Shown here piece after piece: positions 1 to 64,000 of a stretch of DNA of 64,000 nt. This DNA is from an uncultured Robinsoniella sp. (lineage in GTDB: Bacteria > Bacillota > Clostridia > Lachnospirales > Lachnospiraceae): the NCBI GenBank assembly GCA_965150505.1, contig CBCTVZ010000001.1:3488-67487 (forward strand), in the 5' to 3' direction. Under the pieces are notes generated by a model. It saw nothing but the letters and a program-made list of their open reading frames with translations. It searched no databases and had not been told where the DNA came from. The position numbers and the translations under genes were made by a program. How positions within the stretch are numbered: position 1 is the first letter of the stretch; each line of letters opens with the position of its first letter.

Positions 1-1331
1 TTTATAAACCAACGATACATTTTCGTTGACTCAATAAATTTCAGTCTTTCCTGCAGCTTTAGAATCTCTTTCTTTAACTCGCCAATCTGTTCGCAGCGAC
101 TTTCTAATTCGACCAATTTTCTCGCCAATCTGTTTTCTGTGTCATTGACAAGCCGTGCCATCTCTTGAATCTGATCTTTTTTCAGCTGATCTCTCAATAA
201 AAATCGAAAATTCACTTCTATTTTATCCCATTTCATTTCTGGATCCATTGGAATCAGAAACATTGGGTCATCATGATCAAAAAGATAAATATTGCCTCTG
301 TTTAACACGGCATTATTTTTCAAATCTTTTGGGAAGATTTCTTTTTTTGTCTCACCGACATACAGATAAATCTTTCCCATCTCAATCTCACACGGTCCAT
401 TTAAAGGATCAAAACGGATCATGCCGATATGCTCATATGTTGTCAAATCCATCGCGATCTTAATCTCTTCATCGGACTCATCGAGTTTTAAGACTACGCT
501 GTCTTCTTCTCTAAAGTTCATATCTTTGGAAGCTAAGATCTGCGCAAACTGGATACTGCCCCCTTGCAGTCGTTCCCATTCATACGTTTTCTTTTCATAT
601 GATTTTATGATATTTTCATATGCGTCCTCTCCGCCGTTTACATACGCATTAAAATGTTCATTCATAGACTGGTAAATTTCTCTGTCTTCTGCGCTTAGAT
701 GAAACAGTTCATACAAATTTTCAGGATCTACCAGCTGCATCAGCTCCTGCCCATGTTTTACATACATTGCTAAAACCGTGCGATAAAAAATAAAGTCAAC
801 TGGAATAGGAAAAGCAAACACCCACTCATAATCAATAATCTGAGGTTTTCCCGTTTCTTCCTCTAAAATAATATTATCCAAAGTCAGGTCAATATTCAGC
901 ATTCTGCTTGACTCTTTGCCTTCGAGTCCCTGCTGATCTCCAAAAACTTGTTTAAATTCCTCTGTCATCTGAAATTCTTCCGTATCCTGAACGCAAAAAT
1001 TCCGCACAAAATCTTGATAATCCTGCAGGAGAATAAAAAACTGATCAATTCTTTCCTGACGAATTGCCGAAAGAAGTCTGTTATAGAAGGTATCGCCCTC
1101 TATATAGGAAAACAAAATTTCTTTTCCAGCTTTCTGACACGGCGCATAATATTCACTTCCATGCGCCCGAAAATAAATATAATTTTGGTGCATACGCTCA
1201 ATATGCTCTTTTGCCTCGTCATTTAGAGGTCTTTTAGAAACCTTTTTTCCTTCTTCTGTCTCATAAATTGCCGTCTCAATCTGAAAGTTTTTTGCTCTTT
1301 CTTTTGTAAATTTTGTATATATTTTTTTCAA
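1..1331 (-). CDS. Partial CDS whose 3' end runs off the left edge; it is absent from the supplied ORF track. Kinase-like phosphotransferase with a C-terminal coiled coil, a candidate glycan chain-terminating kinase (analogue of the WbdD kinase/coiled-coil part).
   Basis: Hand translation of the minus strand is open from ~1340 to nt 1 (>440 codons). Start candidates are TTG 1331 or GTG 1340, after an AGAAGGTGA RBS directly downstream of the methyltransferase stop (1344). A Brenner-type motif NIDLTLDNIIL is followed by IIDYEW. The last ~60 visible aa form a charged heptad-like helix (QIQEMARLVNDTENRLARKLVELESRCEQIGELKKEILKLQERLKFIES). Confidence 0.5.
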   Translation of the reverse strand, partial: MKKIYTKFTKERAKNFQIETAIYETEEGKKVSKRPLNDEAKEHIERMHQNYIYFRAHGSEYYAPCQKAGKEILFSYIEGDTFYNRLLSAIRQERIDQFFILLQDYQDFVRNFCVQDTEEFQMTEEFKQVFGDQQGLEGKESSRMLNIDLTLDNIILEEETGKPQIIDYEWVFAFPIPVDFIFYRTVLAMYVKHGQELMQLVDPENLYELFHLSAEDREIYQSMNEHFNAYVNGGEDAYENIIKSYEKKTYEWERLQGGSIQFAQILASKDMNFREEDSVVLKLDESDEEIKIAMDLTTYEHIGMIRFDPLNGPCEIEMGKIYLYVGETKKEIFPKDLKNNAVLNRGNIYLFDHDDPMFLIPMDPEMKWDKIEVNFRFLLRDQLKKDQIQEMARLVNDTENRLARKLVELESRCEQIGELKKEILKLQERLKFIESTKMYRWFI

Positions 1332-1343
1332 GATGATCACCTT

Positions 1344-2255
1344 CTATTCTTTTCCGATTTCAACAAAAAAGGAATTTGCAAAAAAATCAAACTTTCCTTC
1401 CTCAATCAGCCCTTGATATACGGCTGTCTCATCAAACAGCTTCACACGGCTGTCGTCATATGTGCTAAGTGTACAGATTAAATCCTCTTCTTTTGGAAGA
1501 TAATCATCTGAAAAAATCTGTCTTGGAAACTTATAATCTGGAAATGGATAATAAAATACGGTCTTTGAAAATCCTGCTTCTTCAATAATGGAAATCAACT
1601 TATCTTTTGAGAATGTTCTCACATGGCTGTCACCGCTTGGATATCCTTCCAAGCCCTCAAAATATTTTCCAGTGTGATCTTCTCTGACTCCTCCCCAGTA
1701 TTTCAGCCCATATTTATTTTCAATCGCCATCAAAATTTTTCCGCCCGGCTTTAACATTTTTCCAACGTTTCTTAAGAAATCTGGAAAAGGATTGTCTGTA
1801 GCTGTATAATAGGCGGCATATTCAAACACTCCGATCAGTGTAATATAGTCAAATTCCTGATTCAATTCAATGTCATTAAAATTTCCAACTACAATATTCA
1901 AGTTTGAATATTGTCTGTGGCGCAGTGCATTGATCAAAGATCTGCGCTTTGACAGATCTACGCAAGTGACAGAGCGTGCCGCTCTGCACAAAGCTCCCGT
2001 GACCGCTCCGCATCCTGAACCGACTTCCAATATTCTTGCGCCTTTTTCAAATGGATACCACTCTACAATATTTTCCCGCACTGGCGACATATGATACAAA
2101 ATCGGCCAACGCTTTTCTTTCTTTAAAATTTTATTCCAGTCTGCATCTTCTTTCACCATATCAAGCAATTCCTGCTCAATATCGCCGTCGCTATATTCGT
2201 CATTTCCGGAATAAAATGTATAGTCCATTGTCACTTTTCCTATTTGTTCCTTCAA
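1344..2255 (-). CDS. Class I SAM-dependent methyltransferase
   Basis: SAM-binding motif I ILEVGSGCGAVTGAL, acidic loop CVDLS, and post-I/II motifs (LIGVFEY, LKPGGKILMAIEN). Confidence 0.8.
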   Translation of the reverse strand: MKEQIGKVTMDYTFYSGNDEYSDGDIEQELLDMVKEDADWNKILKKEKRWPILYHMSPVRENIVEWYPFEKGARILEVGSGCGAVTGALCRAARSVTCVDLSKRRSLINALRHRQYSNLNIVVGNFNDIELNQEFDYITLIGVFEYAAYYTATDNPFPDFLRNVGKMLKPGGKILMAIENKYGLKYWGGVREDHTGKYFEGLEGYPSGDSHVRTFSKDKLISIIEEAGFSKTVFYYPFPDYKFPRQIFSDDYLPKEEDLICTLSTYDDSRVKLFDETAVYQGLIEEGKFDFFANSFFVEIGKE

Positions 2256-2293
2256 AATCGTCCCTCCTGTCGCTATGCCCCTGTTTTATTTTT

Positions 2294-3604
2294 TCATTCC
2301 AGAATCGTCTTGATCTCCTCTATGAAAGAAAATGGATTCGGATTTTCACAATATTTTTGATTTCTCTTTCCAAGTGAAACCTCTGCCTGATAGGAACTGC
2401 ACAGCTCATGCAGCTTCTGTGCAACGAGATCAGGGCTGATACTGTTCATGGATACAATATTTTCATTGAAATCTTTTAAATCTTTATTTGCAAATGTATT
2501 TGTGATTACTTTCACTCCAAAAGAAGCCATCTCAAGCGGAGGATAACTTGGATGCGGAGAAGCCATCAAAGAAATTCCAGCATAAGACTCTTCCAGCATT
2601 TTTGCATACTCCTCCAGAGTCAATTTTCCAACGGAGCGGACACTTTTTCCATTTCCCAAATCTACTGGATCATGCTGTTCTCCTGCCGATAAGATTTCCC
2701 ACTGTGCAACGTCTTCCTGCATCCAAACCCATTTTTTTAAAATTGCAACGATCAAATTAAAGGCATTTCGCTCTGTCCCTGGTCTTCCATAAATTAAAAT
2801 CTGCTTCTTTTTTGTCGCATGACCATCTAAGGTGTCCAGATGTTTTTTTAATGTTCCATTTAAGACAGGCTCAAAGGAAAACATCCATGGAAAATGATAT
2901 CCATTCTGAATAAAATAATCTCTGAGCAATCCTGTATTAAAGACAGCAATCTGAGGATATTCATCTTTATATGTGGCATCTGCAAGCAGATATCGCGTAG
3001 ACCACGGATAAAATCCCGGTTCGTAATCCTGAATAAAGTTTATAAACGGTTTTGGAGAGATCCCACATTCTTTCTCAAATCTGCGATATGCCTCCTGAGC
3101 GCAAAAAGCCGTCCACCAGCCTGTGAACATAAAATAATCCTGATCGGATACCGGCATACTCTTTCCAAATCGGTCGCTGTAAGGCAGAATCTGTCTTTTC
3201 TCCTGACTGTCCTGATCTGCCTCTACAAATACATACCGGTCTGTATATGGCGCTTTTGCCGCCTCGCTCGGCGCGGCATCCACTAAAATAATTCTGCTGT
3301 CATATCCTGTTTTGCTGACCAGTTCCTCAAAAAATTTTAATGCTGTTGAAATTCCTCCAAATACGTGTTCTGGATTGATCGATGGTACAAGCAGATTCAA
3401 TCTTTTGTTTGGAAATGAAATTTTCCGAAACGTATATGGCGTAATCTCAGCCACATTTGTGTCAAGTGTCGTTGTCTCTTCCACCACCATATTCGCAGCT
3501 TTGCGTATGGCACGCTTAATTAAATTCTTTTTCATAGTCTCTTTTTTGATACCTCTTTGTTTTTTTATTTTAACCGCGGTACACAGCTGTTCATATCGAG
3601 ACAC
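2294..3604 (-). CDS. WsaF-like (GT-B) glycosyltransferase, possibly a rhamnosyltransferase
   Basis: RLNLLVPSINPEHVFGGISTAL, ILIYGRPGTERNAFNLIV and SLMASPHPSYPPLEMASFG resemble motifs I recall from the WsaF family. The start is uncertain: it overlaps the upstream gene, and an alternative Met lies at 3535. Confidence 0.55.
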   Translation of the reverse strand: MSRYEQLCTAVKIKKQRGIKKETMKKNLIKRAIRKAANMVVEETTTLDTNVAEITPYTFRKISFPNKRLNLLVPSINPEHVFGGISTALKFFEELVSKTGYDSRIILVDAAPSEAAKAPYTDRYVFVEADQDSQEKRQILPYSDRFGKSMPVSDQDYFMFTGWWTAFCAQEAYRRFEKECGISPKPFINFIQDYEPGFYPWSTRYLLADATYKDEYPQIAVFNTGLLRDYFIQNGYHFPWMFSFEPVLNGTLKKHLDTLDGHATKKKQILIYGRPGTERNAFNLIVAILKKWVWMQEDVAQWEILSAGEQHDPVDLGNGKSVRSVGKLTLEEYAKMLEESYAGISLMASPHPSYPPLEMASFGVKVITNTFANKDLKDFNENIVSMNSISPDLVAQKLHELCSSYQAEVSLGKRNQKYCENPNPFSFIEEIKTILE

Positions 3605-5328
3605 TTATTATAGTAAGGATCGCTGTGTCCATGATAATTTTCATACATCTTATAAGAAAGTTTAAAATCTATTTCTGGAATATAAGAATCCCTGCTTTTT
3701 GATTCAAAATGATGCAGTTGTACATAAGGGTCATATACATTGACATATCCTCTGTTAATAGCACGAATGCAGATTTCAATATCACTTCCGCAGATAATAA
3801 ACTGCTCATCAAAATTTCCGATGGTCTCAATCGTCTCTCTTGAGATCGCCATACATGCCCCCGTCACGGCTGTCACATTTCGTGTTACCATTGGTGAGAT
3901 AAACGGTGATCCATAATGAACAGGTTTCATGCCCTTAAATACATGATCTGCCCATCCTCCCATACCAGAGACGACTCCGGCATGTTGGATTGTGCCATCC
4001 TCATAAAGCAGCAGCCCTCCAACGACTCCTGTACCCTTTCTCATCGCTTTTTCTGCTAATCTCTCCATCCAATCAGGCGTAATCACATCCATGTCGTTGT
4101 TCATAAAGATAAAGAGATCTCCCTTGGCCTGACGTATTCCAAAATTATTTAACTTTGACCAGTTAAATTCAAACAGTGCATCCACCACTCGTAGATTGGA
4201 ATATTTCTGTACTGCCTCTGCAAAATATCGTTTTGTTTCCTCTTCTTCTGAATTATTGTTTAAAATAATGATCTCATAATTCGGATACGTTGTTTTTTCT
4301 TCAATCGTGTCAATCACATTTCTCAGATAATCTGCATGGTCTTTTGTCGGCATGATAATGGAAACAAGTGGTTTCGTTTTCAGATGAAATCTGACATCAT
4401 ATACAAATAAAGAATCAGTCTCCTCTGCCGTGGCTGTCCCTTCTCCATAAAAACGGTCAAGATGACTTTGAATCGCCTTTAAGCCTGCCGTCTGCGCATA
4501 CGGTTTGGAATCTGGATTTGCGGCAGTAGAACTTGGAAGCGCTCTCCAATAATATAACACTTTGGCAATGTGTTCGATGTTCTGTGTCTGCTCTACAAGT
4601 CGAAGCATCAAATCATAATCCTGACTACCATTATATTCACTGCGAAATCCTCCAACTTTTTCAAATAAACTTTTGCGAAAACCAAGTAAATGTCCAATAT
4701 ACATCTGGCTTAAAAGCAAATCATACGACCAATCTGGCTTATGAAGCGGCTCTCTATGTTTTCCTTCCTCGTCAATGATATCCTGATCACTGTAAAGAAT
4801 ATCGGCATCTGTCTTTTTAATTCTCTTATAAAATTCATATAATGCACGCGGTGCAAGCTCATCGTCATTGTCCATTAAAACGAGGTATTCTCCTGATGCA
4901 AGGCGCGCCGCTGCGTTCGTGGCTTCAGAAATACCTCCGTTTTCTTTTTGAAACTGTATTTTAATTCTTTTGTCTTCAATTTCTTCCAAATACAGGCGAA
5001 CTTTTGGATCTGTGGAGCAGTCGTCTACGATACAAAGCTCCCAATTTTCATAATTCTGATGGCGAATAGATGAGATCGCCGCTTCAAGCCATTTGATTTC
5101 TACATTGTATACCGGCATTAAAATAGAAAAGCGAATATCGCCTGTACATTTCTGCGCCTCTTTTTCTTCTGGCTCATACGGATACAATTCATAATCTGCA
5201 CGATGTTTAAAATTCTCCATGAATCCCTTCGGTCCATGTTTTATAAAATATTTTATCCCCTTAAAAAATGTCTTTGGTTTTCTGACGCAAAGACTTGCCA
5301 TTGCAAAAATCTTTTTAATTTTCTGCAT
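3565..5328 (-). CDS. Two-domain GT2 glycosyltransferase (tandem GT-A folds), polymerising type
   Basis: There are two GT2 signatures. The first is FSILMPVYNVEIKWLEAAISSIRHQNYENWELCIVDDCSTD ... MDNDDEL. The second is VSIIMPTKDHADYLRNVIDTI...YEIIILNNNS ... MNNDMDV. Confidence 0.8.
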   Translation of the reverse strand: MQKIKKIFAMASLCVRKPKTFFKGIKYFIKHGPKGFMENFKHRADYELYPYEPEEKEAQKCTGDIRFSILMPVYNVEIKWLEAAISSIRHQNYENWELCIVDDCSTDPKVRLYLEEIEDKRIKIQFQKENGGISEATNAAARLASGEYLVLMDNDDELAPRALYEFYKRIKKTDADILYSDQDIIDEEGKHREPLHKPDWSYDLLLSQMYIGHLLGFRKSLFEKVGGFRSEYNGSQDYDLMLRLVEQTQNIEHIAKVLYYWRALPSSTAANPDSKPYAQTAGLKAIQSHLDRFYGEGTATAEETDSLFVYDVRFHLKTKPLVSIIMPTKDHADYLRNVIDTIEEKTTYPNYEIIILNNNSEEEETKRYFAEAVQKYSNLRVVDALFEFNWSKLNNFGIRQAKGDLFIFMNNDMDVITPDWMERLAEKAMRKGTGVVGGLLLYEDGTIQHAGVVSGMGGWADHVFKGMKPVHYGSPFISPMVTRNVTAVTGACMAISRETIETIGNFDEQFIICGSDIEICIRAINRGYVNVYDPYVQLHHFESKSRDSYIPEIDFKLSYKMYENYHGHSDPYYNKCLDMNSCVPRLK

Positions 5329-6610
5329 TCTCTATACTCCTTTTATACGTTACCGTCGAGTCCAGATCACAAAATCCGACAGTAGTTTTCTTTGACAGCA
5401 CTTGAATACAGCAGATATCATACAATCTGTGATAGACGACGAGCGTATCTCCTTCATATCCTGTACACCCAAGCGAAAGTAAATGCTGTCCTCCCTGCAG
5501 AACCATTTTCTGTGAAAATGCAATCTCTACTGTTTCTCCAGCCTCTATCTTCCCTGTATCCGTCTTTTCAATGATCGTATTTGTCCCTGCCAATTCATTT
5601 CCTTTTAAATCCTTGATACTGAACGCAAAAATCGGATTTTCGATCGTCTGATGAAATTTCACTCTCATCTTGATAGTAAACGGCTTCATTTTATAGATCG
5701 TATTGGAAATCTGATTCTCATGATCAAAAATTCCAAAACTTATGATCGTGGCGCGTTTATCCCCATAATCCTGATAGTTCGGATTTAAAAGCATATAATC
5801 AAGCCACGTTCCCTTCTGCACTTCCAAATTGCTCTGCGGCTTTTTTTCTTCTTGCTTTTCCTCTTCTGGCTCATCCTGACCTACCAAAATCTTCTTATAC
5901 AGATCCACCATCTCTTTTGTAGGGCCTTCTGCATATTTTTTTCCGTCGTTAATGATGATCGCTCTCTCACAGTATTTCATCACGCTTCCCATATCATGTG
6001 TCACAAACAATACTGTTTTTCCGCTGTTTTTTAAATCTTCCATCCGTTTATAACATTTTGCCTGAAAGAAGACATCCCCCACCGACAACGCTTCATCAAT
6101 GATTAAAATATCTGGATCTACGCTGATCGCCACAGCAAAGGCAAGGCGTGCAAACATTCCGCTGGAATACGTCTTTACTGGCTGTTTAATAAAATCTCCA
6201 ATATCAGCAAATTTTAAAATCTCTGGAAGCTTCTTCTCCATCTCTTCCTCAGAAAATCCCATCATCGTTCCGCTTAAATATGCGTTTTGAATCCCATTAT
6301 ATTCTGGATTAAATCCGGCTCCAAGCTCTAAAAGCGCTGAAATCTTTCCATTTATCGTCACTTCTCCCGATGTAGGCATCAAAACACCGGTGATAATTTT
6401 TAGAATTGTAGATTTTCCTGCCCCATTTTTTCCAATAATTCCCACCATTTCTCCTTTTTTCACTTCAAAGGAAACATGGTTCAGGGCATGAAATTCTTTG
6501 TGATAACTTTTTTTATGAATACTGAGTGCTTCTTTAAATCTCAACGTTGGCTTATCATAAAGACTGTACACTTTTGAGACATCAGAAACGGAAATTGCTA
6601 TATCACTCAT
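5315..6610 (-). CDS. wzt: Polysaccharide-export ABC ATP-binding protein (Wzt/TagH type) with a C-terminal glycan-binding-like extension
   Basis: Walker A GKNGAGKST, signature YSSGMFARL and Walker B ILIIDEA. An acidic linker (DEPEEEKQEEKK) is followed by a ~160-aa beta-rich C-terminal domain (nt 5315-5803), typical of Wzt_C. Confidence 0.8.
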   Translation of the reverse strand: MSDIAISVSDVSKVYSLYDKPTLRFKEALSIHKKSYHKEFHALNHVSFEVKKGEMVGIIGKNGAGKSTILKIITGVLMPTSGEVTINGKISALLELGAGFNPEYNGIQNAYLSGTMMGFSEEEMEKKLPEILKFADIGDFIKQPVKTYSSGMFARLAFAVAISVDPDILIIDEALSVGDVFFQAKCYKRMEDLKNSGKTVLFVTHDMGSVMKYCERAIIINDGKKYAEGPTKEMVDLYKKILVGQDEPEEEKQEEKKPQSNLEVQKGTWLDYMLLNPNYQDYGDKRATIISFGIFDHENQISNTIYKMKPFTIKMRVKFHQTIENPIFAFSIKDLKGNELAGTNTIIEKTDTGKIEAGETVEIAFSQKMVLQGGQHLLSLGCTGYEGDTLVVYHRLYDICCIQVLSKKTTVGFCDLDSTVTYKRSIENAEN

Positions 6611-6625
6611 CTATTTTCTCCTGTC

Positions 6626-7417
6626 TTATAATACATCTGCAAAATGCGGTTTTAACTTCTGGTATACCTTTCGGCTCACAACAAATAATAAAATGGTAAA
6701 TACCCAAAAATAAATTGTAATCTTCCATCGCTCAAAAAACCAAACATGCCCAATCATGGTGTCACGATATCCCTGAACAATATAAAACATCGGATTCAGC
6801 TTAAAAATCTGTTTTAACCAGCCTGGAAGCGGCATCGTCTCAAACTGCCACATAATCGGTGTCATCCAAACTCCAATCTGCATAATAATTCCTACAATCT
6901 GTGTTGTGTCGCGAAAAAATACGGCAATCGCTGAAGTTAGATAGCAGACAGCCAGAGACAGTAAAATCATTGCCGCTGAATAATAAAGCAGCTGAATCAC
7001 AATTATTCCTGGAAATAGTCCCATGATCGCATAGCAGACAAGAAGCAGAATCACAAAAAAGCCATGTACAAATAAAGACGACATAATTTTTACAATCGGA
7101 AGAATTTTAATCTCAAATTTTACTTTTTTGACAAGATAATTATATTCTAAAAAACAGTTTGTTCCATTAATTACGGATTCTGAAAAATAAAACCATGGAA
7201 TCAAACCTGCCATCAGCCAAAGCACAAACGGTATATTTTCTATATCTGAACTGCGAAATCCCAACTGAAAGACGAACCAGTACAATAAAATGGTAATCAA
7301 AGGCTGCACAAAAGCCCAGAAAATGCCGAAATAAGAACCGGCATATTTTGTCCGGAAATCATTTTTTGCAAGATATATCATTAATTTTTTATTCTTTTTC
7401 AAGGTTTCCATCGACAA
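6626..7417 (-). CDS. wzm: ABC-2 type polysaccharide export permease (Wzm/TagG type)
   Basis: N-terminal motif KNDFRTKYAGSYFGIFWAFVQPL, six predicted TM segments, and adjacency to wzt. Confidence 0.85.
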   Translation of the reverse strand: MSMETLKKNKKLMIYLAKNDFRTKYAGSYFGIFWAFVQPLITILLYWFVFQLGFRSSDIENIPFVLWLMAGLIPWFYFSESVINGTNCFLEYNYLVKKVKFEIKILPIVKIMSSLFVHGFFVILLLVCYAIMGLFPGIIVIQLLYYSAAMILLSLAVCYLTSAIAVFFRDTTQIVGIIMQIGVWMTPIMWQFETMPLPGWLKQIFKLNPMFYIVQGYRDTMIGHVWFFERWKITIYFWVFTILLFVVSRKVYQKLKPHFADVL

Positions 7418-7576
7418 TTTTCTCCTTTTTTCGGTATTTTTACTGTGATTTTTTCCAACCTGCTCTTCACTTTCCTTTCTCTGCTCTGATCTGCTTTTTG
7501 AACGCAGACAAGCAGTATCAAAAGATACTGCTGTTCTAAGCCTTTTTAATTCTGTATAGAGAGTATAACAAACATC

Positions 7577-8515
7577 CTATTTTTCTTCAACTCTTTTTCC
7601 TTCCTTACCGATTTGGGCAGAAATCAGATATCGTGGCCGTCCTTTTACTTCTTCGTAAATTTTAGCGATATAATATCCGATAATTCCAAGACTGATCATC
7701 ACAATACTTCCTATAATCAAAATCAACAAAATTACGGTTGTAAATCCTTCCACCGCATGACCTGAAAAATAGCGCACAAGCGACTGAATCCCTAAAACAA
7801 CTGCCATTAGCAGAACAAATGTGCCTGCAATCGTGACAAGCTGCATCGGCGCTGCTGAAAAAGAAGCAATATTCGTAACGGCATATTTTATGAGAGACCA
7901 TGTGGACCATTTCGATTCTCCTTCTTCTCTCTCCTGCACATCAAATTCCACCGTTGCCGTTCGATAGCCGATCCATGATGATAATGCTCTAAAAAAGGCA
8001 TTTCTCTCTGGCATAGCAAGCAGTGCATCGACTGCTTTTCTGTCAAGCAATTTATAATCGGATGCCCTTGACATATCAATCTTGACTGCCATCGTCATCA
8101 GACGGTAAAACAAGCCTGCGCTTGCCTTATGAAGGGCGCTTTCTTCTCCTCTGCTCTTTTTTACTCCTTCTACAACCTCATATCCCTGCTCCCACAGGCG
8201 ATACATCTCTACAAGCGTCTGCGGAGGATGCTGCAGATCACAGTCCATGACGGCGCAACAATCTCCTTCTGCTCCTGCAAGTCCGGCAAAAATTGCAGAT
8301 TCTTTTCCAAAATTTCTTGAAAACAACAGTCCTCTTACATGAGTATTTTTTTCAGCTGCCTTTTTTATCTCTTCCCAAGTTCTATCCTTTGAACCATCAT
8401 TTATAAAAATCAGTTCATAAGAGATATCAGCCTGTTCTAAAATTTCTGAAATTACTTCTGCTGCTTTTCCTACCATTTTTTCTTCATTGTAGGCAGGCAA
8501 TACTACTGACAGCAT
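7577..8515 (-). CDS. GT2 polyprenyl-phosphate sugar synthase (GtrB/CsbB/ArnC-like)
   Basis: LSVVLPAYNEEKMV...LIFINDGSKDRT...MDCDLQHPP, plus two C-terminal TM helices. This is the characteristic GtrB-like architecture. Confidence 0.8.
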   Translation of the reverse strand: MLSVVLPAYNEEKMVGKAAEVISEILEQADISYELIFINDGSKDRTWEEIKKAAEKNTHVRGLLFSRNFGKESAIFAGLAGAEGDCCAVMDCDLQHPPQTLVEMYRLWEQGYEVVEGVKKSRGEESALHKASAGLFYRLMTMAVKIDMSRASDYKLLDRKAVDALLAMPERNAFFRALSSWIGYRTATVEFDVQEREEGESKWSTWSLIKYAVTNIASFSAAPMQLVTIAGTFVLLMAVVLGIQSLVRYFSGHAVEGFTTVILLILIIGSIVMISLGIIGYYIAKIYEEVKGRPRYLISAQIGKEGKRVEEK

Positions 8516-8610
8516 TTCTCAACATCCTTTCTTTTTTTTACTCTTTTTTTAATCTTACACCATGTATACAATCCCGTCAAAGTTCTTTTCTATTTTTTAA
8601 TCAAATATTA

Positions 8611-8645
8611 AGAAGAGGCGGATTTACTCCAGCCTCTTCTTTTTC
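8611..8645. terminator. Hairpin just downstream of the 1776-aa gene, terminator-like
   Basis: Stem AGAAGAGGC (8611-8619) pairs with GCCTCTTCT (8632-8640). The T-run sits on the plus-strand side and an A-run on the other. For the minus-strand gene the trailing tract is only AT-rich. Confidence 0.35.
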
Positions 8646-8650
8646 ATTTC

Positions 8651-11600
8651 TTATTTCTTAATATATTTTTTATAAAACTTTGTATTTTTGATAAGAGGAA
8701 GCATTTTCTTTTTGATGCTGTGCGGTATCTTATCCTGTATTGTGCGGATTCCGCCTTTCATCTTCACAGCCACTGGTTCTTTGACTGGTTCAGCCAATTT
8801 TTCCCGAAGCCATGTAAGAGAACGCGCTCTTTCTCTCTGCATGATTGCATCGACAGCGTCATAGTCGATCTCATCGAGCAGACTCTCATCCTTCATAATC
8901 TGTGCCGCATTTGGAATAAAACGTTTCTGAAGTCCAAATACATCTGCCAAAGACAAGAAACGATCCAATCCTCTGTGTTTGTTATAGATACAGATAAATG
9001 GGCGATGGAAACGAATTGCAAAACTTGCTCCATGGCAGGAATCTGTGATCAAAAATTCACAGTTTTTCAGATAATACAACCATTCTTCCGTCTGTACGTC
9101 ATTTAAAATATGATCCATATTCATCTTTTTCTTATTTTTTTCAAATGTTCCCGGTATTCCATCCAAGATATGGATTAATTTTAAATTCTTTTTCTTTGCC
9201 ACATATTGAAGCGCTTCCCGTATTTCTGGAGTCGGATCTAAGATATAGGAAAGTAAGAATTTCTCTTTTTCCTGATAACAAGAATCTGCAATCAATTCTT
9301 CAAAGACACGGTCTTCTGGCAAGAAGACTGGGTCTAATACCTGTGTTCCCTCCATGCCAAATTCTTTTTTCAATACCGTGACAGCGCTCTTTTCACGGAC
9401 AGAGATTCCTGTAAATCTTCCAAGTAACTCAGAAACTTCTTTTCTCTTTTCTGGCGGTGTGAAAGAACGGTTATGACCAAAGGATGCCGCATAGGAGATT
9501 AATCGTTTTCCTTTTTCGGCAAAATCGAAATAGTAGCTATTGCCACACCACTGATTGACACCGTAATTCCATACCTGATCTGATCCGATAACAAACGTAT
9601 CACAGTTTTGATTCAATTTTCCTATTTCTTTTAAAGGATACATCGGACTGATTGCCTTATATCTCTCATATGCAAATCTTCTGGAATGTAAGAGCGGATG
9701 CGGTTTATCCTTCTCTGAGATTCTAGGTTTTTCAATCATCAAGACAGAATATCCCAACGATTCTATCGCACGGCAAAGGGAATAATATGTCATGACACTT
9801 CCATAATTTCCTCCCGGCCATACGCCATAGATTCCAACATCGTAGTGATCTGATGCCGTATCTGTGACTGCTTTTTGCATCGTAGTCTTTTGAATCAGAT
9901 CCATAAAACGATCTCTTTTTGGATTATACGTCTTAAACGGTTTTGCAAATGGCTGTCCATGTGTCAGAATATATTCAAATTTTGCCGGCTCACACAGATT
10001 CAGACGCACTTTAATCGTCTTTAACATTTCATCTGCTTTTTTATTGTTGACTACTAAAATAGACGTTCCTTTTCCGTCTGTATAATCTGGATTATATTTC
10101 TGTATTCCCCAGAAATCGGCCAATGTCATGTCTCCTTGTCTGGAAAGACGAGAATATTTACAGATCTGGCAATGCGGCCGCACAGACAGACATGGTAAAA
10201 ATGCCCGATAGAATAAATCCTGATCTCTCGTCTTTCGATACACTTTTCCATCCTCATACTTGACCGTCATCTCTGTTGACCATCCAAAATAATCTTTATC
10301 ACGGAATCCGACGTGTGTAATTTTATGACCGCCATGCACTTCCTTTAAATATTTCTGGAATACCATCGGTGAAGGTCCGCCATGACACATCAAATCAATC
10401 GTAAATAACTGATCATAATCACGGCCAAGATAACCATACAGCCCCGCTACTTGACATGGACATCCGCAAAATAAAGCAGGCTTTCCTGATTCTAACACTT
10501 TTTTGATCTCACGGTATGTCCGTTTTGACGTACTTTGCAGATACTTAGAACCGCGCAGTTTTGCAAGTCCTTCTTTCTCATAGACAACCGTATGTTCCAG
10601 ATGAAATTGTTCGTCAAAAGCAGCTCCGCACACTGCTCCGCCTTTTTCTAAGATATCTTCTGCCACGAGTGAAAAAATTCCTCCCGATGAACTGACATCT
10701 CTTACCGGCTCTTCTGTGTATGCGGCATAACATTTTGGAACTTTCCAGTTGACATCTCTTTCGTGCGCCGCCGGACATGCCTTTAAGCATTTGCCGCAGT
10801 GAATACATTTTTCTTCATCGATGACAGGATAAAAGAAGCCTTCTTGATCCTGAACCATTGTGATCGCATCGACAGGACAGCTGTTTTCACATGCTCCACA
10901 GCCACAGCACTGGCGTTTTGCAACCGCTCGGATATCATTTGGCTGTTTCTCGTCTTTTTTTAGAGATTCTCTCAGCCATTTTATAGAAAACTCTCTTTTT
11001 TCTTCTATGATCTGATCGATTCGCTCAAAATCCATCGGCTGAAGAATCGTTTCATTTCCGAGTAATTGTTCTGCTTTTTTTACATATCGCGTTTCCAGTC
11101 CAAACGTTTTGACTAATTCTTGGAAACGGACAATTCCTCTTTTTTCATTTCCAATCACAGCCATTGGTTTATGGAACAGTAATGAAAAGTTTGTGCCTTG
11201 ACAGGAATCGGTCAATACAAACTCACAATTTTTCATATAGTACAGCCATTCTTGCACCGATGCGTCTTCTATCACCGTTCCGATGGAATCATCGATTACT
11301 TTCTTTGTCTTCTTCCATCCTTGTCCATTTCCGTCAGACAGCAGAATGACCTTCCATCCCGTTTTCTTTTTGATCTCAGCTAACACTTCATTTAACTGCG
11401 GTGTCGGATCTAAGACATAAGAAACCATGAACTTTTCGGTTTCTTTCTTTTCTACTTTTTTGATCTGTTCTTCATAGATCGCAGGGTCAGCTAAAAAGAC
11501 AGGATCTAATACAACCTCTCCATTTAGATGGAACTCTTCTTTTAAAAGCTTTGCTCCTCCCTGTTCTCTCATGGCGATCTGATCAAACTGCTGCATCAGC

Positions 11601-13981
11601 TTTATAATATGCGTATACTTAGAAGGCGGAATAAAAGATCTTGGGTGAGCAAATGACGCTCCATATGCTACTTTTTTGCGCTCTTCTTTTACAAAATCAA
11701 AGTAAAATCCAAGACCGTATCCCTTTGCCACACCGTAATTCCACACCTGATTCGATCCAAGCAAAAAGGTCTCGCAGTGGTCATTTAATTTGCTCTGATT
11801 TACATAATCATATACTGGGCTGATTGCTTTATAATTTTGATAAGCAAATCTTCTGGAAGCGTTATACGATTCATTTTTCTGTACATAGCGCTCTTTGCCT
11901 TTTTCAATCATCAAAACATCATACCCGAAAGATTCCACTGTACGGCAAAGTGCATAATAAGTCAGCATACTTCCATAATTGCTGCTCATCCATGGACCAT
12001 AGATTCCAACGTCATATTTTTTCTCTGTGGCAAACTGCCATGACTCTTTTAATGTCTTTTTCGCAATCAAGTTTTTAAAATGTTCGCAGTCTGCTTTTGG
12101 AAGATCTCCCTCACTGCTGTTTTTGCAAATCGTATATTCTTCTTTTGCGAAATCTTCCCATTTCTGTGCCAAAACTTCTTCTTTACACTCGTCAAAAAGT
12201 CTTTCCCCATTCGTACCGTTTGTAATGATCCAGTTTCGATCTGTCAAAGTCGCTCCCGGCAAAATCCATCCCAGATTTCGCATCACCGTTCTTCGCGTCT
12301 TATATGGTGGCTCACCGTGACAAGCTACATTAGAATCTACAATCTTGAAAAAGAGATCCTCCTCTTTTTTTCTTTCATATTTTTTTCCGTCTTTATACAG
12401 AATCTGAATTGCCTTTTCCTCATCCACGTCAAAACGAATCTGTGAAATTTCTTTTTTGCCATGAACTTCTCTTATATACCGTTTCCAAATTTCAGACAAA
12501 CTATTTTCTTTTTCTAATACGGTCACAGCTGTCAGGTTTTCGTACACTTTTCCTAATTCCTGATACAATCTGTCTATTTGAGTCTGTGTTCCAAAGAATA
12601 AGACATTCTCTTTCTTTTCCAATGTCTCTTTGATCTGATTCCAGTCAAATTCCTGATCTGCCAAATATGCTGGAATCTTTAAGATCTCCTCTAGTTCACT
12701 GTCTATTTTCTGTTTTTGGATTTTAACAGACCAGTCTTCATCAAACGATGGCAGATAAACCGTTGTCCCCTTCTCCAGTTCTTTTTGAATCACTGTTTTT
12801 TTCAGCTGATCTAATTTCTGAATCGTATATCCGCTGCGCGCTGTCTTGTTGCTTTGTCCAATTTTTGAAATCGTCTCTTTTTTATAAGACAGAGCATTTT
12901 TCAGCCATTTCCATGAACGTTCCCGTTCAGAATCCATGATTTTTTGAATTTTATCATAGTCCATCGGTGTCAGAAGATGTTCTTCTTCCATAATTTTCTT
13001 CGGATCTAAGATATAACGATCTTCAATCTGAAACAGTTTTGTCAGACTTTCAAATCGATCTAAGCCACGCCCTCTGTTTCCAATACATACAAATGGTCTT
13101 TTAAAAACAAGTGCAAAACTTGCGCCATGACAAGAATCGGTGATGACAAATTGACTATGTTTTATATAATACAGCCAATCTTGTGTCTCCAGATTTTCCA
13201 CGACGTTGTCCAGATTTAATTTTTCTTTATTGCTCTCAAATTTCGACTGAATCCCATCCAGCATATTGATCAGCTTCAGATTCAATTTCTTTGCCGCATA
13301 CTGAAGCGCTTCTCTGATTTCTGGTGTCGGGTCTAAGATGTAGGAGACAAGATATTTTTCTTCTTCTTTGTGAGAAGATTCTTCTGTAATCTCGTCAAAA
13401 ATCTCAGGATCAGCAAGAAAGACTGGATCTAGCACACGCACGGCATCCACGCCAAATTCTTTTTTTAGAACGGAGACTGCTCCTGTCTCACGAACAGACA
13501 GAAAATCAAATCTTCGGAATAAATCTTCTATTTCCTGTGCTTCGTCATAAGGTGTAAAGGAAACTGCATGACCAAAGGAAGAGGCATAGGAAATCAGTCG
13601 CTTATCGTCATCTGCAAAATGAAGATAAAAGCTCTTTCCAAATCCTCTGCTGATTCCATAATTCCAGATCTGATCGCATCCCATCACAAATGTATCACAG
13701 CATTCGTTCAGTTTTTCCAGATCATAATAAGCAAAATCTTTTGTGACTGCCTCATAATGACGCTCTGCAAATCTGTCTGAATGGGTGAGCGGACGCTCTT
13801 CTTTTCCTTCCTGCTTCATTTCTGGGCTGATCAGCAAAGCAGAAAGCCCCAATGACGTAATACAGCGATACAGAGCATAATACGTGGCAATTCCGCCATA
13901 ATTTTCTCCCTTCCACACGCCATAGATTGCCGCATCAAACTTTTCTTGCTCTACATCCTTTGGGGTGATAAATCTACTCAT
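8651..13981 (-). CDS. 1776-aa multidomain protein. Domain order: pyruvyl transferase, unknown ~280-aa region, pyruvyl transferase, FrhB-like 4Fe-4S/flavin domain, pyruvyl transferase.
   Basis: The PS-pyruvyl-transferase pattern occurs three times, near aa 15, 653 and 1378: (Y)D(V/A)GIYG.W...NYG...TYY(A/S)L... (G)(C/S)(D/N)Q(I/V)WNYG ...SYILDPTP...ITDSC(H/Q)G. A ferredoxin-type CCGCGACENSCP...CIHCGKCLKACP followed by an FrhB-like region (GGIFSL..., GCPCQVAGL) lies at aa ~1018-1370. Confidence 0.8.
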   Translation of the reverse strand: MSRFITPKDVEQEKFDAAIYGVWKGENYGGIATYYALYRCITSLGLSALLISPEMKQEGKEERPLTHSDRFAERHYEAVTKDFAYYDLEKLNECCDTFVMGCDQIWNYGISRGFGKSFYLHFADDDKRLISYASSFGHAVSFTPYDEAQEIEDLFRRFDFLSVRETGAVSVLKKEFGVDAVRVLDPVFLADPEIFDEITEESSHKEEEKYLVSYILDPTPEIREALQYAAKKLNLKLINMLDGIQSKFESNKEKLNLDNVVENLETQDWLYYIKHSQFVITDSCHGASFALVFKRPFVCIGNRGRGLDRFESLTKLFQIEDRYILDPKKIMEEEHLLTPMDYDKIQKIMDSERERSWKWLKNALSYKKETISKIGQSNKTARSGYTIQKLDQLKKTVIQKELEKGTTVYLPSFDEDWSVKIQKQKIDSELEEILKIPAYLADQEFDWNQIKETLEKKENVLFFGTQTQIDRLYQELGKVYENLTAVTVLEKENSLSEIWKRYIREVHGKKEISQIRFDVDEEKAIQILYKDGKKYERKKEEDLFFKIVDSNVACHGEPPYKTRRTVMRNLGWILPGATLTDRNWIITNGTNGERLFDECKEEVLAQKWEDFAKEEYTICKNSSEGDLPKADCEHFKNLIAKKTLKESWQFATEKKYDVGIYGPWMSSNYGSMLTYYALCRTVESFGYDVLMIEKGKERYVQKNESYNASRRFAYQNYKAISPVYDYVNQSKLNDHCETFLLGSNQVWNYGVAKGYGLGFYFDFVKEERKKVAYGASFAHPRSFIPPSKYTHIIKLMQQFDQIAMREQGGAKLLKEEFHLNGEVVLDPVFLADPAIYEEQIKKVEKKETEKFMVSYVLDPTPQLNEVLAEIKKKTGWKVILLSDGNGQGWKKTKKVIDDSIGTVIEDASVQEWLYYMKNCEFVLTDSCQGTNFSLLFHKPMAVIGNEKRGIVRFQELVKTFGLETRYVKKAEQLLGNETILQPMDFERIDQIIEEKREFSIKWLRESLKKDEKQPNDIRAVAKRQCCGCGACENSCPVDAITMVQDQEGFFYPVIDEEKCIHCGKCLKACPAAHERDVNWKVPKCYAAYTEEPVRDVSSSGGIFSLVAEDILEKGGAVCGAAFDEQFHLEHTVVYEKEGLAKLRGSKYLQSTSKRTYREIKKVLESGKPALFCGCPCQVAGLYGYLGRDYDQLFTIDLMCHGGPSPMVFQKYLKEVHGGHKITHVGFRDKDYFGWSTEMTVKYEDGKVYRKTRDQDLFYRAFLPCLSVRPHCQICKYSRLSRQGDMTLADFWGIQKYNPDYTDGKGTSILVVNNKKADEMLKTIKVRLNLCEPAKFEYILTHGQPFAKPFKTYNPKRDRFMDLIQKTTMQKAVTDTASDHYDVGIYGVWPGGNYGSVMTYYSLCRAIESLGYSVLMIEKPRISEKDKPHPLLHSRRFAYERYKAISPMYPLKEIGKLNQNCDTFVIGSDQVWNYGVNQWCGNSYYFDFAEKGKRLISYAASFGHNRSFTPPEKRKEVSELLGRFTGISVREKSAVTVLKKEFGMEGTQVLDPVFLPEDRVFEELIADSCYQEKEKFLLSYILDPTPEIREALQYVAKKKNLKLIHILDGIPGTFEKNKKKMNMDHILNDVQTEEWLYYLKNCEFLITDSCHGASFAIRFHRPFICIYNKHRGLDRFLSLADVFGLQKRFIPNAAQIMKDESLLDEIDYDAVDAIMQRERARSLTWLREKLAEPVKEPVAVKMKGGIRTIQDKIPHSIKKKMLPLIKNTKFYKKYIKK

Positions 13982-13996
13982 ATTGCTTCCTCTCTT

Positions 13997-15094
13997 TTAT
14001 AATTCTTCATTTACAAGTGCCAGCGCTGCTTCAATTACTTTATCCATATCATAATATTTATAATTTCCAAGTCTTCCGCCAAAAATAACGTTGCTTTCTT
14101 TGTCAGCCAGCGCTCTGTATTTTTCAAACAGACTATTATTTTTCTCATCATTGATTGGATAATATGGCTCAATGCCCGGCTTCCACTCCGAAGAATATTC
14201 TCTTGAAATTACCGTTGTTTTCTGTTTGCCAAATTCAAAATGTTTATGTTCAATCACTCTTGTATAAGGCACTTCTCTGTCTGTATAGTTTACAACGGCA
14301 TTTCCCTGATAGTTTTCACAATCTAATTCTTCTGTCTCAAACCGTACGGTGCGGTACTGCAGCGTTCCAAGCTGATAATGATAAAATTCATCGATCATAC
14401 CTGTAAAAATCGTTTTTTCTGCGACATCCTGATTGTTCTGAATAAATTCAAAATAATCGGTATCCAGTTTCACATCGATACCATCCAGCATCTTTTCTAC
14501 GATTTTTGTATAGCCTCCTATCGGGATTCCCTGATAGCGGTCGTTAAAATAATTGTTGTCATAAGTAAAACGCAGCGGAAGACGCTTAATGATAAAGGAT
14601 GGCAATTCTGTACATGGTCTTCCCCACTGTTTTTCTGTATATCCTTTCACTAATTTTTCATACACATCTCTTCCCACAAGAGACAGCGCCTGCTCTTCCA
14701 GATTTTTTGGCTCTGTGATATTCAATTCTGCAATCTGCTCTGCAATTTTTGCCTTTGCTTCATCCGGTGTACGGATTCCCCATAATTTACTGAAAGTATT
14801 CATGTTAAAAGGCATATTGTATAATTCATCTTTGTAAATGGCAATCGGAGAATTGATATAGTTATTAAATTCTGCAAACTGATTAATATATTCCCAGACT
14901 TCTTTATTGCTAGTATGGAAAATATGAGCGCCGTAGCGGTGAACATTGATTCCATTTCTATTTTCGCAGTAAATATTTCCTCCAATATGATTTCGTTTAT
15001 CAATCACAAGACATTTTTTTCCTCTTTTTTTCGCTTCGTATGCGAATACGCTCCCAAACAATCCAGCGCCGACAATTAAATAATCGTATCTCAT
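13997..15094 (-). CDS. glf: UDP-galactopyranose mutase
   Basis: YDYLIVGAGLFGSVFAYEAKKRGKKCLVIDKRNHIGGN, HRYGAHIFHT and GRLGNYKYYDMD. The likely start is ATG 15094, after AGGAGG. Confidence 0.95.
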   Translation of the reverse strand: MRYDYLIVGAGLFGSVFAYEAKKRGKKCLVIDKRNHIGGNIYCENRNGINVHRYGAHIFHTSNKEVWEYINQFAEFNNYINSPIAIYKDELYNMPFNMNTFSKLWGIRTPDEAKAKIAEQIAELNITEPKNLEEQALSLVGRDVYEKLVKGYTEKQWGRPCTELPSFIIKRLPLRFTYDNNYFNDRYQGIPIGGYTKIVEKMLDGIDVKLDTDYFEFIQNNQDVAEKTIFTGMIDEFYHYQLGTLQYRTVRFETEELDCENYQGNAVVNYTDREVPYTRVIEHKHFEFGKQKTTVISREYSSEWKPGIEPYYPINDEKNNSLFEKYRALADKESNVIFGGRLGNYKYYDMDKVIEAALALVNEEL

Positions 15095-15113
15095 ACACAT
15101 CCTCCTATTCCTA

Positions 15114-17444
15114 CTACTTTTTACTGATTTTTCTTTTTATTTTATGCAGTACATTTTTCACAGGTTTGTGAACTCTTTTTACCTGCTGTTTCATTTCTTC
15201 CTGTTTTGGAATGACAACGTGATACGTCTGATCTGGTTTTTCTGTTATTCTGCTGTCTATTTTTTCATATGCAGTCAAATAATCGACTGACTTTGGCTGA
15301 AATAACATATCATGCAACCATTTTCTGCTTCGTTTTCTCTCTTCATTTAAAATTCTTCTGCTCTGCGTATAATCCATATGCTGTAATAACTCTCTTCTCT
15401 TTTCTAAATCCTTTGGATTCATCAGCATACGATCCCGCATCTGGAACAGATCCAAAAGAGAGTGAAAACGTGACAGCCCTCTTTGAGGGTTTCCAAAACA
15501 TACAAAATCTTTCTGAAACAAGATTGCAAAACTTGCGCCATGACAAGAATCTGTGATGACAAAGCTGCTGTTTTTCAGATAGAAAATCCAATCTTGTACC
15601 TCCAGATTTTCCACGACATTTTCAAGCCCTAACTGCTCTTTATTTCTCTCAAAGTTCCATGGCATTCCATCTACCATATTGATCACTTTTTTATTTAATA
15701 TTCGAGATGCAAACAAAATCGCTTCTCTCTTTTCTGGTGTTGGATCTAGAATATACGTCGCAATATAGTCTTTTTCTTTTTTTCGCTTTGACTCCTCTGC
15801 AATTTCATCAAAAATGCCAGGATGAACAGCAAAAACCGGATCTAATACATGCTCTGCTTTCAGACCGAATGTTTCATTGACAATGCGCACTCCGTCCGCT
15901 TCTCTTAAAGAAATTCCGTCAAAGCGTTCCAACAGTCCCTTTGTTGTTCCTATTTCTACCACAGGGGCAAAAAATGTTTCATGACCAAAAGAAGCAGCAT
16001 ACGCAATCTTCTTTTTCTCTTCTTCTACAAAGTCAAAAAAGAAACTGCGGCCAAAATTGGATGAAATTCCATAATTCCACACCTGATCTGAGCCAATCAC
16101 AAAACTGTCGCACTGTCTGTTTAAATCTTTCAAAGCCCAAATTGGCATAGACGGCGCAATATCACGATAATGGCTAAGAGAAAATCTTCTGGCATGATTA
16201 TCTCCAAGTTCTGGATCATTCTCCATCAATTTTGGTTTATCAATCATGAGTACCGATAGCCCAAAGGACTGAATCAGACGATAGAGCGAATAATATGTCA
16301 TCAAACTTCCATAATTGCATCCAAACCAAACGCCCATGATCCCCACATCATATTTCTTTTCCGAAGCATATACATATGCTTTTTGAAGTGAATTTTTAGA
16401 TGCCAGCTCATAGAAACGCTCTCTTTGAGGATTCTGTATCGCTTCATTTTTCAAAAGTTTTGTCTCTTGTTTTGCATAGTCAAGAGGCACTTCTCTTATT
16501 TTTTCCAGCTTCTCTTTTATATCTTCAAAGATCTTTTTTCCTTTTTCTGTGTTGACAAACACAGCGGAAACACCGGCATGGTGGGCAAACGTCTCATCAT
16601 ACCGCTCTATTCCCCAAAAGTCTGCTAATGTCAAGTCGGATACTCTCTTCCATGTGCGATAAGAACAAGTCTCACAGCATTTGCGAATATCCAGCCTTTC
16701 AAAATAAGCCTTTAACAAAATATCCTGATCTTTAGAGCGATGATATACACTTCCATCTTCAAATTCTGCCGCCATTGCCGAAAACCAGCCTGACACTTTT
16801 TTACTGCGGAAAGAAATCTTTTTGATTTTTTTCTCTTTTAAAATCTCTTTTTTATATTTTTCAAAAATACATGGGGAGCTGACACCCATACAGTCAAAAT
16901 CGACGGTAATCAAATGTTCTCTTTCCTTTGTACTGTTTAAAAGTCCTGCGGTCTGACACGGCGTTCCGCAAAATAATACTGTCCTTTTCTGCTCCAGATA
17001 CTTCCGAATCGTCTCATAGATGTGTTTCGTATCACTCTGTACATATTTCAATCCCTGAAGCTTCCAGATCTCTTCTTCTCTTTCAATGATCTGATGTTCA
17101 GCCTGAAATCGTTCATTCCATCCACATCCGCAGACAACTCCGCCCTCTTGTATTACTTTTTGGGCAAGGAGAGGGAAAATTCCTCCTGATGCGCTGTCTT
17201 CGCACGTTTTTTCTGGCGCGTACGCTGCATAAAGCTGTATTGGTTCTGACTCTGGAGTTAATCTCTGCAATGCTGGACAGACACTGAGACATTTTCCACA
17301 TTCTTTGCAAAGATTTTCATTGATATCTGGATAATAAAATCCCATTCCGTCTGATTTCATCATGATTGCTTTTTCAGCACAGCTGTCATAACAGCTTCCA
17401 CATCCAGTACATTCATTTTCTTTTAACTGCCTGATATTCTTCAT
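15114..17444 (-). CDS. Fusion of an FrhB-like (coenzyme F420 hydrogenase beta-like) 4Fe-4S domain and a polysaccharide pyruvyl transferase
   Basis: N-terminus CTGCGSCYDSCAEKAI...CKECGKCLSVCP, GGIFPLL and GTPCQTAGL. C-terminus YDVGIMGVWFGCNYGSLMTYYSLY, GSDQVWNYG, TYILDPTP and ITDSCHGASF. It is paralogous to the domains of the 1776-aa protein. Confidence 0.85.
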   Translation of the reverse strand: MKNIRQLKENECTGCGSCYDSCAEKAIMMKSDGMGFYYPDINENLCKECGKCLSVCPALQRLTPESEPIQLYAAYAPEKTCEDSASGGIFPLLAQKVIQEGGVVCGCGWNERFQAEHQIIEREEEIWKLQGLKYVQSDTKHIYETIRKYLEQKRTVLFCGTPCQTAGLLNSTKEREHLITVDFDCMGVSSPCIFEKYKKEILKEKKIKKISFRSKKVSGWFSAMAAEFEDGSVYHRSKDQDILLKAYFERLDIRKCCETCSYRTWKRVSDLTLADFWGIERYDETFAHHAGVSAVFVNTEKGKKIFEDIKEKLEKIREVPLDYAKQETKLLKNEAIQNPQRERFYELASKNSLQKAYVYASEKKYDVGIMGVWFGCNYGSLMTYYSLYRLIQSFGLSVLMIDKPKLMENDPELGDNHARRFSLSHYRDIAPSMPIWALKDLNRQCDSFVIGSDQVWNYGISSNFGRSFFFDFVEEEKKKIAYAASFGHETFFAPVVEIGTTKGLLERFDGISLREADGVRIVNETFGLKAEHVLDPVFAVHPGIFDEIAEESKRKKEKDYIATYILDPTPEKREAILFASRILNKKVINMVDGMPWNFERNKEQLGLENVVENLEVQDWIFYLKNSSFVITDSCHGASFAILFQKDFVCFGNPQRGLSRFHSLLDLFQMRDRMLMNPKDLEKRRELLQHMDYTQSRRILNEERKRSRKWLHDMLFQPKSVDYLTAYEKIDSRITEKPDQTYHVVIPKQEEMKQQVKRVHKPVKNVLHKIKRKISKK

Positions 17445-17542
17445 TGCATTTCCTCTTTTATCTGATCTGCTTTTTGCAGATAAATGGAAGTCCCCTGCCC
17501 ATTCGTCTTGTGGAAGCGGGGGACTTTCTATATTTTATTCTT

Positions 17543-19357
17543 TTAGATTCCTAGATATTTTTTCCAAAATTCATAAGAAGTCATATATGCTTGTCTATCC
17601 TGATATTTCTTTCTGATCGTTTTCTGTCTCTGGTCAATCTCTTTAAATGTCTTTCTGTATCGTTTCACTAATTCTTTTCCACGCTTTTTGTCGAGCGTAC
17701 GGATCGCTCCTGTCTGCATATGAGGATTAACTGCAAGCAATTTCTTTCTCAAATACTGTCTGTGTGGTGCATAAAACCAGTCATATGCAATAACAGCTGG
17801 TTCTTTTTTCAACATAAAATCTGGACAGAACAGACCATTAAATGTCAGACGGTAAATAAATTTTTCTTTTCTTCCTCTTGGTCCATCTCCATATACCGTA
17901 TCAAGATCAACTGGAATATTTTTAAATTTAGAGAGAGGTTCAAACTGTTCATTCTTTGCGCCTTTCTCTTTCATGATCCGTTCTCCATCCGGTTTTTCAA
18001 AAAATGCCGGCCCTTTCAGATAATCGTCCACCGCATCCATCAGCAGTTCCGCGCTGTTATAATTAAATCGAAGCAGCTCTACTCTCGTAAACTTCCTCAT
18101 TCGCTCTACAAAATCAATATTCTGACAGATACCGCTTGCAGCCTGAATCGCAAGGCTGTTCCGATGCACCTGATATAACTCCATCGCTGCATTAAATTTC
18201 AAAGTAAATCCCATATGCCATACGCAGATACTGTTCATCGTGATAAATTTTGCATGGTTTCTCAGACTGTATTCTACGTCATCTCCTCTTACAAACAGAG
18301 GCAGCGGCAGATTGTCCAGTCTTGCAACTGTCGTTGGAATACAGCAGTACCACCAGCCTGCATACTGATTTTTTCTTTTTGCCCATGGTTCTTCATTTCG
18401 CACAACAGCATCGAGGCGCTGCATATCAAGACGATGTTTTACCGGTCCATAAGAGCCGTCATCATGTACATATCCAATGTCCTCATGCTGTTCGTTCATT
18501 CTCTCATAGTACAACATCGCGCCGCTGATAAAATGATTCTTATATTCTTCTTTTAAAAGAGTCAGCAAGCGATACGTTCTTTTTAAACTTTCTGGCAAAA
18601 TAATCACATCGTCATCCATCAAAAGAACATGGGTCGCCGGTTCTTTCTGCAAATTTGCTTCAATGATTCCACGCGAAAATCCTCCTGATCCTCCTGTGTT
18701 TGGATTTGGATGAATCCATAAATGATCGCATTCTAACTCTTCTTTATTTAAAGTTCTTCCATTATCAATGACATGGACATAGAAATTTTTTGCCATTTCA
18801 TCTTCTGCATTCAAAATTTCATCTTTTAACAACTGAATATTCGGCAGAATAAAATCTTCCTTTTTAAAAGTCGTTGTGGCAAGCGCCAGACGCACTTCTC
18901 TCTTTTCTGTCTCTGCAATCTCTGTCGCATAGTATCCGCTGTACAGACAACAATCTTTGTATCCTACAATCTGAAATCCTACGATTGTCACCTGATCGCT
19001 CACTTTTGGAATATCCAGAATCAATTCTTGTTTTTCATCTAAAGAAAAATTTTCTTCCGATAATACTTCTTCTTGAAATGGTCCTCTGTTCATGTAATAT
19101 CCGCTGATTCGGATTTTAAAGTTTCCTTTCATGGTGAGGCAAATCTTCACATTATCAATTTTCGTATACTTCATCCATTTTTTGATGGAAAAAGAATTAA
19201 AGTAAGCCGCAAAATCTACTGCATGATATTCTGCAATTCCCCAATATTCTTTATCTGCGCTTTGTTCCATTCCTTCTCCATAATAAAACATTCTGGTATA
19301 AGGAATAAAACGCTTTTGCGATGGAAATATAATATTCTGAAGTTTTGTCAATTTCAT
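17543..19357 (-). CDS. GlfT2-like GT2 glycosyltransferase (candidate galactofuranosyltransferase)
   Basis: ~600 aa, with NTGGSGGFSRGI, LLMDDDVIILPES, YAGWWYCCIP and RGDDVEY. The size, central GT-A and DDD motif recall mycobacterial GlfT2. The gene is linked to glf. Confidence 0.6.
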   Translation of the reverse strand: MKLTKLQNIIFPSQKRFIPYTRMFYYGEGMEQSADKEYWGIAEYHAVDFAAYFNSFSIKKWMKYTKIDNVKICLTMKGNFKIRISGYYMNRGPFQEEVLSEENFSLDEKQELILDIPKVSDQVTIVGFQIVGYKDCCLYSGYYATEIAETEKREVRLALATTTFKKEDFILPNIQLLKDEILNAEDEMAKNFYVHVIDNGRTLNKEELECDHLWIHPNPNTGGSGGFSRGIIEANLQKEPATHVLLMDDDVIILPESLKRTYRLLTLLKEEYKNHFISGAMLYYERMNEQHEDIGYVHDDGSYGPVKHRLDMQRLDAVVRNEEPWAKRKNQYAGWWYCCIPTTVARLDNLPLPLFVRGDDVEYSLRNHAKFITMNSICVWHMGFTLKFNAAMELYQVHRNSLAIQAASGICQNIDFVERMRKFTRVELLRFNYNSAELLMDAVDDYLKGPAFFEKPDGERIMKEKGAKNEQFEPLSKFKNIPVDLDTVYGDGPRGRKEKFIYRLTFNGLFCPDFMLKKEPAVIAYDWFYAPHRQYLRKKLLAVNPHMQTGAIRTLDKKRGKELVKRYRKTFKEIDQRQKTIRKKYQDRQAYMTSYEFWKKYLGI

Positions 19358-19377
19358 CCTTTCACTTTCCTCTCTTT

Positions 19378-21204
19378 CTATTTTTTTCTATTTTTTTGAT
19401 TCTCTTGCAAACTCAGATAATGATTCCAGAATTTCTCTTCTGTCAATTCCTTGTAGCGCGTTTTGTACTGTTCCTTTGCCGTATCATAATGGCGATCAAT
19501 ATAACGCATCACTTTAAAAAGTTTTCGGTAACACTCAAAAAACTGCCGTAAACTTCTCTTTACTGCAACTCCATTTCCATTTTGATCCATAAAAACAATT
19601 TTGTCTACCCTATATAGCCGGTAAACATTGTCATATGGCGTAACGACAAGCGCTTTTCCTCTCTTTGCCGGCAAGAAATATCCGTTTGCCGTCAAAATCT
19701 GAAGCATTTTTCTCTGATGACTGATGCTTTCTTCTTTTTGAAGCTTTGCAGATTGATCTGGATATAAGTCTTTCTCCTCTAATCCCCAATGACCTTTCCA
19801 TTCGTGTCTAGGCTTTGCCTTATAATTAAGAGCAAACACTTTTTGGTGTAGAAGCTGACCATCCTGCTGTTTCAGCCAGTCGATTCCTTTACAAAAATCA
19901 ATCGCTCCCCGCAGATTCAAGTCCACATATTGATACCGATATCTGGCAATATTTCCGCTGACCCACTTAAATAAAATCTGTTTGAACTGCCGTTTTCCAT
20001 ATTTTGGATCATGAATGGCATTTACAATCGCTAAATTTCGGATATCATAATACTCTAGCGTTCCAGGCATCTTATTTTCAAATGCCTCATGCCAGACGCA
20101 GATACCATTTAAGAACAAAAAGCCCACTCCTGTTCTGATCCCATATTCAATATCATCTCGATGAATAAAAATTGGAAGAGGCAGTTTTTCTTTTTTAATC
20201 ATTTTAACCGGAACGCAGCTATACCACCAACCCGTATATTCTACCGGCTCATTTTCTAACTCATTTTTTAAAACCAGCATCTTATCACGCATATCCCAGT
20301 TGTGATGAAGAGCATAAATATCTCCATTGTTCCACTGCGCTCCACATTCATATTGAATATATGGCGTATCCAAGCGCATCAATGCGCCTCCAATTGTATA
20401 ATCCAGATACCGTTCTTTTAAAAGAGTAAGCAAAACATACGTCCGCTCAATCGAAGCCGGAAGAATCACCGCATCGTCATCCATCATCACAACATGGGTC
20501 ACTTTATCACAACATTCCAAAATTCCCCTTGTAAATCCTCCTACTCCTCCGACATTTTTATTTTTAAACACAAAAATATCTGGAATTTGACTGATTTCTT
20601 TCGGCAGAGACTGTCCATTATCTGCAATATAGACAGAGATATTTCCATACAGCTCCGAATCTGGATTCTCCAGAAACGCTTTCTGCAAGATTTTCATATT
20701 TCTTTCCACGTATGCTTCTCTTTTAAAAGTACAGATATTTAATCCTAAATGGACAGTTCTTCTATGGCAATCTTTTGTGACATAAGAACCTCCGTACAAA
20801 ATTCCTGTTCCGCCGATGCTTTCACATGAGAAATAAAATAATCCTTCTTTTTCTAAAATGCCAAAGTCCAGTATTCTTTCTTCTTTTTTATCCGTATCAA
20901 TCATTTGTTCCAGAATCTTTTTTGTGTGACAGATGCCTTGGTGTAAAAATTTGTGATATAAGACAATACGGAACTTCCCCTGAAGAATCATCTTCAGAGA
21001 AACTTCCGTTACAGTTGTGTATTTCTTCCATTTTCCCGACGAAAAACTGTTTAAATACGTATCAAATTTGATCTTCTGGCCTTCCTGTAAAAATATTTCT
21101 CCATTGACCGGTCCGTATTCCAGTTTTTCTTTGCTGTCATAATATAAGGCTCTCTTTTCTTTTTCCATTTTCGCAGGAAAAAGCAGTTTCTGCAGTTCTA
21201 TCAT
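19378..21204 (-). CDS. GlfT2-like GT2 glycosyltransferase, paralog of 17543-19357
   Basis: NVGGVGGFTRGI, VMMDDDAVILPAS, YTGWWYSCVP and HRDDIEY. The likely start is ATG 21204 (MIELQKLLFP, RBS AGGGTG), which matches the paralog N-terminus MKLTKLQNIIFP. Confidence 0.6.
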   Translation of the reverse strand: MIELQKLLFPAKMEKEKRALYYDSKEKLEYGPVNGEIFLQEGQKIKFDTYLNSFSSGKWKKYTTVTEVSLKMILQGKFRIVLYHKFLHQGICHTKKILEQMIDTDKKEERILDFGILEKEGLFYFSCESIGGTGILYGGSYVTKDCHRRTVHLGLNICTFKREAYVERNMKILQKAFLENPDSELYGNISVYIADNGQSLPKEISQIPDIFVFKNKNVGGVGGFTRGILECCDKVTHVVMMDDDAVILPASIERTYVLLTLLKERYLDYTIGGALMRLDTPYIQYECGAQWNNGDIYALHHNWDMRDKMLVLKNELENEPVEYTGWWYSCVPVKMIKKEKLPLPIFIHRDDIEYGIRTGVGFLFLNGICVWHEAFENKMPGTLEYYDIRNLAIVNAIHDPKYGKRQFKQILFKWVSGNIARYRYQYVDLNLRGAIDFCKGIDWLKQQDGQLLHQKVFALNYKAKPRHEWKGHWGLEEKDLYPDQSAKLQKEESISHQRKMLQILTANGYFLPAKRGKALVVTPYDNVYRLYRVDKIVFMDQNGNGVAVKRSLRQFFECYRKLFKVMRYIDRHYDTAKEQYKTRYKELTEEKFWNHYLSLQENQKNRKK

Positions 21205-21214
21205 ATTTTTCACC

Positions 21215-21967
21215 CTATTTCTTTTCCTGTTCCAGTGCTTCCATGTAAGCGTCACAGACCGTATTGACCTCTCCTGCCATCATCTGCTCCCCTTTGTTGA
21301 TCCAGATTGCATGATCACACAGTTTTTTTACAGAATCAATATTGTGTGAAACATATAAAAGCGTTGTGCCTCCACCGAGCATTTGCGTCATACGCTGATT
21401 GCATTTTTTTCTAAAACGCGCATCTCCAACTGCCAAAATTTCATCCACCACTAAAATATCTGGGTTGACCATCGTAGCCACTGAAAATCCCAGTCTTGCT
21501 TTCATACCCGAAGAGAAATTTTTGATCGGAGAATCCAAAAACTGATGCAGATCTGCAAATTCTACAATTTCATCAAAATGCTCATCCATAAATTTCTTAG
21601 AATGTCCCAAAACAGTTCCATTCAGATAAATATTTTCTCGCGCAGTCAAATTCATGTCGAATCCTGCTCCCAGTTCAATCAGCGGTGCGATCTCTCCTCG
21701 TACAATCACTTCCCCTTTATATGGCTTCATGATTCCGCTGATCGCCTTTAATAAAGTGGACTTTCCTGAACCATTTGTTCCGATCAGTCCCCAAGCTTCC
21801 CCTTTTTTTATCTTTAAATTGATATTTTTCAGAGCTAAAAACTCCTGAAACATCAATTCTTTTTTCACCAGTTTAACAAAATATTCTTTTAAATTATCTA
21901 CTTTCTCACTCGCCAAATTAAAACGGATTGTGAGATCATTTACTTCAATGATATATTTTTCTTCCAT
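21215..21967 (-). CDS. Polysaccharide/teichoic-acid export ABC ATP-binding protein, short form without a C-terminal binding domain
   Basis: Walker A GTNGSGKST, signature FSSGMKARL and Walker B ILVVDEI. The likely start is MEEKY at 21967, after GGTGGA. The longer ORF-track start overlaps the permease gene. Confidence 0.85.
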   Translation of the reverse strand: MEEKYIIEVNDLTIRFNLASEKVDNLKEYFVKLVKKELMFQEFLALKNINLKIKKGEAWGLIGTNGSGKSTLLKAISGIMKPYKGEVIVRGEIAPLIELGAGFDMNLTARENIYLNGTVLGHSKKFMDEHFDEIVEFADLHQFLDSPIKNFSSGMKARLGFSVATMVNPDILVVDEILAVGDARFRKKCNQRMTQMLGGGTTLLYVSHNIDSVKKLCDHAIWINKGEQMMAGEVNTVCDAYMEALEQEKK

Positions 21968-21983
21968 ATTTCCACCATTCTCT

Positions 21984-22784
21984 TTAGATATATAAGATAA
22001 ACCGATCCTGTGACCGTTTAAATGTCCAAGCGCCAATTCCAAGTGTCACAAGCGCAATGACCCATCCCATGATAAAGATTCTCGGCTCTGTCATCTGTCC
22101 CTCATAGACAAAATCACGGAATTGTTGAATATAGTAATATAATGGGTTAAATGTTTTGATAAAACTCTGAAGCTGTACTGGCAAGGAAGAAAGCGGATAG
22201 AAGATTGCAGACAGATACATCCACGCTGTTGTGATTGCCTTATAAATATACTGCATATCCCTGAAAAATACGTTTGCCTGTGCCAGAAACAGTCCTAATC
22301 CCATACAGAAAATATAAATCTGAACAATTACAAATGGGAATAAGAAAAAATATGGCGTAAATTTTGCTCTTGTCACAATCATTACTATCAAAAGAGCGCC
22401 AAGTGAAAGTACAAAGTCTACAAGACAGCTCGTCACTTTTGCAAATGTAAAAATATACTTCGGCACATACGTCTTTTTAATCAGCGAAGCATTTGCTATA
22501 ATCGATCTCATTGCTGCGTTTGTAGAAGTTGTCATAAACTCAAATAATGTTCGTCCCGTTAAAAGATAGACCGGAAAATTTTCAATATGCTTGTCAAACA
22601 TCGTTGAAAATACGATCGTCATAACAATCATAATCAATAACGGATTCAGAACGCTCCAGACATATCCAAGGAAACTTCTTCTATACTTCAGTTTTAAATC
22701 TCTTGATACCAGCTGAACGACAAGATCCTTATATTTATAAAATGTCTGTATTTCTGATTTTAATGCATCCATCTGCTTTTCCAC
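21984..22784 (-). CDS. ABC-2 type export permease (second Wzm/TagG-type)
   Basis: SRDLKLKYRRSFLGYVWSVLNPLL motif and six TM segments. It sits upstream of the short ATPase. Confidence 0.85.
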   Translation of the reverse strand: MEKQMDALKSEIQTFYKYKDLVVQLVSRDLKLKYRRSFLGYVWSVLNPLLIMIVMTIVFSTMFDKHIENFPVYLLTGRTLFEFMTTSTNAAMRSIIANASLIKKTYVPKYIFTFAKVTSCLVDFVLSLGALLIVMIVTRAKFTPYFFLFPFVIVQIYIFCMGLGLFLAQANVFFRDMQYIYKAITTAWMYLSAIFYPLSSLPVQLQSFIKTFNPLYYYIQQFRDFVYEGQMTEPRIFIMGWVIALVTLGIGAWTFKRSQDRFILYI

Positions 22785-23779
22785 CTTTCTGAAATGTCAA
22801 ATACTATTTTTGCCGCAGGATAAAGAGAGCAGGAAGATGCCCGCAGCATCCGTACTGCTTTATTTGTCACTTTTCCGTAAATAACCGGATATTCTTTTTT
22901 TACCATTCGGTCAAACTGCATCATCTTTTTCCTTTGTTTGCGGCTGATCGGATAACTCAAAAATATTTTAAATCGGCTCGTCACCATACGCGCCAAAATG
23001 TTTTCTATATAATTCAAATAATACTGTGCAATCCCTTTTTTTCTTTGTTCTGTATAATACTCCAGCAATCTGTTTAATACGCGGTCAAAATTTTCTTCAT
23101 GACGCTGCATTCCTTTTAAATTCATGCTTTGCGTCGGAAGTCCGATTCGATAGCGATACACATATTCGTCAAGACAAGTCACCGTCTCTATATAAGGAAT
23201 CGGGAAGACCACAAATTCCATATCTACATAATAACAGTGTTCGTCTAATTTCGGCATATATGTTCTAAGTAGTTCTGTCTTAAATGTCACTGCGTGCATT
23301 TTAAAATAGGCATCGTTTCCAATTTCTGAAAATCTGTACTCCCGTCCATATTCTACATTTTGAAACGGATGTTTTCTCTCTGCTTTTACTCTGTTCGTCC
23401 CATCCGCCAGCCAGCAATAATTTGTCACGACAAGGTCAGACTGCGTTACACTGAGACATTTCATCAGATTTTCAAACGGTATTTTTTTTACATAGTCATC
23501 AGAATCCACCACTTTAAAATATTTACCCTTGGCCGCCTGCAGCCCGCAATTAATCGTCGATCCATGACCTCCGTTTTCTTTGTGAATCACCCGAAAAATT
23601 TCCGGCATATCCCGCACAAATTTTTCTGCAATTTCTGAAGAATGATCGGTTGACCCGTCATCCACAATCAAGACATCCAGTTTCTCCTTCCATCTTGGGA
23701 GTGCAAAGGATGACAGACATTCTTCTAAATATTTTTCCACATTATAAGTAGGAACTACTACCGTCAATATTTTTTCCAT
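22760..23779 (-). CDS. GT2 family glycosyltransferase
   Basis: LTVVVPTYNVEKYLEECLSS...VLIVDDGSTDHS...VDSDDY. The likely start is ATG 23779, after GGAG. Confidence 0.8.
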   Translation of the reverse strand: MEKILTVVVPTYNVEKYLEECLSSFALPRWKEKLDVLIVDDGSTDHSSEIAEKFVRDMPEIFRVIHKENGGHGSTINCGLQAAKGKYFKVVDSDDYVKKIPFENLMKCLSVTQSDLVVTNYCWLADGTNRVKAERKHPFQNVEYGREYRFSEIGNDAYFKMHAVTFKTELLRTYMPKLDEHCYYVDMEFVVFPIPYIETVTCLDEYVYRYRIGLPTQSMNLKGMQRHEENFDRVLNRLLEYYTEQRKKGIAQYYLNYIENILARMVTSRFKIFLSYPISRKQRKKMMQFDRMVKKEYPVIYGKVTNKAVRMLRASSCSLYPAAKIVFDISERWKSRWMH

Positions 23780-23861
23780 AATCGCTCCATTCAAAAATGA
23801 TTTGCTTCCCTTTTTATTCGCCCTATTATATCATAGCAATATTTTGAAGTAAAGCAAACAT

Positions 23862-24635
23862 TCACAATCTGCTTTTTCTGACAACTGCCGCTGTATATTT
23901 CCAAACGCCATGAAAGGCATATCGCACAAAGCAAAGGACAGACTGTGGTAAAGAAAATCCCATATATTGATATACTTTCCATGTCATTTTTGCCGCTTTT
24001 AACTTATTGCCTGACTTTCCTGTACTGCTCAGTCTGTATTTCAAAAACGGCTGATTTATCCCGCAGCCATCTCCATACCGCTTTAAGATCTTCAGCCATG
24101 TAAGATAATCTTCGTGGCAGTCATCATGCTCCATCGGCACGGATTGTATCACTTCTTTTTTAATCAGCACAGAAGAACACGCAATACAATTATGAGAAAG
24201 CATCTTTTTATATGTGATTTTCTCAGGAACAGGAATAACTCTTCCTGTCTTCTTGCCATCCGGTGTCAAAAGCTCACGGGCAGTCGTGCATAAAACGGCA
24301 TTTGATTTTTCCATCACATCAAGCTGGCGCTGTAATTTTCCCTTCTCCCACCAGTCATCTGCGTCCAGAAAGGCAATATATTCTCCCTCTGCCATTTGAA
24401 CCCCTTTGTTTCTTGTTGCAGCCGCTCCTATATTTGTGCTGTTTTTCACATAGCGGACCCGTTCCTCTTTTTTATACGCTTCCATCACACGATCCAGCTT
24501 TTCATCATATCCATCTGCCAAAACTAAAATCTCAACATCAACGTTCTGAACCATCACGGAATGAATCGTTTTTCTGATTGTTTCACTGCACTGATACGCT
24601 GGTATGATTACGGAAACAAGCGGTTTATTTTTCAT
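23862..24635 (-). CDS. GT2 family glycosyltransferase
   Basis: VSVIIPAYQCSETIRKTIHSVMVQ...ILVLADG...LDADDWW. Confidence 0.8.
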   Translation of the reverse strand: MKNKPLVSVIIPAYQCSETIRKTIHSVMVQNVDVEILVLADGYDEKLDRVMEAYKKEERVRYVKNSTNIGAAATRNKGVQMAEGEYIAFLDADDWWEKGKLQRQLDVMEKSNAVLCTTARELLTPDGKKTGRVIPVPEKITYKKMLSHNCIACSSVLIKKEVIQSVPMEHDDCHEDYLTWLKILKRYGDGCGINQPFLKYRLSSTGKSGNKLKAAKMTWKVYQYMGFSLPQSVLCFVRYAFHGVWKYTAAVVRKSRL

Positions 24636-26049
24636 CTTGCCATCCCTTTTCTATCTCACTTTTTTTCGGATTCTTATGATTTTCTTTCGTGGCGGCTGTC
24701 ACTTGCCACTGTTCCACCCCTTCTGTATTTTCTTTTTGGAATAGAATCTTAAATGTTGTCATTAAAATCTGTATATCTAATAAAAAGGAATAATTTTCAA
24801 TATAGGTCAAATCAAGCTTTAACTTATCATATGGCGTTGTATTATATTTTCCATATACTTGCGCATATCCTGTCAATCCAGCTTTCACTTTCAGCCGGTA
24901 AGGAAATTCTGGAATTTCTTTTGTGTACTCCGCAGCAATCTCAGGTCGTTCCGGTCTAGGGCCTACAAGCGACATATCGCCCTTGATGATATTAAAAAGC
25001 TGTGGAAGCTCATCAAAATGAATATTTCTTAGAACGCGTCCAATCGGCGTAACACGGCTGTCCCCTTTCATTGCAAGTCTTGCTCCGGCTGTCTCAGAAT
25101 CTACTCTCATACTCCGAAATTTATATACTTGAAAAATACGTCCATCGGTAGTCAGACGATCTTGCTTATAAAAAACAGGTCCTCTGTCATATGCCTTAAT
25201 CAAAATGGCAATGACAATCATAATCGGAGATGCCAAAATCAGTCCTGTCAGAGAACAGACTAAGTCAAAAATCCTCTTGCAGATCTGCTGTTCGATTGTC
25301 AGCCTTCTATTTCGAAATAACAAAAGAGGTGAATCAAATAAATGAATTTTATCGGAACTCATAATCATGATATCAGAGATCTTCGGAACGGAATAGCATC
25401 GGATATCTTTCTCGAAACAATACTTTAAGTATAAATTTCGCTCATGGGAAGGCATATCTCCCAGAACGACGGCGTGATATTCATTGATTCTTTCTTTGAT
25501 TTTCTGTTCTCCTAAACTTAAATGAACCGCCTCAGAAATCTGATACTTATCCTCTCTCTTCGATATTTTTTCCATCAGTTCTACGGGACTGTAATCCCCA
25601 TAAATAAAAAGCATACTTCTCGGCGGATAAATCCTGCTGTAAATCCACCGCATAAAGACCGTCCAGATCAGAACGACAAGGAGTTCCACACACGTCAGCC
25701 AGATCATTGGTTCTATGTGATGAAGAAATTTCCATCGACCGATTAAAGCCAACTGTAAATAAGCAATGGCATTTGTAAAAAGTACCGAGATGACTTGGGA
25801 AAATAAAACCTCCACGACTCTTAAGTAGCCCACTTTAAATCCGCCAAAAACTTTCAAAAACAAAAACAAAATGACTCCATACAGCGCAATTAATGCCCAG
25901 TTTCCCCTATAAAAATACTTAATCTTAATAATTGCCCGATCATTGTACTGCTGAAACCACACATATGCAAATAATCCTGTCTGTATTGCCATGATCAGTG
26001 CAGAAGCCAGAAACATAATTAACCGTTTATATTGCTCTCTTCGCTCCAA
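24625..26049 (-). CDS. Polyprenyl-phosphate glycosyl-1-phosphate transferase (large WbaP/EpsL-type initiating PGT)
   Basis: N-terminal TM bundle and a C-terminal bacterial sugar-transferase domain: KRIFDLVCSLTGLILASPIMIVIAILIK...GPVFYKQDRL...KFRSM...DELPQLFNIIKGDMSLVGPRPERP. Confidence 0.9.
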   Translation of the reverse strand: MERREQYKRLIMFLASALIMAIQTGLFAYVWFQQYNDRAIIKIKYFYRGNWALIALYGVILFLFLKVFGGFKVGYLRVVEVLFSQVISVLFTNAIAYLQLALIGRWKFLHHIEPMIWLTCVELLVVLIWTVFMRWIYSRIYPPRSMLFIYGDYSPVELMEKISKREDKYQISEAVHLSLGEQKIKERINEYHAVVLGDMPSHERNLYLKYCFEKDIRCYSVPKISDIMIMSSDKIHLFDSPLLLFRNRRLTIEQQICKRIFDLVCSLTGLILASPIMIVIAILIKAYDRGPVFYKQDRLTTDGRIFQVYKFRSMRVDSETAGARLAMKGDSRVTPIGRVLRNIHFDELPQLFNIIKGDMSLVGPRPERPEIAAEYTKEIPEFPYRLKVKAGLTGYAQVYGKYNTTPYDKLKLDLTYIENYSFLLDIQILMTTFKILFQKENTEGVEQWQVTAATKENHKNPKKSEIEKGWQDEK

Positions 26050-26148
26050 ACATATAACCTCATTTCTACATTTATTTTCATCATTAAAAGAGCAGAATCA
26101 GGATGGAAAAGCGTTCTGTTCTGCCGTTTAGCCTTTTAAACTGATCTC

Positions 26149-26177
26149 ATTATAGAACAAACTTCGTAAAAAAACAA
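26149..26177 (-). promoter_or_regulatory. Candidate sigma-A promoter of the glycopolymer operon
   Basis: On the minus strand: TTGTTT (26177-26172), a 17-nt spacer, then TATAAT (26154-26149). It lies ~100 nt upstream of the PGT start and right after the terminator at 26181-26225. Confidence 0.35.
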
Positions 26178-26180
26178 TAA

Positions 26181-26225
26181 AAAAGACATTTCCTGCTTTT
26201 ACAATCGCTGGAAATGTCTTTTTTT
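26181..26225 (-). terminator. Rho-independent terminator after the 247-aa membrane protein gene
   Basis: An 11-13 bp stem, AAAAGACATTTCC / GGAAATGTCTTTT. On the minus strand it is followed by TTTTTATTGTTTTTTT. Confidence 0.65.
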
Positions 26226-26235
26226 GCTTGTTTTT

Positions 26236-26979
26236 CTACATTCTCTTATAGACACAGTACATACCTGTATCTCCTAAAAGTGTCCAACCTGCTTCTTCCG
26301 GCATAGATTGAAAGAGAGCATCTGCCTTTATTACGATATAAGAACATTTATAATATTTTGCCACTTTCTCTAAATATTCCACATCGATCACTTCCTGCTG
26401 CAAAGCATCCATAACACGAGTCAGATTGGAGGAATATCCTCTTCTTCCATACAGCATTGTCACATCTGCTGAGTATTGACGCACATATGTGATTAAATCC
26501 GGATGGACAATGGCTCTTCCTTCTGCTCCATCCTCGATAATCAGTTCACATACTCCTGCTGCCTGATCTGGTATTTTATATGTATTCTCTGCTTTTGTGA
26601 AATTTTCCTGTGTATAGATCCATTTACCGCCTATTATGATCATTGCCGAAAACATGATACACGCAAAAAGACGCATAAACCATTCTTTTCTCTCCCATGC
26701 GACATCTGTCACTACATAGGCAATTAAAGGAAGCAGGGGTAAGGTCCAAAAGACTCTCCAGTAAACATTTCCTTCCAGCATTTTCTCAACGATAGCCGCC
26801 ACAATAGGATTAAAAATCAAAATAAGCAATATGATTGCAGCATACGCAAAAAGTCCCGCCTTTTTTCTTGCACGCTTACGGATGATAATATATAGCAATG
26901 CCGCAATCATGAAATAAAAATACCATCCATCGGCAAAATACTGCCAAAATGCCTGTACTGCCGTCTCAAAATGATTCAT
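26236..26979 (-). CDS. Membrane protein with ~4 N-terminal TM segments and a soluble C-terminal domain; function unknown
   Basis: Hydrophobic N-terminal half, and a hydrophilic C-terminal ~120 aa. The RBS GGGGGA lies 12 nt after the stop of the upstream polytopic gene. Confidence 0.5.
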   Translation of the reverse strand: MNHFETAVQAFWQYFADGWYFYFMIAALLYIIIRKRARKKAGLFAYAAIILLILIFNPIVAAIVEKMLEGNVYWRVFWTLPLLPLIAYVVTDVAWERKEWFMRLFACIMFSAMIIIGGKWIYTQENFTKAENTYKIPDQAAGVCELIIEDGAEGRAIVHPDLITYVRQYSADVTMLYGRRGYSSNLTRVMDALQQEVIDVEYLEKVAKYYKCSYIVIKADALFQSMPEEAGWTLLGDTGMYCVYKRM

Positions 26980-26991
26980 CTCAGCATCCCC

Positions 26992-28023
26992 CTATAGTAT
27001 CAAATAAATTCCGCCCAGAACAATCGACGGTATCAGGCATAAAACAGCCGGCCATACTGTTCGGATCGTTCTTCTTCTGATCAATTCTGCAAGGGAAAAT
27101 GCTCCCAGAACAAATGGCCCTAATACTACGCCCATAGAAGATACCATACATCCTGAACACATCAACAAAAACATGATAAACCATTCTGACCAATTTTCTT
27201 TTTTCTCATAAAGGCGAAATGCAAACAGAAAGATTGCCGGTATTAAAATCGCTGATAAGATTGCTTTTCCTTGCCAGATGCGAAACAGTAAAAAACTAGA
27301 AGAAGTATATATGCTGAAGTTTCCAAACACATTCAAAAAACTGATGGTTACGACAAAAAATGCTGCTTTTTTTTCGTCCCCTGTCAATTCTTTCCCCATT
27401 TTATAATAAATCAGGTAAGCAACTGCTATCAAAATCACTGGAAAAATGGTATGCGCTGTGATCGTTGGATGAATATGGATCAACTCTGCAAAATATGCTG
27501 TAAAAATTGGAAAGGATGACAGCGCATACCTCGTTGGCAGTCCATTCAGCGGCATTCCTGTATAACTTGAAAAGCGATACATGGAATCTGTCTTCAGCGT
27601 TGTAACGGCTGTTGCCACATAAAAAGCATCATCTGCATCTTCATGTACATAAAATACAAGAATAAAAATCTGCGCCGCTACGGCTAGGACGGCAAGCACA
27701 GCCCAAAAATTTATTTTTCTTATTGACCTGCCGACACTTTTTATCATCTGTAAAAACTGATATCGAAATACAAGAACGGCTATAACTGCCATCCCTGAAA
27801 AAAAGACATGGCAGACTATCCGCAAAATATGATATGGCACTTTTAACAGCGTCATCGGAACACACAAGATTTCAAACCATGCAAGAATAAAAATCCATCC
27901 GCTTATATAATTTAAAATCAATCCATCTTTTTCTTTTCCCCAGTGTGTACACCACGTTCCCAAACAAAGCGGAAAAATACCTGCTGCCACTAGCAGTATG
28001 ATTGCCTTCCAAACTACACTCAT
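26992..28023 (-). CDS. Polytopic membrane protein, GT-C-like (candidate extracytoplasmic glycosyltransferase)
   Basis: ~10 TM segments. An acidic motif HEDADDAFYVATA follows an early TM hairpin, resembling the first-loop DxD/DD motif of GT-C enzymes. Confidence 0.4.
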   Translation of the reverse strand: MSVVWKAIILLVAAGIFPLCLGTWCTHWGKEKDGLILNYISGWIFILAWFEILCVPMTLLKVPYHILRIVCHVFFSGMAVIAVLVFRYQFLQMIKSVGRSIRKINFWAVLAVLAVAAQIFILVFYVHEDADDAFYVATAVTTLKTDSMYRFSSYTGMPLNGLPTRYALSSFPIFTAYFAELIHIHPTITAHTIFPVILIAVAYLIYYKMGKELTGDEKKAAFFVVTISFLNVFGNFSIYTSSSFLLFRIWQGKAILSAILIPAIFLFAFRLYEKKENWSEWFIMFLLMCSGCMVSSMGVVLGPFVLGAFSLAELIRRRTIRTVWPAVLCLIPSIVLGGIYLIL

Positions 28024-28061
28024 TTTTCCCTCATCGCTCTACTTTATTTTTTCTTAATTGC

Positions 28062-30263
28062 CTAATAATTCAAACATACGCCATACTGTGAAAAGCGATA
28101 CCATCTGCCATTGATATATAAATTCTCTGATTTTGCCATTGTTCCATCTGCTTTCAGATAATATCGATTTCCATTTAACTGCGCCCAGCAGCTTCTGACC
28201 ATATGACCGTTTCCTACTCTGAAATAATATCTGTCATTTCCGATATTAACCCATCCATGCTGACGAACGCCATTGCTGTCATAATACAGCTTGCTGCTTC
28301 CAAGTGTCAGCCATCCACTTACACGGCGGCCATATCTATTTACATAATAATACTTTCCATTTAATTTCAGATGTTTGCTGATTGCCATAGATCCATCTTT
28401 TTGCAGATAATACCACTTTGTGCCGTATTTCACCCATCCAAACTGCATGACTCCTCTGCTGTTCATAAAATATTTTTTCCCATTAATGGTATTCCATCCA
28501 GATTTTACAACTCCATCTGTATGGAAATGGTGATAATATCCGTCTGGCAATTTCCAGCGTCCCGTCAGCATCGTACCGTATCGGTTAAAATAATATAAAT
28601 CTCCGTCAATGCGGTACCATCCTTTGACCATCTTTAGATCTTCTGTGTAATATCTCGTCTTGCCGTTGACTACATTAAATCCCGGTCGAATCGTTCCCGT
28701 GTTTTTCTTCTTCAGTCCATAATACTCTGCGATTGCCTTGGCATCTGCAACGCCTAAAGCTCTAATCTTCGCATCGCTTCCATAATATTTTTCACAATCA
28801 GATGGGTTGCTTACAAATCCATGTTCCACAATCATACTTGGAAGATTTGCAAGGATTCCATAGCGCACGATTGCCATATAGTCAGATGGCTGTCCATTTG
28901 GATATTTGCCTCCGTCATCGCTTTCCTGAATCAAAAAGCCCATATTTTTCAATCCAATACTGCCCAATTTTGAAAGGATCTCATTTGCAATCGCCTTTGC
29001 CTCGTTTGCCACATCTGGACGATACTTTCCATTTGACACATATACAAGCGCTCCTGAAACCGTCGTCTGTGTCTGGGCAGTTGAATTAATATGCTGACTG
29101 ATCAGCACATCGCCTCCTACAGAAACGGCATAATCTACTCGCTCTTTTAATCCCACATAGACATCGGACGTTCTTGTCATGTAGACACGAACTCCTTCAT
29201 ATGTCTCTAATTCTTCTTTTGTAGCCTGTGATATTTTCAGCGCAATGTCTTTTTCCACATATGTTATCCCATTCCATGTGCGGGAAGCGCCTCCGTCATA
29301 TCCGCCATGTCCTGGATCTAAGACAACTACAACACTTCCATTTGCTCTGGAAAGATCTGAATTACCGCCCTGTGCACCTGCTGCATCCATAATACTTCCG
29401 ATCTGTGAAGCGTCAGCTGCTACCAGTCCTGTATCTTCTCCACTATATTGCGCTACTTCTACTGTGCCTTCCTCCTGAAAGGAATCCGTTGAAGTTTCCT
29501 TACTGCTGATAAATTCAGGAATGGAACAGATGGTATCTTTTCCGTCTATCGTCAAAGAAAGGCTCTGAAGATCCCCTTGCGTTAAAACCTTGCCTTCCAC
29601 TAAAAAAGCAATATAATCTTCTGCAATCTCCACACAAGATAAATTTACGTTCTGACCAGAAGACGGATCTACATATGATAAAGAAGCGCTTTCTAAGACT
29701 CCTCCTGCTAAATCCACCTGAAAAACAATCGCCTGCGCTACTTCTTCCTCTGCCGGCTGTCCTAAATACATCATTACAATTTCAGGCGTTTTCTCTTCTG
29801 TCTCGGTTTCGCTTTCTGTTTCCGTTTCACTCTCTGTTTCCGTTTCGCTCTCTGTTTCCGTTTCACTTTCCGTTTCGCTTTCTGTTTCCGTTTCGCTTTC
29901 TGTCTGTGTTTCGCTCTCCGTCTCTATTTCGCTTTCCGTCTGCGTTTCGCTCTCTGTTTCCGTTTCGCTTTCCGTCTGCGTTTCGCTTTCTGCCTGCGTT
30001 TCGCTTTCCGTCTGTGTTTCGCTTTCTATCTGCGTTTCACTTTCCGTCTGTGTTTCGCTTTCTATCTGCGTTTCACTTTCCGTCTGCGTTTCCAACTGTT
30101 CTGTGATACTTTCCGTTTCCTGACTTGTTTCATATAATTGACCTTCAGAAGAAATACCCTCTGCCTGCAATACCGCTCCAAAAATATTACATAATAGCAG
30201 GATACAGATTATAAAACCTGCAATACGTCTCATATATGGTTTTTTCCCTATGTCGTGTTTCAT
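28062..30263 (-). CDS. Secreted N-acetylmuramoyl-L-alanine amidase (Amidase_3) with an acidic Ser/Thr/Glu repeat linker and C-terminal cell-wall binding repeats
   Basis: Signal peptide MRRIAGFIICILLLCNIFGAVLQAEG and a (SETQTE/SETETE)n tract. The catalytic region reads VVVLDPGHGGYDGGA...ISQHINS. There are ~10 C-terminal GW..(I/L)(N/D)G..YYF..G.M repeats (CW_binding_1 type). Confidence 0.9.
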   Translation of the reverse strand: MKHDIGKKPYMRRIAGFIICILLLCNIFGAVLQAEGISSEGQLYETSQETESITEQLETQTESETQIESETQTESETQIESETQTESETQAESETQTESETETESETQTESEIETESETQTESETETESETESETETESETETESETETESETETEEKTPEIVMMYLGQPAEEEVAQAIVFQVDLAGGVLESASLSYVDPSSGQNVNLSCVEIAEDYIAFLVEGKVLTQGDLQSLSLTIDGKDTICSIPEFISSKETSTDSFQEEGTVEVAQYSGEDTGLVAADASQIGSIMDAAGAQGGNSDLSRANGSVVVVLDPGHGGYDGGASRTWNGITYVEKDIALKISQATKEELETYEGVRVYMTRTSDVYVGLKERVDYAVSVGGDVLISQHINSTAQTQTTVSGALVYVSNGKYRPDVANEAKAIANEILSKLGSIGLKNMGFLIQESDDGGKYPNGQPSDYMAIVRYGILANLPSMIVEHGFVSNPSDCEKYYGSDAKIRALGVADAKAIAEYYGLKKKNTGTIRPGFNVVNGKTRYYTEDLKMVKGWYRIDGDLYYFNRYGTMLTGRWKLPDGYYHHFHTDGVVKSGWNTINGKKYFMNSRGVMQFGWVKYGTKWYYLQKDGSMAISKHLKLNGKYYYVNRYGRRVSGWLTLGSSKLYYDSNGVRQHGWVNIGNDRYYFRVGNGHMVRSCWAQLNGNRYYLKADGTMAKSENLYINGRWYRFSQYGVCLNY
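29796..30092 (-). repeat. In-frame tandem 12-nt (and 24/36-nt) periodic repeat encoding the E/S/T-rich linker of the amidase
   Basis: The plus strand reads GTTTCGCTTTCTGTTTCCGTTTCACTCTCTG... and similar units for ~300 nt. Confidence 0.9.
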
Positions 30264-30314
30264 AAGTACTCCTTTCCTTAAACTTTACTCCTGTTATTTT
30301 TAAGAATTTATTTC

Positions 30315-30343
30315 ATTATAAAGTATCCTTGTTTTTTTGTCAA
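30315..30343 (-). promoter_or_regulatory. Perfect-consensus sigma-A promoter of the amidase gene
   Basis: The minus strand reads TTGACA (30343-30338), a 17-nt spacer AAAAAACAAGGATACTT, then TATAAT (30320-30315). It lies ~50 nt upstream of the ATG at 30263. Confidence 0.65.
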
Positions 30344-30472
30344 TTTTTTGTAACAATTTTGTAATTTTTGTTTCTATTCATTACTTTTATTTTTCTTTTT
30401 TGCGTGATATTTTCTTTTTATCTGACAAGCATTGATAAAGTCTTAAGATTTTTTAAGAAGCTTTAAACTTAA

Positions 30473-30501
30473 TTGAAAATTTTTTTACTTTATAGTATAT
30501 T
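30473..30501 (+). promoter_or_regulatory. Candidate sigma-A promoter of the L,D-transpeptidase gene
   Basis: TTGAAA (30473-30478), a 17-nt spacer, then TATATT (30496-30501). It lies ~80 nt upstream of the ATG at 30582. Confidence 0.4.
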
Positions 30502-30581
30502 TAATATTAAGAAGAGAGTTTTCGTTTTCTTCTCTTCTCTTTCCATTCCATAAACAAATTATTTTTTAAGAAAGGAGTTTT

Positions 30582-32657
30582 ATGAAAAAGTATCACTTAT
30601 TATCTATTTTATGTGCTGCGACCTGTCTTGCACTTGGAGCGCCATTGATCAGCGCAGCATCAGAATATCCTTCTTCTCTTTCTGAACGTTCTGTCCAAGA
30701 AGTTGGTTGGAGAAAAGATGCAAAAGGCGAATATTATGCTTCCAAAGAAAATTATACCGGACCGATTCAATTACCGGATGGTATTTATTATTTGAAAGAT
30801 GGATATAAACAAAAAGGGGCAATTAAAGTACAAATTGGTCAAAATATTTTAAAACATGGAGAGTTTTATTATTTTGATCCTGTTTTAAGCGGTCGTCTTC
30901 GCACAGGATGGTCTGGTCCTATGAAACCTTCTTCCTCCAACTCTTGGTATTATTTCAATACAGACGGTCGCCTGTCTACAGGATGGAGTACTAATTTAAA
31001 AGGAGAACGTTTTTATGGCGATCCTTCTGATGCTCATCTGTTCTGCAATGGAAGCACAACAAAACGCATTCCTGGTTATAGCGGAAAATTCTTAGTCTTT
31101 GATAAACAATGCCGTCTCGTATGCAATCAAGTTTATCAATTTAACGGCAAAACTTATTACTTAAATGCAGATGGAATTGGTTCTCCAGGTGTCGTACCTT
31201 ACGGAAATCAGATGAAAGCCTTCAACAGTATGGGATCTTTGATTCTTGGAAAGAAAGGACCTTATACCATCAATGGCAAATCTTATTTTCTGGACGGCGC
31301 TGGCAACTGTCTGAGAGGCTACAAAAGAGATCCAAACACTGGAAAATATTATTATGCTAAACTTGATTATACGCTGATGAAGAGCGAACTCCATGGTATC
31401 AATGGAAAAATCTTCTATTTCAACCGCTATGGAACGCGTGTTTCTAACACAAGAACTACTGTCGATGGAAAGACGTATTATTTTGGTTCTGACGGCGCTG
31501 CTGTCAAGAATAAATGGATAACGATCAGCGGAAAGAAATACTACTTTAATACAAAAGGCATTTTGGTTAAGGATAGCCTGATTCGTTATAACAATCGTCT
31601 TTACTATGTCCGCACAGACGGTTCTCTGATCATGGATGCTCATTTCTCCCGCAATGGAAAAAATTATTGGGCAAGTGCAAGCGGCGCTCTTTTAACTGGA
31701 TGGCAGAAATATGGCGGTCATATGTTCTACTTTGATCCTAAGACGGGAGCAAAAATGCGCGGTCTTGTAACGATCAACGGCGGATTGTACTATCTCGACG
31801 GCAGTGGCAAGAAAAAAACAGGTCTTATCACAACAGGCGGAAAAACATATTACCTGTATGGTGATGGAACAGCAAAGACAGGATGGCTGGAATCTGGCGG
31901 AAAAAAATTCTATTTTGATCCATCCTCAAAAGCAATGATAAAAAATGGATGGGCTTCTGACGGAACTGGCTATTACTATATGGGTTCTGACGGTTCTATG
32001 CAGTCAAACTGCTGGAAACAAATCGGCAATAACTGGTATTATCTCCAGCATGATGGAAAACGAGCGGTCGGCTGGATGGCGATTGACAATTACCGCTATT
32101 ACTTTGGTTCTAATGGTGTAATGTATACAGGCGTTCATGTCATTGACGGTGTTACATATGATTTTGGTTCTACAGGCGCAATTCCTCTGACAGGTGAATA
32201 TACGATCCGCGTCAATCGACTGATGAACTGTATCACAATTTATCGCGGTGGAATCCCTTGTAAGGCAATCGTATGTTCCACAGGTCTTGTCCTCGGATGG
32301 ACTCCGGCTGGCCATTTCCAGCTTTTGGATAAGCTTCGCTGGCATACGTTAGACGGTCCAAGTTATGGGCAGTATTGTTCCCATATCACACCTGATATCT
32401 TATTCCACTCTGTTCCATATTATCAGATGGACAATCATACGTTAAAAGCAGATTACTACAATAAACTTGGAGATCCTGCTTCAGCCGGCTGTATCCGTCT
32501 GACTTGCGGCGATGCAAAATGGATGTATGATAACTGTCCGATTGGAACGGATGTCTATATCTACGATGATGCTAGTTCACCTGGACCTCTTGGAAAACCT
32601 GTGCCGATTCGTATTCCTCTGACACAGAATTACGATCCGACTGATCCAAATCTTTAA
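30582..32657 (+). CDS. Secreted protein with ~20 cell-wall binding repeats and a C-terminal YkuD-type L,D-transpeptidase domain
   Basis: Signal peptide MKKYHLLSILCAATCLALGAPLISAAS, then repeated G(K)(T/K)YYF...G....GW units. The C-terminus reads HSVPY...GDPASAGCIRL, matching the catalytic His ... SxGC(I/V)R motif. Confidence 0.85.
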   Translation: MKKYHLLSILCAATCLALGAPLISAASEYPSSLSERSVQEVGWRKDAKGEYYASKENYTGPIQLPDGIYYLKDGYKQKGAIKVQIGQNILKHGEFYYFDPVLSGRLRTGWSGPMKPSSSNSWYYFNTDGRLSTGWSTNLKGERFYGDPSDAHLFCNGSTTKRIPGYSGKFLVFDKQCRLVCNQVYQFNGKTYYLNADGIGSPGVVPYGNQMKAFNSMGSLILGKKGPYTINGKSYFLDGAGNCLRGYKRDPNTGKYYYAKLDYTLMKSELHGINGKIFYFNRYGTRVSNTRTTVDGKTYYFGSDGAAVKNKWITISGKKYYFNTKGILVKDSLIRYNNRLYYVRTDGSLIMDAHFSRNGKNYWASASGALLTGWQKYGGHMFYFDPKTGAKMRGLVTINGGLYYLDGSGKKKTGLITTGGKTYYLYGDGTAKTGWLESGGKKFYFDPSSKAMIKNGWASDGTGYYYMGSDGSMQSNCWKQIGNNWYYLQHDGKRAVGWMAIDNYRYYFGSNGVMYTGVHVIDGVTYDFGSTGAIPLTGEYTIRVNRLMNCITIYRGGIPCKAIVCSTGLVLGWTPAGHFQLLDKLRWHTLDGPSYGQYCSHITPDILFHSVPYYQMDNHTLKADYYNKLGDPASAGCIRLTCGDAKWMYDNCPIGTDVYIYDDASSPGPLGKPVPIRIPLTQNYDPTDPNL

Positions 32658-32679
32658 TTAAAAAAGTAAATTGATGAAA

Positions 32680-32735
32680 AAAAGAACTGCTTCGGGATGA
32701 GGGTTTTATCCTTCCCCAAAAGCAGTTCTTTTCTC
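32680..32735. terminator. Bidirectional terminator between the convergent L,D-transpeptidase and HPr genes
   Basis: Stem AAAAGAACTGCTT (32680-32692) pairs with AAGCAGTTCTTTT (32719-32732). It is flanked by A-runs and T-runs on both sides. Confidence 0.55.
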
Positions 32736-32739
32736 GTCT

Positions 32740-33012
32740 CTATTCTATTTCTTCGCCAAGCCCCTCTGAGATAATCTGAATCATCTCCTGCAATGCTTCT
32801 TTTTCATCGATTCCTTCGCATACAAATTCAATTTCATCTCCATATTGAACTTTCGCGCTCAAAACATTTAAAAGACTCTTTGCATTGACCGTCTTATTTC
32901 CGGCTGTAAAGGTGATGATGGCTTCATATTTTGCCGCTTCCCTGCACATCTGTGTTACAGGTCTCATATGCAGCCCTTTTTTGTTTTTAATGGTCACTTT
33001 TTGACTTACCAT
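32740..33012 (-). CDS. HPr-family phosphocarrier protein with both His15 and Ser46 positions present
   Basis: KKGLHMRPVTQM (His15 context) and VNAKSLLNVLS (Ser46 context). 90 aa. The RBS is GGGGAG. Confidence 0.8.
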   Translation of the reverse strand: MVSQKVTIKNKKGLHMRPVTQMCREAAKYEAIITFTAGNKTVNAKSLLNVLSAKVQYGDEIEFVCEGIDEKEALQEMIQIISEGLGEEIE

Positions 33013-33044
33013 ATTGATCTCTCCCCTATTTAGCGACTATCCTA

Positions 33045-34343
33045 TTACTTGTCCGAATTGGTTTCTTCCACATTGACATAAATCATAACAGGTGAGACAA
33101 GCTCATATCCATCCGGCAATTCTACTTCTACCGGTACACTGTATGTGCCGGCAGCCTGATAATCTGTCAGATCCACAGAAGCCTTTATCTGATCTGCCGT
33201 CAGCATGGAAGTCAATGCGTCCGCTTTTCCTGTAGAGCGCACTCCGATCATCAGCTGATCTGCCGGTGTAAATACCAGATTTTTATTTTTCGGATATGAG
33301 ATAATATTTAACTGCGATACCGGAAAAGCAACTGTGCTGTCTCCCCATTTCTCAATTTTTACCTTTACTGTGATAAAAGGCTCTGTTCCAGATTCCAACT
33401 TCAAATTCTTTTCCTGCAGAATCTCTGTTATGTCAATCTCTGTCTCCATGTCTTCTGTTATTCCTTCTACTGAGACAATATCTTCAATTTTCAGTGAAGA
33501 TCCCATATCTTTTAATGCTTTTTCTGATCCTGCAATATTTAAAGTTTCCGGTGTTGTCGAGATCTCTGTGATATGATATCCGTCTGCCGGTGTGCTTTTT
33601 GGAATAATTTTAATTGGAACTCCATTTTTAATCGGCCACAATTTCACATCCACATCTACTTTTCCTTCAGAGATTACTGCTCCTTCCATCGTCTTTAATT
33701 CCAGACTATTCATCTGCGTCTCCGTAAATGGAGCTCCATTTTTATCTGTAATTTTAATGGAGGAAGCTACCGTTCGATCTGAAGAATACCCCTGCACGGA
33801 TACAGGGACAGAAACTTTTCCAATAATTTTCAATAAACTTTCTGCGCCTGCTACATAAATCTTTTTTCCCTGAACCGCTTCCATGGATGCAATCTCGTAC
33901 CCTTTCGCCGGTTTTCCTGTTTTTTCTACATTCAGCACAAATTCCTGTTCTTTTTTATTTTCCAGTTCAATCTTCAATGATGGGGGAAGAATCTTTATTT
34001 TATCTTGCGTAATTTTTCCATTGCTGCATTCAACAATAATCGGAATCGCACCTACCGCTTCATTCAGATTTTCAAAATCGGCAATCGCCTTAAAATCGGA
34101 TGCTCTTAAACTCTGAATGACGGATTTTCTGGCTGTCACCCAGATTGTCACCTCATCTGTATTGTCAATTACACGATAAACTTTTCCTGCCTCATCTAGT
34201 TTCTCTTTATTTTCTATTGTCACCGTCACATTGAACGGCTGTGTCTTTTCCGGATCATCCGTATTCACTACCATAAGCCATATCCCAAAGGCCACAAGAA
34301 CAGAAATTATTTTTAACCCGATATTGTTCCAAGTCAGCTTCAC
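33045..34343 (-). CDS. cdaR: YbbR-domain protein CdaR (regulator of diadenylate cyclase CdaA)
   Basis: N-terminal TM anchor followed by repeated YbbR-like beta domains. It overlaps the cdaA stop by 4 nt, the canonical synteny. Confidence 0.8.
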   Translation of the reverse strand: MKLTWNNIGLKIISVLVAFGIWLMVVNTDDPEKTQPFNVTVTIENKEKLDEAGKVYRVIDNTDEVTIWVTARKSVIQSLRASDFKAIADFENLNEAVGAIPIIVECSNGKITQDKIKILPPSLKIELENKKEQEFVLNVEKTGKPAKGYEIASMEAVQGKKIYVAGAESLLKIIGKVSVPVSVQGYSSDRTVASSIKITDKNGAPFTETQMNSLELKTMEGAVISEGKVDVDVKLWPIKNGVPIKIIPKSTPADGYHITEISTTPETLNIAGSEKALKDMGSSLKIEDIVSVEGITEDMETEIDITEILQEKNLKLESGTEPFITVKVKIEKWGDSTVAFPVSQLNIISYPKNKNLVFTPADQLMIGVRSTGKADALTSMLTADQIKASVDLTDYQAAGTYSVPVEVELPDGYELVSPVMIYVNVEETNSDK

Positions 34344-35215
34344 TTACTCCACCCCTTCCATAATTTAAACTTTTTGGTATCGATGGATTTATTCTGCACG
34401 ATCACAAGCTGTTGTTTCAAAACTTCCGGCGTAACAGCGCGCATTAATTTTCCTTTCAATGCAATCGAAATATTTCCTGTTTCCTCTGATACAATAATCG
34501 TCAGAGAATCCGTCACTTCACTGACTCCGACTCCAGCGCGATGTCTTGTACCCAGCTCTTTGCTCAATTCCATATTGTCAGACAATGGCAGATAACACGT
34601 TGCCGACACAATTCGATCTCCTCTGACGATAATAGCGCCATCATGGAGAGGGGTATTATGCTCAAATATATTGATCAAAAGCTGACTTGTCAGGATAGAA
34701 TCCAAAGCAATACCTGTTCTCTCAAACTCTGCCAGACTCACATTTTGTTCAATTACAATCAAAGCTCCTGTCTTTGCCTTTCCCATCTCCACACAGCCTT
34801 TTACAATCTCATTGATCGTCTTATCTGTAAACCGCTGTTTTACCTCTTTTGAATTTTCAAACGGAATCCATGATGAGAAAAACTTTTTCTCTCCAAGCTG
34901 TTCCAACGCTCTTCTAAGTTCTGGCTGAAAGATGACAAGCGCCGCTACAATCGCCATATCTAATCCTTTTGTGATAATGTACATAATCGTATCCATCTGG
35001 CATATTTTCGCAATTAAGATAAACATACAGATAAATACAATTCCTTTTAGCAAGGTCCATGCCCGTGTGTCTTTGATCCAAAGCAGAATGCGATATACAA
35101 TGATGGACAATATAATAATTTCCAAAATGTCCGTCAAAGAAATATGGACAGCCGGCACAGAAAGCCATGATAAATATTTAATAAAAAAATTTCTGACCGC
35201 ACTCATATATCTCAT
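34340..35215 (-). CDS. cdaA: Membrane-anchored diadenylate cyclase CdaA
   Basis: Three N-terminal TM helices and a DAC domain: GALIVIE, TPLHDGAIIV, LGTRHRAGVGVSEVTDSLTIIVSEETG. Confidence 0.93.
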   Translation of the reverse strand: MRYMSAVRNFFIKYLSWLSVPAVHISLTDILEIIILSIIVYRILLWIKDTRAWTLLKGIVFICMFILIAKICQMDTIMYIITKGLDMAIVAALVIFQPELRRALEQLGEKKFFSSWIPFENSKEVKQRFTDKTINEIVKGCVEMGKAKTGALIVIEQNVSLAEFERTGIALDSILTSQLLINIFEHNTPLHDGAIIVRGDRIVSATCYLPLSDNMELSKELGTRHRAGVGVSEVTDSLTIIVSEETGNISIALKGKLMRAVTPEVLKQQLVIVQNKSIDTKKFKLWKGWSK

Positions 35216-36468
35216 CCTCCCTTTCTTTTGTCATATCGGCTTCCGCCTTGCTCTGTCCGTCGTCTCAGCCATTCTTGTCTCTGCTGTTCTTGTACATCTA
35301 TTTTCGGCGTTGGAGCATCATATCTCGATTGATTTTGATAATTGCGTCCCATCTGTCGCTGATTCTGTACCTGATTTCTCTCCTGTACATATTCAGACAT
35401 CCTTGGCTGAGTCGCTTGATTTCTCTCCTGTGTATATTCAGGCATCCTTGGCTGAGTCGCTTGATTTCTCTCCTGTGCATATTCAGACATCCTTGGCTGC
35501 GCCGCCTGATTTCTCTCCTGTGTATATTCAGGCATCCTTGGCTGTGCATAATCATTGATCTGCTGTGAATGGCTCTTCTTTTTTCCCATCTTAGGAACAG
35601 CTTTTACATAATAATAATATTCATCATCTTCAAACTGTACTTTTTCTGTCCGCCGATAATCTGCATGAAACATAAAAATCTGTACGACCAATCCTGCAAA
35701 AACGGTTACCACTGCACTGATTACTGTACCAATAAAACTTTCACCGCTTTCCAGCATAAAGATTCCAATCACACTCAACAAAACATAAGAGCAAACACCA
35801 GCGCCGATTGCAAAATGCCATGCGTAATCAACAGACATTCTTCTTATCATAAATACAATCAGAAAAACAAGAAGCAAAATTACAACCATCAAAATCATCT
35901 CTTTTGCCTGAGCGATTTCTCCCACAACGCCTGTAATATTTTTCAAAATTTCATTCATATCGCTTCCAGAATGCGCCATATAAGCGCTTCCTGTTATAAT
36001 CTGTACCATATAATATAGAACCGTACCGACTACAATTCCAACGGCGCTTGGAAGTTCTAATGTCAATCCTAAGACAACCGGTATCAGACAGGGAATATGT
36101 AACCATAAACTCACTGGCATCAACAGCATAGAAGCGCTTTCCTTTGGTCCCATACCAAAATAAATCAATCCTATGATGAAAATTGCAGCGCCGCCCACGC
36201 CAAGCGCCTCTATCGACATGGACGCAAGATTACCAATCAGAAAAACACCTGCCACAACGCTGATGGTATTCGTAGACAGAAAAGCGCAGATTCCTGCCGC
36301 TCCTACTGTAATCAACAGATCACGAATGGTATTGCCTGATTGAAACTGCATCTGAATCACCTGAAATACCGTCAAAGCAAGCAAGAACTTTAAAACAGCA
36401 CGGATCAGAACTGCATTTTTATTATAAAATTTTTGAAGAGATCTCTGTAATTTTAACAGTAGTTTCAT
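35212..36468 (-). CDS. Polytopic membrane protein of unknown function with a C-terminal 4 x 15-aa tandem repeat and a Gln/Arg-rich tail
   Basis: ~8 TM segments in aa 1-280, followed by QPRM(P/S)EY(T/A/V)QERNQ(A/V)x four times. It is joined by 4-nt overlaps to the upstream small gene and to cdaA. Confidence 0.6.
   Translation of the reverse strand: MKLLLKLQRSLQKFYNKNAVLIRAVLKFLLALTVFQVIQMQFQSGNTIRDLLITVGAAGICAFLSTNTISVVAGVFLIGNLASMSIEALGVGGAAIFIIGLIYFGMGPKESASMLLMPVSLWLHIPCLIPVVLGLTLELPSAVGIVVGTVLYYMVQIITGSAYMAHSGSDMNEILKNITGVVGEIAQAKEMILMVVILLLVFLIVFMIRRMSVDYAWHFAIGAGVCSYVLLSVIGIFMLESGESFIGTVISAVVTVFAGLVVQIFMFHADYRRTEKVQFEDDEYYYYVKAVPKMGKKKSHSQQINDYAQPRMPEYTQERNQAAQPRMSEYAQERNQATQPRMPEYTQERNQATQPRMSEYVQERNQVQNQRQMGRNYQNQSRYDAPTPKIDVQEQQRQEWLRRRTEQGGSRYDKRKGG
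35371..35550 (-). repeat. 4 x 45-nt in-frame tandem repeat
   Basis: The units are 35371-35415, 35416-35460, 35461-35505 and 35506-35550. On the plus strand each reads (C/T)TGATTTCTCTCCTGT(A/G)(C/T)ATATTCAG(A/G)CATCCTTGGCTG.... Confidence 0.95.
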
Positions 36469-36875
36469 CCTTTTGTTCTCCTTCTTTCTGTCTTTTCATA
36501 CTCTTTGATAAGAGGCTGCATCATCTTTTGATACCGATCTCTTGCTTTTTTCATCTTCTGATACCGAATTGTATAAATCACCCATGTCAGAACCATATAG
36601 ACTCCCACAATTATCAGATACACCGTTAAAATCTGGAGTCCAAACTGTACAAAATCCATTTTATTTAAAGAGGCAGCGATTTCATCCAGACGATACAAAG
36701 CCCAAACTGCAAAACCGATACAAAAAGCAACTGTAATAAAAATCCAGTTTTTTATCATCTTTGCGCTCACATAATCGCTTCTGTATGTCGTCTTGACCGT
36801 TTCTAATTCTTTTCTATGATTTTTTTCAAATATCGCCAGTCTAGTCATCCTCTGCACTTTTTTTTCGTCTATCAT
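36465..36875 (-). CDS. Small two-TM membrane protein of unknown function
   Basis: The likely start is ATG 36875 (MIDEKK), 7 nt after AGGAG. There are two hydrophobic helices with Lys/Arg-rich termini. It overlaps the next gene by 4 nt. Confidence 0.5.
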   Translation of the reverse strand: MIDEKKVQRMTRLAIFEKNHRKELETVKTTYRSDYVSAKMIKNWIFITVAFCIGFAVWALYRLDEIAASLNKMDFVQFGLQILTVYLIIVGVYMVLTWVIYTIRYQKMKKARDRYQKMMQPLIKEYEKTERRRTKG

Positions 36876-36941
36876 TTTTTTCTCCTGATTATTTTGTTTC
36901 ACTTCTTTTATCTATTTTCTTTTTTCAGAAGTCACTGTTTT

Positions 36942-36970
36942 ATTATAGCATAACTCCTTTTGGAAAGAAA
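36942..36970 (-). promoter_or_regulatory. Candidate extended -10 promoter for the small-TM / polytopic / cdaA / cdaR / HPr unit
   Basis: The minus strand has TGCTATAAT (36950-36942) with a weak -35 TTTCTT (36970-36965). It lies just downstream of the AI-2E transporter stop. Confidence 0.45.
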
Positions 36971-36973
36971 GTT

Positions 36974-38266
36974 CTATTCTTTATGCAGTTGTTTCTTTTC
37001 TTTCTGTTCTTCCGTCTGATAAATCAACGTATGTTTCTCTGTCTCAATATAATCCAGTTTCTCATACTCTTTCGTATCCGTTGGAAGTTTCTTCTTTCGC
37101 AGACTGTACTCCAATCCTGTCTTAATCAGATAATAGATGACTGCAAACACAGGAACTCCTGCAATCATTCCAATAATTCCAAACAGACCGCTTCCTATCA
37201 AAATGGCAAAGATCACCCAAAATGCTGAGAGTCCTGTCGAGCTTCCCAAAATTTTAGGTCCAATGATATTTCCGTCTAACTGCTGTAGAATAATAATAAA
37301 GATCAAAAACATAATTCCTTTTCCAGGACTGATTAATAAAATTAATAAGACACTCGGAATTGCTCCTAAATACGGTCCAAAGAAAGGAATCACATTTGTC
37401 ACTCCTACCAAAACACTCACAAGAGGAATATATGGCATTTTCATGATACTCATTCCGATAAAACAAAGTACGCCGATAATCAGAGAATCGATCAATTTTC
37501 CTGAAATAAATCCGCTGAAAATAGAATGACTTTTTCTGACTACTTCCAAGATATTGTTCGCCTGACGTTCATAAAAAAGAGCATACAGCACTTTTTTTCC
37601 TTGACCTACAAATTTCTGTTTACTTACAAGCAAGTACACGGAGATGATCACACCTATCATGATATTCAGAATCATCTTTGCAATTCCGATCACACTTGTT
37701 GTAAAATAAGAAAGAAAATTTTCTAAATTTTGAAGCACTCCTGCGTTAATCCAAGAAGAAATCTCTCTGCTGCCATCATTTAACAAATTTTCTATAAATT
37801 CCACCCATTGGCTATCGCTATTCTTTGTCAGCACTTCCAGCAATTCTGCTATTTTATTAATATATCCCGGCAATGATCCGATAAATGTTCCAAGACTGTT
37901 TACTAATTCTGGCATCAAAATAGATCCTATTCCGAGAATAACAATCATTGCCAAAATTTCTGTCACCGCTACGCTAAGCATTCTAATCTGATTCGATGTG
38001 ATCTTTTTCCATTTCAGTTTTTGAGCAGTCAAAATCCCCCATCTTTCCATAAAATTTACAATCGGATTTAAGAGATATGCAATCATAATTCCAATCAGTA
38101 CAGGTTGGAGTACATACACCAATACTTTCAAAAACTGAACGATTTCTTTTATGTTAAAAATAGCAAATGAAAAGAGAATCGCCGCTGCAATCACAAAAAA
38201 TACCAGCAACGCTTTTGCAGAATATTTTTTCCACTCTTCCTTCTTCTTTTTATAATCTTCTATCAC
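36974..38266 (-). CDS. AI-2E family (PerM/UPF0118) transporter
   Basis: 8 TM segments and the C-terminal motif GLSAFWVIFAILIGSGLFGIIGMIAGVPVFAVI. The likely start is GTG 38266, after GGAAGGAG, overlapping the comFC stop (GTGA). Confidence 0.8.
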   Translation of the reverse strand: MIEDYKKKKEEWKKYSAKALLVFFVIAAAILFSFAIFNIKEIVQFLKVLVYVLQPVLIGIMIAYLLNPIVNFMERWGILTAQKLKWKKITSNQIRMLSVAVTEILAMIVILGIGSILMPELVNSLGTFIGSLPGYINKIAELLEVLTKNSDSQWVEFIENLLNDGSREISSWINAGVLQNLENFLSYFTTSVIGIAKMILNIMIGVIISVYLLVSKQKFVGQGKKVLYALFYERQANNILEVVRKSHSIFSGFISGKLIDSLIIGVLCFIGMSIMKMPYIPLVSVLVGVTNVIPFFGPYLGAIPSVLLILLISPGKGIMFLIFIIILQQLDGNIIGPKILGSSTGLSAFWVIFAILIGSGLFGIIGMIAGVPVFAVIYYLIKTGLEYSLRKKKLPTDTKEYEKLDYIETEKHTLIYQTEEQKEKKQLHKE

Positions 38267-39060
38267 GCAAGATCTCCTTCCTCTGATTCTCCAATGCAAA
38301 GACTTAAAAAATAAATTTCCTCGACACCGTATGTTTTTAATACGTCTGCCACGGCATCTACCGTACTGCCTGTCGTATAAATGTCATCCACAATCAGTAT
38401 TTTTTTTAATTTTACATCATTTTTTGTTATAATAAAAGCTTTTTTCAGATTATTTTCTCTGGCTTTTCCTGCCAATTCTTTTTGCGGTCTTGTATCTCTC
38501 ACACGCATAACAAAATCACAAATCAATGGCAGATTCAGCTGATCTGCAATTTCTTTTGCCAGTAATTCTGCCTGATTATATCCCCTTATTTTTTGTTTTT
38601 TTCGATACATTGGCACAGGAATGATGGCTTCTATTCCCCACATCCGGATCTTTTCTTTTGCCTCTTTTGCCATAATACGTCCAAAAATTTCTGCATAAAT
38701 TCTCTGATTGTGAAACTTCATCCGATGAACTGCTTTTCTTATTTCTTCCTTATATAAATAGATTGCTGTTCCTTCTTTATAAATATGATGTTTCTTTTGG
38801 CAATCATGGCAAAATTCCTGTTCCTTTAATCGAATCGGTCTTCCACATTTTTTGCACCGTGGCTCTGAAATCTTTTTTATTTTTTTCTTACATGAATCAC
38901 AAATTTCCAGCTTTCCTCCTGCCATCAAATTTTGACACAGAGGACATCTCAAAGGATAAAAAATCCCTGCTATCCACATTTTTATCATTGAAATTCCGAG
39001 GCTCTCTCCCATACGGTATCTATTTTCAATCATTTTACAATGCCTGTTTACCCTGCTCAA
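38263..39060 (-). CDS. comFC: ComF-family protein (ComFC-like, zinc-finger plus phosphoribosyltransferase fold)
   Basis: CPLCQ...CDSC and CKKCG...CHDC cysteine pairs, plus the PRT motif ILIVDDIYTTGSTVDA. The start codon is uncertain. Confidence 0.8.
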   Translation of the reverse strand: MSRVNRHCKMIENRYRMGESLGISMIKMWIAGIFYPLRCPLCQNLMAGGKLEICDSCKKKIKKISEPRCKKCGRPIRLKEQEFCHDCQKKHHIYKEGTAIYLYKEEIRKAVHRMKFHNQRIYAEIFGRIMAKEAKEKIRMWGIEAIIPVPMYRKKQKIRGYNQAELLAKEIADQLNLPLICDFVMRVRDTRPQKELAGKARENNLKKAFIITKNDVKLKKILIVDDIYTTGSTVDAVADVLKTYGVEEIYFLSLCIGESEEGDLA

Positions 39061-39092
39061 AAATACTCTAGGGCATATCTCCCCTATTCAAA

Positions 39093-41318
39093 TCAAGAAC
39101 CGATCTGAAAAATTTCCTGTATTCTGTCGCTTAACGTAGTATATCGTTTCTGTTCAAATTCATTGTGTACCATTTGATCAAACGTGTCTGGATTTCCCAC
39201 CAAGGTTACACATTTTCTGGCTCTTGTCACTGCTGTATATAAAAGATTTCTTGTCATCAGCATTCTAGGTCCTGTCATCAATGGAATCACCACTGCCGGA
39301 TATTCGCTTCCCTGCGATTTATGTACTGTGACAGCATACGCAAGTTCCAGTTCATCGAGCTGTTTAAATCCATATTCCACAAATCGCTTTTCATCAAATT
39401 CCACGGTCATCGTCTCTGCGAACAAATTAATTTCTCTCACAATCCCCATATCTCCGTTAAAGACACCCGTTCCTTTTTCTATCGGTATGCCATAATTTCC
39501 GCGTACTTCCCATTCAATCTGATAATTGTTTTTAATCTGCATGACCTTATCGCCTTCACGAAACAGCCCATCCCCATGCTCTCTCTCCCTTTTAAACTCT
39601 GCCTTAGGATTTAAGTATTCCTGTAAAATACGATTTAAGCGTTCTACTCCAAGCAATCCTTTTCGCATCGGAGTCAAAACTTGAATGTCAAATGGATCTG
39701 CATTGACGTAGCGAGGCATCTTTTTTAAGATTAGAGTAAGCACAACACTGATAATCACATTTGCATCCTCTCTCTTTAAAAAGAAAAAATCTCTGCTTTT
39801 ATTATCCAGTATAATCTTTTCCCCTCGATTAATTTTATGCGCATTCACAATAATATCACTCTGTGTTGCCTGTCTGAAAATCTTATTTAATCGAACAACA
39901 TTCAAGCAGTTGGACTGGATCAAATCCTTTAATATACTCCCTGGGCCAACAGAAGGAAGCTGATTGATATCTCCGACAAGAACGAGCCTCGTTCCTACAA
40001 GAACTGCATTTAAAAGAGCTTTCATCAGATAAATATCTACCATAGACATTTCATCAATGATCAAAACATCTGTTTCAATCGGATCTTCTTCCCCTTTCCC
40101 AAAAATTCCTCGCTCCTGACTTTCATCAGAGATCGTTGAGACTTCCAATAGTCGGTGAATGGTCTGCGCTTCTCTTCCGGTAGCTTCTGCCATACGCTTT
40201 GCCGCTCTTCCAGTCGGCGCTGCCAGCATCACCTCGAATCCCTCCATCTCAAAGTAGTCAATCATTGCATTGATGGTGGTTGTTTTTCCTGTTCCAGGTC
40301 CTCCAGTCAAAATCAGCACACCTGTCCGCACAGCTTCCATCACCGCTTTTTTTTGCAGTTCATCCAGCACGGTATGATTTTGCTTTTCGATCTTAGCGAT
40401 CTTTTCCAGAATCTGTTCCGGTGCAATTTCCTCCGATACATTCAAATCATACAATTTCTTTGCGATCTGAAGTTCCATAAAATAATATTGGCTTCCATAT
40501 ACAATCACATCGCCTTGTTTTTCTTTTATCACAATTTTTCTCTCAATCGCAAGATCCATCAAATGTTTTTCGATCTGTTCTGTCAGTAATCCTAACAGTT
40601 CTCCGGCTCGATCCATCAAAATTTTTTTTGGCAGATACACATGACCTTCTGTCGCCGCCTGCTGAAGACAATAGGAAATCCCACATTTTATCCGATAATC
40701 AGAATCCAGATGAATCCCCACACGAGCTGCTATTTCATCTGCCATTTTAAATCCAATTCCTGCAATATCTTCCGCCATTCGATATGGATTTTCCTGTATC
40801 ACCTGATAAACGCCTTCTTTATAGCGCTGATATATTTTTGCCCCTGTCGCCGTAGAAATTCCATATTTCTGCAAAAAAACCATTGCTTTTCTCATATCAT
40901 GCTTTTCTGCCATCTGTTCTGCAATCTCTCGTGCCTTTCTCTCGCTGATTCCTTTAATCTCTGCCAACCGTTCAGGTTCTTCTTCCATAATCCGAAAGGT
41001 ATCCTGCTTAAATATTTTCACAATTCTTGATTCCAAATCTGCGCCGATCCCTTAGATCGCTCCGCTTCCAAGATATCGCTCAATCGCGCTTTCATCTTCT
41101 GGTGTTTTAATCTCCATTTTCTGAATCTTAAATTGCTTTCCATAGATGGCGTGTTCCACAAATACGCCTTCTGCCTCTATATTTTCTCCTTCGTCAATAT
41201 ACGGAATCGTTCCCACGCAGGTCAATTCTTCTCCCCCTCTGATGATCTCCATTACCGTATATCCATTCTCCTGATTCCGAAATATAATATGATCTACATA
41301 TCCTTCTATTATCTCCAT
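39093..41318 (-). pseudogene. recD2: RecD2-type SF1 helicase reading frame interrupted by a single in-frame TAA at 41054-41052
   Basis: ORFs 41052-41318 and 39093-41036 share a frame. Read through, the junction gives ...ERYLGSGAI*GIGADLESRIVKIF.... Walker A is GGPGTGKTT, Walker B is LIIDEMSMVD, and the C-terminal motif is AVTVHKSQGSEYP. Confidence 0.7.
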
Positions 41319-41381
41319 GATTTCCTCCCATCTTCATCCTCTATTTTTTCTTTTATACAAAACGTCTCTTCTTTCTACTTC

Positions 41382-41428
41382 AAAAGCGGGGGCAACTTCA
41401 GACCATCCCAGTCTAAAGATCCCCCGCT
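41382..41428 (-). terminator. Terminator-like hairpin after mreB
   Basis: AAAAGCGGGGG (41382-41392) pairs with CCCCCGCT (41421-41428), with inner pairing. On the minus strand it is followed by TTTTGAAG. Confidence 0.4.
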
Positions 41429-41433
41429 CTTTC

Positions 41434-42432
41434 TCAATCTTCCATTTTATTGTTTGAAGCTGTCAATTCTACAAATCTGCCTGTTCCCATTGCAACAGCG
41501 GTCAACGGTTCTTCTGCTGTCATCGTATTGATTCCCGTCTTTTCCTCAATCAGCTCCTCTAATCCATTTAAAAGAGCCCCTCCTCCTGTCAGAACAATAC
41601 CTCGATCCGCCACATCTGCTGCAAGTTCTGGCGGTGTTCGCTCCAACACACTTCGCACAACATCTACAATCTGTGCAATCGAATCTTTCAGCGCATCTCT
41701 CGTATCTTCCGATGTCATTCTGACTGTCTTTGGAAGCCCTGTGATCACATCTCTTCCCAATACTTCCATCATTTTCTGTTCCGGTTTCTGAAATGCCGTT
41801 CCAATTCTGATCTTAATGTCCTCAGCCATCTCTTCTCCAATAATCAGGTTGTATTTTTGTTTCATATAGCGCATAATATCCTGATCAAAATTATCGCCTG
41901 CAACCTTCACGGAAGAGCTGACAACAATGCCATCCAGTGAAATCACAGCTACGTCACACGTTCCAGCGCCAATATCGACGATCATATTTCCACATGGTCT
42001 GGATGTGTCAATCCCAGATCCCATCGCCGCTGCAATCGGACCTTCAATAATGCGTACTTCTCTAGCTCCTGCCTGATATGCCGCATCTTCCACTGCTTTT
42101 TTTTCTACCTCCGTCACACTGGTCGGAACACAGATACTAATTCGAGGCTTAAAGAAAGAAATTCTTCCTGTAGCTTTCTGAATAAAATATTTCAGCATTC
42201 TCTCTGTCACTGTATAATCAGAAATGACTCCATTTTTTAACGGACGAATTGCCGCAATATTTCCAGCTGATCTGCTCAGCAAAATTCTTGCTTCTTCCCC
42301 GATTGCCTTGATTCGATTCTCTTCTCTGTCAAACGCTACCAGAGACGGCTCTTTCAAAACGACACCTTTTCCTTTTACATACACTAAAATACTTGCTGTT
42401 CCTAAATCAATTCCTATCTTTGTAGCCGCCAT
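41434..42432 (-). CDS. mreB: Rod-shape-determining actin homolog MreB/Mbl
   Basis: IGIDLGTASILVYVKGKGVVLKEPSLVA, DIGAGTCDVAV and LTGGGALLNGL. Confidence 0.93.
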   Translation of the reverse strand: MAATKIGIDLGTASILVYVKGKGVVLKEPSLVAFDREENRIKAIGEEARILLSRSAGNIAAIRPLKNGVISDYTVTERMLKYFIQKATGRISFFKPRISICVPTSVTEVEKKAVEDAAYQAGAREVRIIEGPIAAAMGSGIDTSRPCGNMIVDIGAGTCDVAVISLDGIVVSSSVKVAGDNFDQDIMRYMKQKYNLIIGEEMAEDIKIRIGTAFQKPEQKMMEVLGRDVITGLPKTVRMTSEDTRDALKDSIAQIVDVVRSVLERTPPELAADVADRGIVLTGGGALLNGLEELIEEKTGINTMTAEEPLTAVAMGTGRFVELTASNNKMED

Positions 42433-42509
42433 ATCAATCTCCTCCCTTGTTTTCTAGCAGATCTTCTAATTTTGCTGCATTCTATATTTTTTCATAATCC
42501 GTAATTTCT

Positions 42510-42537
42510 ATTATATACAAGACCTTTTCTCTTGGAA
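42510..42537 (-). promoter_or_regulatory. Candidate mreB promoter
   Basis: On the minus strand: TTCCAA (42537-42532), a 16-nt spacer, then TATAAT (42515-42510). Confidence 0.3.
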
Positions 42538-42624
42538 AGCTCTTTTTTCCTTTCTTCATTTCTTTTTCTTTTTTCTACCAAAATACTTTATAATTTTCAT
42601 TCTTTTTTAAGTTCAAAAACATAC

Positions 42625-42790
42625 TTTAAACACAAATTCCAGATATACTAACATCATATTAGCAAGGAGCTAATATATTTCATAACTCACACTTCGCAGC
42701 ACCCACACACTGCGAAGTAACTCCCTCAAATATTTTAATTTTTTCTCTTTCCTTTGAAAACCTCGGTAAAAATACCGGGGTTTTCTACTT
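42625..42790 (+). repeat. Copy A of a duplicated structured intergenic element with its own hairpin and U-tract; candidate small RNA gene
   Basis: A ~136-nt core (42625-42760) is ~93% identical to 42898-43034. Hairpin 1 is 42656-42676 (ATATTAGC/GCTAATAT). Hairpin 2 is 42691-42718 (ACTTCGCAG/CTGCGAAGT). The terminator-like hairpin at 42756-42785 is followed by TTTTCTACTTTT. Confidence 0.55.
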
Positions 42791-42897
42791 TTGTCTTTCT
42801 TTTTTATCCATTTTGTTCTCTGTTTTTTTATATTTTCTTTTTAAATCCCAAGAATTTCTTTTATAAACTTTAATGTTTCTTTATCTGATGTACACAT

Positions 42898-43062
42898 TTT
42901 AAACACAATTATTGGATATACTAACATCATATTAGCAGAGAGCTAATATATTTCATAACTCACACTTCGCAGCACCCACACACTGCGGAGTACTCCCTCA
43001 AATATTTTAATTTTTTTCTCTTTCCTTTGAAAAAGCCCTGACAGACCGTCAGGGTTTTTTCT
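42898..43062 (+). repeat. Copy B of the duplicated structured element; its terminal hairpin also serves as the uvrA terminator
   Basis: It has the same two hairpins; the second carries an A-to-G change that gives a U-G pair only in a plus-strand RNA. The hairpin CCCTGAC/GTCAGGG (43036-43054) has T-runs on both strands. Confidence 0.55.
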
Positions 43063-43086
43063 TTTTCTTCTTATATTTTTTCTTCT

Positions 43087-45921
43087 CTAATGGATATCCA
43101 AATATTTTTTTACATATTTTCCAGTGTAAGAGACAGGGTTTTCTGCCACCTCTTCCGGCGTTCCGCACGCAATCACCGTTCCTCCGCCGTCACCGCCTTC
43201 CGGTCCCATATCAATCAGATAATCTGCTGTTTTTATCACATCTAAATTATGTTCAATCACAACAACCGTATTTCCTCCAGAAGCTAATTTCTGTAAAATC
43301 TCAATCAATTTGTGTACATCTGCAAAATGAAGTCCCGTTGTCGGCTCATCTAAAATATAAATCGTCTTTCCTGTACTTCGTTTACTCAATTCTGTCGCCA
43401 ATTTCACTCTCTGCGCTTCTCCTCCTGACAGCATCGTAGAAGGCTGACCTAATCGAATATAAGACAATCCCACTTCATTCAATGTCTCAATTTTTCTGCG
43501 GATTGACGGCACATTTTCAAAAAAGTCCAAGGCTTCCTCCACCGTCATATTCAAAACATCGTATATATTTTTTCCTTTATACTTCACTTCCAAAGTCTCT
43601 CTATTGTATCGCTTTCCATGGCATACTTCACATGGCACATATACATCCGGCAAAAAGTGCATCTCAATCTTTAAGATTCCATCTCCACTGCACGCCTCGC
43701 ATCTGCCTCCTTTTACATTAAAGCTAAATCTTCCTTTTTTATATCCTTTTGCCTTGGCATCGGTTGTCGCTGCAAACAGATCTCGAATCAGATCAAAAAC
43801 TCCCGTATACGTCGCTGGATTTGAGCGTGGTGTTCTTCCAATCGGAGATTGGTCAATATCAATCACCTTATCAAGCTGTTCCACCCCTTCTATTGATTTA
43901 TAAGTCCCTGGAATCGTTCTGGCGCGATTTAATTTCTTTGCAAGCGCTTTATATAAAATTTCATTGACCAGAGAACTTTTTCCCGAACCGGAAACTCCCG
44001 TCACACAGGTCATCACGCCAAGCGGGATTTCTACGTCAATATTTTTCAGATTGTTCTGTTTTGCACCTTTGATTTTTAAAAATCCAGTCGGCTTTTTTCG
44101 CTCCTTTGGAACAGGAATCTTTCTCTTCCCAGACAGATATGCGCCGGTGACAGATGCTTCACATGCCATGATATTCTCCGCCGTTCCAGCCGCAACGACC
44201 TCTCCTCCATGTTCCCCTGCTCCCGGGCCGATATCCACGATATAGTCCGCCGCACGCATCGTATCTTCGTCATGCTCCACCACAATCAATGTATTTCCCA
44301 GTTCTTTCAGATTGTTCAATGTGTGAAGCAGTTTATCATTGTCTCGTTGATGCAATCCGATACTTGGCTCATCTAAAATATATGCCACTCCAACAAGCCC
44401 TGATCCGATCTGTGTCGCCAGACGGATACGCTGTGCCTCTCCTCCTGACAAAGTCCCTGTCGCTCTTGTCAAGGTCAGATAATCCAGTCCCACATTCATC
44501 AAAAATCCGATTCTTGCCCGAATCTCCTTTAAAATCTGATTTCCAATCATCTCCTGATATTCGCTTAGCTTCAATTCTGCTAAAAATTGATTCAGCTCTT
44601 TCACGGACATAGAAGTCAGCTCATAAATGTTTTTTCCTGCGATTGTAACAGCAAGCGCTTCTTTTTTTAGTCTCTGTCCCTTACACGTTTTGCACGGTGT
44701 AATCTGCATAAACGATTCATATTCCTGTTTCATCATATCGGACCCTGTCTCACGATAACGCCGTTCTACATTTTTAATCAGACCTTCAAATGCGACATCG
44801 TATACGCCCTCTCCTCTTTGTCCTTTGTAATATACCTTTACTTTTTTTCCATCTGTTCCATGAATCAAAATTTTTTGTACATTCTCAGGCAAATCCTGAT
44901 AAGGTGTATTCAGATCAAACTGATACTCTTTTGCGAGAGCATCCAGTATCGCTCTCGTAAAACTGCCCTGATCGGTACAAGACTGCCATCCGATTACTGT
45001 GATCGCTCCGTCTGCAATGCTAAGACTTTTATCTGGAATCATCAGTTCCTCATCAAATTCCATCTTATATCCCAGTCCATAACAGTCAGGACACGCTCCA
45101 AATGGATTGTTGAATGAAAAACTTCTCGGCTCAATCTCATCAATGCTGATTCCACAGTCAGGACAGGAAAAACTTTGACTAAAACGCAGCATCTCCTGAT
45201 CGATTACATCCACATATACAAGCCCCTCTGACAGCTCCATAACTTGTTCTATAGAATCTGCCAGACGTTTTTCAATTCCTTCTTTTACAATCAGGCGATC
45301 CACAACAATCTCAATATTATGTTTGATATTTTTATCCAGCTTAATCTCCTCTGTCAACTCATACAAACTTCCGTCAATCCGGACACGAACATACCCTTTT
45401 TTCTTCGCCTGATCTAACAGTTTCACATGTTCGCCTTTTCTGCCCCGCACAACAGGCGCTAAAAGCTGAATTTTTGTTCTCTCAGGCAGTTTCATAATCT
45501 GATCTACCATCTGGTCAACCGTCTGTTTACTGATCTCTCTTCCACATTTCGGGCAGTGTACGATCCCTACTCTCGCAAATAAGAGTCTGAAATAATCATA
45601 GATTTCTGTCACCGTTCCAACGGTTGATCTTGGATTTCTGTTTGTCGTTTTCTGATCTATGGAAATCGCCGGCGGAAGACCTTCTATACTCTCCACATCT
45701 GGTTTTTCCATCTGTCCTAAAAATTGTCTCGCATAGGAGGAAAGAGATTCCATATAACGCCTCTGTCCCTCCGCATAGATGGTATCAAATGCCAGCGAAG
45801 ATTTTCCTGAACCGCTTAAGCCTGTCAGAACTACAAGTTCATTTCGTGGAATTTCCACATCAATATTTTTCAGATTATGTTCATTTGCGCCTTTTATTTT
45901 GATCCATTGTTTTTCTGCCAT
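43087..45921 (-). CDS. uvrA: Excinuclease ABC subunit A
   Basis: [50 protein letters not shown] and a second ATPase module [10 protein letters not shown]. The likely start is ATG 45921, after GAGGAGG. The 28-aa K/R-rich extension in the ORF track is probably not translated. Confidence 0.95.
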
Positions 45922-46056
45922 CTCTGCCTCCTCAAGCTGTTGCTTTTTCCTGTTCTTTCTTTTATATCTGCTTTTCTGTCTCTTTTTATGCAAAACAAAA
46001 GACAATCTATCGTATTTTTCTGTTTCTTCTCGTATCTGCTTGTTCCTTGGGTTTTC

Positions 46057-46098
46057 ATTATATCACAGATAAAAGAAAAAGTACAGAACAAAAGTTCG
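46057..46098 (-). promoter_or_regulatory. uvrA promoter (extended -10) with an overlapping LexA/Cheo-box-like site
   Basis: The minus strand reads CGAACTTTTGTTCT (46098-46085; GAAC-N4-GTTC core), then TGATATAAT (46065-46057). It lies ~135-175 nt upstream of the uvrA ATG. Confidence 0.55.
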
Positions 46099-46110
46099 AT
46101 TGTTCTGTAC
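46071..46110 (-). terminator. Rho-independent terminator after the amylosucrase-like gene
   Basis: A 10-bp stem, GTACAGAACA / TGTTCTGTAC (46081-46110). On the minus strand it is followed by TTTTTCTTTT (46080-46071). Confidence 0.6.
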
Positions 46111-46141
46111 TTAAACTTCTTATTTATGATATTTTGATCTC

Positions 46142-47992
46142 TTATCCTTGATACAGCCAGCAAAAACTGCCTGCCGGAATGAAAACAGCTTTTCCTTCTT
46201 TTTGTTCTCCCGACATGACATCCGTATATCTTCCATCTTCCTGAATCCACGCCGTTTTGTCTTCCTCTGCAAAATTAAACAGAGCAATTAATTTTTCATC
46301 TTCCAAGCTTCGCTTCACTCCTAGTATCGCATTGTCATACGTCTCCAAAAGTTCTACATCAGCCTTTCCATCAAAGACCTTATGTTCTGCGCGGAAGATC
46401 TCCATTTTCTGCAACGCATGAAAGATCTGATACTGACTTGTTCCCTCTTCCTGTATCTTTTTTTGTAAATCCCATCGAAATTTTCCACGGTGAAGGTATC
46501 TCGAATCTGTACATTTCATTGGATCTTCATGATAGCTGTAATCATTCAGCTGTCCTATTTCATCGCCGCTGTATAATACGGGAATCCCAGACTGAACCAG
46601 CAAATATGCGTGAAGCATAATCACTCGATTTACCGCTTTCTCAATTCCCTCTGCATCCTGTTCATACAAAGCTTTTTCCAGACCGCAAAGGGAGGCTGTC
46701 GTTCCGCATAATCTGGCGTCTTTACTGATTGGATCGGAATTATACAGCTCTCCGCGCCCTACACTTTCTGGATAATTTCCTGTCAGATAATCATTTAGAT
46801 ATTGTTTATGAGGAATCTCACTGATAGAAAAATTCTTGAGCCATTCATAGTCCAATCCCCAACCGATATCATCGTGACAACGGAGGTAATTTAAAAATAC
46901 ATATTGTTTCGGCAGGTGATTGACAAGATCCATCTGTCTTTTTAACAGTCGGACATCTTTTGTCGCCACGGTATGCCATGTCGTTGCCATCGTTGTAACA
47001 TTGTATAACAGATGACACTCTGGTTTCTCCACGCTTCCAAAATATGGCACGACTTTTGAAGGTTCCATCACAACTTCTCCAAGCAAAAGCACGCCCGGAC
47101 ATACAATCTCTGTCACAATTCTCATAATTCGGACAATATTGTGAACCTGAGGCAGATTCCGACAAGTTGTTCCTAACTGTTTCCAAATATAAGGCACTGC
47201 ATCTAATCTTAGAACATCAATTCCTTGATTGACAAGATATAACATATTATCAATCATCTCATTTAATACTACAGGATTCCAGTAATTCAAATCCCATTGA
47301 TACGGATAAAACGTTGTCATCACATATTTTCCAATGTCAGAAAGCCATGTGAAATTTCCAGGAGCAGTCGTCGGAAATACTTGTGGAACTGTTTTTTCAA
47401 ATTCTGCTGGGAGGTCATACGCATCATAGAAATAATACCGTTCCATATATTCCCGCTCGCCTTGCCTTGCACGCTTTGCCCACTCATGATCTTCTGATGT
47501 ATGATTCATCACAAAATCAAGGCAGACGCAAATATTTCGTTTATGACAATCCTCGGTAAGGGCTTCTAAATCTTTCATCGTGCCAAGTTCTGGCTGTACG
47601 CTTCTGAAATCTGCCACTGCATATCCGCCGTCACTTCTGCCCTGCGGAGAGGACAGAAGAGGCATCAGATGCAGATAATTCACATGACACGCTTCCATAT
47701 AGTCTAAACGTTCTTTCACGCCTTTTAAATTGCCTGCAAACTCGGCTGTATACATCATCATTCCAAGCAGATCATTCTTTTTATACCACTCCGGATTTTG
47801 TTTTCGTACTTCATCCATCTTTTTCAAATTTTGTTTTCGTACGTTATATGCTTCTCTCATAAGCAGTAATAGTTTTTCAAACTGTGTACTGCTTTCTGGA
47901 TACAGCTCCATATAAAGCCATTTTAATTCATCATAAAATATTTCCAGACGTTTCTCAAAACACTGCTCTGACTTTGTTTTTTTTGTCTCCAT
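46142..47992 (-). CDS. GH13 alpha-amylase-family enzyme, amylosucrase-like (GH13_4-like)
   Basis: DVLRLDAVPYIWKQLGTTCRNLPQVH (nucleophile region), LLGEVV (acid/base region) and NYLRCHDDIGW (region IV). The length and N-terminal helical region match my recollection of Neisseria amylosucrase. Confidence 0.7.
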   Translation of the reverse strand: METKKTKSEQCFEKRLEIFYDELKWLYMELYPESSTQFEKLLLLMREAYNVRKQNLKKMDEVRKQNPEWYKKNDLLGMMMYTAEFAGNLKGVKERLDYMEACHVNYLHLMPLLSSPQGRSDGGYAVADFRSVQPELGTMKDLEALTEDCHKRNICVCLDFVMNHTSEDHEWAKRARQGEREYMERYYFYDAYDLPAEFEKTVPQVFPTTAPGNFTWLSDIGKYVMTTFYPYQWDLNYWNPVVLNEMIDNMLYLVNQGIDVLRLDAVPYIWKQLGTTCRNLPQVHNIVRIMRIVTEIVCPGVLLLGEVVMEPSKVVPYFGSVEKPECHLLYNVTTMATTWHTVATKDVRLLKRQMDLVNHLPKQYVFLNYLRCHDDIGWGLDYEWLKNFSISEIPHKQYLNDYLTGNYPESVGRGELYNSDPISKDARLCGTTASLCGLEKALYEQDAEGIEKAVNRVIMLHAYLLVQSGIPVLYSGDEIGQLNDYSYHEDPMKCTDSRYLHRGKFRWDLQKKIQEEGTSQYQIFHALQKMEIFRAEHKVFDGKADVELLETYDNAILGVKRSLEDEKLIALFNFAEEDKTAWIQEDGRYTDVMSGEQKEGKAVFIPAGSFCWLYQG

Positions 47993-48003
47993 TTTTCTGT
48001 CCT

Positions 48004-48963
48004 TTATTTGCTTCTCTCTTCTATAAATCCTAAAATTTCCTGTTCTCTTGGCATAGAACGGATTGCGCCTTTCTTCAATGTAATCAATGCAGCGCCTGCA
48101 TTTGCAAATGTAAGCATCTCTTCCAGTTCTTTCTCTGACAAATGGTTCAAATCATGGTCCAGCAGATATCCTAAGGAACATCCGCAGAAGGTATCTCCCG
48201 CTCCTGTCGTTTCGATTGCCTTCACACAGAATCCTTTTTTTTCTACACGCATTCCTTTATAATAGGCGCAGCTTCCGTCTTTTCCTTTTGTAAGAAGAAT
48301 CAATGGAATCTGATATTTCTCCTGCAAAACGGCAATTCCTTCTTCATAATCTTCTTTTCCTGTCACGAACTGGATTTCATTATCTGAAATCTTTAAGACA
48401 TCGCACTGTGTAAAACCATATTCCATCTGCTCTTTTGCAAGCTCTAAACATTCCCAGAGAGGCTCTCTCAAATTCGGATCAAAGGAAATGATCGCTCCTG
48501 CTTCTTTTGCAGCCGATACTGCTTTTTTTGTCGCCTCTCTCACACCGTCATGCGTCATAGATAACGTACCGAAATGGAAGATTTTGGCATCTTTTATTAT
48601 GTCAAAATTAAGTTCCTCTTCTTTTAGCATCATATCTGCTCCCGGATTGCGATAAAAAGAAAACTCTCTGTCTCCATCCGGCAAAGTATGTACAAATGCA
48701 AGTGTTGTCCGTACCTGCTCGTCCATGATCAATCCTTCTGAAGAAATTCCTATTTCATCCAATGTATTTTTCAGTAACGTTCCAAACATATCCTGTCCAA
48801 CTTTGCCGATAAATGCAGTCTTTTTTCCGAGATTCTTTAACATGGCAAGTACATTACATGGCGCTCCTCCAGGATTTACTTCCAAAATCTGGTTTCCTTG
48901 TTCACTTTTTCCACTTTCCGTAAAATCAATCAAAAGCTCCCCAAGAGCTACTACATCATACAT
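48004..48963 (-). CDS. PfkB-family sugar kinase, probable fructokinase
   Basis: GGAPCNVLAMLKNLGKK, the TGAGDTFCG anion-hole motif, and its context between GH32 and GH13. Confidence 0.8.
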   Translation of the reverse strand: MYDVVALGELLIDFTESGKSEQGNQILEVNPGGAPCNVLAMLKNLGKKTAFIGKVGQDMFGTLLKNTLDEIGISSEGLIMDEQVRTTLAFVHTLPDGDREFSFYRNPGADMMLKEEELNFDIIKDAKIFHFGTLSMTHDGVREATKKAVSAAKEAGAIISFDPNLREPLWECLELAKEQMEYGFTQCDVLKISDNEIQFVTGKEDYEEGIAVLQEKYQIPLILLTKGKDGSCAYYKGMRVEKKGFCVKAIETTGAGDTFCGCSLGYLLDHDLNHLSEKELEEMLTFANAGAALITLKKGAIRSMPREQEILGFIEERSK

Positions 48964-49017
48964 CTTTTCTCTCCTTATCGCTTTCCTCTCGGCAATGGAA
49001 TAACCGAGGATTTTTTG

Positions 49018-50340
49018 TTATTCTACCGTTTCTATTATAACGCTTCCCTCTCCATGTACCTTTATTTCTTTTCCAAGGTGATATACTGCGTTTGATATGA
49101 CAGCTTCCCCATTATTTACAAACACTTCGATCAAATTTGGGTCTACATATACTTCCAATTCAAATCCATCCTCCAATTCTGGAGTGGAACATTGTGTGCG
49201 AAAATTTGGAAATTTTGTATACAATTCTTTTCTGTCTGTATAAATTTTTTTGCCATGGCGAGAGATGCGATATCCGCCAACATTGACTTCTTCTCCATCC
49301 TGTAAAGAAAAACGCAGTCGATATCCTGCCTCAGACGCTTCTTCTGGGGATGATATTTCTTTTGTATATGATTTTTGAATATTTGGATGTACGCGGAAAT
49401 AAATTTTGTCATTTTTAATCTCCACAACACGCGGAATACTCATCATTCCCTGCCATTTTCCATCTACTGGTTCCGGCATACGAAGCCATGCCATCAAAAC
49501 TCGTCTTCCTTCTTCATCTACGGTACTCTGTGGCGCATACAGATCCAATCCATAATCTAAAAACTGATATGTAGTTGGAAGCTCCATCGCACAGTTTTCT
49601 TTTTCAAAAGACACCTGCATACAGATTGCCTGATTTTCGTCATTCTTTCCATCCTTTAAAAGTCCCATCGGTGAAAAAATCACAATCTGTCTGCCGTCTA
49701 CTTCAAAGTAATCTGGGCATTCCCACATCCAGCCAAGTTCTTCTTTTGTGGATGCGCTATTTACATATTCCCAATGTTCTTTATCGGTACTTCTAAAGAA
49801 GAGTAATCTGCCTGCCCGATCTTCTATCGTGCTGCCAAGCACCATATACCATCCATCTTTTTCTTTCCATACTTTCGGATCGCGCGTATGTCTGGCATCT
49901 CCTACTTTCGGATCGTGAAGAACTGGAATCACTGTCTTTTTATCTTGGATATTGTCAAAATGAACCCCATCCTCTGAGGTGATCATCATCTGTGCAGACA
50001 CAAACTGCTCATCCAGACAAAGATTAATGTCCTCCGGATTTTCTACGACATAATTGACTCCCGTATAATATAAATATAATTTCCCATCCTCTTCAACAGC
50101 GCTTCCTGAAAAACAGCCGCTTCTGTCATCTGTCTTACTTGGAAACAAAGCGATTCCAAGGTCTTCCCAATGAACGAGATCTTTGCTGATCATATGATTC
50201 CAGTGCATTCTTCCCCATCTGGCGCTATATGGAAAACATTGATAAAATAAATGGTATGCTCCTTTATAGTAAATAAAACCATTCGGGTCGTTCATCCAGT
50301 TGTTATTCGGTTTTACATGTATTTTCTGCACCGCATTCAT
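49018..50340 (-). CDS. GH32 beta-fructofuranosidase / sucrose-6-phosphate hydrolase; no signal peptide, so cytoplasmic
   Basis: NNNWMNDPNGFIYYKGAYHLFYQ, TRDPKVW and WECPDYF catalytic motifs. Confidence 0.92.
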   Translation of the reverse strand: MNAVQKIHVKPNNNWMNDPNGFIYYKGAYHLFYQCFPYSARWGRMHWNHMISKDLVHWEDLGIALFPSKTDDRSGCFSGSAVEEDGKLYLYYTGVNYVVENPEDINLCLDEQFVSAQMMITSEDGVHFDNIQDKKTVIPVLHDPKVGDARHTRDPKVWKEKDGWYMVLGSTIEDRAGRLLFFRSTDKEHWEYVNSASTKEELGWMWECPDYFEVDGRQIVIFSPMGLLKDGKNDENQAICMQVSFEKENCAMELPTTYQFLDYGLDLYAPQSTVDEEGRRVLMAWLRMPEPVDGKWQGMMSIPRVVEIKNDKIYFRVHPNIQKSYTKEISSPEEASEAGYRLRFSLQDGEEVNVGGYRISRHGKKIYTDRKELYTKFPNFRTQCSTPELEDGFELEVYVDPNLIEVFVNNGEAVISNAVYHLGKEIKVHGEGSVIIETVE

Positions 50341-50350
50341 CCCTCACTTC

Positions 50351-50587
50351 CTATTTTACTTCAAACGGTTTTAACAGTTGTGCCGCTTCTTCTGCCTCTT
50401 CTCCGTCTGCATGAATCCGAACCATGACAGGCTCTGATAAATTGATACTAAAGATACCCATAATGGATTTTGCATCAATTACATATCGTCCAGATACAAT
50501 ATCTACATCGCAGTCAAGTTTACTGACGGTATTTACAAAGTTCTTTACGCCTTTGATCGTACCCAAAAAAATATTTATTGTCTTCAT
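50351..50587 (-). CDS. HPr-fold small protein lacking the His15 phosphorylation site
   Basis: 78 aa. IDAKSIMGIFS matches the HPr Ser46 region, but the position of GxHARP is occupied by GTIKGVKNF. Confidence 0.6.
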   Translation of the reverse strand: MKTINIFLGTIKGVKNFVNTVSKLDCDVDIVSGRYVIDAKSIMGIFSINLSEPVMVRIHADGEEAEEAAQLLKPFEVK

Positions 50588-50597
50588 GTTGTCTCTC

Positions 50598-51692
50598 CTA
50601 CATATAATTCATTTCGGTATCTTTGTCAAAGAAGTGCATCTTCGATGGTACAAATACAAATTCAATCTCATCGCCCACTTGGCTGATTTCATATTTGGAT
50701 ACTCTTGCCACTGCCTGACATCCTCCAAACTGAAAATACAGATTGTTTTCATTTCCCATCACCTCTGTATCGGTGATCACTGCTTTTTGACGGCTTTCGC
50801 CATACAGTTCCAGATTGGAGGCATCCATCTTCAGATCTTCTCCACGTATTCCAAGAATCATTTCTCCTTCTTTTCCATTCAGTTTCTTTACCACATTCTC
50901 AGATAAAGTAAATGTATTTCCATCTGCAAATGTAATCATATTTCCTTTCACTGTCACATCGAAGAAGTTCATCTGAGGAGATCCAATAAAGCCTGCCACA
51001 AATTTATTTACAGGATGATCATACAGTTCCATTGGTTTTCCTACCTGCTGAATGATACCATCTTTCATGATAACGATGCGGTCTGCCATCGTCATAGCTT
51101 CTACCTGATCATGTGTGACATAGATCGTTGTTGCTCCCAGCTCTCGATGCAGCTTACTAATCTCTGTTCTCATGCTGACACGAAGTTTTGCATCCAGATT
51201 TGATAATGGCTCATCCATCAAAAATACTTTCTGATTTTTTACGATTGCCCTTCCAAGCGCTACCCTCTGGCGCTGTCCGCCAGAGAGGTTCTTTGGTTTT
51301 CTATTACGATATTCCTGAAGTCCTAAAATGTCAATCGCCCAGTCTACTTTTTTCTTAATCTGATCGGATGGCATTTTCATATTTTTTAATCCATATCCAA
51401 TATTTTTTTCTACTGTCATATGTGGATACAGGGCGTAATTCTGAAATACCATGGCAATTCCACGATCTCTTGGAGCTACTTCATTCACTTTTTTTCCGTC
51501 GATATAAAGTTCTCCCTCTGTAATTTCCTCAAAACCTGCAATCATACGCAGTGTTGTAGATTTTCCGCAGCCGGATGGTCCTACAAACGCAATAAACTCT
51601 TTCTCATTGATTTCTAAATTAAAATCATTTACAGATTTTCTCTCTGCTCCTGCATATTTTTTTCCTATATTTTTAAATTCGATAAAAGCCAT
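50598..51692 (-). CDS. Sugar ABC importer ATP-binding protein (MsmX/MsmK/MalK type)
   Basis: GPSGCGKST, LSGGQRQRVALGRA and FLMDEPLSNLDA, plus a C-terminal regulatory/TOBE-like domain. Confidence 0.92.
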   Translation of the reverse strand: MAFIEFKNIGKKYAGAERKSVNDFNLEINEKEFIAFVGPSGCGKSTTLRMIAGFEEITEGELYIDGKKVNEVAPRDRGIAMVFQNYALYPHMTVEKNIGYGLKNMKMPSDQIKKKVDWAIDILGLQEYRNRKPKNLSGGQRQRVALGRAIVKNQKVFLMDEPLSNLDAKLRVSMRTEISKLHRELGATTIYVTHDQVEAMTMADRIVIMKDGIIQQVGKPMELYDHPVNKFVAGFIGSPQMNFFDVTVKGNMITFADGNTFTLSENVVKKLNGKEGEMILGIRGEDLKMDASNLELYGESRQKAVITDTEVMGNENNLYFQFGGCQAVARVSKYEISQVGDEIEFVFVPSKMHFFDKDTEMNYM

Positions 51693-51698
51693 AATCTA

Positions 51699-52550
51699 TT
51701 AACCCTCCTTAGAACCTGTTGAAGTTACGCCTTCTACAATCTGTTTTGAGAACAAAGCATAGATGATCATAACCGGAATCGTAATCAATGTAATGACAGC
51801 CAGTACCTGTCCCATCGTTGTATTATCGTTTGATGTGATGGAGTTCAAACCAATCTGCGCTGTCAAAAGATCGCTGGATGTAAATACGAGAGACGGCCAC
51901 AGATAATCATTCCATACACCTAAAAAAGTAAAGACGCTTACCGTTGCAACTACTGTTTTAGACATTGGCAAAACCATAGTGAAAAAGTATTTCACTGGTC
52001 CGCAAAAATCAAGCTGCGCCGCTTCATAGATATCATCCGGCAAGCTGACAAATACCTGTCTGAATAAAAAGATATTAAACGGATTTACGATCATCGGCAA
52101 AATATAACCGATTACTGTATTTAAAAGACCTGCCTTTGCAATAATCAGGAAATGAATCGTGATAACAGTCTCCGTCGGCACGATCAATAACATCATGATA
52201 ATCAAAAGCCATTGCTCTCTAAATGGAAACTTGATTTTTGCAAGCGCATAGCCTGCCAGACCGTTTACAACAATTCCAAGTACGATCAAAACTGCTGCAT
52301 AGCCTAACGTGTTCAGCATATAGCGAAGAAAGTTTGTATCAGTAAGGATTGTGATATAGTTCTCAAAATAATTTCCCTTCAAAGCCGGCGGAATAAATGC
52401 CGCCAGTGAGTTCATGTCTGCGGTGATCGCCGCATCTGGTTTAAAGGAGTTTGCAATCATCCAGATCACCGGAAATAAGAAAAATATAGATAATGCTAAA
52501 AGAAAGATAATCAAAATCCAATTAAATGTTTTTTGCTTTTTTGTTAACAT
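51699..52550 (-). CDS. Carbohydrate ABC transporter permease (MalG/UgpE-like)
   Basis: Six TM segments and an EAA-like loop YEAAQLDFCGPVKYFFTMVLP. Confidence 0.85.
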   Translation of the reverse strand: MLTKKQKTFNWILIIFLLALSIFFLFPVIWMIANSFKPDAAITADMNSLAAFIPPALKGNYFENYITILTDTNFLRYMLNTLGYAAVLIVLGIVVNGLAGYALAKIKFPFREQWLLIIMMLLIVPTETVITIHFLIIAKAGLLNTVIGYILPMIVNPFNIFLFRQVFVSLPDDIYEAAQLDFCGPVKYFFTMVLPMSKTVVATVSVFTFLGVWNDYLWPSLVFTSSDLLTAQIGLNSITSNDNTTMGQVLAVITLITIPVMIIYALFSKQIVEGVTSTGSKEG

Positions 52551-53418
52551 GTTTATCCCCCTTTCCTTTTGTCAGCACATTCTGAATAATGGTCAGAATC
52601 ACCACAAATACAGTAAATACGATTGCCATAGTGGACGCAAGTCCCATCTCCCAGTTCATCGTACCGGTCTCATAAATATCATAGACAAGCGTATACGTCG
52701 AGTGATCTGGTCCTCCTCCTGTCATAACCATCGGCTGTACCAGCATACGGAACGCGCCAATCGTTACCGTAATAAATACAAATACGCAAAGCGGTTTCAG
52801 TTCTGGAAGCGTAATATCTTTAAATTTCTGCCATGCGCTTGCATGATCTAATTCTGCCGCTTCGTACAGCGCCGGATTGATATTTTGAAGTCCGCCAAGG
52901 AAAATAATCATCTGATATCCAACGCCTTGCCAGATACTCATTACGGCAATAGACGGAAGCGCCTGTTTTGCACTGTGTATAAAAGGCTGCGCATCAATTC
53001 CGATCTGTGACAGCATCGTATTTAAAATTCCTTCCGGACTGTAAATGTCCATCCACAAAGTCGATACGACTGCAAGAGACATTACAACCGGTATAAAGAA
53101 AGCTACTTTAAAATATTTCTTGCAATGTGTCACCTTATTGATTCCAAGTGCAAGAAGCAATGCGCCGATACACTGACACGGAACAATAATCAGTACAAAT
53201 TTTACGGTATTAAAAAATGCTTTTAAAAAAAGTTCGTCTTTAAAGATATTTGCATAATTCTTCAATCCAACAAAGCTTGTCGCGTCTGGATTCAGCGCAA
53301 AGTAATCTGTAAAGCTAAAAACCAAGGTAAGCACCATCGGCAAAAACAAAAATAAGGTAAGCAGTATCAGCGCTGGTCCAAAAAACGCCATTCCTAAAAT
53401 TGATTCTTTTTTCTTCAT
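52522..53418 (-). CDS. Carbohydrate ABC transporter permease (MalF/UgpA-like)
   Basis: Six TM segments and an EAA loop YEAAELDHASAWQKFKDITLP. Confidence 0.85.
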   Translation of the reverse strand: MKKKESILGMAFFGPALILLTLFLFLPMVLTLVFSFTDYFALNPDATSFVGLKNYANIFKDELFLKAFFNTVKFVLIIVPCQCIGALLLALGINKVTHCKKYFKVAFFIPVVMSLAVVSTLWMDIYSPEGILNTMLSQIGIDAQPFIHSAKQALPSIAVMSIWQGVGYQMIIFLGGLQNINPALYEAAELDHASAWQKFKDITLPELKPLCVFVFITVTIGAFRMLVQPMVMTGGGPDHSTYTLVYDIYETGTMNWEMGLASTMAIVFTVFVVILTIIQNVLTKGKGDKHVNKKAKNI

Positions 53419-54740
53419 TATTCTTTCGTATAACGTTCCAGTTTCGCGTTAATCCTTTCTACAGATTTATCCATTTGTGTCTGGGTATCTTTTCCCCCCA
53501 AAGCAACACTTTCAAGAAGCTGTTGGAAAGAGGTACTTACCTGTGGATAAACAGGTGTCTTTGGTCTTGGATGACCATATTTACTCAGCTGCTCATAAAG
53601 AGCATTATAATTTTCATCTGTCTTAAAAATTTCAATCTGCTCAAACGCTTCATATGTGGATGGAAGTGATTTTGCAGTTTCCCACATATCTACGCCGCTT
53701 TCCACACCGCTCATCCACTTGACAAGCTCTGTCGCTCCTTCAATGTTTTCTGTCGCTGCAGATGCCGCAAATGCCCAAGAACCTGTCGGTGTATATCTCT
53801 CGCCGTTCCATTCATCTCCCACAACATAAGGAGCAACTCCAAAGTTCAGATCTGGATAACTTTCATATAAAGTATTGACTTCCCATGCGCCATCAAACTT
53901 AAAAGCGGCTCTTCCACTTTCAAATAAAAATTCAATCGGCGCTTCTGACATATATCTTTTTTCTACAATCTGACGGAAATAATTCATCGTCTCCATATTT
54001 TCTTCAGAATTAAAATATCCTTCTACGGTAAGACCATCTTCACTGACAAGATTTCCTCCATTTGACCAGATAAACGGCGCATAGTAATAAATACTCGTCT
54101 CGCCTACCGGAAATGTCATATCAAGCGGATATCCTTTTTTCTCATCCATGATTGGTTTTAATGTTTCCAGAATCTCCATAAATTCTGTTCTTGTCCAAGG
54201 ATGATCTGCGTCTGGAACTTCAATGCCAGCCTCTTTTAAAATATCTTTATTATAGTAAAGACCAACGCTCGATTCCATAACGCCCAAAGCATACAATTTG
54301 TCATCATACGTTCCCTGATCCAGAATCGATTCCAGATATCTTCCTCTTTCTTCTTCTGTCAAAGGCGCTAATGGCTGGATGATATGATTTTTCGCATAGG
54401 CAGCCACATTTGGGCCATCCAGCGTCAGCACATCTGGCAGATCTCCAGAAAGCACGGAAGAATTAATCTTATCTGAGTAACCTCCGCCGCTGTCATTTCT
54501 AGGAATAAATTCAATATCTGCAAAATATGTTCCATTATATTTTTCATTGAAACTTTCTACAGATTGTCTGTATACTTGTCCCTCCGGCGTATCTTCAATG
54601 CTATGAACCCAGATAGACAGATACTCTTCTCCTTCTTCATATCCCTTTACCTCTCCTGGCTGAACTTCCTTTTTTTGACATCCTGTCAAACTTCCAACCG
54701 CAATCAGACCAAGCAGAAGCAGATACTTCGTTTTCCTCAT
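53418..54740 (-). CDS. Extracellular sugar-binding lipoprotein of the ABC importer
   Basis: Lipobox LTGC at aa 18-21, ~440 aa, and family-1 SBP-like composition. It is the first gene of the operon. Confidence 0.85.
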   Translation of the reverse strand: MRKTKYLLLLGLIAVGSLTGCQKKEVQPGEVKGYEEGEEYLSIWVHSIEDTPEGQVYRQSVESFNEKYNGTYFADIEFIPRNDSGGGYSDKINSSVLSGDLPDVLTLDGPNVAAYAKNHIIQPLAPLTEEERGRYLESILDQGTYDDKLYALGVMESSVGLYYNKDILKEAGIEVPDADHPWTRTEFMEILETLKPIMDEKKGYPLDMTFPVGETSIYYYAPFIWSNGGNLVSEDGLTVEGYFNSEENMETMNYFRQIVEKRYMSEAPIEFLFESGRAAFKFDGAWEVNTLYESYPDLNFGVAPYVVGDEWNGERYTPTGSWAFAASAATENIEGATELVKWMSGVESGVDMWETAKSLPSTYEAFEQIEIFKTDENYNALYEQLSKYGHPRPKTPVYPQVSTSFQQLLESVALGGKDTQTQMDKSVERINAKLERYTKE

Positions 54741-54785
54741 ATTCTCCTCCTTTTTCTTTCCTTTCCTCGTATATTCGTCTTTTTA

Positions 54786-54812
54786 ATAACCGGTAAAGTA
54801 ACCGGTTACTTT
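54786..54812. promoter_or_regulatory. CCGG-centred operator candidates, including a perfect 18-bp palindrome, downstream of the ABC operon -10
   Basis: AAAGTAACCGGTTACTTT (54795-54812) is a perfect palindrome. The adjacent ATAACCGGTAAA (54786-54797) is a related site. Both resemble LacI-family operators, which have a central CG. Confidence 0.55.
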
Positions 54813-54820
54813 GTAATTTC

Positions 54821-54849
54821 ATAGTAACAGAAATTATAGGATTCGTCAA
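54821..54849 (-). promoter_or_regulatory. Candidate promoter of the sugar ABC/GH32 operon
   Basis: On the minus strand: TTGACG (54849-54844), a 17-nt spacer, then TACTAT (54826-54821). The palindrome starts ~9 nt downstream. Confidence 0.5.
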
Positions 54850-54922
54850 GAAATATTGTGCCTGATTTTCTTTTTTCAGAATGATTCACAATTTTTATTT
54901 TATTTTTTTATTACATTATAAC

Positions 54923-54958
54923 AAAACCGGTTACTTAACCAATTCTTTTACCGGTTAT
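54923..54958. promoter_or_regulatory. Two further ACCGGTTA-containing sites just upstream of the lacI-family gene promoter
   Basis: The sites are AAAACCGGTTAC (54923-54934) and TTTACCGGTTAT (54947-54958). The second is the reverse complement of 54786-54797. Confidence 0.4.
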
Positions 54959-54960
54959 CC

Positions 54961-54989
54961 TTGTAGCGCTTTTCCTTTTTTGCTATACT
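54961..54989 (+). promoter_or_regulatory. Candidate promoter of the LacI-family regulator gene
   Basis: TTGTAG (54961-54966), a 17-nt spacer, then TGCTATACT (extended -10; -10 at 54984-54989). The RBS AAGGAGG precedes the ATG at 55029. Confidence 0.5.
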
Positions 54990-55028
54990 GTTTTATATAT
55001 AAGAACGTTTTTTAAGGAGGACTTTCAT

Positions 55029-56066
55029 ATGGGCAAGAAGAATGTGACTTTCAGTGATATCGCCGAATATACTCATTTTTCAAAGACGACCATTTCACGA
55101 TATTTTAACAATCCAGACTCTCTGACGCTGGAAAACCAGCAGATTATCGCTAAGGCGCTAGAAGAACTGAACTATAAAGAAAATAAAGTGGCCAAAATTT
55201 TAGCCAATGGAAAAACGGAATTTATCGGCATCATTATCCCCAATTTATATATGCACTACTATTCCGCTATTCTTGACGAGATTCTTTCCACTTATGAAAA
55301 ATATGGGTACAAATTTCTTGTGTTTACAGGAAATGACAAAGAAGAAACAGAGCGAAAATATATTCAAGAACTGCTCGCCTATAAGATTGAAGGAATGATC
55401 GTTTTAAGCCACACGCTTTCTTCAAAAGAGCTGGCTTCCTATAATATTCCGATTGTGGCAATCGAGCGTGAAGACAAACATATCTGCAGTGTAAATACCG
55501 ATAACTATATGGGCGGCGTTCAAGCGACAAGTCTCCTTGCCAAATCCGGCGCAGAAATCTTCATTCACATCAATGCCGATATTTCTCCTGATATTCCTTC
55601 CTATGGGCGAATCAAAGGGTTTCAGGATACCTGTATAGGGCAAAATCTCCCTTATGAATTGATTCTCACTGACACCGGACATACATATGAAGAAAGCATC
55701 AAAATTTTTTACCGCCTCTTAGATGAGATTGATCAAAAATATCAAAATATCGTCAAAGGACTGTTTCTTCCGAATGATACGTTTGCCAATATCATTCTAA
55801 ATCGACTGTTCCAGCGATACGGCCGATTGCCAGACGATTATAAAATCGTAGGTTTTGATGATTCTCCTATTTCTCGTGAATCGTTCATTCCTACAAGCAC
55901 AGTCGGACAGCAGATTGATAAGATTGCCGATACGGCGCTGCAAATTTTATCAGAGCGAATCAAAGAAAATCATAAGCGAAAACCTCGTACTTTTACAGAA
56001 CCAATCCATAAAGTCCTCACACCGATTCTTTTAAATCGTGAGACAACAAAACCATTCAAAAAATAA
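55029..56066 (+). CDS. LacI/GalR-family transcriptional regulator
   Basis: N-terminal HTH VTFSDIAEYTHFSKTTISRYFNNPDSL and a periplasmic-binding-protein-like core (GIIIPNL..., VGFDD). Confidence 0.92.
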   Translation: MGKKNVTFSDIAEYTHFSKTTISRYFNNPDSLTLENQQIIAKALEELNYKENKVAKILANGKTEFIGIIIPNLYMHYYSAILDEILSTYEKYGYKFLVFTGNDKEETERKYIQELLAYKIEGMIVLSHTLSSKELASYNIPIVAIEREDKHICSVNTDNYMGGVQATSLLAKSGAEIFIHINADISPDIPSYGRIKGFQDTCIGQNLPYELILTDTGHTYEESIKIFYRLLDEIDQKYQNIVKGLFLPNDTFANIILNRLFQRYGRLPDDYKIVGFDDSPISRESFIPTSTVGQQIDKIADTALQILSERIKENHKRKPRTFTEPIHKVLTPILLNRETTKPFKK

Positions 56067-56073
56067 TGGACAT

Positions 56074-56150
56074 AAAAAAGGTACAGAACAATGAAGCGAT
56101 CTCAAAAAGTCAAATTTGAGAAAATCTTTCACGCTCTGTACCTTTTTTCT
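56074..56150. terminator. Bidirectional terminator between the convergent lacI-family gene and uvrB
   Basis: AAAAAAGGTACAGA (56074-56087) pairs with TCTGTACCTTTTTT (56135-56148). An inner hairpin is TCTCAAA/TTTGAGA. Confidence 0.5.
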
Positions 56151-56224
56151 TTTTTATATCCTTTTTCTTTTTCGTCTTCTCTTTTTATTTTATACGGCTT
56201 TCTTTCTCATTCATCTAACCCACT

Positions 56225-58213
56225 TTATTTTGTCCCTTTGATTTCCTGAAGCTGCTGCTTTAATTGGATCATCTGATCACGCAGTTCTACTGCTGCCTCA
56301 AAGTTTAAATCTGCCGCCGCTTTTCTCATCTTTTTCTCTGTTTCCTGTATCCATTTTTCTAATTCTTTTTCACTCATAGATTCTGGATCTTTCTGTGTTT
56401 CTACTACATCTGCTTTTTTCGTAATACGGATCAGATCCCGCACTGCTTTTTTAATCGTCTGCGGTGTGATATGGTGCGCCTCATTGTACGCTTCCTGAAC
56501 AGCGCGCCTTCGATTTGTCTCGTCGATTGCCATTTTCATCGAATCCGTCATCGTATCCGCATACATGATTACTCGACCCTCTGCATTTCTTGCCGCACGT
56601 CCGATTGTCTGAATTAGCGAAGTCTCCGATCTCAAAAATCCTTCCTTATCTGCATCTAAAATCGCTACAAGGGAGATTTCTGGAATATCGAGTCCTTCTC
56701 TTAGCAAGTTGATTCCTACCAGTACATCAAAAATATTCATTCTCATATCTCGGATAATCTCTGTTCGCTCTAAGGTATCAATATCAGAATGAAGATAGCG
56801 TACACGGATTCCTATTTCCTTCATATATTCCGTCAGATCTTCTGCCATTCTCTTTGTCAGTGTAGTAATCAAAACTTTATTTCCTTTTTCCGTCTCTGTT
56901 CGGATTTCTCCGATCAAGTCATCAATCTGACCGTGTACGGGACGTACTTCTACTTTTGGATCAAGAAGCCCTGTCGGACGGATAATCTGCTCTGCCCGAA
57001 GCATCTCATGTTCCGCTTCATACGGTCCTGGAGTCGCTGAAACAAATAAAATCTGGTCAATCTTGCTTTCAAATTCTTCAAAGTTAAGCGGACGGTTATC
57101 TTTTGCAGAAGGAAGCCGAAAACCATAATCCACCAATGTCGTCTTTCTCGATTGATCCCCTGCATACATTCCTCGAATCTGCGGAATCGTCTTATGGGAC
57201 TCATCAATCATAATCAAAAAATCATCTGGGAAGTAATCGATCAGCGTATGCGGCGCTGCTCCCGCTTCCAATCCTGATAAATGTCTGGAATAATTTTCAA
57301 TTCCAGAGCAAAAACCAGTCTCTTTAAGCATCTCAATGTCAAATTGTGTCCGTTCTGAAATTCTCTGCGCCTCAAGCAAGCGATCATTTCTTTTAAAATA
57401 AGAGACTCTTTCTTTTAATTCTTCCTCAATATGACCTGCCGCTTCTAAAATTTTTTCCATTGGAACAACGTAGTGAGAAGCTGGAAAGATGGCAACATGC
57501 TCCAATATGGCTTTTACTTCGCCTGTCAGCACATCTATCTCACTGATTCGGTCAATCTCATCGCCAAAAAACTCTACACGAACTGCGCATTCTGAGGCAT
57601 CCGCCGGAAAAATCTCCAGTACATCGCCTCGAACCCGAAACGTTCCTCGTTTAAAATCCATCTCATTTCTCTCATACTGAATATCAATCAATTTTCGGAT
57701 CACTTCATCCCTGTCTTTTATCATGGCAGGACGAAGCGAAATGACCATCTCCTTGTAGTCAATCGGACTGCCCAGCCCATAGATGCAGGAGACACTTGAA
57801 ATCACAATCACATCTTTTCGTTCTGCCAAAGCGCTCGTTGCAGACAGACGCAGTTTGTCGATCTCCTCATTGATTGCAGAATCCTTCTCAATATAAGTGT
57901 CAGAAGATGGAACGTATGCCTCAGGCTGATAATAATCATAGTAGGATACGAAATATTCCACCGCATTCTCTGGAAAGAACTCCTTAAACTCGCCATAAAG
58001 CTGTGCTGCCAAAGTTTTATTATGAGCGATAATCAGCGTTGGCTTATTTATTTTTGCAATGACATTTGCCATCGTAAATGTTTTTCCTGATCCGGTCACT
58101 CCAAGTAAAGTCTGGCATTGATTTCCTTCCTGAAAACCTTTTACCAGCTGCTCTATTGCCTGTGGCTGATCGCCTGTGGGCTTAAATTCAGATTGTAAAA
58201 CAAATTTATCAAT
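56225..58213 (-). CDS. uvrB: Excinuclease ABC subunit B; extended 38 codons upstream of the ORF-track start to an ATT codon
   Basis: The ORF track starts inside the Walker A motif (GV)TGSGKTF. The in-frame upstream sequence encodes [38 protein letters not shown], the conserved UvrB N-terminus. The only plausible initiator is ATT 58213-58211, 6 nt after GGAGG. An in-frame TGA lies at 58231-58229. Confidence 0.85.
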
Positions 58214-58247
58214 AAAAAACCTCCTTTTTCAGAGAAAAATCTATAAA

Positions 58248-58285
58248 AGATGGTGCACCCTCATATGGATGAGGCTGCACCATCT
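58248..58285 (-). terminator. Strong hairpin between crh-like and uvrB; terminator or attenuator
   Basis: A 17-bp stem with one C-C mismatch, AGATGGTGCACCCTCAT / ATGAGGCTGCACCATCT, and a 4-nt loop. On the minus strand it is followed by TTTTATAGATTTTTC. Confidence 0.5.
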
Positions 58286-58328
58286 CTCTCAACACACTGT
58301 CTTATGCTCTATAGATAAAGCTGATCTC

Positions 58329-58583
58329 TTATTTACTGCTCAGGTATTTTTCTATATTCAAAATGGCTTCTTCTTCATCTCCACCATTTGCTGTGACGGT
58401 TACATTTTCACCAGCTACAAGGCCCAATGTCATCATTCCCATGATACTTTTTGCGTTTACTTTCTTTTCTCCGCTTTCCACATAGATCTCACTCTCATAC
58501 TGGCTTGCCACCTGTACCAGAAGCGCCACAGGTCTGGCCTCTAAGCCGCTTGGAATTTGGATCGTAATTGGTTTTCTAATCAT
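58329..58583 (-). CDS. crh: Crh-like HPr paralog (His15 replaced, Ser46 retained)
   Basis: IPSGLEARPVALLV has Glu where HPr has His15, and VNAKSIMGMMTLG retains the Ser46 context. It lies directly downstream of whiA, as crh does in the B. subtilis yvc operon. Confidence 0.65.
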   Translation of the reverse strand: MIRKPITIQIPSGLEARPVALLVQVASQYESEIYVESGEKKVNAKSIMGMMTLGLVAGENVTVTANGGDEEEAILNIEKYLSSK

Positions 58584-59544
58584 AATGTTCTCCTCCTTGT
58601 TTTTCTTTCAACTTCTCTGCTAAGTCGCTCAGTTTTCTCAGTCTGTGATTCACTCCGGACTTCCCAACTTGAGGCGTTAAAAGCATCCCCAATTCTTTTA
58701 ATGTTGCCTCAGGATTTTCCAACCTGACTCTTGCCACCTCAGCAAGTCCATCTGGCAAATCATCCAGTCTCATAAAAGACTGAATGTATTTGATGTCCTC
58801 TGCCTGCTTTACAGCAGCATTGACTGTTTTATTAATATTTGCCGTCTCACAGTTTACTGTCCGATTCACTTTGTTTCTCATTTCTTTCAGAATTCTAACA
58901 TTTTCCAGATCCATGAGACTGATCGGCGCTTCCATTACATTTAATATATCTACAATCTGAGATCCTTCTTTGACATAGACAACAAAATATCTCTTCCTTG
59001 TCACAATCTTAGCCTCGATCTCAAACGTTTTCAATATAGCCTGTATCTGGGTTGCTTTATCTAATGATGCACATGCAATCTCAAAATGATAAAATTTATT
59101 TGGATCACTGATTGAACCTGCTGCCAGAAAAGCTCCTCTGATAAATGCTCTCTTACAACATGATCTTTGAATAATCACATTGTTGCTGATGGATAAATTT
59201 TCTGAAATCTCCATATTGGCATCTAACAGTTTTGCCGCTTTTAAAATCATAATGGTATCCTTATGATTTTTTACGCATACAGTAACCATTCTGTTCTTCT
59301 TCAAATTGGAATTTCGTCTGATAGAAATTTCTGTATCTATATTAAAGGTTTTTCTCAATAATGTAAAGTACTTTCTTGCGACAGGAACATTTTCTGTCTC
59401 AATATTTAAGCTGTATTTCTCTTTCTCCGAAATTTTTATTCCTCCGCACATACTTATGATTGCCGCGATCTCCGCGATCTGACAATGTCTTGCTTTACTG
59501 AATTGTCTGGACAATTCTTCCTTTACCTGACTGGAAAACGACAT
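58576..59544 (-). CDS. whiA: DNA-binding cell-division/sporulation regulator WhiA
   Basis: The N-terminus SFSSQVKEELS, LAGLIDADG-like repeats, and a C-terminal HTH (LKELGMLLTPQVGKSGVNHRLRKL). Confidence 0.9.
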   Translation of the reverse strand: MSFSSQVKEELSRQFSKARHCQIAEIAAIISMCGGIKISEKEKYSLNIETENVPVARKYFTLLRKTFNIDTEISIRRNSNLKKNRMVTVCVKNHKDTIMILKAAKLLDANMEISENLSISNNVIIQRSCCKRAFIRGAFLAAGSISDPNKFYHFEIACASLDKATQIQAILKTFEIEAKIVTRKRYFVVYVKEGSQIVDILNVMEAPISLMDLENVRILKEMRNKVNRTVNCETANINKTVNAAVKQAEDIKYIQSFMRLDDLPDGLAEVARVRLENPEATLKELGMLLTPQVGKSGVNHRLRKLSDLAEKLKEKQGGEHYD

Positions 59545-59554
59545 CTTCCACCTC

Positions 59555-60412
59555 TCATCTCATGATATCCCTATGCTCTATTCGCAGTCCATATTCTGTC
59601 TGATTTTTAAACGATTCATACAGTTGATTTGACAGCGTGACCGACCGATGTTTTCCTCCTGTGCATCCGATTGCAATGACAAGCTGATTCTTGCCCTCCA
59701 AAACATAATTTGGAATCAAAAATTCCAAAAGATCTTTTAATTTTTGCAAAAAGATATGGGAGACATCAAATCCCATCACATATTCCTGTACTTCGCTGTC
59801 ATTTCCTGTCTTTGTTTTCAATTCATCAATATAATATGGATTTGGCAAAAAGCGTACATCAAAGACAAGATCTGCATCAGATGGTATACCATATTTAAAG
59901 CCAAAAGACAACACAGTAATCATCAAATTTTTAAATTCTCTGTTATCCACAAAAATTTTTTCCAGTTCCTGATGCAGCTCTCTCGTCAGCATCTGACTCG
60001 TATCGATAATATAGTCCGCGCTTCTTTTTAAATATTCCAGACGCATTCTCTCTTCTTCAATTCCCTGCGCTATTCTTCCCATTCCAGCTAATGGGTGAGA
60101 GCGTCGTGTTTCCTTATATCGTTTAATTAACGTTGCATTTGAAGCATCCAAAAATAAAATTTCATACTGGATTCCTAATACCGGCAGTTTTTCCAATTCG
60201 CCCTCCAGCTCATCAAATGAATGACCGCTTCGTATATCCACACCCAGCGCAAATTTACGATCTTCTTTCTCTTGCCTTTTTGCAAGCTCTGCAAATTTAT
60301 TCAACAGAGGAATTGGCAGATTATCCACACAAAAATATCCAAAGTCCTCCAGCATCTTCAGCGCTGAACTCTTTCCCGCACCAGACATTCCCGTTACTAC
60401 TACAAATCTCAT
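59555..60412 (-). CDS. rapZ: RapZ/YvcJ P-loop nucleotide-binding RNase-adapter-like protein
   Basis: MRFVVVTGMSGAGKSSALKMLEDFGYFCVDNLP, FDVRFLPNPYY and IGCTGGKHRSV. Confidence 0.92.
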   Translation of the reverse strand: MRFVVVTGMSGAGKSSALKMLEDFGYFCVDNLPIPLLNKFAELAKRQEKEDRKFALGVDIRSGHSFDELEGELEKLPVLGIQYEILFLDASNATLIKRYKETRRSHPLAGMGRIAQGIEEERMRLEYLKRSADYIIDTSQMLTRELHQELEKIFVDNREFKNLMITVLSFGFKYGIPSDADLVFDVRFLPNPYYIDELKTKTGNDSEVQEYVMGFDVSHIFLQKLKDLLEFLIPNYVLEGKNQLVIAIGCTGGKHRSVTLSNQLYESFKNQTEYGLRIEHRDIMR

Positions 60413-60415
60413 TTT

Positions 60416-61357
60416 TTACTCCGCCTCTGTCTCTTTTTTCTTCTCAAATTCTCCGATTCGTTTTACTTCCGGCTCTAACAAAACGCCAAATTTTTCTTTT
60501 ACAATACGCTGTACTTCTGCGATTAAATCCAGCACATCTTTTGCGGAAGCTCCGCCTTTGTTGATAACAAATCCGCAATGTTTTTCAGAAACCTGCGCTC
60601 CTCCTACGGAAAATCCTCTCAATCCTGCATCCATAATCAACTTCCCTGCAAAATGACCTTCTGGACGTTTAAAGGTACTTCCGGCGCTTGGACAATCTAA
60701 CGGCTGCTTGGAAACTCTGCGATTTTTTAAATCCTCCATCTTTTCGCTGATTTCTTTTTGTTCTCCCTTTTCAAGCGCAATCCACGCCTCTAAAACAACG
60801 TAATCTTTTTCTCCGATAATACTTTTTCGATATCCTAACTGTAATTCTTCGTTTGAAAGGTAAAAAATATTTCCTTCCTGATCTAACACCGTAGCTCCTT
60901 TTAAGACATCCTTCATCTCTCCGCCGTATGCTCCCGCATTCATCATAACAGCGCCGCCGATTGTCCCTGGAATTCCTCCGGCAAACTCAAATCCTGTGAG
61001 TTCATGATCTTTTGCAAAACTTGCCACTTTGGACAGTAATGCGCCTGCCTGAGCATGAACCACATCGGACTCCTCCAAAATAATCTCATTAAAATTTTTA
61101 AAAATCTGAATCACAACACCGCGAAAGCCGCCATCTCCTACAAGAAGGTTGCTTCCATTTCCCAGAATATAATATGGAATATTTTCATCTCTGCAAAGTT
61201 CCACAAGCTGTCTTACTTCATCGACGGTATGTGGCATCACAAAATAATCGGCCGGACCGCCGATGCGAAATGTAGTATGGTCTTTCATAGGCTCTTCTGT
61301 CTTTACATATTCTTCTTTTACAATTCCACATAACTTCTTCCAAAAATCTTGATTCAT
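60416..61357 (-). CDS. murB: UDP-N-acetylenolpyruvoylglucosamine reductase
   Basis: HTTFRIGGPADYF, LGNGSNLLV, GIPGTIGGAVMMNAGAYG and PSAGSTFKRP. The likely start is ATG 61357, after GGAGGG. Confidence 0.93.
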   Translation of the reverse strand: MNQDFWKKLCGIVKEEYVKTEEPMKDHTTFRIGGPADYFVMPHTVDEVRQLVELCRDENIPYYILGNGSNLLVGDGGFRGVVIQIFKNFNEIILEESDVVHAQAGALLSKVASFAKDHELTGFEFAGGIPGTIGGAVMMNAGAYGGEMKDVLKGATVLDQEGNIFYLSNEELQLGYRKSIIGEKDYVVLEAWIALEKGEQKEISEKMEDLKNRRVSKQPLDCPSAGSTFKRPEGHFAGKLIMDAGLRGFSVGGAQVSEKHCGFVINKGGASAKDVLDLIAEVQRIVKEKFGVLLEPEVKRIGEFEKKKETEAE

Positions 61358-61534
61358 AAGCCCTCCTAATGATAAAGGTGCCACTGAGTCTGCATTTTAA
61401 AAATATCTTCCATTTTCAAGTTATTCTTAAATATACAGTATCCCTCTCTCAATGCGGCACCATTTGTTTTGCTGTTTCTTTTTGGTTTTTTCTTCTAATT
61501 TAAGTATAACAGAGATTTTTCTTTTTGCCCAGTC

Positions 61535-64000
61535 CTACTCTCTCTTTTTTCTGTTTCTTCCTTCCAATGCTATTGTTCCGAGATAAAGTCCCACGCTTGC
61601 AATCGTCAAAAAGCTTCCCATCCATAATCCCGGCGGTGTATAGGAAAGTGTGATCTGATGCGTTCCTGCCTCCAAATCAATTCCCATCAATGCCTCGCCG
61701 ATTCGATACTGCTTTGTCTGCTCTCCATCGACGGTAATCTTCCATCCCTCATCATATGGGATACTAAACAGTAACGTTCTCGATTGGTCGGCTGTGATAC
61801 TTCCTTCTATATGGTCGTCTTTAAAACTGGTAATTTCCATCTGTTCTTTCGATAACGCTTCATATACTTTTTCGTATTCATCCTGATGGCAAACATAAAT
61901 TTTAAGCTGAACCGGTCCTGTCTGACCTTCTTTGAAGGTAGCTGTGATATTTGCAAGCTGATCTTCTTCCATACATCCTAGATTATACATCTGATTGTTA
62001 TAATTGTTGTACGTCTTTTGATATTCCGGAGTGGAAACTTCTAGTTTCGCCACAGAAGTCATCAACTGCGCATATACTTGTGATCCTGCTGGCAGCTTTA
62101 TCGTACATGCCTCCCCGCTAACGAGATCTACGGTGCGGTCTAACTTGATAATTGGCTCATATCCCGTTGTCAGATTAATAAACTGATTCTGAACTTCCAT
62201 CGGTGTTCCTGAATGAATATTCCAATTTTTTATCTTTTCATTCACCATAAAACCAAGGGAAAGTGCATCGTCATTGTAAAAGAGTCCATCTGGTTCTTCA
62301 TAATCCACACGCTCAAATTGATACAATGTTTCTGTATTTTCCTTCGATACAATATAATCGATTCCAAATACATCATTAAATAATTTTGTAACGCCAATAT
62401 ATCCGTTTTTGTTTGTACGCGCCTCTATGCCAAGCGCTTTGCATAAATCCACCGTCGCCGCCGGCATCGTAGAAGAAAACAAGACCATACCATTTCCTCC
62501 AAGGAACATATTGGCATTTCTCATTCTCTGACTGTCCATCTCCGTTCTGTAAAACAGTTTTTCTTCCTCTCTGCGCTCTATCATTTTTCGATACGCCGTC
62601 TGTTCTTCCACATAACTGCTTTTGCTGACCGTTCCATTACAGCACACGCCATAGACTGCACTGGCAGTCATCTCGATAACTCCTATTCCAATGATCACAT
62701 TTCGTATCACCAACACACGCTTTTTGCCAAGGCGATATAAGAGCAGCCAAATCAGATACACCGCAAGCAAAGCTAAAGTAATCGCATACACATACCATGC
62801 AAATTCTCCCGTTTTCAGATACGTTGTCACGGATACCGCCACAATCGGCAACAGCGCGGCAAGCGCCACACGCCAGATCGGTAAGATCCGAATATGCTGA
62901 AATACATCATATGCCATCACAAGAAGCATTGCTATATAAAGAAATGCAAATCTGTTCGGCAGACCATTTTGCGTATGGAATCCATGCCAGATATAATTTA
63001 AAACATTGACATCGAAGCTGACGTATAAAAACGCTGTCATGGCAAGATATCCGATTCGTTTTCTTAAAGAAATCTGTTTATCGAGTGCATATAAAATCAC
63101 CAGGATCATGACGAGAACACCGCAATATGCGTTTAATCCAACCTGTGTGTCAGCGATGGTGATTGGCTCTACCGCCGCAAAATGCTGAGTCAGCTGAGAA
63201 AATAATCCCGTATACAACTTGATCGGATTTGGAAACGTATTTCCTGTTGTCGATTCTGTCGTTCCAAGCGCCATGTAAGCCGGAACAAGCACGATCGCTG
63301 CGATTCCTCCGGAAAGAAGAGCATACCATCCAAAATTGACGCAGGAACGGAAAAATTTTTTGATACTTTCTTTCTTTTTGATGCACCACATCATCAAAAA
63401 GTAAAGGCAGGAAAATACGCACATCATAAATCCAATATAGTAATTTGAAAACAAGGCAAAGGAAAGGGAAGCCGCAAAGACTTTTCCGCTCTTTCCCTCT
63501 GTGATTTGTTCTATTCCAATCATCACAAGCGGCAAAACAGCGATACTGTCTAGCCACATCAGATTAAAGTAATAGCCAATCATAAAATTACTCAGCGCAA
63601 ACATACATCCGAATAAAATCGGCGTATAATTTCTATCTTTATTCCTTCTGCTCAGATAATAAGAAAAGAGTCCTCCGCTCAGTCCTATTTTCAGCACGAC
63701 TAACAGCGCCATTGCTTCCATCATCATAGAAGTTGGAAACAGAACAATCAAAAAATTCAATGGGCTTGCAAAATAATATGCAAAAGTAGCCCAAAAATTC
63801 ATCCCTAATCCGCCTCCAAAGGAGTATCGCAACGATTCACTGTTTACAAGTTTTTCATGAAACTCGGTAAAGAATGGCAGATATTGATGGAGCGAATCTA
63901 TAATTAAAATTCCTCTGTCTCCAAATGGCGAAACTTCATTTACTGCAAACGCAAGGATCATAGCAGCAGTCGGAATCAAAAAGCCAAGAAGTGTATTTCT
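61535..64000 (-). CDS. yfhO: YfhO-family polytopic membrane glycosyltransferase; partial, with the N-terminus off the right edge
   Basis: The frame is open to nt 64000. It has more than 12 TM segments, an N-terminal motif IIDSLHQYLPFF, and a C-terminal extracytoplasmic domain ending GTHQITLSYTPPGLWMGSFLTIASV. Confidence 0.8.
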   Translation of the reverse strand, partial: RNTLLGFLIPTAAMILAFAVNEVSPFGDRGILIIDSLHQYLPFFTEFHEKLVNSESLRYSFGGGLGMNFWATFAYYFASPLNFLIVLFPTSMMMEAMALLVVLKIGLSGGLFSYYLSRRNKDRNYTPILFGCMFALSNFMIGYYFNLMWLDSIAVLPLVMIGIEQITEGKSGKVFAASLSFALFSNYYIGFMMCVFSCLYFLMMWCIKKKESIKKFFRSCVNFGWYALLSGGIAAIVLVPAYMALGTTESTTGNTFPNPIKLYTGLFSQLTQHFAAVEPITIADTQVGLNAYCGVLVMILVILYALDKQISLRKRIGYLAMTAFLYVSFDVNVLNYIWHGFHTQNGLPNRFAFLYIAMLLVMAYDVFQHIRILPIWRVALAALLPIVAVSVTTYLKTGEFAWYVYAITLALLAVYLIWLLLYRLGKKRVLVIRNVIIGIGVIEMTASAVYGVCCNGTVSKSSYVEEQTAYRKMIERREEEKLFYRTEMDSQRMRNANMFLGGNGMVLFSSTMPAATVDLCKALGIEARTNKNGYIGVTKLFNDVFGIDYIVSKENTETLYQFERVDYEEPDGLFYNDDALSLGFMVNEKIKNWNIHSGTPMEVQNQFINLTTGYEPIIKLDRTVDLVSGEACTIKLPAGSQVYAQLMTSVAKLEVSTPEYQKTYNNYNNQMYNLGCMEEDQLANITATFKEGQTGPVQLKIYVCHQDEYEKVYEALSKEQMEITSFKDDHIEGSITADQSRTLLFSIPYDEGWKITVDGEQTKQYRIGEALMGIDLEAGTHQITLSYTPPGLWMGSFLTIASVGLYLGTIALEGRNRKKRE

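What the first reader, a model, noticed from the sequence alone, without database searches (positions are those of the whole stretch)
1..6610. Split WbdD-like chain terminator (methyltransferase gene plus an unlisted kinase/coiled-coil gene) paired with a Wzt that carries a C-terminal binding domain
Seen:
- The minus strand is an open frame from ~1340 to nt 1 and is missing from the ORF track.
- That frame has a Brenner-type kinase motif (NIDLTLDNIIL...IIDYEW) and ends, within the window, in a charged heptad-like helix.
- A SAM methyltransferase (GxGxG) lies immediately upstream.
- The nearby ABC ATPase (5315-6610) has a ~160-aa beta-rich C-terminal extension, whereas the second ATPase of the locus (21215-21967) has none.

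Known: in E. coli O9a-type ABC-dependent O-antigen synthesis, WbdD (methyltransferase, kinase, coiled coil) caps the chain. Its coiled coil acts as a molecular ruler, and the Wzt C-terminal domain recognises the cap.

Inference: the same cap-and-recognise logic operates here in a Gram-positive wall-glycan locus. The WbdD domain order is preserved but split into two genes.
Basis: partly seen in the sequence, partly recalled or inferred. Interest (0 to 1): 0.62.

Follow-up and report, generated by a model that had tools for sequence, protein, structure and literature searches.

The report
Split glycan chain-capping kinase and methyltransferase
A gut Lachnospiraceae bacterium encodes, as two adjacent genes, a methyltransferase and a sugar kinase with a coiled-coil tail that most likely cap a rhamnose-type wall polysaccharide with methyl-phosphate so its exporter can recognise it; this is a Gram-positive, split version of a system shown in Klebsiella O7 in 2024, not a relative of E. 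coli WbdD.

Summary
An unlisted minus-strand gene fills window 1-1340 and ends only 11 codons beyond the edge (457-aa ORF, probably 454 aa from a TTG start).

What the gene encodes (AlphaFold pLDDT 92.5):
- an APH/choline-kinase-like kinase domain with invariant Lys, Asp, Asn and Asp;
- a beta-sandwich with no close solved relative;
- a 54-residue heptad helix and a basic, aromatic tail.

Its neighbours are a SAM methyltransferase, a WsaF-type GT, a double GT2, and a Wzt carrying Pfam Wzt_C (E 2.5e-40).

Cap-and-recognise logic is strongly supported. In 151 Lachnospiraceae genera the family co-occurs with Wzt_C (81 of 88; always within 6 kb on shared contigs). Relatives fuse the kinase to the methyltransferase or to the polymerase GTs.

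It is not WbdD-like in sequence or fold. The closest characterised relative is the Klebsiella pneumoniae O7 ORF6 methyltransferase-kinase terminator, which puts methyl-phosphate on a terminal rhamnose:
- methyltransferase 36% identical;
- kinase plus beta-domain hhalign probability 96%;
- double GT2 41% identical.

I rate it a new member of a known kind, in split form, in a very widespread and unannotated Gram-positive family. The chemistry is inferred, not shown.

The parts
1..1340 (-). Gene for the kinase / beta-sandwich / coiled-coil protein. The ORF is 457 aa from the GTG at 1340. The likely true start is the TTG at 1331, giving 454 aa. The stop lies 34 nt left of the window, at contig C1:3454-3456.
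   Evidence: No Pfam or NCBIfam hit. The family has 2112 representatives at 50% clustering.
591..1340 (-). Kinase domain (residues 1-250), protein-kinase-like / APH fold. Catalytic loop D151-N156 lies at 873-890 and D170-W173 at 822-833.
   Evidence: AlphaFold pLDDT 92.5. Foldseek hits APH(3')-Ia, macrolide phosphotransferases, LicA and Csk at E 1e-5 to 4e-4 with probability 1.0. Invariant K36/D151/N156/D170. hhalign to the kinase domain of an ORF6-O7-type protein at 95.8% probability.
192..554 (-). Beta-sandwich domain (residues 263-383) with conserved motifs R-x-D-P and D-P.
   Evidence: Models (pLDDT 94.6). No significant PDB fold match (best E 0.011; weak CBM/jelly-roll hits at TM 0.4-0.5). 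Aligns with the post-kinase domain of the P. asturiensis ORF6-type protein. Kelly et al. describe an Ig-like 'CBM' at this position.
27..188 (-). Coiled-coil helix (residues 385-438, 54 aa, about 8 nm if straight).
   Evidence: DSSP on the model. Heptad analysis gives a/d 73% hydrophobic and 43% charged residues. The profile picks up keratin and tropomyosin coils.
1..26 (-). Start of the basic, aromatic C-terminal tail TKMYRWFIKKKVKKFFDLN (residues 439-457; the last 11 residues lie outside the window).
   Evidence: net charge +6 to +7. A weak motif match I..S..W(K/R) to WbdD 580-604.
1344..2255 (-). Class I SAM methyltransferase of the ORF6-O7-N type (303 aa). Motifs: YSDGD, LEVGSGCGAVT, FDYITLIGVFEYA, AIENKYGLKYWGG.EDH, PDYKFP, ANSF.
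   Evidence: Pfam. 36% identity over 231 aa to K. pneumoniae O7 ORF6-N, E 2e-37. Fusion profile against the C. braakii ortholog at probability 100%, E 2e-51.
2294..3604 (-). WsaF-type glycosyltransferase (436-aa ORF). The WsaF family is a rhamnosyltransferase family.
   Evidence: Pfam WsaF_N E 7e-66 and WsaF_C E 5e-52. In relatives it is fused to the GT2-GT2 protein and to the kinase module.
3565..5328 (-). Double GT2 glycosyltransferase (587 aa), the putative polymerase.
   Evidence: Pfam Glycos_transf_2 twice. 41% identity over 487 aa (E 6e-115) to the C-terminal GT2-GT2 part of the P. asturiensis ORF6-O7-type protein.
5315..6610 (-). Wzt ABC ATPase with a C-terminal Wzt_C recognition domain (residues 280-416, window 5363-5773).
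   Evidence: Pfam Wzt_C E 2.5e-40. 38% identical to O9 Wzt and 40% to C. braakii Wzt. The C-terminal domain alone scores 58 bits against ORF6-type partners and 37 bits against O9.
6626..7417 (-). Wzm ABC-2 permease.
   Evidence: Pfam ABC2_membrane E 1.3e-14.

Best explanation
Window 1-7417 holds one cassette for ABC-transporter-dependent synthesis of a rhamnose-type cell-wall glycan in an uncultured gut Lachnospiraceae. It comprises Wzm, Wzt with a Wzt_C domain, a double-GT2 and a WsaF-type glycosyltransferase (the polymerase), a SAM methyltransferase, and a kinase / beta-sandwich / coiled-coil protein.

The last two genes together are a split homolog of the N-terminal terminator of Klebsiella pneumoniae O7 ORF6.

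Proposed mechanism (inferred from that homolog):
1. The kinase phosphorylates a hydroxyl of the non-reducing terminal sugar of the growing lipid-linked chain.
2. The methyltransferase methylates that phosphate. The methyl-phosphate cap stops elongation.
3. The Wzt_C domain binds the cap, so only finished chains are exported.
4. The coiled coil and basic tail hold the kinase at a set distance from the membrane-bound polymerase and so influence chain length.
5. The beta-sandwich may help hold the glycan.

Shown here: gene structure, folds, conserved catalytic residues, homology to the O7-type terminator, polymerase and transporter, fusions, and genomic linkage to Wzt_C.

Inferred, not shown: the chemistry of the cap, the sugar, the ruler role, and how the separate methyltransferase is recruited.
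For: Gene and fold:
- Full ORF and start codon.
- AlphaFold pLDDT 92.5 with three modules.
- Foldseek to APH(3'), Mph and LicA kinases at probability 1.0.
- Invariant K36/D151/N156/D170 in 64 homologs.

Homology to the characterised O7 system:
- Kelly et al. 2024 showed that ORF6-O7-N phosphorylates and then methylates a Rha-terminated acceptor, that D441A abolishes this, and that the domain order is methyltransferase, AmiN-like kinase, Ig-like domain, coiled coil, GT2-GT2.
- The window methyltransferase is 36% identical to it (E 2e-37).
- The fusion-family profile scores 181 bits against it.
- hhalign of that profile to a real C. braakii ortholog gives probability 100%, E 2e-51, over 481 colinear columns spanning methyltransferase and kinase.
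- The stand-alone kinase family profile against the P. asturiensis ortholog gives probability 95.8%, E 8e-9, over 342 columns spanning kinase and beta-domain.
- The window GT2-GT2 is 41% identical to that protein's C-terminal GT2-GT2.

Functional linkage:
- Fusions of methyltransferase + kinase and of kinase + GT2-GT2(+WsaF).
- Conserved synteny Wzm-Wzt(Wzt_C)-GTs-methyltransferase-kinase next to rml genes.
- Across 151 genera, 81 of 88 genomes with the family also have Wzt_C. All 78 same-contig pairs lie within 6 kb (median 1.75 kb). Fisher p about 1e-23.

Other:
- Wzt_C E 2.5e-40, closer to ORF6-type partners than to O9.
- RmlC is present in the genome.
Against: - No chemistry was measured. 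The cap, the acceptor sugar and the export dependence are all inferred from a homolog that is only 20-36% identical.
- The kinase domain on its own is too diverged for significance against one of the two real orthologs (A1 against C. braakii: probability 15%). It was also not significant against the partial OCR text of ORF6-O7.
- The coil is short (54 aa), and its oligomeric state and ruler role are untested.
- The methyltransferase has no coiled coil of its own, so how it reaches the phosphorylated terminus is unknown.
- The Fisher test ignores phylogenetic relatedness, although every genome sampled is a different genus.
- The rml genes are not in the window.
Confidence: 0.75

Rival explanations
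1. It is a true split ortholog of E. coli O9a WbdD: a WbdD methyltransferase and a WbdD Src-like kinase with a coiled-coil ruler, separated into two genes.
For: - Same order of activities, and a coiled coil followed by a basic tail.
- A short motif at the end of the coil, I..S..W(K/R), aligns with WbdD 529-603 (11 bits).
- Wzt is 38% identical to O9 Wzt.
Against: - Profile searches of the PDB with the kinase family and with the fusion family do not list WbdD entries, while generic methyltransferases and kinases score better.
- Foldseek's top 50 are APH, Mph, LicA and eukaryotic kinases, not WbdD.
- hhalign to WbdD aligns only 92 columns of the SAM core (probability 83%) and 25 columns of tail (probability 16%).
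- The same profiles align to ORF6-O7-type proteins over 342-481 columns at 96-100%.
- Kelly et al. state that the O7 and O3/O9 kinase domains differ in sequence and structure.
Confidence: 0.04
2. The kinase and methyltransferase modify the glycan, but not as a methyl-phosphate cap. For example, the phosphate may be an internal or terminal decoration with a separate O-methylation, or the cap may be phosphate alone. The coiled coil would then be only an oligomerisation or scaffold element with no ruler role.
For: - The two enzymes are separate polypeptides here.
- In other Lachnospiraceae the same beta-sandwich/coiled-coil module carries a methyltransferase with no kinase, directly after a Wzt with Wzt_C. 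Caps therefore differ within the family.
- The in vitro O7 reaction also gave a phosphorylated-only product.
Against: - The methyltransferase is of the specific ORF6-O7-N type, which methylates a phosphate.
- Methyltransferase and kinase are fused in more than 4,500 relatives and adjacent in split relatives. That argues for consecutive action on one site.
- Tight linkage to Wzt_C argues for a terminal recognition epitope.
Confidence: 0.15
3. The pair is a small-molecule pathway unrelated to chain termination. For example, a LicA-like ethanolamine/choline kinase plus a phosphoethanolamine N-methyltransferase could make phosphocholine to decorate wall polymers that anchor the choline-binding-repeat proteins encoded nearby.
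For: - Foldseek lists the choline kinase LicA among hits.
- The fusion profile weakly hits plant and nematode phosphoethanolamine N-methyltransferases in the PDB.
- The window encodes an amidase and an L,D-transpeptidase with choline-binding repeats.
Against: - No LicD family gene is found anywhere in the genome, though the assembly is 88.6% complete.
- The kinase carries a beta-sandwich, a coiled coil and a membrane-type tail, and is fused to polymerising glycosyltransferases in relatives.
- It shows near-obligate adjacency to Wzt_C.
- There is strong homology to a biochemically proven glycan terminator.
- The phosphoethanolamine methyltransferase hits cover only the generic SAM core.
Confidence: 0.03

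Closest known systems
Klebsiella pneumoniae O7 ORF6 (ORF6-O7-N methyltransferase-kinase terminator plus C-terminal GT2-GT2 rhamnosyl polymerase), Kelly et al., J Biol Chem 2024, PMC11231755
   Same: - Homologous methyltransferase domain with the same extended motifs (36% identity).
- APH/AmiN-like kinase with the catalytic Asp in the same loop.
- Beta-sandwich (Ig-like 'CBM') after the kinase, then a coiled coil.
- Homologous GT2-GT2 polymerase (41% identity).
- A Wzm/Wzt partner with Wzt_C.
- dTDP-rhamnose context in relatives.
   Different: - Here one polypeptide is replaced by three or four genes: methyltransferase; kinase-beta-coil; GT2-GT2; WsaF. The methyltransferase is therefore not tethered to the coil.
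- The host is a monoderm Lachnospiraceae, so the product is a wall or surface glycan, not LPS O antigen.
- An extra WsaF-type GT is present.
- The kinase sequence is strongly diverged.
- The published orthologs were from alpha- and gammaproteobacteria and cyanobacteria only.
Escherichia coli O9a / K. pneumoniae O3 WbdD (methyltransferase-kinase-coiled coil; PDB 4AZS family; PMC3482155)
   Same: - Works alike in outline: kinase plus methyltransferase, a coiled coil, a basic C-terminal membrane-type region, and a partner Wzt whose C-terminal domain reads the cap.
- A weak shared motif at the end of the coil.
   Different: - No detectable homology of the catalytic domains beyond the generic SAM core.
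- WbdD's kinase is Src-like, while this one is APH-like.
- WbdD has no beta-sandwich.
- WbdD's non-catalytic C-terminal region spans residues 460-708, against a 54-aa coil here.
- WbdD is a single polypeptide.
E. coli O8 / K. pneumoniae O5 WbdD (methyltransferase-only terminator)
   Same: In other Lachnospiraceae (G085, G132) the same beta-sandwich/coiled-coil/tail module as in this window carries only a methyltransferase, directly after a Wzt with Wzt_C. This parallels the O8-versus-O9a pair of terminators.
   Different: That variant is not in this window, and no homology to O8 WbdD was tested.
Aminoglycoside/macrolide phosphotransferases and choline kinase LicA (APH/ChoK branch of the protein-kinase-like superfamily)
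   Same: - Fold of residues 1-250 (Foldseek probability 1.0).
- Brenner-type motif D-x4-N and a downstream metal-binding Asp.
- They phosphorylate hydroxyl groups of sugars or small alcohols.
   Different: - Only 9-14% identity, with TM-scores of 0.3-0.54 on the target.
- No Pfam APH hit.
- This protein carries beta-sandwich and coiled-coil modules and sits in a glycan assembly locus.

Membership tests
K. pneumoniae O7 ORF6-N-type methyltransferase-kinase terminators | Extended class I SAM methyltransferase domain of this type (YSDGD ... LE.G.GCGA.T ... LIGV.EYA ... AIEN..GLKY..G..EDH ... PDYK.P ... ANSF) | tested here: met
   Window methyltransferase against ORF6-O7-N text: 36% identity over 231 aa, E 2e-37. 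Profile score 181 bits. hhalign probability 100% to the C. braakii ortholog.
K. pneumoniae O7 ORF6-N-type methyltransferase-kinase terminators | AmiN/APH-like kinase domain with a catalytic Asp equivalent to D441 | tested here: met
   Foldseek to the APH/Mph/LicA family. Invariant D151/N156. hhalign A1 against the P. asturiensis ortholog gives probability 95.8% with FIDAVPQN on NIDLxFDN. The comparison is weaker against C. braakii alone (probability 15%).
K. pneumoniae O7 ORF6-N-type methyltransferase-kinase terminators | Beta-sandwich (Ig-like, 'CBM') domain between kinase and coiled coil | tested here: met
   Models. The domain aligns with residues ~560-694 of the P. asturiensis protein. Carbohydrate binding itself was not shown.
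K. pneumoniae O7 ORF6-N-type methyltransferase-kinase terminators | Coiled coil following the catalytic modules | tested here: met
   A 54-residue helix with one heptad register.
K. pneumoniae O7 ORF6-N-type methyltransferase-kinase terminators | Methyltransferase and kinase on one polypeptide | tested here: not met
   Two genes in the window, separated by TAG + 12 nt. The split is conserved in relatives at 31-34% identity. Fused forms exist in more than 4,500 relatives.
K. pneumoniae O7 ORF6-N-type methyltransferase-kinase terminators | Associated GT2-GT2 polymerase and a Wzt with a C-terminal binding domain | tested here: met
   GT2-GT2 is 41% identical. Wzt_C E 2.5e-40. Wzt is 40% identical to the C. 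braakii partner.
K. pneumoniae O7 ORF6-N-type methyltransferase-kinase terminators | Installs methyl-phosphate on the non-reducing terminal rhamnose, and this is required for export | not testable with these tools
   Needs glycan NMR/MS, enzyme assays and mutants.
E. coli O9a WbdD family | Kinase domain homologous to WbdD residues 211-459 (Src-like fold) | tested here: not met
   No alignment of the kinase region by hhalign or hmmsearch. WbdD is not among the top Foldseek hits or PDB profile hits.
E. coli O9a WbdD family | Methyltransferase domain specifically related to WbdD residues 1-210 | tested here: not met
   Only the generic SAM-binding core aligns (92 columns, probability 83%). WbdD is absent from the 60 best PDB hits of the fusion profile.
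E. coli O9a WbdD family | C-terminal coiled coil plus a membrane-associating region | tested here: inconclusive
   A coil is present but short. The tail is basic and aromatic (net +7) with a modest hydrophobic moment of 0.33. The motif match to WbdD 580-604 is weak.
Wzt with C-terminal carbohydrate-binding domain (Pfam PF14524) | Wzt_C domain fused to an ABC ATPase, adjacent to a Wzm ABC-2 permease | tested here: met
   (138 bits against a cut-off of 30.4). Full-length 38-40% identity to O9 and C. braakii Wzt.
Protein-kinase-like superfamily, APH/ChoK branch | Beta-3 Lys, catalytic Asp with Asn at +5, metal-binding Asp, bilobal fold | tested here: met
   K36, D151, N156 and D170 are invariant. 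Fold confirmed. No Pfam APH hit.

The most novel reading that the evidence does not exclude
The beta-sandwich / coiled-coil / basic-tail module may be a portable terminator scaffold in gut Clostridia. It appears with a kinase (this window), with a methyltransferase only (G085, G132), with methyltransferase plus kinase, or with the polymerase itself.

In the split form, a free methyltransferase would have to be recruited in trans to a phosphorylated chain end.

If so, more than half of Lachnospiraceae genera make wall glycans of regulated length with a methyl-phosphate or methyl end-cap. That would be an unrecognised and chemically distinctive surface epitope of abundant human gut commensals.
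Probability: 0.3. Interest if true: 0.55.

Novelty: new member of a known kind. Interest (0 to 1): 0.38.

Why it matters
**Annotation.** The cassette gives a concrete annotation to a very large protein family that has no Pfam model. There are 2,112 clusters of the kinase module at 50% identity and more than 4,500 fused proteins. Databases call them only "methyltransferase" or "hypothetical protein".

**Biology.** It predicts that ABC-dependent wall glycans of many gut Lachnospiraceae are end-capped and length-controlled by the mechanism just worked out for Klebsiella O7 (88 of 151 genera sampled carry the family).

**Why the end group matters.** Terminal methyl-phosphate groups are small, unusual epitopes. 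Surface rhamnans of this bacterial family are known immune stimulants, for example the R. gnavus glucorhamnan. The end group is therefore a testable target for host-recognition and phage-receptor work.

**Scope of the advance.** It extends a proteobacterial and cyanobacterial enzyme family to monoderm bacteria and shows that its modules can be split and recombined. It does not reveal a new mechanism.

Tried and rejected
- **WbdD orthology: rejected.** phmmer and profile searches of the PDB, Foldseek, and direct hhalign/hmmsearch against WbdD fetched from E. coli HS show only the SAM core and a short tail motif.
- **Pfam/NCBIfam assignment of the 457-aa protein:** no hit.
- **Beta-domain as a Wzt_C-like or known CBM fold: not supported.** The best Foldseek E is 0.011, with only weak CBM/jelly-roll/cupin similarity.
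- **Phosphocholine pathway rival:** no LicD in the genome.
- **Recent nonsense or frameshift split of a fused gene: rejected.** The split arrangement recurs in relatives at 31-34% identity, and the junction has its own Shine-Dalgarno sequence and start codon.
- **Technical dead ends:** The search for related loci with the alignment, the genome search centred on a locus, and one malformed paper search.
- **The search for homologous proteins with the fusion alignment** listed only Firmicutes, so the proteobacterial orthologs had to be recovered another way. I used the paper's supplement text and tblastn on plasmids.
- **Supplement text limits.** The OCR text of ORF6-O7 is imperfect and stops at the catalytic loop. 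The kinase comparison against it was not significant, so real orthologs were used instead.


Full report
**1. Observation**

The ORF listing with open ends shows a minus-strand frame from 1340 to the first bases of the window, 446 aa within it. The window is positions 3488-67487 of an 80-kb contig. Fetching the 3.5 kb to the left shows the frame stops 11 codons beyond the edge, giving 457 aa from the GTG.

The junction with the upstream gene reads GAA TAG aAGGTGAtcatc TTG AAA AAA. The GTG lies inside a Shine-Dalgarno-like AAGGTGA. The TTG downstream gives MKKIYTKF..., the N-terminus of all homologs, and the closest homolog is 454 aa. I therefore take TTG at 1331 as the start. Residue numbers below follow the 457-aa ORF.

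**2. What the unlisted protein is**

It has no Pfam or NCBIfam hit and no significant PDB sequence hit. It nevertheless belongs to a large family: 2,112 representatives at 50% clustering reach E <= 0.001, and 1,540 reach E <= 1e-10.

In an alignment of 64 diverse members the invariant residues are T23, K36, G82, D151, N156, D170, E172, W173 and R187. This includes the beta-3 lysine, the catalytic Asp with Asn at +5, and the metal-binding Asp of protein-kinase-like enzymes.

AlphaFold2 with that alignment gives mean pLDDT 92.5 and four parts:
- an alpha/beta domain (residues 1-250);
- an all-beta domain (263-383);
- one 54-residue helix (385-438);
- a short terminal helix.

Foldseek against the PDB returns aminoglycoside 3'-phosphotransferases, macrolide 2'-phosphotransferases, the choline kinase LicA, APH(2'')/APH(9), and then eukaryotic protein kinases. 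E-values run from 1e-5 to 4e-4, probability is 1.0, and identity is 9-14%.

The helix has one clear heptad register, with a/d positions 73% hydrophobic against 21% elsewhere and 43% charged residues. The family profile picks up keratin and tropomyosin coils there.

The tail TKMYRWFIKKKVKKFFDLN has net charge +6 to +7 but only a modest hydrophobic moment.

The beta-domain modelled alone (pLDDT 94.6) has no significant solved relative. The best hit has E 0.011, and only weak CBM, jelly-roll and cupin resemblances appear at TM 0.3-0.5.

**3. Is it WbdD?**

I fetched WbdD (708 aa) and Wzt from the O9 locus of E. coli HS.

- hhalign of the kinase family against WbdD aligns only 25 columns at the end of the coil: IESTKMYRW on IHRSRSWRM, probability 16%.
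- A local hmmsearch aligns only WbdD 529-603, at 11 bits.
- A profile of fused relatives aligns only 92 columns of the SAM-binding core (probability 83%).
- WbdD is absent from the listed PDB hits of either profile and from the Foldseek top 50.

Two defining features of WbdD membership were thus tested and not met. Wzt, in contrast, is a clear homolog of O9 Wzt: 38% identity over all 431 residues.

**4. The real relative**

A literature search led to Kelly et al. 2024 (PMC11231755). K. pneumoniae O7 ORF6 has this layout:
- an N-terminal methyltransferase;
- a previously unannotated 223-residue domain whose closest structure is the amicoumacin kinase AmiN (APH family);
- an Ig-like domain 'indicative of a CBM';
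- a coiled coil;
- two C-terminal GT2 rhamnosyltransferase modules.

In vitro it converts a Rha-terminated acceptor to the phosphorylated and the methyl-phosphorylated product, and D441A abolishes this. In vivo the D441A mutant makes polymer that is not exported. Orthologs were reported from alpha- and gammaproteobacteria and cyanobacteria.

The paper's supplementary alignment is held as text. From it I reconstructed about 445 N-terminal residues of ORF6-O7 and two orthologs, with OCR errors.
- The window methyltransferase is 36% identical to it over 231 aa (E 2e-37), and 34-37% identical to the agrobacterial and cyanobacterial orthologs.

To obtain error-free full-length sequences I ran tblastn on the plasmid collection. 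It found orthologs on Citrobacter braakii pF217-3 (649 aa) and Pseudomonas asturiensis pCC1524 (1,457 aa). Each follows Wzm and a Wzt with Wzt_C, and the Citrobacter one lies next to rfbA/C/D and rffG.
- hhalign of the fusion profile to the Citrobacter protein gives probability 100%, E 2e-51, over 481 colinear columns covering the methyltransferase and the whole kinase domain. LDAIPSNFVID lies on NIDLIF.NII, and FEREW on IDYEW.
- The stand-alone kinase family profile, which includes the window protein, aligns to the Pseudomonas protein at probability 95.8%, E 8e-9, over 342 columns covering kinase and beta-domain. LRLDPVD lies on IRIDP.N.
- The same profile against the Citrobacter protein alone is weak but in the same register (probability 15%).
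- The window's 587-aa double GT2 is 41% identical over 487 aa to residues 923-1404 of the Pseudomonas protein (E 6e-115).
- The Wzt_C domain of the window scores 58 bits over its whole length against both ORF6-type partners, but 37 bits over two thirds of its length against O9.

The window therefore contains a disassembled ORF6-O7 system.

**5. Genomic evidence that the parts work together**

Close and distant relatives keep the order Wzm, Wzt(Wzt_C), GT2-GT2-WsaF, methyltransferase, kinase protein, GT2x2, often beside rmlA/C/D.

Three kinds of fusion occur:
- methyltransferase + kinase (P0015 and nine others; more than 4,558 such proteins with E <= 1e-10, mostly 710-730 aa, named only 'methyltransferase' or 'hypothetical protein' in Lachnospiraceae, Blautia and Ruminococcus);
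- kinase + GT2-GT2;
- kinase + GT2-GT2-WsaF.

In 151 genomes, each from a different genus of the same family:
- 88 have the kinase-family profile and 90 have Wzt_C;
- 81 have both;
- in all 78 cases where both are on one contig they lie within 6 kb (median 1.75 kb);
- the odds ratio is 69 and Fisher p about 1e-23. This test ignores phylogeny.

In eleven genomes only the beta-domain/coil part matches. In G085 and G132 that part is fused to a methyltransferase with no kinase, directly after a Wzt with Wzt_C, and ends in NSTSWK.TKP.R. This is the counterpart of the methyl-only terminators of E. coli O8.

The length of the tail after the beta-domain varies from 33 to 166 residues in the family.

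**6. Organism and locus**

The nearest relatives are uncultured gut Lachnospiraceae/Clostridiales MAGs. The genome has RmlC on another contig.

The window also holds a second, separate ABC-dependent module: Glf, two GlfT2-like GTs, pyruvyltransferase fusions, and an ATPase without Wzt_C. Only the rhamnan-type cassette uses a cap reader.

**7. Mechanism**

Shown here: folds, catalytic residues, homology, fusions and linkage.

Inferred from ORF6-O7:
1. The kinase phosphorylates the terminal sugar.
2. The methyltransferase methylates the phosphate.
3. The cap blocks elongation and is read by Wzt_C.
4. The coil and basic tail position the kinase relative to the membrane-bound polymerase.

Unknown: how the untethered methyltransferase is recruited, the oligomeric state, the sugar and its position, and whether a 54-residue coil (about 8 nm) acts as a ruler.

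**8. Rivals**

- True WbdD orthology: about 4%.
- Modification other than a methyl-phosphate cap, or no ruler role: about 15%.
- A phosphocholine pathway: about 3%. No LicD is found in the genome.

**9. Novelty**

No paper in the searchable library describes this family in Firmicutes. However, the enzyme family and mechanism were published in 2024, and the concept of capped ABC-dependent glycans in Gram-positive bacteria is older.

I rate it a new member of a known kind, notable for three things: the split of methyltransferase and kinase, its very wide distribution in gut Clostridia, and its lack of annotation.

Noticed in passing
L022:1779-3143 (genome G085) and L024:1492-2871 (genome G132): In other Lachnospiraceae the same beta-sandwich / coiled-coil module, ending in NSTSWK.TKP.R, is fused to a methyltransferase with no kinase, directly after a Wzt with Wzt_C. 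This looks like a methyl-only terminator, analogous to E. coli O8 WbdD.
   Followed up: partly
proteins P0100, P0166-P0281: More than 4,500 fused methyltransferase-kinase-beta-coil proteins of about 710-730 aa exist in Lachnospiraceae, Blautia and Ruminococcus. Sources name them only 'methyltransferase' or 'hypothetical protein'. The kinase, beta and coil parts have no Pfam model.
   Followed up: partly
window 1-26 and WbdD residues 580-604 (L008): A short motif at the end of the coiled coil, I-x-x-S-x-x-W-(K/R), is shared between this family, the methyltransferase-only variants (NSTSWKVTKPIR) and E. coli WbdD (RSRSWRMTKGYR). It may be a common membrane-binding or polymerase-docking element. 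Statistically weak (11 bits).
   Followed up: partly
L002:2084-3433, 898-2118 and 2-835 (contig just left of the window): Downstream of the kinase gene lie three genes: a 449-aa polytopic membrane protein (weak Agl23/GT-C-like hit), a WecE-type dTDP-4-amino-4,6-dideoxyhexose aminotransferase (E 4e-194), and another GT2. These suggest an amino-dideoxy sugar in the same or a neighbouring glycan.
   Followed up: no
L027 (C. braakii pF217-3) and L026 (P. asturiensis pCC1524): Complete ORF6-O7-type clusters (Wzm, Wzt with Wzt_C, terminator, GTs) are carried on plasmids. The Citrobacter cluster also has rml genes, and its plasmid is typed as conjugative (MOBF, MPF_F). Such glycan loci may therefore be horizontally mobile.
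   Followed up: no
window 7577-8515: A GtrB/CsbB-like GT2 with C-terminal transmembrane segments sits right after the Wzm gene. It could supply a lipid-linked sugar for extracytoplasmic side-chain addition to the glycan.
   Followed up: no
window 28062-32657: An Amidase_3 autolysin and a YkuD L,D-transpeptidase, divergently transcribed, both carry many choline-binding / cell-wall-binding repeats. The genome lacks LicD, so their ligand is probably a wall glycan rather than phosphocholine.
   Followed up: partly
window 26236-28023: A DUF6077 membrane protein (E 1e-104) with a 247-aa partner of no family. The same DUF6077 gene appears in the related locus L005, near a pyruvyltransferase and Stealth-family proteins.
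   Followed up: no

What the first reader, a model, noticed from the sequence alone, without database searches (positions are those of the whole stretch)
8651..13981. 1776-aa single polypeptide fusing three pyruvyl-transferase domains, one FrhB-like Fe-S domain and an unknown module
Seen:
- One uninterrupted ORF contains the pyruvyl-transferase pattern (NYG...TYYxL, GSDQVWNYG, SYILDPTP, ITDSCHG) three times, at nt ~13939-12889, ~12019-10970 and ~9850-8730.
- A 2x[4Fe-4S]-type Cys cluster plus an FrhB-like region lies at ~10930-9870.
- A fourth paralogous pyruvyl-transferase domain and a second FrhB-like domain sit in the gene at 15114-17444.

Known: these families usually occur as separate ~350-400-aa proteins, often as adjacent gene pairs in capsule loci. 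They add a single ketal-pyruvate from PEP.

Inference: either the polymer carries several distinct pyruvyl (or derived) substituents installed by an assembly-line-like enzyme, or some copies have diverged to a new activity or a scaffolding role. I do not recall a triple fusion of this kind being described.
Basis: partly seen in the sequence, partly recalled or inferred. Interest (0 to 1): 0.72.

Follow-up and report, generated by a model that had tools for sequence, protein, structure and literature searches.

The report
Five-domain pyruvyltransferase–reductase fusion with degenerate copies
A gut Lachnospiraceae bacterium encodes a real 1776-residue enzyme for decorating a cell-wall sugar polymer, made of three pyruvyl-transferase domains and two iron-sulfur reductase-like domains; one reductase-like copy has lost all its cofactor sites and one transferase copy has changed its key residues, making it a rare elaboration of a very common but uncharacterised two-domain enzyme.

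Summary
Window 8651-13981 (-) is one uninterrupted 1776-aa ORF with three PS_pyruv_trans domains (92-125 bits each), a 2x[4Fe-4S] domain and an FrhB-like domain. The same ORF, in the same gene order, occurs in four other assemblies, one of them polished with Polypolish.

The "unknown module" (aa ~376-650) is a degenerate FrhB-like domain (hhalign 99.6%). It has lost the ferredoxin domain, all cluster cysteines and the SSGG motif. The architecture is therefore P1-F*-P2-Fer4-F-P3.

P2 carries ortholog-conserved substitutions at four residues that are invariant in all other copies compared, including D744N and H928Q. It is nevertheless under strong purifying selection (dN/dS 0.045).

Fusion of this TDSxHG pyruvyltransferase subfamily to an FrhB-like domain is common: 93 of the 150 nearest representative clusters have it. 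Three full transferase copies are rare: 2 clusters among those 150, which are the best-scoring of 1.84 billion representatives.

The gene sits in an ABC-transporter-type galactofuranose polysaccharide locus.

My best mechanistic inference is unproven. The transferase adds enolpyruvate from PEP, and the FrhB-like flavo-Fe-S domain reduces it to a lactyl (1-carboxyethyl) ether, as MurA/MurB do. Klebsiella K22/K37/K66 genetics give correlative support.

Verdict: a new variant of a known kind, of moderate interest.

The parts
8651..13981 (-). Whole ORF, 1776 aa: P1-F*-P2-Fer4-F-P3 plus a basic C-terminal tail. No predicted transmembrane segment.
12857..13954 (-). P1 (aa 10-375): pyruvyltransferase domain that keeps all subfamily invariants (D103, H138, TDSCH285G, R305, R309).
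   Evidence: Pfam 96.9 bits; invariants; groups with the N-terminal P of the P-F-p proteins
12032..12856 (-). It lacks the Fer4 domain, the 4 invariant core Cys, the SSGG-F motif and the DFWG motif.
   Evidence: blastp to the F domain E=2e-17; hhalign 99.6%, E=1.5e-24, 246 columns; keeps 21 of 84 conserved columns; no Pfam hit; dN/dS 0.21
10928..12031 (-). P2 (aa 651-1018): divergent pyruvyltransferase domain with ortholog-conserved G666S, D744N, G778A, H928Q and S931N.
   Evidence: Pfam 92.4 bits; substitutions present in all 7 orthologs; dN/dS 0.045; GT-B fold
10727..10927 (-). 2x[4Fe-4S] ferredoxin-type domain: C1025/1028/1031/1035 and C1059/1062/1065/1069.
   Evidence: Fer4_7; all 8 Cys invariant in 51 homologues
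9857..10726 (-). F (aa 1086-1375): intact FrhB-like core with the SSGGIF motif and invariant C1176 (GCPCQ), C1199, C1271 and C1274.
   Evidence: FrhB_FdhB_N and _C; invariants; PCQ motif aligns to the Fsr FrhB-like domain; dN/dS 0.017
8756..9856 (-). P3 (aa 1376-1742): pyruvyltransferase domain that keeps all invariants; sister of P2.
   Evidence: Pfam 125.3 bits
8651..8755 (-). Basic C-terminal tail (14 K/R in the last 45 aa) plus stop codon. Putative membrane-surface anchor; that role is inferred.
   Evidence: similar tails in homologues
15114..17444 (-). Neighbouring F-P protein (776 aa): Fer4-FrhB-like-pyruvyltransferase. An ordinary member of a large fusion family.
   Evidence: AF2 pLDDT 91, pTM 0.84; FrhB/HCAR fold plus GT-B fold
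13997..15100 (-). glf, UDP-galactopyranose mutase, lying between the two enzymes.
   Evidence: PF03275 at 287 bits
17543..21255 (-). Two GlfT2-like galactofuranosyltransferase genes (17543-19357 and 19378-21255).
21215..22784 (-). ABC-2 permease plus ATPase (transporter pair 2).
5315..7417 (-). Wzm permease plus Wzt ATPase with a Wzt_C carbohydrate-binding domain (transporter pair 1).
24625..26049 (-). Bac_transf initiating phosphoglycosyl transferase, at the head of the locus.

Best explanation
SHOWN
- The gene encodes a soluble five-domain protein, P1-F*-P2-Fer4/F-P3. P is a pyruvyltransferase domain of the TDSxHG subfamily. F is an FrhB-like flavo-Fe-S domain preceded by a 2x[4Fe-4S] ferredoxin domain.
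- P1, P3 and F keep every family invariant.
- F* has lost all cofactor ligands.
- P2 carries conserved D744N and H928Q changes, yet is as constrained as the intact copies.
- The protein is conserved in gene order across related Lachnospiraceae genomes. The locus holds glf, two GlfT2-like galactofuranosyltransferases, an initiating phosphoglycosyl transferase and two ABC-2 exporters.

INFERRED
1. The protein arose from a P-F-P ancestor by internal duplication of the F-P unit. The upstream copy (F*-P2) then lost its redox function and changed its transferase residues. It is kept as a structural or glycan-binding spacer.
2. The protein works on the cytoplasmic face of the membrane, held there by its basic C-terminal tail. 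Its substrate is an undecaprenyl-linked galactofuranose-containing polymer, modified before ABC export.
3. Chemistry: a P domain transfers the enolpyruvyl group of PEP to a sugar hydroxyl. The F domain takes low-potential electrons (ferredoxin or flavodoxin) through 2x[4Fe-4S], then its own [4Fe-4S], then flavin, and reduces the enol-ether C=C. The product is a 1-carboxyethyl (lactyl) ether. This is the MurA/MurB logic carried out with a different transferase and a different reductase. A P domain acting without the reductase could instead close the usual cyclic pyruvate ketal, so the polymer may carry both substituents.

My probabilities: architecture and pseudo-domain assignment about 0.9. 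Cytoplasmic decoration of a Galf polymer about 0.6. Lactyl-ether chemistry about 0.4. The confidence of 0.42 given for this explanation is set by the chemistry, its weakest link.
For: Architecture.

Loss of cofactor sites in F*: 0 of 8 Fer4 Cys and 0 of 4 core Cys retained, and 21 of 84 conserved columns kept.

P2 substitutions are present in all 7 orthologs. Gln at the His position is almost absent elsewhere in the subfamily.

Selection: dN/dS is P1 0.051, F* 0.21, P2 0.045, F 0.017 and P3 0.034.

Duplication scenario: P2 and P3 are sisters, and P1 groups with the N-terminal P of the P-F-p proteins. F* is closer to the protein's own F than to the neighbour's F.

Tight P-F coupling:
- 93 of 150 nearest representative clusters are fused to F.
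- Both orders occur: F-P 137 and P-F 70 of 304 proteins.
- Separate adjacent gene pairs occur in Pseudobutyrivibrio, Desulfotalea and Bacteroides plasmid loci.
- The AF2 model of the F-P unit has pTM 0.84, which suggests a fixed inter-domain arrangement.

F domain fold: it matches FrhB subunits and also HCAR, an FrhB-fold chlorophyll reductase that acts on a non-F420 substrate.

Lactyl-ether link:
- Pan et al. 2015 (PMC4616057) report that Klebsiella K22, K37 and K66, along with K8, have pyruvyltransferase genes but non-pyruvylated capsules.
- K22 and K37 alone carry a nitroreductase next to that transferase, and K66 alone carries a 'coenzyme F420 hydrogenase' next to its transferase.
- K22 capsule contains 4-O-[(S)-1-carboxyethyl]-GlcA, by the title of Parolis 1988 as cited in PMC3857182.

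Context. No transmembrane segment and a basic tail.

Own knowledge, not tested here: BciB, another FrhB-family enzyme, reduces a vinyl C=C with ferredoxin. Clostridia are not known to make F420. Butyrivibrio fibrisolvens exopolysaccharides contain 1-carboxyethyl sugars.
Against: - No biochemical or structural-chemical datum exists for this glycan or for any F-P protein. Ten literature searches found no study of the pairing.
- The Klebsiella correlation is indirect. I could not verify the chemistry of the K66 capsule. K8 has a transferase without pyruvate, and none of the passages I retrieved lists a reductase for it.
- The protein has two intact P domains for one intact F domain, so a strict 1:1 two-step scheme does not account for all domains.
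- Related proteins fuse P-F to acetyltransferase and SDR domains, so fusion may reflect co-localisation rather than consecutive steps.
- D->N and H->Q in P2 are predicted to be inactivating only by analogy. No sequence-level link to a solved pyruvyltransferase could be made.
- The NJ tree has no support values.
Confidence: 0.42

Rival explanations
1. Plain multi-site ketal pyruvylation. All intact P domains form ordinary cyclic pyruvate ketals on different residues or positions of the polymer, for example 5,6-Pyr-Galf as in Klebsiella K12. The FrhB-like domain does something else, such as redox sensing or regulation or an unrelated reduction, and is fused only for co-localisation.
For: All characterised PF04230 members are ketal-pyruvyltransferases (established knowledge). 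All three domains score well above the Pfam cutoff. glf is adjacent, and 5,6-pyruvylated Galf is known in Klebsiella K12 (reference cited in PMC4616057). Other modification enzymes are also fused to P-F in Selenomonas-type proteins.
Against: It does not explain why 93 of 150 nearest clusters of this subfamily carry the reductase-like domain in one polypeptide, in both orders. It does not explain why F is the most constrained part of the protein (dN/dS 0.017). It does not explain why Klebsiella types with a transferase plus a reductase lack pyruvate ketals.
Confidence: 0.28
2. The FrhB-like domain carries out a different redox step coupled to pyruvylation. Examples: preparing the acceptor by reducing a keto-sugar intermediate, or transforming the installed pyruvyl group in another way. 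The product would be a substituent that is neither a simple ketal nor a lactyl ether.
For: The tight P-F coupling and the intact cofactor motifs require some redox chemistry linked to the transferase. The FrhB family acts on very diverse substrates: F420, sulfite reductase partners and chlorophyll derivatives.
Against: I know of no precedent for such a substituent. K22/K37 point specifically to a 1-carboxyethyl ether.
Confidence: 0.17
3. Artefact: separate single- or two-domain genes were merged by misassembly or a sequencing frameshift.
For: The paralogous domains could in principle mislead an assembler. The finding comes from a single window.
Against: Paralogs are at most 80% identical at DNA level over at most 300 nt. 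ORFs of identical length occur in four other assemblies with conserved gene order, including a 907-kb Polypolish-polished contig. There are six ortholog clusters at 71-98% identity. Every domain is under purifying selection.
Confidence: 0.02

Closest known systems
Polysaccharide ketal-pyruvyltransferases (Pfam PF04230: CsaB, WcaK, EpsO, GumL, ExoV, Pvg1p)
   Same: All three P domains and the neighbour's P domain pass the Pfam model at 92-125 bits. They have a GT-B-type fold. They occur in a polysaccharide locus.
   Different: This is a distinct TDSxHG subfamily. I believe the canonical family motif reads RLH at that position, but that is from memory. The CsaB equivalog model scores only 48.8 bits against a cutoff of 213. 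There is no sequence-level hit to any solved structure. The domains are habitually fused to an FrhB-like domain. P2 lacks two invariant polar residues.
Fer4-FrhB-like-pyruvyltransferase (F-P) and P-F fusion proteins of Lachnospiraceae, Selenomonas, Bacteroidota and others. NCBI names them 'polysaccharide pyruvyl transferase family protein' or 'Coenzyme F420 hydrogenase/dehydrogenase beta subunit C-terminal domain', e.g. Blautia massiliensis WP_412225166.1.
   Same: The same two domains in the same subfamilies. The neighbour gene is a plain member. The large protein contains one intact and one degenerate copy of this unit.
   Different: Those proteins are about 730-1060 aa with one or two P domains. 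Only the ortholog group of this gene has P-f-P-F-P (6 of 304 proteins surveyed). I found no functional study of the family in the literature available to me.
FrhB family flavo-Fe-S proteins: FrhB, FpoF, the Fsr N-terminal half, HCAR and BciB
   Same: Pfam FrhB_FdhB_N and _C hits. Foldseek matches to 8rja_E, 6qii_B, 7npa and 5dqr at E 3e-14 to 2e-10. A conserved PCQ cysteine motif. An N-terminal 2x[4Fe-4S] domain as in FpoF and Fsr.
   Different: The organism is a Clostridium-class anaerobe not expected to make F420 (own knowledge), so the substrate pocket probably binds something else, as in HCAR and BciB. The domain is covalently linked to a transferase.
MurA/MurB (enolpyruvyl transfer followed by flavin-dependent reduction to the lactyl ether of MurNAc)
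   Same: The proposed reaction logic only: PEP-derived enolpyruvyl ether, then a two-electron reduction to a 1-carboxyethyl ether.
   Different: There is no homology. MurA has an EPSP-synthase-like fold and MurB is an NADPH-dependent FAD enzyme. Here the pair is a GT-B-type transferase and a ferredoxin-type Fe-S flavoprotein. The substrate would be a polymer, not UDP-GlcNAc. This is a statement of what it works like, not of membership.
Klebsiella cps gene pairs: K66 (pyruvyltransferase wcqF plus 'coenzyme F420 hydrogenase' HG203) and K22/K37 (pyruvyltransferase wclZ plus nitroreductase HG127)
   Same: A pyruvyltransferase homologue paired with a flavoreductase in a capsule locus whose product is reported as non-pyruvylated. 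K22 contains a 1-carboxyethyl ether.
   Different: These are separate genes in a Wzx/Wzy pathway in Gram-negative bacteria. I did not have the sequences, so homology to this subfamily is untested. K66 chemistry is unverified.

Membership tests
PS_pyruv_trans (PF04230) | Profile score above the curated gathering threshold for each copy | tested here: met
   P1 96.9, P2 92.4, P3 125.3 and neighbour 93.2 bits against a cutoff of 25.3
PS_pyruv_trans (PF04230) | GT-B-like two-Rossmann fold | tested here: met
   AF2 models of the neighbour's P domain and of P2 match GT-B enzymes (UDP-GlcNAc 2-epimerases, WaaA, TagF) at E 1e-8 to 1e-5. Solved pyruvyltransferases did not appear in the top 50.
PS_pyruv_trans (PF04230) | Retention of the subfamily-invariant polar residues (Asp of GSDQ, His of TDSxHG, SFGH, the Arg pair) | tested here: met
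   Met for P1, P3 and the neighbour's P. NOT met for P2: D744N, H928Q and G778A in all 7 orthologs.
PS_pyruv_trans (PF04230) | PEP-dependent transfer forming a cyclic pyruvate ketal | not testable with these tools
   Needs an enzyme assay or glycan NMR
CsaB equivalog (TIGR03609) | Score above the equivalog cutoff | tested here: not met
   48.8 bits against a cutoff of 213.1
FrhB/FdhB family (PF04422 + PF04432) | Profile hits to both the N and C halves | tested here: met
   F domain: FrhB_FdhB_C 68.2 bits and FrhB_FdhB_N 32.9 bits. The F* module has no Pfam hit and is linked only through its paralog (hhalign 99.6%).
FrhB/FdhB family (PF04422 + PF04432) | FrhB fold | tested here: met
   The neighbour's F domain model matches FrhB-like chains and HCAR at E 3e-14 to 2e-9. 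For F* the fold search was uninformative.
FrhB/FdhB family (PF04422 + PF04432) | Four Cys ligands for the [4Fe-4S] cluster and the flavin-site motif | tested here: met
   F: C1176, C1199, C1271, C1274 and SSGGIF are invariant in 51 homologues. F*: all are absent. That these residues are the ligands is inferred from conservation and the Fsr alignment.
FrhB/FdhB family (PF04422 + PF04432) | Use of coenzyme F420 | not testable with these tools
   Only a 64-kb window is available. F420 biosynthesis is not expected in Lachnospiraceae (own knowledge).
2x[4Fe-4S] bacterial ferredoxin domain (PF12838) | Two CxxCxxCxxxC(P) motifs | tested here: met
   C1025/1028/1031/1035 and C1059/1062/1065/1069
ABC-transporter-dependent glycopolymer pathway | Wzm/Wzt-type ABC-2 exporter, a polyprenyl-phosphate initiating transferase and cytoplasmic polymerising glycosyltransferases in one locus | tested here: met
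   Two ABC-2 permease/ATPase pairs (one with Wzt_C), Bac_transf, two GlfT2-like genes and GT2s. I did not search systematically for Wzx/Wzy.
MurA/MurB lactyl-ether pathway | Homology to MurA (EPSP-synthase fold) and MurB (FAD/NADPH enzyme) | tested here: not met
   No such Pfam or NCBIfam hits. The analogy is mechanistic only.

The most novel reading that the evidence does not exclude
The TDSxHG pyruvyltransferase plus FrhB-like pair is a widespread, uncharacterised, ferredoxin-dependent 'lactyl-ether synthase' for bacterial polysaccharides. It would be the missing biosynthetic route to 1-carboxyethyl sugars outside peptidoglycan. This 1776-aa protein would be a polymer-specialised version of it. 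In it, a catalytically silenced F*-P2 unit, kept under purifying selection, would act as a glycan-binding spacer or ruler. That spacer would position two active transferase domains and one reductase on a galactofuranan, so that lactyl ethers and pyruvate ketals are installed in a defined pattern.
Probability: 0.3. Interest if true: 0.75.

Novelty: new variant of a known kind. Interest (0 to 1): 0.5.

Why it matters
Pyruvate ketals and lactyl ethers give bacterial surface glycans their negative charge. They are ligands for SLH-domain proteins, lectins, antibodies and phages.

I found no study of the FrhB-like partner of pyruvyltransferases, although it is annotated in thousands of genomes of abundant gut anaerobes such as Blautia, Ruminococcus and Bacteroides. 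If the pair makes lactyl ethers, that would assign a function to a large family. It would also explain the 'pyruvyltransferase without pyruvate' capsule types of Klebsiella, and it would allow acidic substituents on gut-commensal cell-wall glycans to be predicted from sequence.

The specific protein adds a clean natural example of pseudo-enzyme domains kept inside a multidomain glycan-modifying enzyme. Taken alone, without the chemistry, it is an unusual but unsurprising elaboration of a common fusion.

Tried and rejected
1. Sequence search of the whole protein and of a 4-copy P-domain profile against PDB. Only ferredoxin and FrhB-like hits came back, and no solved pyruvyltransferase. Catalytic residues therefore could not be mapped onto Pvg1p or CsaB, and I used subfamily invariants instead.
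2. Pfam scan of the unknown module alone: no significant family. It was solved by comparison with its paralog.
3. Alignment A3 (X-P2 plus full-length orthologs plus the F-P family). The F-P rows aligned to the wrong repeat, so I discarded it and replaced it with A4.
4. Foldseek on the X-P2 model. The top 50 were all GT-B hits from P2, so it gave no independent fold confirmation for X.
5. Ten literature searches for FrhB/F420-hydrogenase plus pyruvyltransferase, lactyl-ether biosynthesis, K66 chemistry and Butyrivibrio carboxyethyl sugars. Only the Klebsiella cps survey was relevant. K66 capsule chemistry could not be verified.
6. An apparent replacement of GlfT2-like A in related loci turned out to be an artefact of my hit-picking rule. 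Both genes are conserved at 90-95%.
7. Assembly collapse or frameshift: rejected.
8. A membrane protein: rejected. No hydrophobic segment.
Full report
OBSERVATION

Window 8651..13981 on the minus strand is a single ATG-initiated ORF of 1776 aa with no internal stop.

Pfam finds PS_pyruv_trans (PF04230) three times, Fer4_7 at aa 1024-1071, FrhB_FdhB_N at aa 1085-1150 and FrhB_FdhB_C at aa 1170-1326. Scored separately, the three transferase segments give 96.9, 92.4 and 125.3 bits against a gathering cutoff of 25.3.

The neighbouring gene 15114..17444 (-) is a 776-aa Fer4-FrhB-like-PS_pyruv_trans protein. UDP-galactopyranose mutase (glf, 13997..15100) lies between the two.

IS THE ORF REAL?

- The paralogous domains are old. 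They are 39-53% identical as protein. At DNA level they are only 62-80% identical over at most 300 nt. Collapse of near-identical repeats is not a concern.
- Six ortholog clusters of 1776-1795 aa at 71-98% identity exist. One is named by NCBI in a Robinsoniella sp. MAG.
- Three GTDB genomes (two Clostridiales/Eubacteriales MAGs and the Robinsoniella MAG) carry uninterrupted ORFs of 1776, 1776 and 1792 aa. All the locus genes I compared, from the initiating transferase to the methyltransferase, are in the same order.
- The 98%-identical copy lies on a 907-kb contig labelled 'polypolish'. That this means a short-read-polished long-read assembly is my reading of the name.

THE 'UNKNOWN MODULE' IS A DEAD FrhB-LIKE DOMAIN

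- The neighbour's FrhB-like region aligns across the unknown module.
- The protein's own F domain hits the module at 28.7% identity, E = 2e-17.
- A profile of the module from seven orthologs matches a 51-sequence F-domain profile with hhalign probability 99.6%, E = 1.5e-24, over 246 columns spanning the whole FrhB core. Pfam itself sees nothing there.
- Of 84 columns conserved at 90% or more in F domains, the module keeps 21. It lacks the whole 2x[4Fe-4S] domain (8 Cys), the four invariant core cysteines (C1176 in GCPCQ, C1199, C1271, C1274), the SSGG-F motif, K1146/Y1147, D1196 and DFWG.

It therefore cannot bind the cofactors that define the family. I call it F*.

P2 IS A CONSERVED BUT ALTERED TRANSFERASE

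I aligned 72 full-scoring P domains. P1, P3 and the neighbour's P keep every column that is at least 92% conserved. P2 differs in all seven orthologs at residues that are 100% invariant in the other 65 domains:
- G666S, in WxGxNYG.
- D744N, GSDQ to GSNQ.
- G778A, SFGH to SFAH.
- H928Q, TDSCHG to TDSCQG.

It also carries S931N, at a column that is 92% conserved. Among the 150 closest representative clusters the motif is TDSxHG almost without exception. Acid-to-amide and His-to-Gln replacements at invariant polar positions are typical of inactivated or re-purposed enzymes. That reading is by analogy, because no solved pyruvyltransferase could be aligned at sequence level.

P2 is not decaying. 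For window versus L001, dN/dS is 0.045 for P2, against 0.051 for P1, 0.034 for P3, 0.017 for F and 0.21 for F*. Both degenerate parts are therefore retained by selection, with F* under relaxed constraint.

HOW UNUSUAL IS THE ARCHITECTURE?

- The F-P fusion of the neighbour is very common. There are 683 relatives at E <= 1e-20 among the candidates scored. Some clusters have more than 1000 members, and named examples occur in Blautia massiliensis, Ruminococcus and Porcipelethomonas.
- A phmmer search with P3 against 1.84 billion representative proteins gave 20,545 hits at E <= 1e-3.
- Of the best 150 of those hits, 93 carry a fused FrhB-like domain.
- Among 304 proteins collected, the architectures are F-P 137, P-F 70, P alone 53, P-F-p (degenerate C-terminal P) 21, P-f-P-F-P 6, P-P-F 3, P-F-P 2, P-P 2 and P-P-P 1.
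- Only two representative clusters have three full P domains: the ortholog group of this gene, and P0169, a 1118-aa P-P-P protein without F.
- The same pairing occurs as separate adjacent genes in a Pseudobutyrivibrio xylanivorans EPS plasmid locus (two pairs). FrhB-like and pyruvyltransferase genes also share a Desulfotalea psychrophila Wzx/Wzy-type locus.

The five-domain form is rare.

ORIGIN (TENTATIVE)

In a neighbour-joining tree without support values, P2 and P3 are sisters. P1 groups with the N-terminal P of the Blautia-type P-F-p proteins, and the neighbour's P lies in the F-P clade. F* is closer to the protein's own F than to the neighbour's. This fits a P-F-P ancestor in which the F-P unit was duplicated internally and the upstream copy degenerated. 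In the Blautia-type proteins it is the C-terminal P that has degenerated, so loss of one P copy seems to recur.

STRUCTURE

AlphaFold2 on the neighbour with 82 homologues gave pLDDT 91.1 and pTM 0.84. The N-terminal half matches FrhB-like subunits of F420-dependent enzymes, Fsr and the chlorophyll reductase HCAR (E 3e-14 to 2e-9). The C-terminal half matches GT-B enzymes.

The F*-P2 model had pLDDT 82.4 and pTM 0.78. Its low-confidence loops lie in the C-terminal part of the F* region. The fold search on that model was dominated by P2 and said nothing about F*.

CONTEXT

The gene sits in a minus-strand locus. In order, the locus holds:
- a Bac_transf initiating transferase;
- GT2 glycosyltransferases;
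- an ABC-2 permease/ATPase pair;
- two GlfT2-like galactofuranosyltransferases;
- the F-P gene, glf and the large gene;
- a GtrB-like GT2;
- a Wzm/Wzt pair whose Wzt has the C-terminal carbohydrate-binding domain;
- a double GT2, a WsaF-like glycosyltransferase and a methyltransferase.

Proteins with cell-wall-binding repeats flank it. Housekeeping genes (cdaA, mreB, uvrA and uvrB homologues) lie further along the window.

The protein has no hydrophobic segment, and 14 of its last 45 residues are Lys or Arg. Similar tails occur in homologues. I infer a cytoplasmic enzyme held at the membrane surface, acting on a lipid-linked Galf-containing polymer before ABC export.

MECHANISM

Shown: intact transferase domains, and an intact Fe-S/flavin-type reductase domain that is the most constrained part of the protein.

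Inferred: the transferase makes an enolpyruvyl ether from PEP. The F domain is fed by ferredoxin through its three clusters and reduces that ether to a 1-carboxyethyl (lactyl) ether.

Support is correlative:
- In the Klebsiella cps survey (PMC4616057), four capsule types have a pyruvyltransferase gene but no pyruvate: K8, K22, K37 and K66.
- K22 and K37 uniquely pair the transferase with a nitroreductase. K66 uniquely pairs it with a 'coenzyme F420 hydrogenase'.
- K22 capsule contains 4-O-[(S)-1-carboxyethyl]-glucuronic acid (title cited in PMC3857182).

From my own knowledge, untested here: the FrhB-family enzyme BciB reduces a vinyl C=C with ferredoxin. Clostridia do not make F420. Butyrivibrio exopolysaccharides contain carboxyethyl sugars.

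Against:
- There is no direct chemistry for any member.
- K66 chemistry is unverified.
- There are two intact P domains for one intact F domain.
- P-F is also fused to unrelated modification enzymes.

I put the lactyl-ether reading at about 0.4, plain ketal pyruvylation with an accessory redox domain at about 0.3, and other coupled redox chemistry at about 0.15-0.2.

COMPARISON AND NOVELTY

The domains are bona fide members of PF04230 and of the FrhB/FdhB family by profile and fold. The protein is not a CsaB equivalog (48.8 versus 213 bits). It is not related to MurA/MurB, which it may only resemble in logic.

The five-domain architecture with one dead reductase-like copy and one altered transferase copy is a new variant of a known, very common but functionally unstudied fusion. 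It is already present in public databases under generic names. The broader point is the tight, unexplained coupling of this transferase subfamily to an FrhB-like reductase. That coupling is the more interesting lead, and it is directly testable.

Noticed in passing
window 1344-26049 (-): The locus holds two complete ABC-2 exporter pairs (21215-22784 and 5315-7417). The second has a Wzt with a C-terminal carbohydrate-binding domain, and a SAM methyltransferase sits at the distal end (1344-2255). This suggests two polymers, or chain-length control by a terminal methyl cap as in the O9a and S-layer glycan systems.
   Followed up: partly
window 7577-8515 (-) and 61535-63979 (-): A GtrB/CsbB-like GT2 with a hydrophobic C-terminus lies immediately downstream of the large gene. 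A YfhO-family membrane protein lies 53 kb away. Together they resemble the CsbB/YfhO pair used for extracytoplasmic glycosylation of teichoic acids.
   Followed up: no
P0048, P0051-P0055 (hits): Pyruvyltransferase domains of the same subfamily are fused to thiamine-diphosphate enzyme domains (PF02776/PF02775) instead of, or as well as, FrhB-like domains. This is another unexplained pairing of the transferase with an enzyme of 2-oxo-acid chemistry.
   Followed up: no
P0030-P0047: Selenomonas-type megaproteins of 1400-2160 aa combine P-Fer4-F with hexapeptide acyltransferase, NAD-epimerase and two short-chain dehydrogenase domains. Polysaccharide-modification 'megasynthases' seem to be common in these anaerobes.
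   Followed up: no
P0007-P0024; L004 9962-14351: The Blautia-type 1060-aa proteins are P-Fer4-F-p with a strongly degenerate C-terminal P (12-72 bits against about 500). In L004 such a gene is followed by a separate 400-aa ORF matched by the query (probably a stand-alone transferase) and then glf. Loss of one transferase copy recurs, and so does linkage to glf.
   Followed up: partly
P0169: A 1118-aa protein made of three full pyruvyltransferase domains and nothing else. It is the only other triple-P architecture among the best 150 hits from 1.84 billion representatives.
   Followed up: partly
window 8651-17444 versus L001: The large gene (89% identity) and the F-P gene (92%) are among the faster-evolving genes of the locus; most of the others are 94-98% identical, though a few glycosyltransferase genes are 84-92%. 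Within the large gene this is driven by the F* module (71%).
   Followed up: yes
cluster of P0089: A 90%-identity cluster of an F-P protein from Blautia massiliensis also lists a 274-aa 'UDP-galactopyranose mutase' and a 70-aa ferredoxin fragment as members. This is probably fragmentary gene calls or a fusion of adjacent genes, and it again links F-P with glf.
   Followed up: no
window 28062-32657: An N-acetylmuramoyl-L-alanine amidase (minus strand) and an L,D-transpeptidase (plus strand), both with choline-binding-type cell-wall repeats, are transcribed divergently right next to the glycan locus. The polymer made here may be their wall anchor.
   Followed up: no
L006 (Pseudobutyrivibrio xylanivorans pNP95) 7966-9019: The pyruvyltransferase next to the FrhB-like gene is annotated as two overlapping short CDSs (450 and 660 nt). 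This looks like a frameshifted or split gene on this rumen plasmid.
   Followed up: no

Follow-up and report, generated by a model that had tools for sequence, protein, structure and literature searches.

Two tandem copies (A and B) of a structured element lie between mreB and uvrA in the window, which denotes the whole stretch of 64,000 nucleotides that was analysed. The two copies are, with high confidence, plus-strand structured sRNA genes. The RNA family to which they belong is uncatalogued, well delimited and spread through Lachnospiraceae, and it is of a kind already known. As an explanation of the whole, the copies are probably paralogous, independently transcribed sRNAs that belong to a stress regulon and pair with the initiation regions of mRNAs.

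Anatomy of the tandem sRNA genes

The source assembly was a 212-contig MAG, and the sequencing-run metadata pointed to the canine gut as its origin. The gap between mreB and uvrA was 654 nt long and contained a direct repeat with a period of 273 nt. The sequence-only reading had placed this repeat at 42625-42760 and 42898-43034 with ~93% identity, which was confirmed. The 8 substitutions and 2 one-base indels that it counted between the copies were found again when the alignments were inspected by eye. The value of ~93% comes from this by-eye count; the MAFFT identity of the copies was 87%, with the gap in the T-run misplaced. The indels were an additional A at 42719 and T6 versus T7. Over the 103 nt that precede each copy, the identity was only ~50%. 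Two of the substitutions were in the P1 loop and five in the spacer of the promoter, ahead of the RNA. The sole stem substitution was a change of A to G in P2, which allows U-G pairing only if the plus strand is the RNA, as had been claimed. The genes were also found, as described, to be antisense in orientation to both neighbours, mreB and uvrA. The coordinates of the features are given in Table 1.

Table 1. Features of the two sRNA genes and of their neighbours, in positions of the window.
Feature	Coordinates	Strand	Remarks
mreB	41434-42432	-	Divergent neighbour (context, outside the RNA); Pfam MreB_Mbl, E = 1.6e-133
Copy A, promoter direct repeat	42619-42634	+	ACATA 42619-42623, ACACA 42630-42634; 11-bp period
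Copy A, -10 box TATACT	42644-42649	+	Genus-invariant; TATAcT family-wide
sRNA gene A	42655-42792	+	~135-140 nt, ends inferred; CM R1 165 bits; z = -7.5
Copy A, P1	42656-42676	+	ATATTAGC-AAGGA-GCTAATAT
Copy A, single strand UUUCAUAACUCA	42678-42689	+	Anti-AUG triplet CAU inside; unpaired in MFE fold
Copy A, P2	42691-42718	+	ACTTCGCAG-CACCCACACA-CTGCGAAGT
Copy A, single strand ACUCCCUC	42720-42727	+	Anti-Shine-Dalgarno-like; invariant; preceded by the extra A (42719), copy A only
Copy A, AU/CU-rich tail	42728-42755	+	AAAUAUUUUAAUUUUUUCUCUUUCCUUUG; clade-specific
Copy A, intrinsic terminator	42756-42794	+	GAAAACCTCGG-TAAAAATA-CCGGGGTTTTC + T-run; terminator scan site 42756-42785
Copy B, promoter direct repeat	42892-42907	+	ACACA 42892-42896, ACACA 42903-42907; PWM score 37-38
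Copy B, -10 box TATACT	42917-42922	+	Predicted start ~42928-42930
sRNA gene B	42928-43066	+	~135-140 nt, ends inferred; CM R1 178 bits; z = -7.7
Copy B, P1	42929-42949	+	ATATTAGC/GCTAATAT
Copy B, single strand UUUCAUAACUCA	42951-42962	+	
Copy B, P2	42964-42991	+	ACTTCGCAG/CTGCGAAGT
Copy B, single strand ACUCCCUC	42992-42999	+	Tail 43000-43028
Copy B, terminator	43029-43068	both strands	Scan site 43029-43061; listed on both strands
uvrA	43087-46005	-	Convergent neighbour (context); Pfam UvrA domains

The transcription start of copy A is predicted at ~42655-42657, at the foot of P1. The sequence-only reading had seen no convincing promoter. A conserved TATACT -10 box was found, with the direct repeat upstream in place of a -35 box. 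In copy A, the repeat ended 9 nt before the -10 box and received a score of 32 from a PWM that was trained without this genome; it is a putative response-regulator site in place of the -35 box. The single strand 5′ of P2, UUUCAUAACUCA, was invariant in all covariance-model (CM) matches and served as the signature of the family, and ACUCCC(C/U) was the family-invariant part of the single strand 3′ of P2. The reading of the pyrimidine-rich stretch needed correction: the seed conserved in all members was composed of UUUCAUAACUCA and ACUCCC, and the long CU-rich tail was clade-specific. This AU/CU-rich tail was kept in the closer genera and was missing from the short forms of the Roseburia type. 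The GC-rich terminator hairpin with a T-run on the plus strand was present in both copies, as reported, and three plus-strand terminator-like sites were found versus 0.3 expected. The terminator of copy B reads as bidirectional and shared with the convergent uvrA.

Fold, covariation and strand

The two hairpins described for each copy were recovered, and the plus-strand fold consisted of exactly P1, P2 and the terminator. The plus-strand MFE structure accounted for a large share of the ensemble in both copies, whereas the minus-strand folds of A and B were poor (z ~ -3, versus the plus-strand values in Table 1). In the CM alignment, 97.7% of the cells were paired versus 78% in shuffles, and the controls with slid positions collapsed. 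P2 was found to covary on this alignment: double changes were present in 22 of the 27 pairs overall, in 8/9 pairs of P2 and in 4/8 pairs of P1. The pairing test was repeated in an alignment-free form because the model-guided alignment leans towards the model. A single P2 hairpin flush with its flanks was present in 133 of the 141 pattern matches, and the other 8, without a flush P2, were chance matches in other phyla. The 102 distinct P2 sequences, with 50 distinct 8-nt arms, were all able to form the hairpin.

The strand was examined by the same comparison. P2 was more stable on the plus strand in 73 cases and on the minus strand in 26 (Wilcoxon p = 8e-10), with mean energies of -18.3 and -15.4 kcal/mol, respectively. 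The G-U pairs in P2 numbered 130 for the plus strand versus 28 for the minus strand, and on the alignment 24 G-U cells were counted versus 0 A-C cells. A plus-strand terminator was located within 130 nt downstream in 119/133 members, only 22 of which had a preceding A-run, whereas a terminator-like site on the opposite strand was located in 11/133. The fold, the G-U asymmetry and the terminators all favour the plus strand, and therefore the plus strand is taken as the functional one. Hence, the plus-strand sRNA reading held up on more than 100 homologues, through the covariation of P2, the G-U bias and the terminators. The P1 hairpin was formed by 123 of the 125 distinct P1 segments of the family, and no strand asymmetry of P1 was found among these segments. 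P1 is conserved in sequence, and so it could also be a recognition site for a protein or in DNA.

The element showed what characterizes a generic terminator-ended trans-encoded sRNA, i.e., covariation on one strand, its own promoter and intrinsic terminator, and no co-oriented gene after it. Since no co-oriented gene was located downstream, the element is not a leader or riboswitch.

The transcript data were derived from metatranscriptomes. In four of them, the contigs over the element were short and undirected, had low depth, were broken by the repeat and did not end at the predicted ends. At the locus of the Roseburia hominis type, the undirected contigs had a depth of 10-15 over the sRNA versus ~3 over mreB, and they extended ~95-170 nt past the terminator.

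Distribution and conservation of the RNA family

The cmscan search against Rfam 15 that had been suggested as a check gave no gathering-level match in the whole window and no known leader. Below the thresholds, only terminator look-alikes were returned from Rfam 15, with 12-25 bits versus thresholds of 39.8-174.8, and three other paralog loci of the same genome (C13, C18 and C44) likewise gave no Rfam match. The literature search for this element or for sRNA regulators of Lachnospiraceae found nothing.

The conservation beyond one strain that the sequence-only reading had asked for was observed in congeners as well as in other genera. The tandem pair A+B was present in 5/5 other species of the genus. 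The core, which spans the -10 box through the CU-rich tail, was 85-100% identical among six species, whereas the third codon positions of mreB in the same six species were only 48-65% identical. The identity of the core was far above that of the mreB third positions, which indicates strong purifying selection. Two types of upstream flank, A and B, could be told apart in all of the species compared, so the duplication predates the genus. The terminator stems varied among the congeners with compensating changes.

The covariance model was built from 12 sequences. It gave matches in 24/400 genera, and the strong matches in other genera of Lachnospiraceae had 95-140 bits; one genome had three copies in tandem, and another had seven matches. 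A scan for the exact two-block pattern returned at least 120 named records, and nearly all of the matches listed were from Lachnospiraceae. The listed carriers included Roseburia hominis, R. zhanii, R. amylophila, Pseudobutyrivibrio ruminis and P. xylanivorans, together with Robinsoniella peoriensis, Marvinbryantia, Murimonas intestini and Lachnotalea glycerini. Among 400 evenly sampled genera of Lachnospiraceae, the core pattern was present in 51, versus ~14 for a reversed control pattern.

From the 5′ side, the layout of the family consisted of a T-rich stretch, the direct repeat with an 11-bp period, 9 nt, TATACT, 7-9 nt and P1, in which ATATTAGC or GTACTAGC was paired with GCTAATAT family-wide. 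These were followed by UUUCAUAACUCA, P2, ACUCCC(C/U), a linker and an intrinsic terminator. The linker had a median length of 28 nt and was short in members of the Roseburia type, and the estimated length of the RNA across the family was 109-208 nt (median 141). With regard to the genomic context, the element was divergent from mreB in 74/117 assessable family loci and convergent with uvrA in 65/112. Roughly a third to two-fifths of the members were located elsewhere, including C13, C18 and C44, which had unrelated neighbours.

These three loci are in the same genome as the window pair. The member on contig C13 was found by a search for the complements of the blocks; it had UUUCAUAACUCC, a different P2, ACUCCCUC and its own terminator, and it was also present in a congener. 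The other two were found by the promoter-PWM scan. The C18 locus had UUUCAUAUA, a hairpin and UCCCCUCCC, followed by a terminator whose loop was C7, and the fold of this locus had z = -7.0. The C44 locus had UUUUCAUAAUAG, a hairpin and CACUCCUC. The copies had in common a hairpin flanked by a CAU-containing strand on its 5′ side and by a CUCC(C/U)C strand on its 3′ side. Therefore, the window pair belongs to a family of at least five copies in this genome.

A promoter element shared with htrA and a regulator operon

The sRNA promoter was composed of the direct repeat CAYA-N7-CACA (NNCAYA-N5-NNCACA), 9 nt and TATACT. The fuller consensus of the repeat was (T/A)CA(C/T)A-N6-(T/A)CACA with an 11-bp period, and the layout of repeat and -10 box was present in 96/133 family promoters. 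The same box was located ahead of htrA-type protease genes and of one OmpR-family regulator operon in more than 20 genera. In the own genome alone, the strict regular expression for the box gave 7 matches versus ~4 expected, which was not significant; one of these preceded the gene of a Trypsin_2+PDZ (HtrA-type) protease by ~50 nt. The own-genome count was near chance, and thus the regulon claim rests on the conservation across genera.

The htrA orthologues were taken from 25 sRNA-bearing genomes of 21 genera, which provided 28 loci. A strict box was present upstream of htrA in 15/28 loci and a loose box in 23/28. The distance from the strict box to the start codon of htrA was 30-243 nt, mostly 67-118 nt. 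No strict box was found on the reversed or reverse-complemented htrA controls, and the genomic background was 0.0005 per 330 nt. The own genome was also scanned with a PWM that was trained on the promoters of other genomes, which gave 9 matches versus 1 in the reversed control. The matches at sRNA loci were sRNA A, sRNA B, C18 and C44, and those at protein genes were two HtrA-type proteases, a CPBP (Rce1-like) protease and an OmpR-family regulator with a histidine kinase. The ninth match was on contig C136, without a downstream ORF.

The OmpR-family regulator, encoded on contig C90 of the own genome, had one-to-one orthologues in 25/25 genomes with 65-98% identity, versus at most 49% for the next best protein. 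The box was present ahead of the orthologous regulator in 18 of 21 located cases, versus 0.018 expected per locus. The search of NCBIfam for a name gave only sub-threshold matches to PhoB, YycF and MtrA and no named equivalog for the regulator. The kinase was a protein of 520 aa of the two-transmembrane, HAMP-type kind without a PAS domain. From the co-occurrence and the autoregulation-like placement of the box, we infer that this regulator may bind it. It is quite likely that the sRNAs and htrA are under a shared regulator.

Other assignments of the promoter were considered. The pstS promoter, as a case of PhoP control, had TTTTACA repeats with 11-bp phasing, i.e., a similar geometry but a different half-site, and PhoP was dropped as a specific assignment since the half-site differs. 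Promoters of sigma-D, sigma-E, sigma-G, sigma-K or ECF type were compared by eye, and their spacings or -35 elements did not fit.

Proposed mechanism and targets

In the proposed mechanism, a response regulator of the OmpR/PhoB family would bind the repeat, and the candidate is the conserved regulator with the same box on its own operon. The sRNAs, the HtrA-type proteases and the regulator's own operon would thereby be activated together, as a regulon of envelope or secretion stress. In the sRNA, the 5′ block would base-pair with AUG through its CAU, and the 3′ block with the Shine-Dalgarno sequence through its ACUCCC. P2 would be looped out between the paired blocks, and the ribosome would be kept from binding. 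The tandem duplication may raise the dosage or permit sub-specialisation of the copies.

The complement of the two blocks was GGGAGU / UGAGUU-AUG-AAA, which reads as a Shine-Dalgarno sequence and a start codon with a spacing of 7 nt if P2 is looped out. The occlusion of initiation regions is favoured because the complement of the blocks reads in this manner, and we give this mechanism an even chance. In the own genome, the 12-nt block had no perfect target sites beyond the sRNA genes themselves. The best near-match to the blocks was the third paralog (C13), and another near-match, judged by eye, was inside a putative UDP-glucose dehydrogenase gene. The adjacent mreB was tried as the cognate target and rejected: the pairing of the ACUCCC region with its initiation region had an energy of -10.2 kcal/mol for the cognate pair versus -10.1 kcal/mol for other genomes. 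The cognate and non-cognate pairing energies were equal, and therefore the synteny is no evidence for mreB as a target.

A more specific version of this circuit is held tentatively, as somewhat less probable than its opposite. It comprises a stress two-component regulon of Lachnospiraceae (the regulator, the kinase and HtrA-type and CPBP proteases), the main output of which would be multi-copy, split anti-initiation-region sRNAs that clamp the Shine-Dalgarno sequence and the start codon. With an anticodon-like CAU block and an anti-Shine-Dalgarno block flanking a spacer hairpin, the RNA could clamp the target at a ribosome-like spacing.

Alternative explanations

A genuine plus-strand sRNA could also serve as a platform for a protein, by titrating or guiding a regulator, an RNase or a ribosome-associated factor without pairing to mRNA. 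This is rather unlikely, and it is the alternative with the most in its favour: the 12-nt and 6-nt blocks were invariant over ~50 genera, which is stricter than for most seeds, the sequence of P1 was conserved and contained a recurrent C-A/G-U arrangement, and neither the own-genome search with the 12-mer nor the pairing test with mreB found a convincing mRNA target. However, the blocks read as anti-AUG and anti-Shine-Dalgarno, in an order and orientation that fit a 5′-SD...AUG-3′ target, and no candidate protein partner was encoded nearby. The divergent paralogs of the same genome kept only UUUCAUA and CUCC(C/U)C, as would be expected for sRNAs against initiation regions such as the csRNAs (PMC3091779). 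An explanation tied to position, in which the element acts in cis as an antisense to uvrA read-through or mreB leaders and its terminators insulate or interfere, is improbable. It would account for the synteny with mreB and uvrA that was kept in more than half of the assessable loci, and for the bidirectional terminator B common to uvrA, but not for the third to two-fifths of the members that were located elsewhere, C13, C18 and C44 among them. Moreover, insulation leaves the invariant strands, the covariation of P2 and the shared stress-type promoter unexplained. The mreB promoter-like site noted in the sequence-only reading (42538-42510) proved to be a real consensus match; since this predicted promoter is not within the sRNA, the two transcripts could be free of overlap.

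The remaining alternatives concern the minus strand or the DNA itself. The minus strand could be functional as an mreB leader or a 3′ element of uvrA, or the palindromes could be DNA operators for dimeric regulators. Weak promoter-like matches (TTTTCA-17-TAAAAT) were present on the minus strand inside each copy, and P1 was a perfect 8-bp palindrome without strand asymmetry. Nevertheless, this is very improbable, since a minus-strand RNA would have C-A mismatches where the plus strand has the G-U pairs counted above, in most relatives the terminators were oriented for the plus strand only, and the minus-strand folds were weak. Operators would need neither near-invariance over 130 nt nor a covarying P2 that is free in sequence. 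A minus-strand micropeptide is the least credible of the alternatives, with hardly any probability. It would be translated from a GGGAGU Shine-Dalgarno sequence, with the ribosome-binding site split by the complement of P2 and the peptide MKYISSLLI encoded here. The complement of the blocks is indeed a textbook Shine-Dalgarno sequence and AUG-AAA, with an effective spacing of 7 nt when the hairpin is formed, and both differences between A and B in the P1 loop were synonymous in the MKYISSLLI frame. But the frame varied from 2 to 68 codons across 133 members, the peptides were not conserved, the indels between the ATG and P1 were not multiples of three, and the hairpin on the minus strand was the disfavoured one. 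The minus-strand ORFs tried as candidates, i.e., MCGCCEV, a 13-aa TTG frame and MKYISSLLI, were rejected for lack of conservation. The reading preferred over these alternatives is that of plus-strand sRNAs that would pair with initiation regions.

Comparison with known systems

The csRNAs of Streptococcus (ccnA-E), which together with LhrC of Listeria are the closest analogues, are multi-copy sRNAs of 51-202 nt with intrinsic terminators, and two of their genes are adjacent (PMC3091779, PMC4507080). In their promoters, a repeat of the form hexamer-N5-hexamer is located ~10 nt from the -10 box and replaces the -35 box (PMC3091779, PMC4507080). The htrA gene and five similar csRNAs are strictly dependent on CiaR, and the csRNAs have unpaired anti-Shine-Dalgarno and anti-AUG sequences, with CAU in 53/61 csRNAs (PMC3091779, PMC4507080). 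The present family was similar to the csRNAs in its multiple copies, adjacent genes, terminator-ended transcripts and direct-repeat promoter geometry. Its strands UUUCAUAACUCA and ACUCCCUC were likewise unpaired in the MFE and consensus folds. The box was common to the sRNAs and htrA, and it was also located ahead of the conserved regulator operon. The two families differed in the half-site, which was NNCAYA/NNCACA here and is (N)TTAAG-N5-TTTAAG for CiaR, and in the host, which was a clostridial family here and is Streptococcus for the csRNAs. Furthermore, the anti-AUG and anti-Shine-Dalgarno blocks were split by P2 here, whereas the csRNAs have one unpaired stretch. The comparison with the csRNAs by sequence or covariance model gave no Rfam match at E up to 10.

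The sRNAs LhrC1-5 of Listeria monocytogenes depend on LisRK, a two-component system of envelope stress, and their CU-rich UCCC motifs, located in loops and single strands, bind the Shine-Dalgarno regions of their targets (PMC4132741). They too form a multicopy family with clustered copies. The present sRNAs were different in that they had one UCCC (in ACUCCCUC) instead of three redundant UCCC motifs in two loops and the strand between the hairpins, a distinct anti-AUG block, and a promoter element that was unlike that of LhrC and closer to the -10 box. ACCC was present in the P2 loop in this clade only. No match to the LhrC model was found. RsaE/RoxS of Bacillales has C-rich motifs that occlude Shine-Dalgarno sequences, and it is controlled by ResD/SrrA, a regulator of the OmpR family. 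In Firmicute sRNAs, UCCC motifs bind Shine-Dalgarno sequences (PMC4132741). The Firmicute origin and the C-rich motif were shared with RsaE/RoxS, whereas the architecture (with repeated C-rich regions in RsaE/RoxS), the conserved blocks, the taxonomic range and the genomic context were different, and no match to RF01820 (RsaE/RoxS) was found at E up to 10.

Implications for Lachnospiraceae

Lachnospiraceae such as Roseburia, Pseudobutyrivibrio and their relatives are dominant butyrate-producing commensals of the gut. The analysis supplies an RNA family that is well supported and for which a covariance model, absent from Rfam, is now at hand, and the promoter motif ties this sRNA family to HtrA proteases and one highly conserved two-component system. 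Cultivable carriers exist in which the circuit can be tested. If the specific regulon with split, clamping sRNAs is true, Lachnospiraceae would have their first defined regulatory-RNA circuit, with a split-block geometry that is without a described counterpart in csRNA, LhrC or RsaE. The combination of HtrA and multi-copy anti-initiation sRNAs with a two-component system of stress would recur in Clostridia with different parts. By analogy, this recurrence of the pattern of Streptococcus and Listeria suggests a design logic that may be convergent or very old.

Members and variants of the sRNA family

A third, divergent member of the sRNA family was located on contig C13, outside the window (Table). 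The elements of this member are arranged in the order UUUCAUAACUCC, GGGCUGACAG/CUGUCAGCCC and ACUCCCUCAAAG, and it has its own P1-like hairpin, TATACT promoter and terminator. An orthologous copy was present in the congener G005.

The number of sRNA copies differed between genomes. Three tandem copies adjoined mreB in one genus, and the 7.1-Mb genome G141 gave seven covariance-model matches on different contigs. In one clade of relatives, an inserted extra hairpin of ~35-45 nt separated ACUCCCUCAAAC from the conserved UUUUUCAACCCAAAUUUUUCUCUUUCC tail, and this insertion produced a three-hairpin sRNA variant (e.g., loci L056, L065, L079, L125, L128 and L153). In the window itself, the long ORF that lies on the minus strand just after mreB was broken into two pieces at 41018-41054.

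Positions of the features in the window, its genome (G000) and relatives
Feature	Position	Strand
Third sRNA family member (locus L234)	G000 C13:12290-12460	+
Orthologous copy of the third member	G005 C8:49002	
Three tandem sRNA copies (locus L028)	G419 C38:110706-111410	
Split ORF, 88-aa piece	window 41052-41318	-
Split ORF, 647-aa piece	window 39093-41036	-
Candidate sRNA, ~125 nt (locus L235)	G000 C18:17425-17640	+
Box, TATAAT and candidate sRNA, ~250 nt (locus L238)	G000 C44:7446-7845	-
Four ATTTTACA units	G000 C5:25632-25892	-
Response regulator/kinase genes	G000 C90:~650-1371	-
Response regulator/kinase genes	G005 C4 (locus L233 1270-3512)	
HtrA-type (Trypsin_2+PDZ) protease	G000 C12:31826-33232	-
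HtrA-type (Trypsin_2+PDZ) protease	G000 C17:967-2211	+
CPBP/Rce1-like intramembrane protease	G000 C32:12667-13293	-

Other loci with the box or similar repeats

On C18, a distinct, terminator-ended candidate sRNA was found behind the promoter box of the sRNA family (PWM score of 24), which is predicted to drive it. It comprised UUUCAUAUA, a hairpin, UCCCCUCCC and a terminator loop CCCCCCC, with a fold z of -7.0 and no Rfam match. On C44, the box and a TATAAT preceded a longer candidate sRNA, in which UUUUCAUAAUAG, CCCCGG..CCGGGG and CACUCCUC were followed by a distal terminator. Upstream of pstS, four ATTTTACA units, part of them at 11-bp phasing, preceded the pstSCAB-phoU-phoPR operon; these units are probably Pho boxes, and they are similar to the sRNA box in geometry but different in half-site.

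The sRNA box was also observed in front of the genes for a 225-aa response regulator of the OmpR family and a HAMP histidine kinase (520 aa). This box directly followed a gene for a small alarmone synthetase of the RelQ/YjbM type and partly overlapped the 3' end of that gene. One-to-one orthologues of the regulator were found in all 25 sRNA-bearing genomes checked. Moreover, the box was located upstream of two HtrA-type protease genes and a CPBP/Rce1-like protease gene, and these three proteases are putative members of the sRNA-box regulon.
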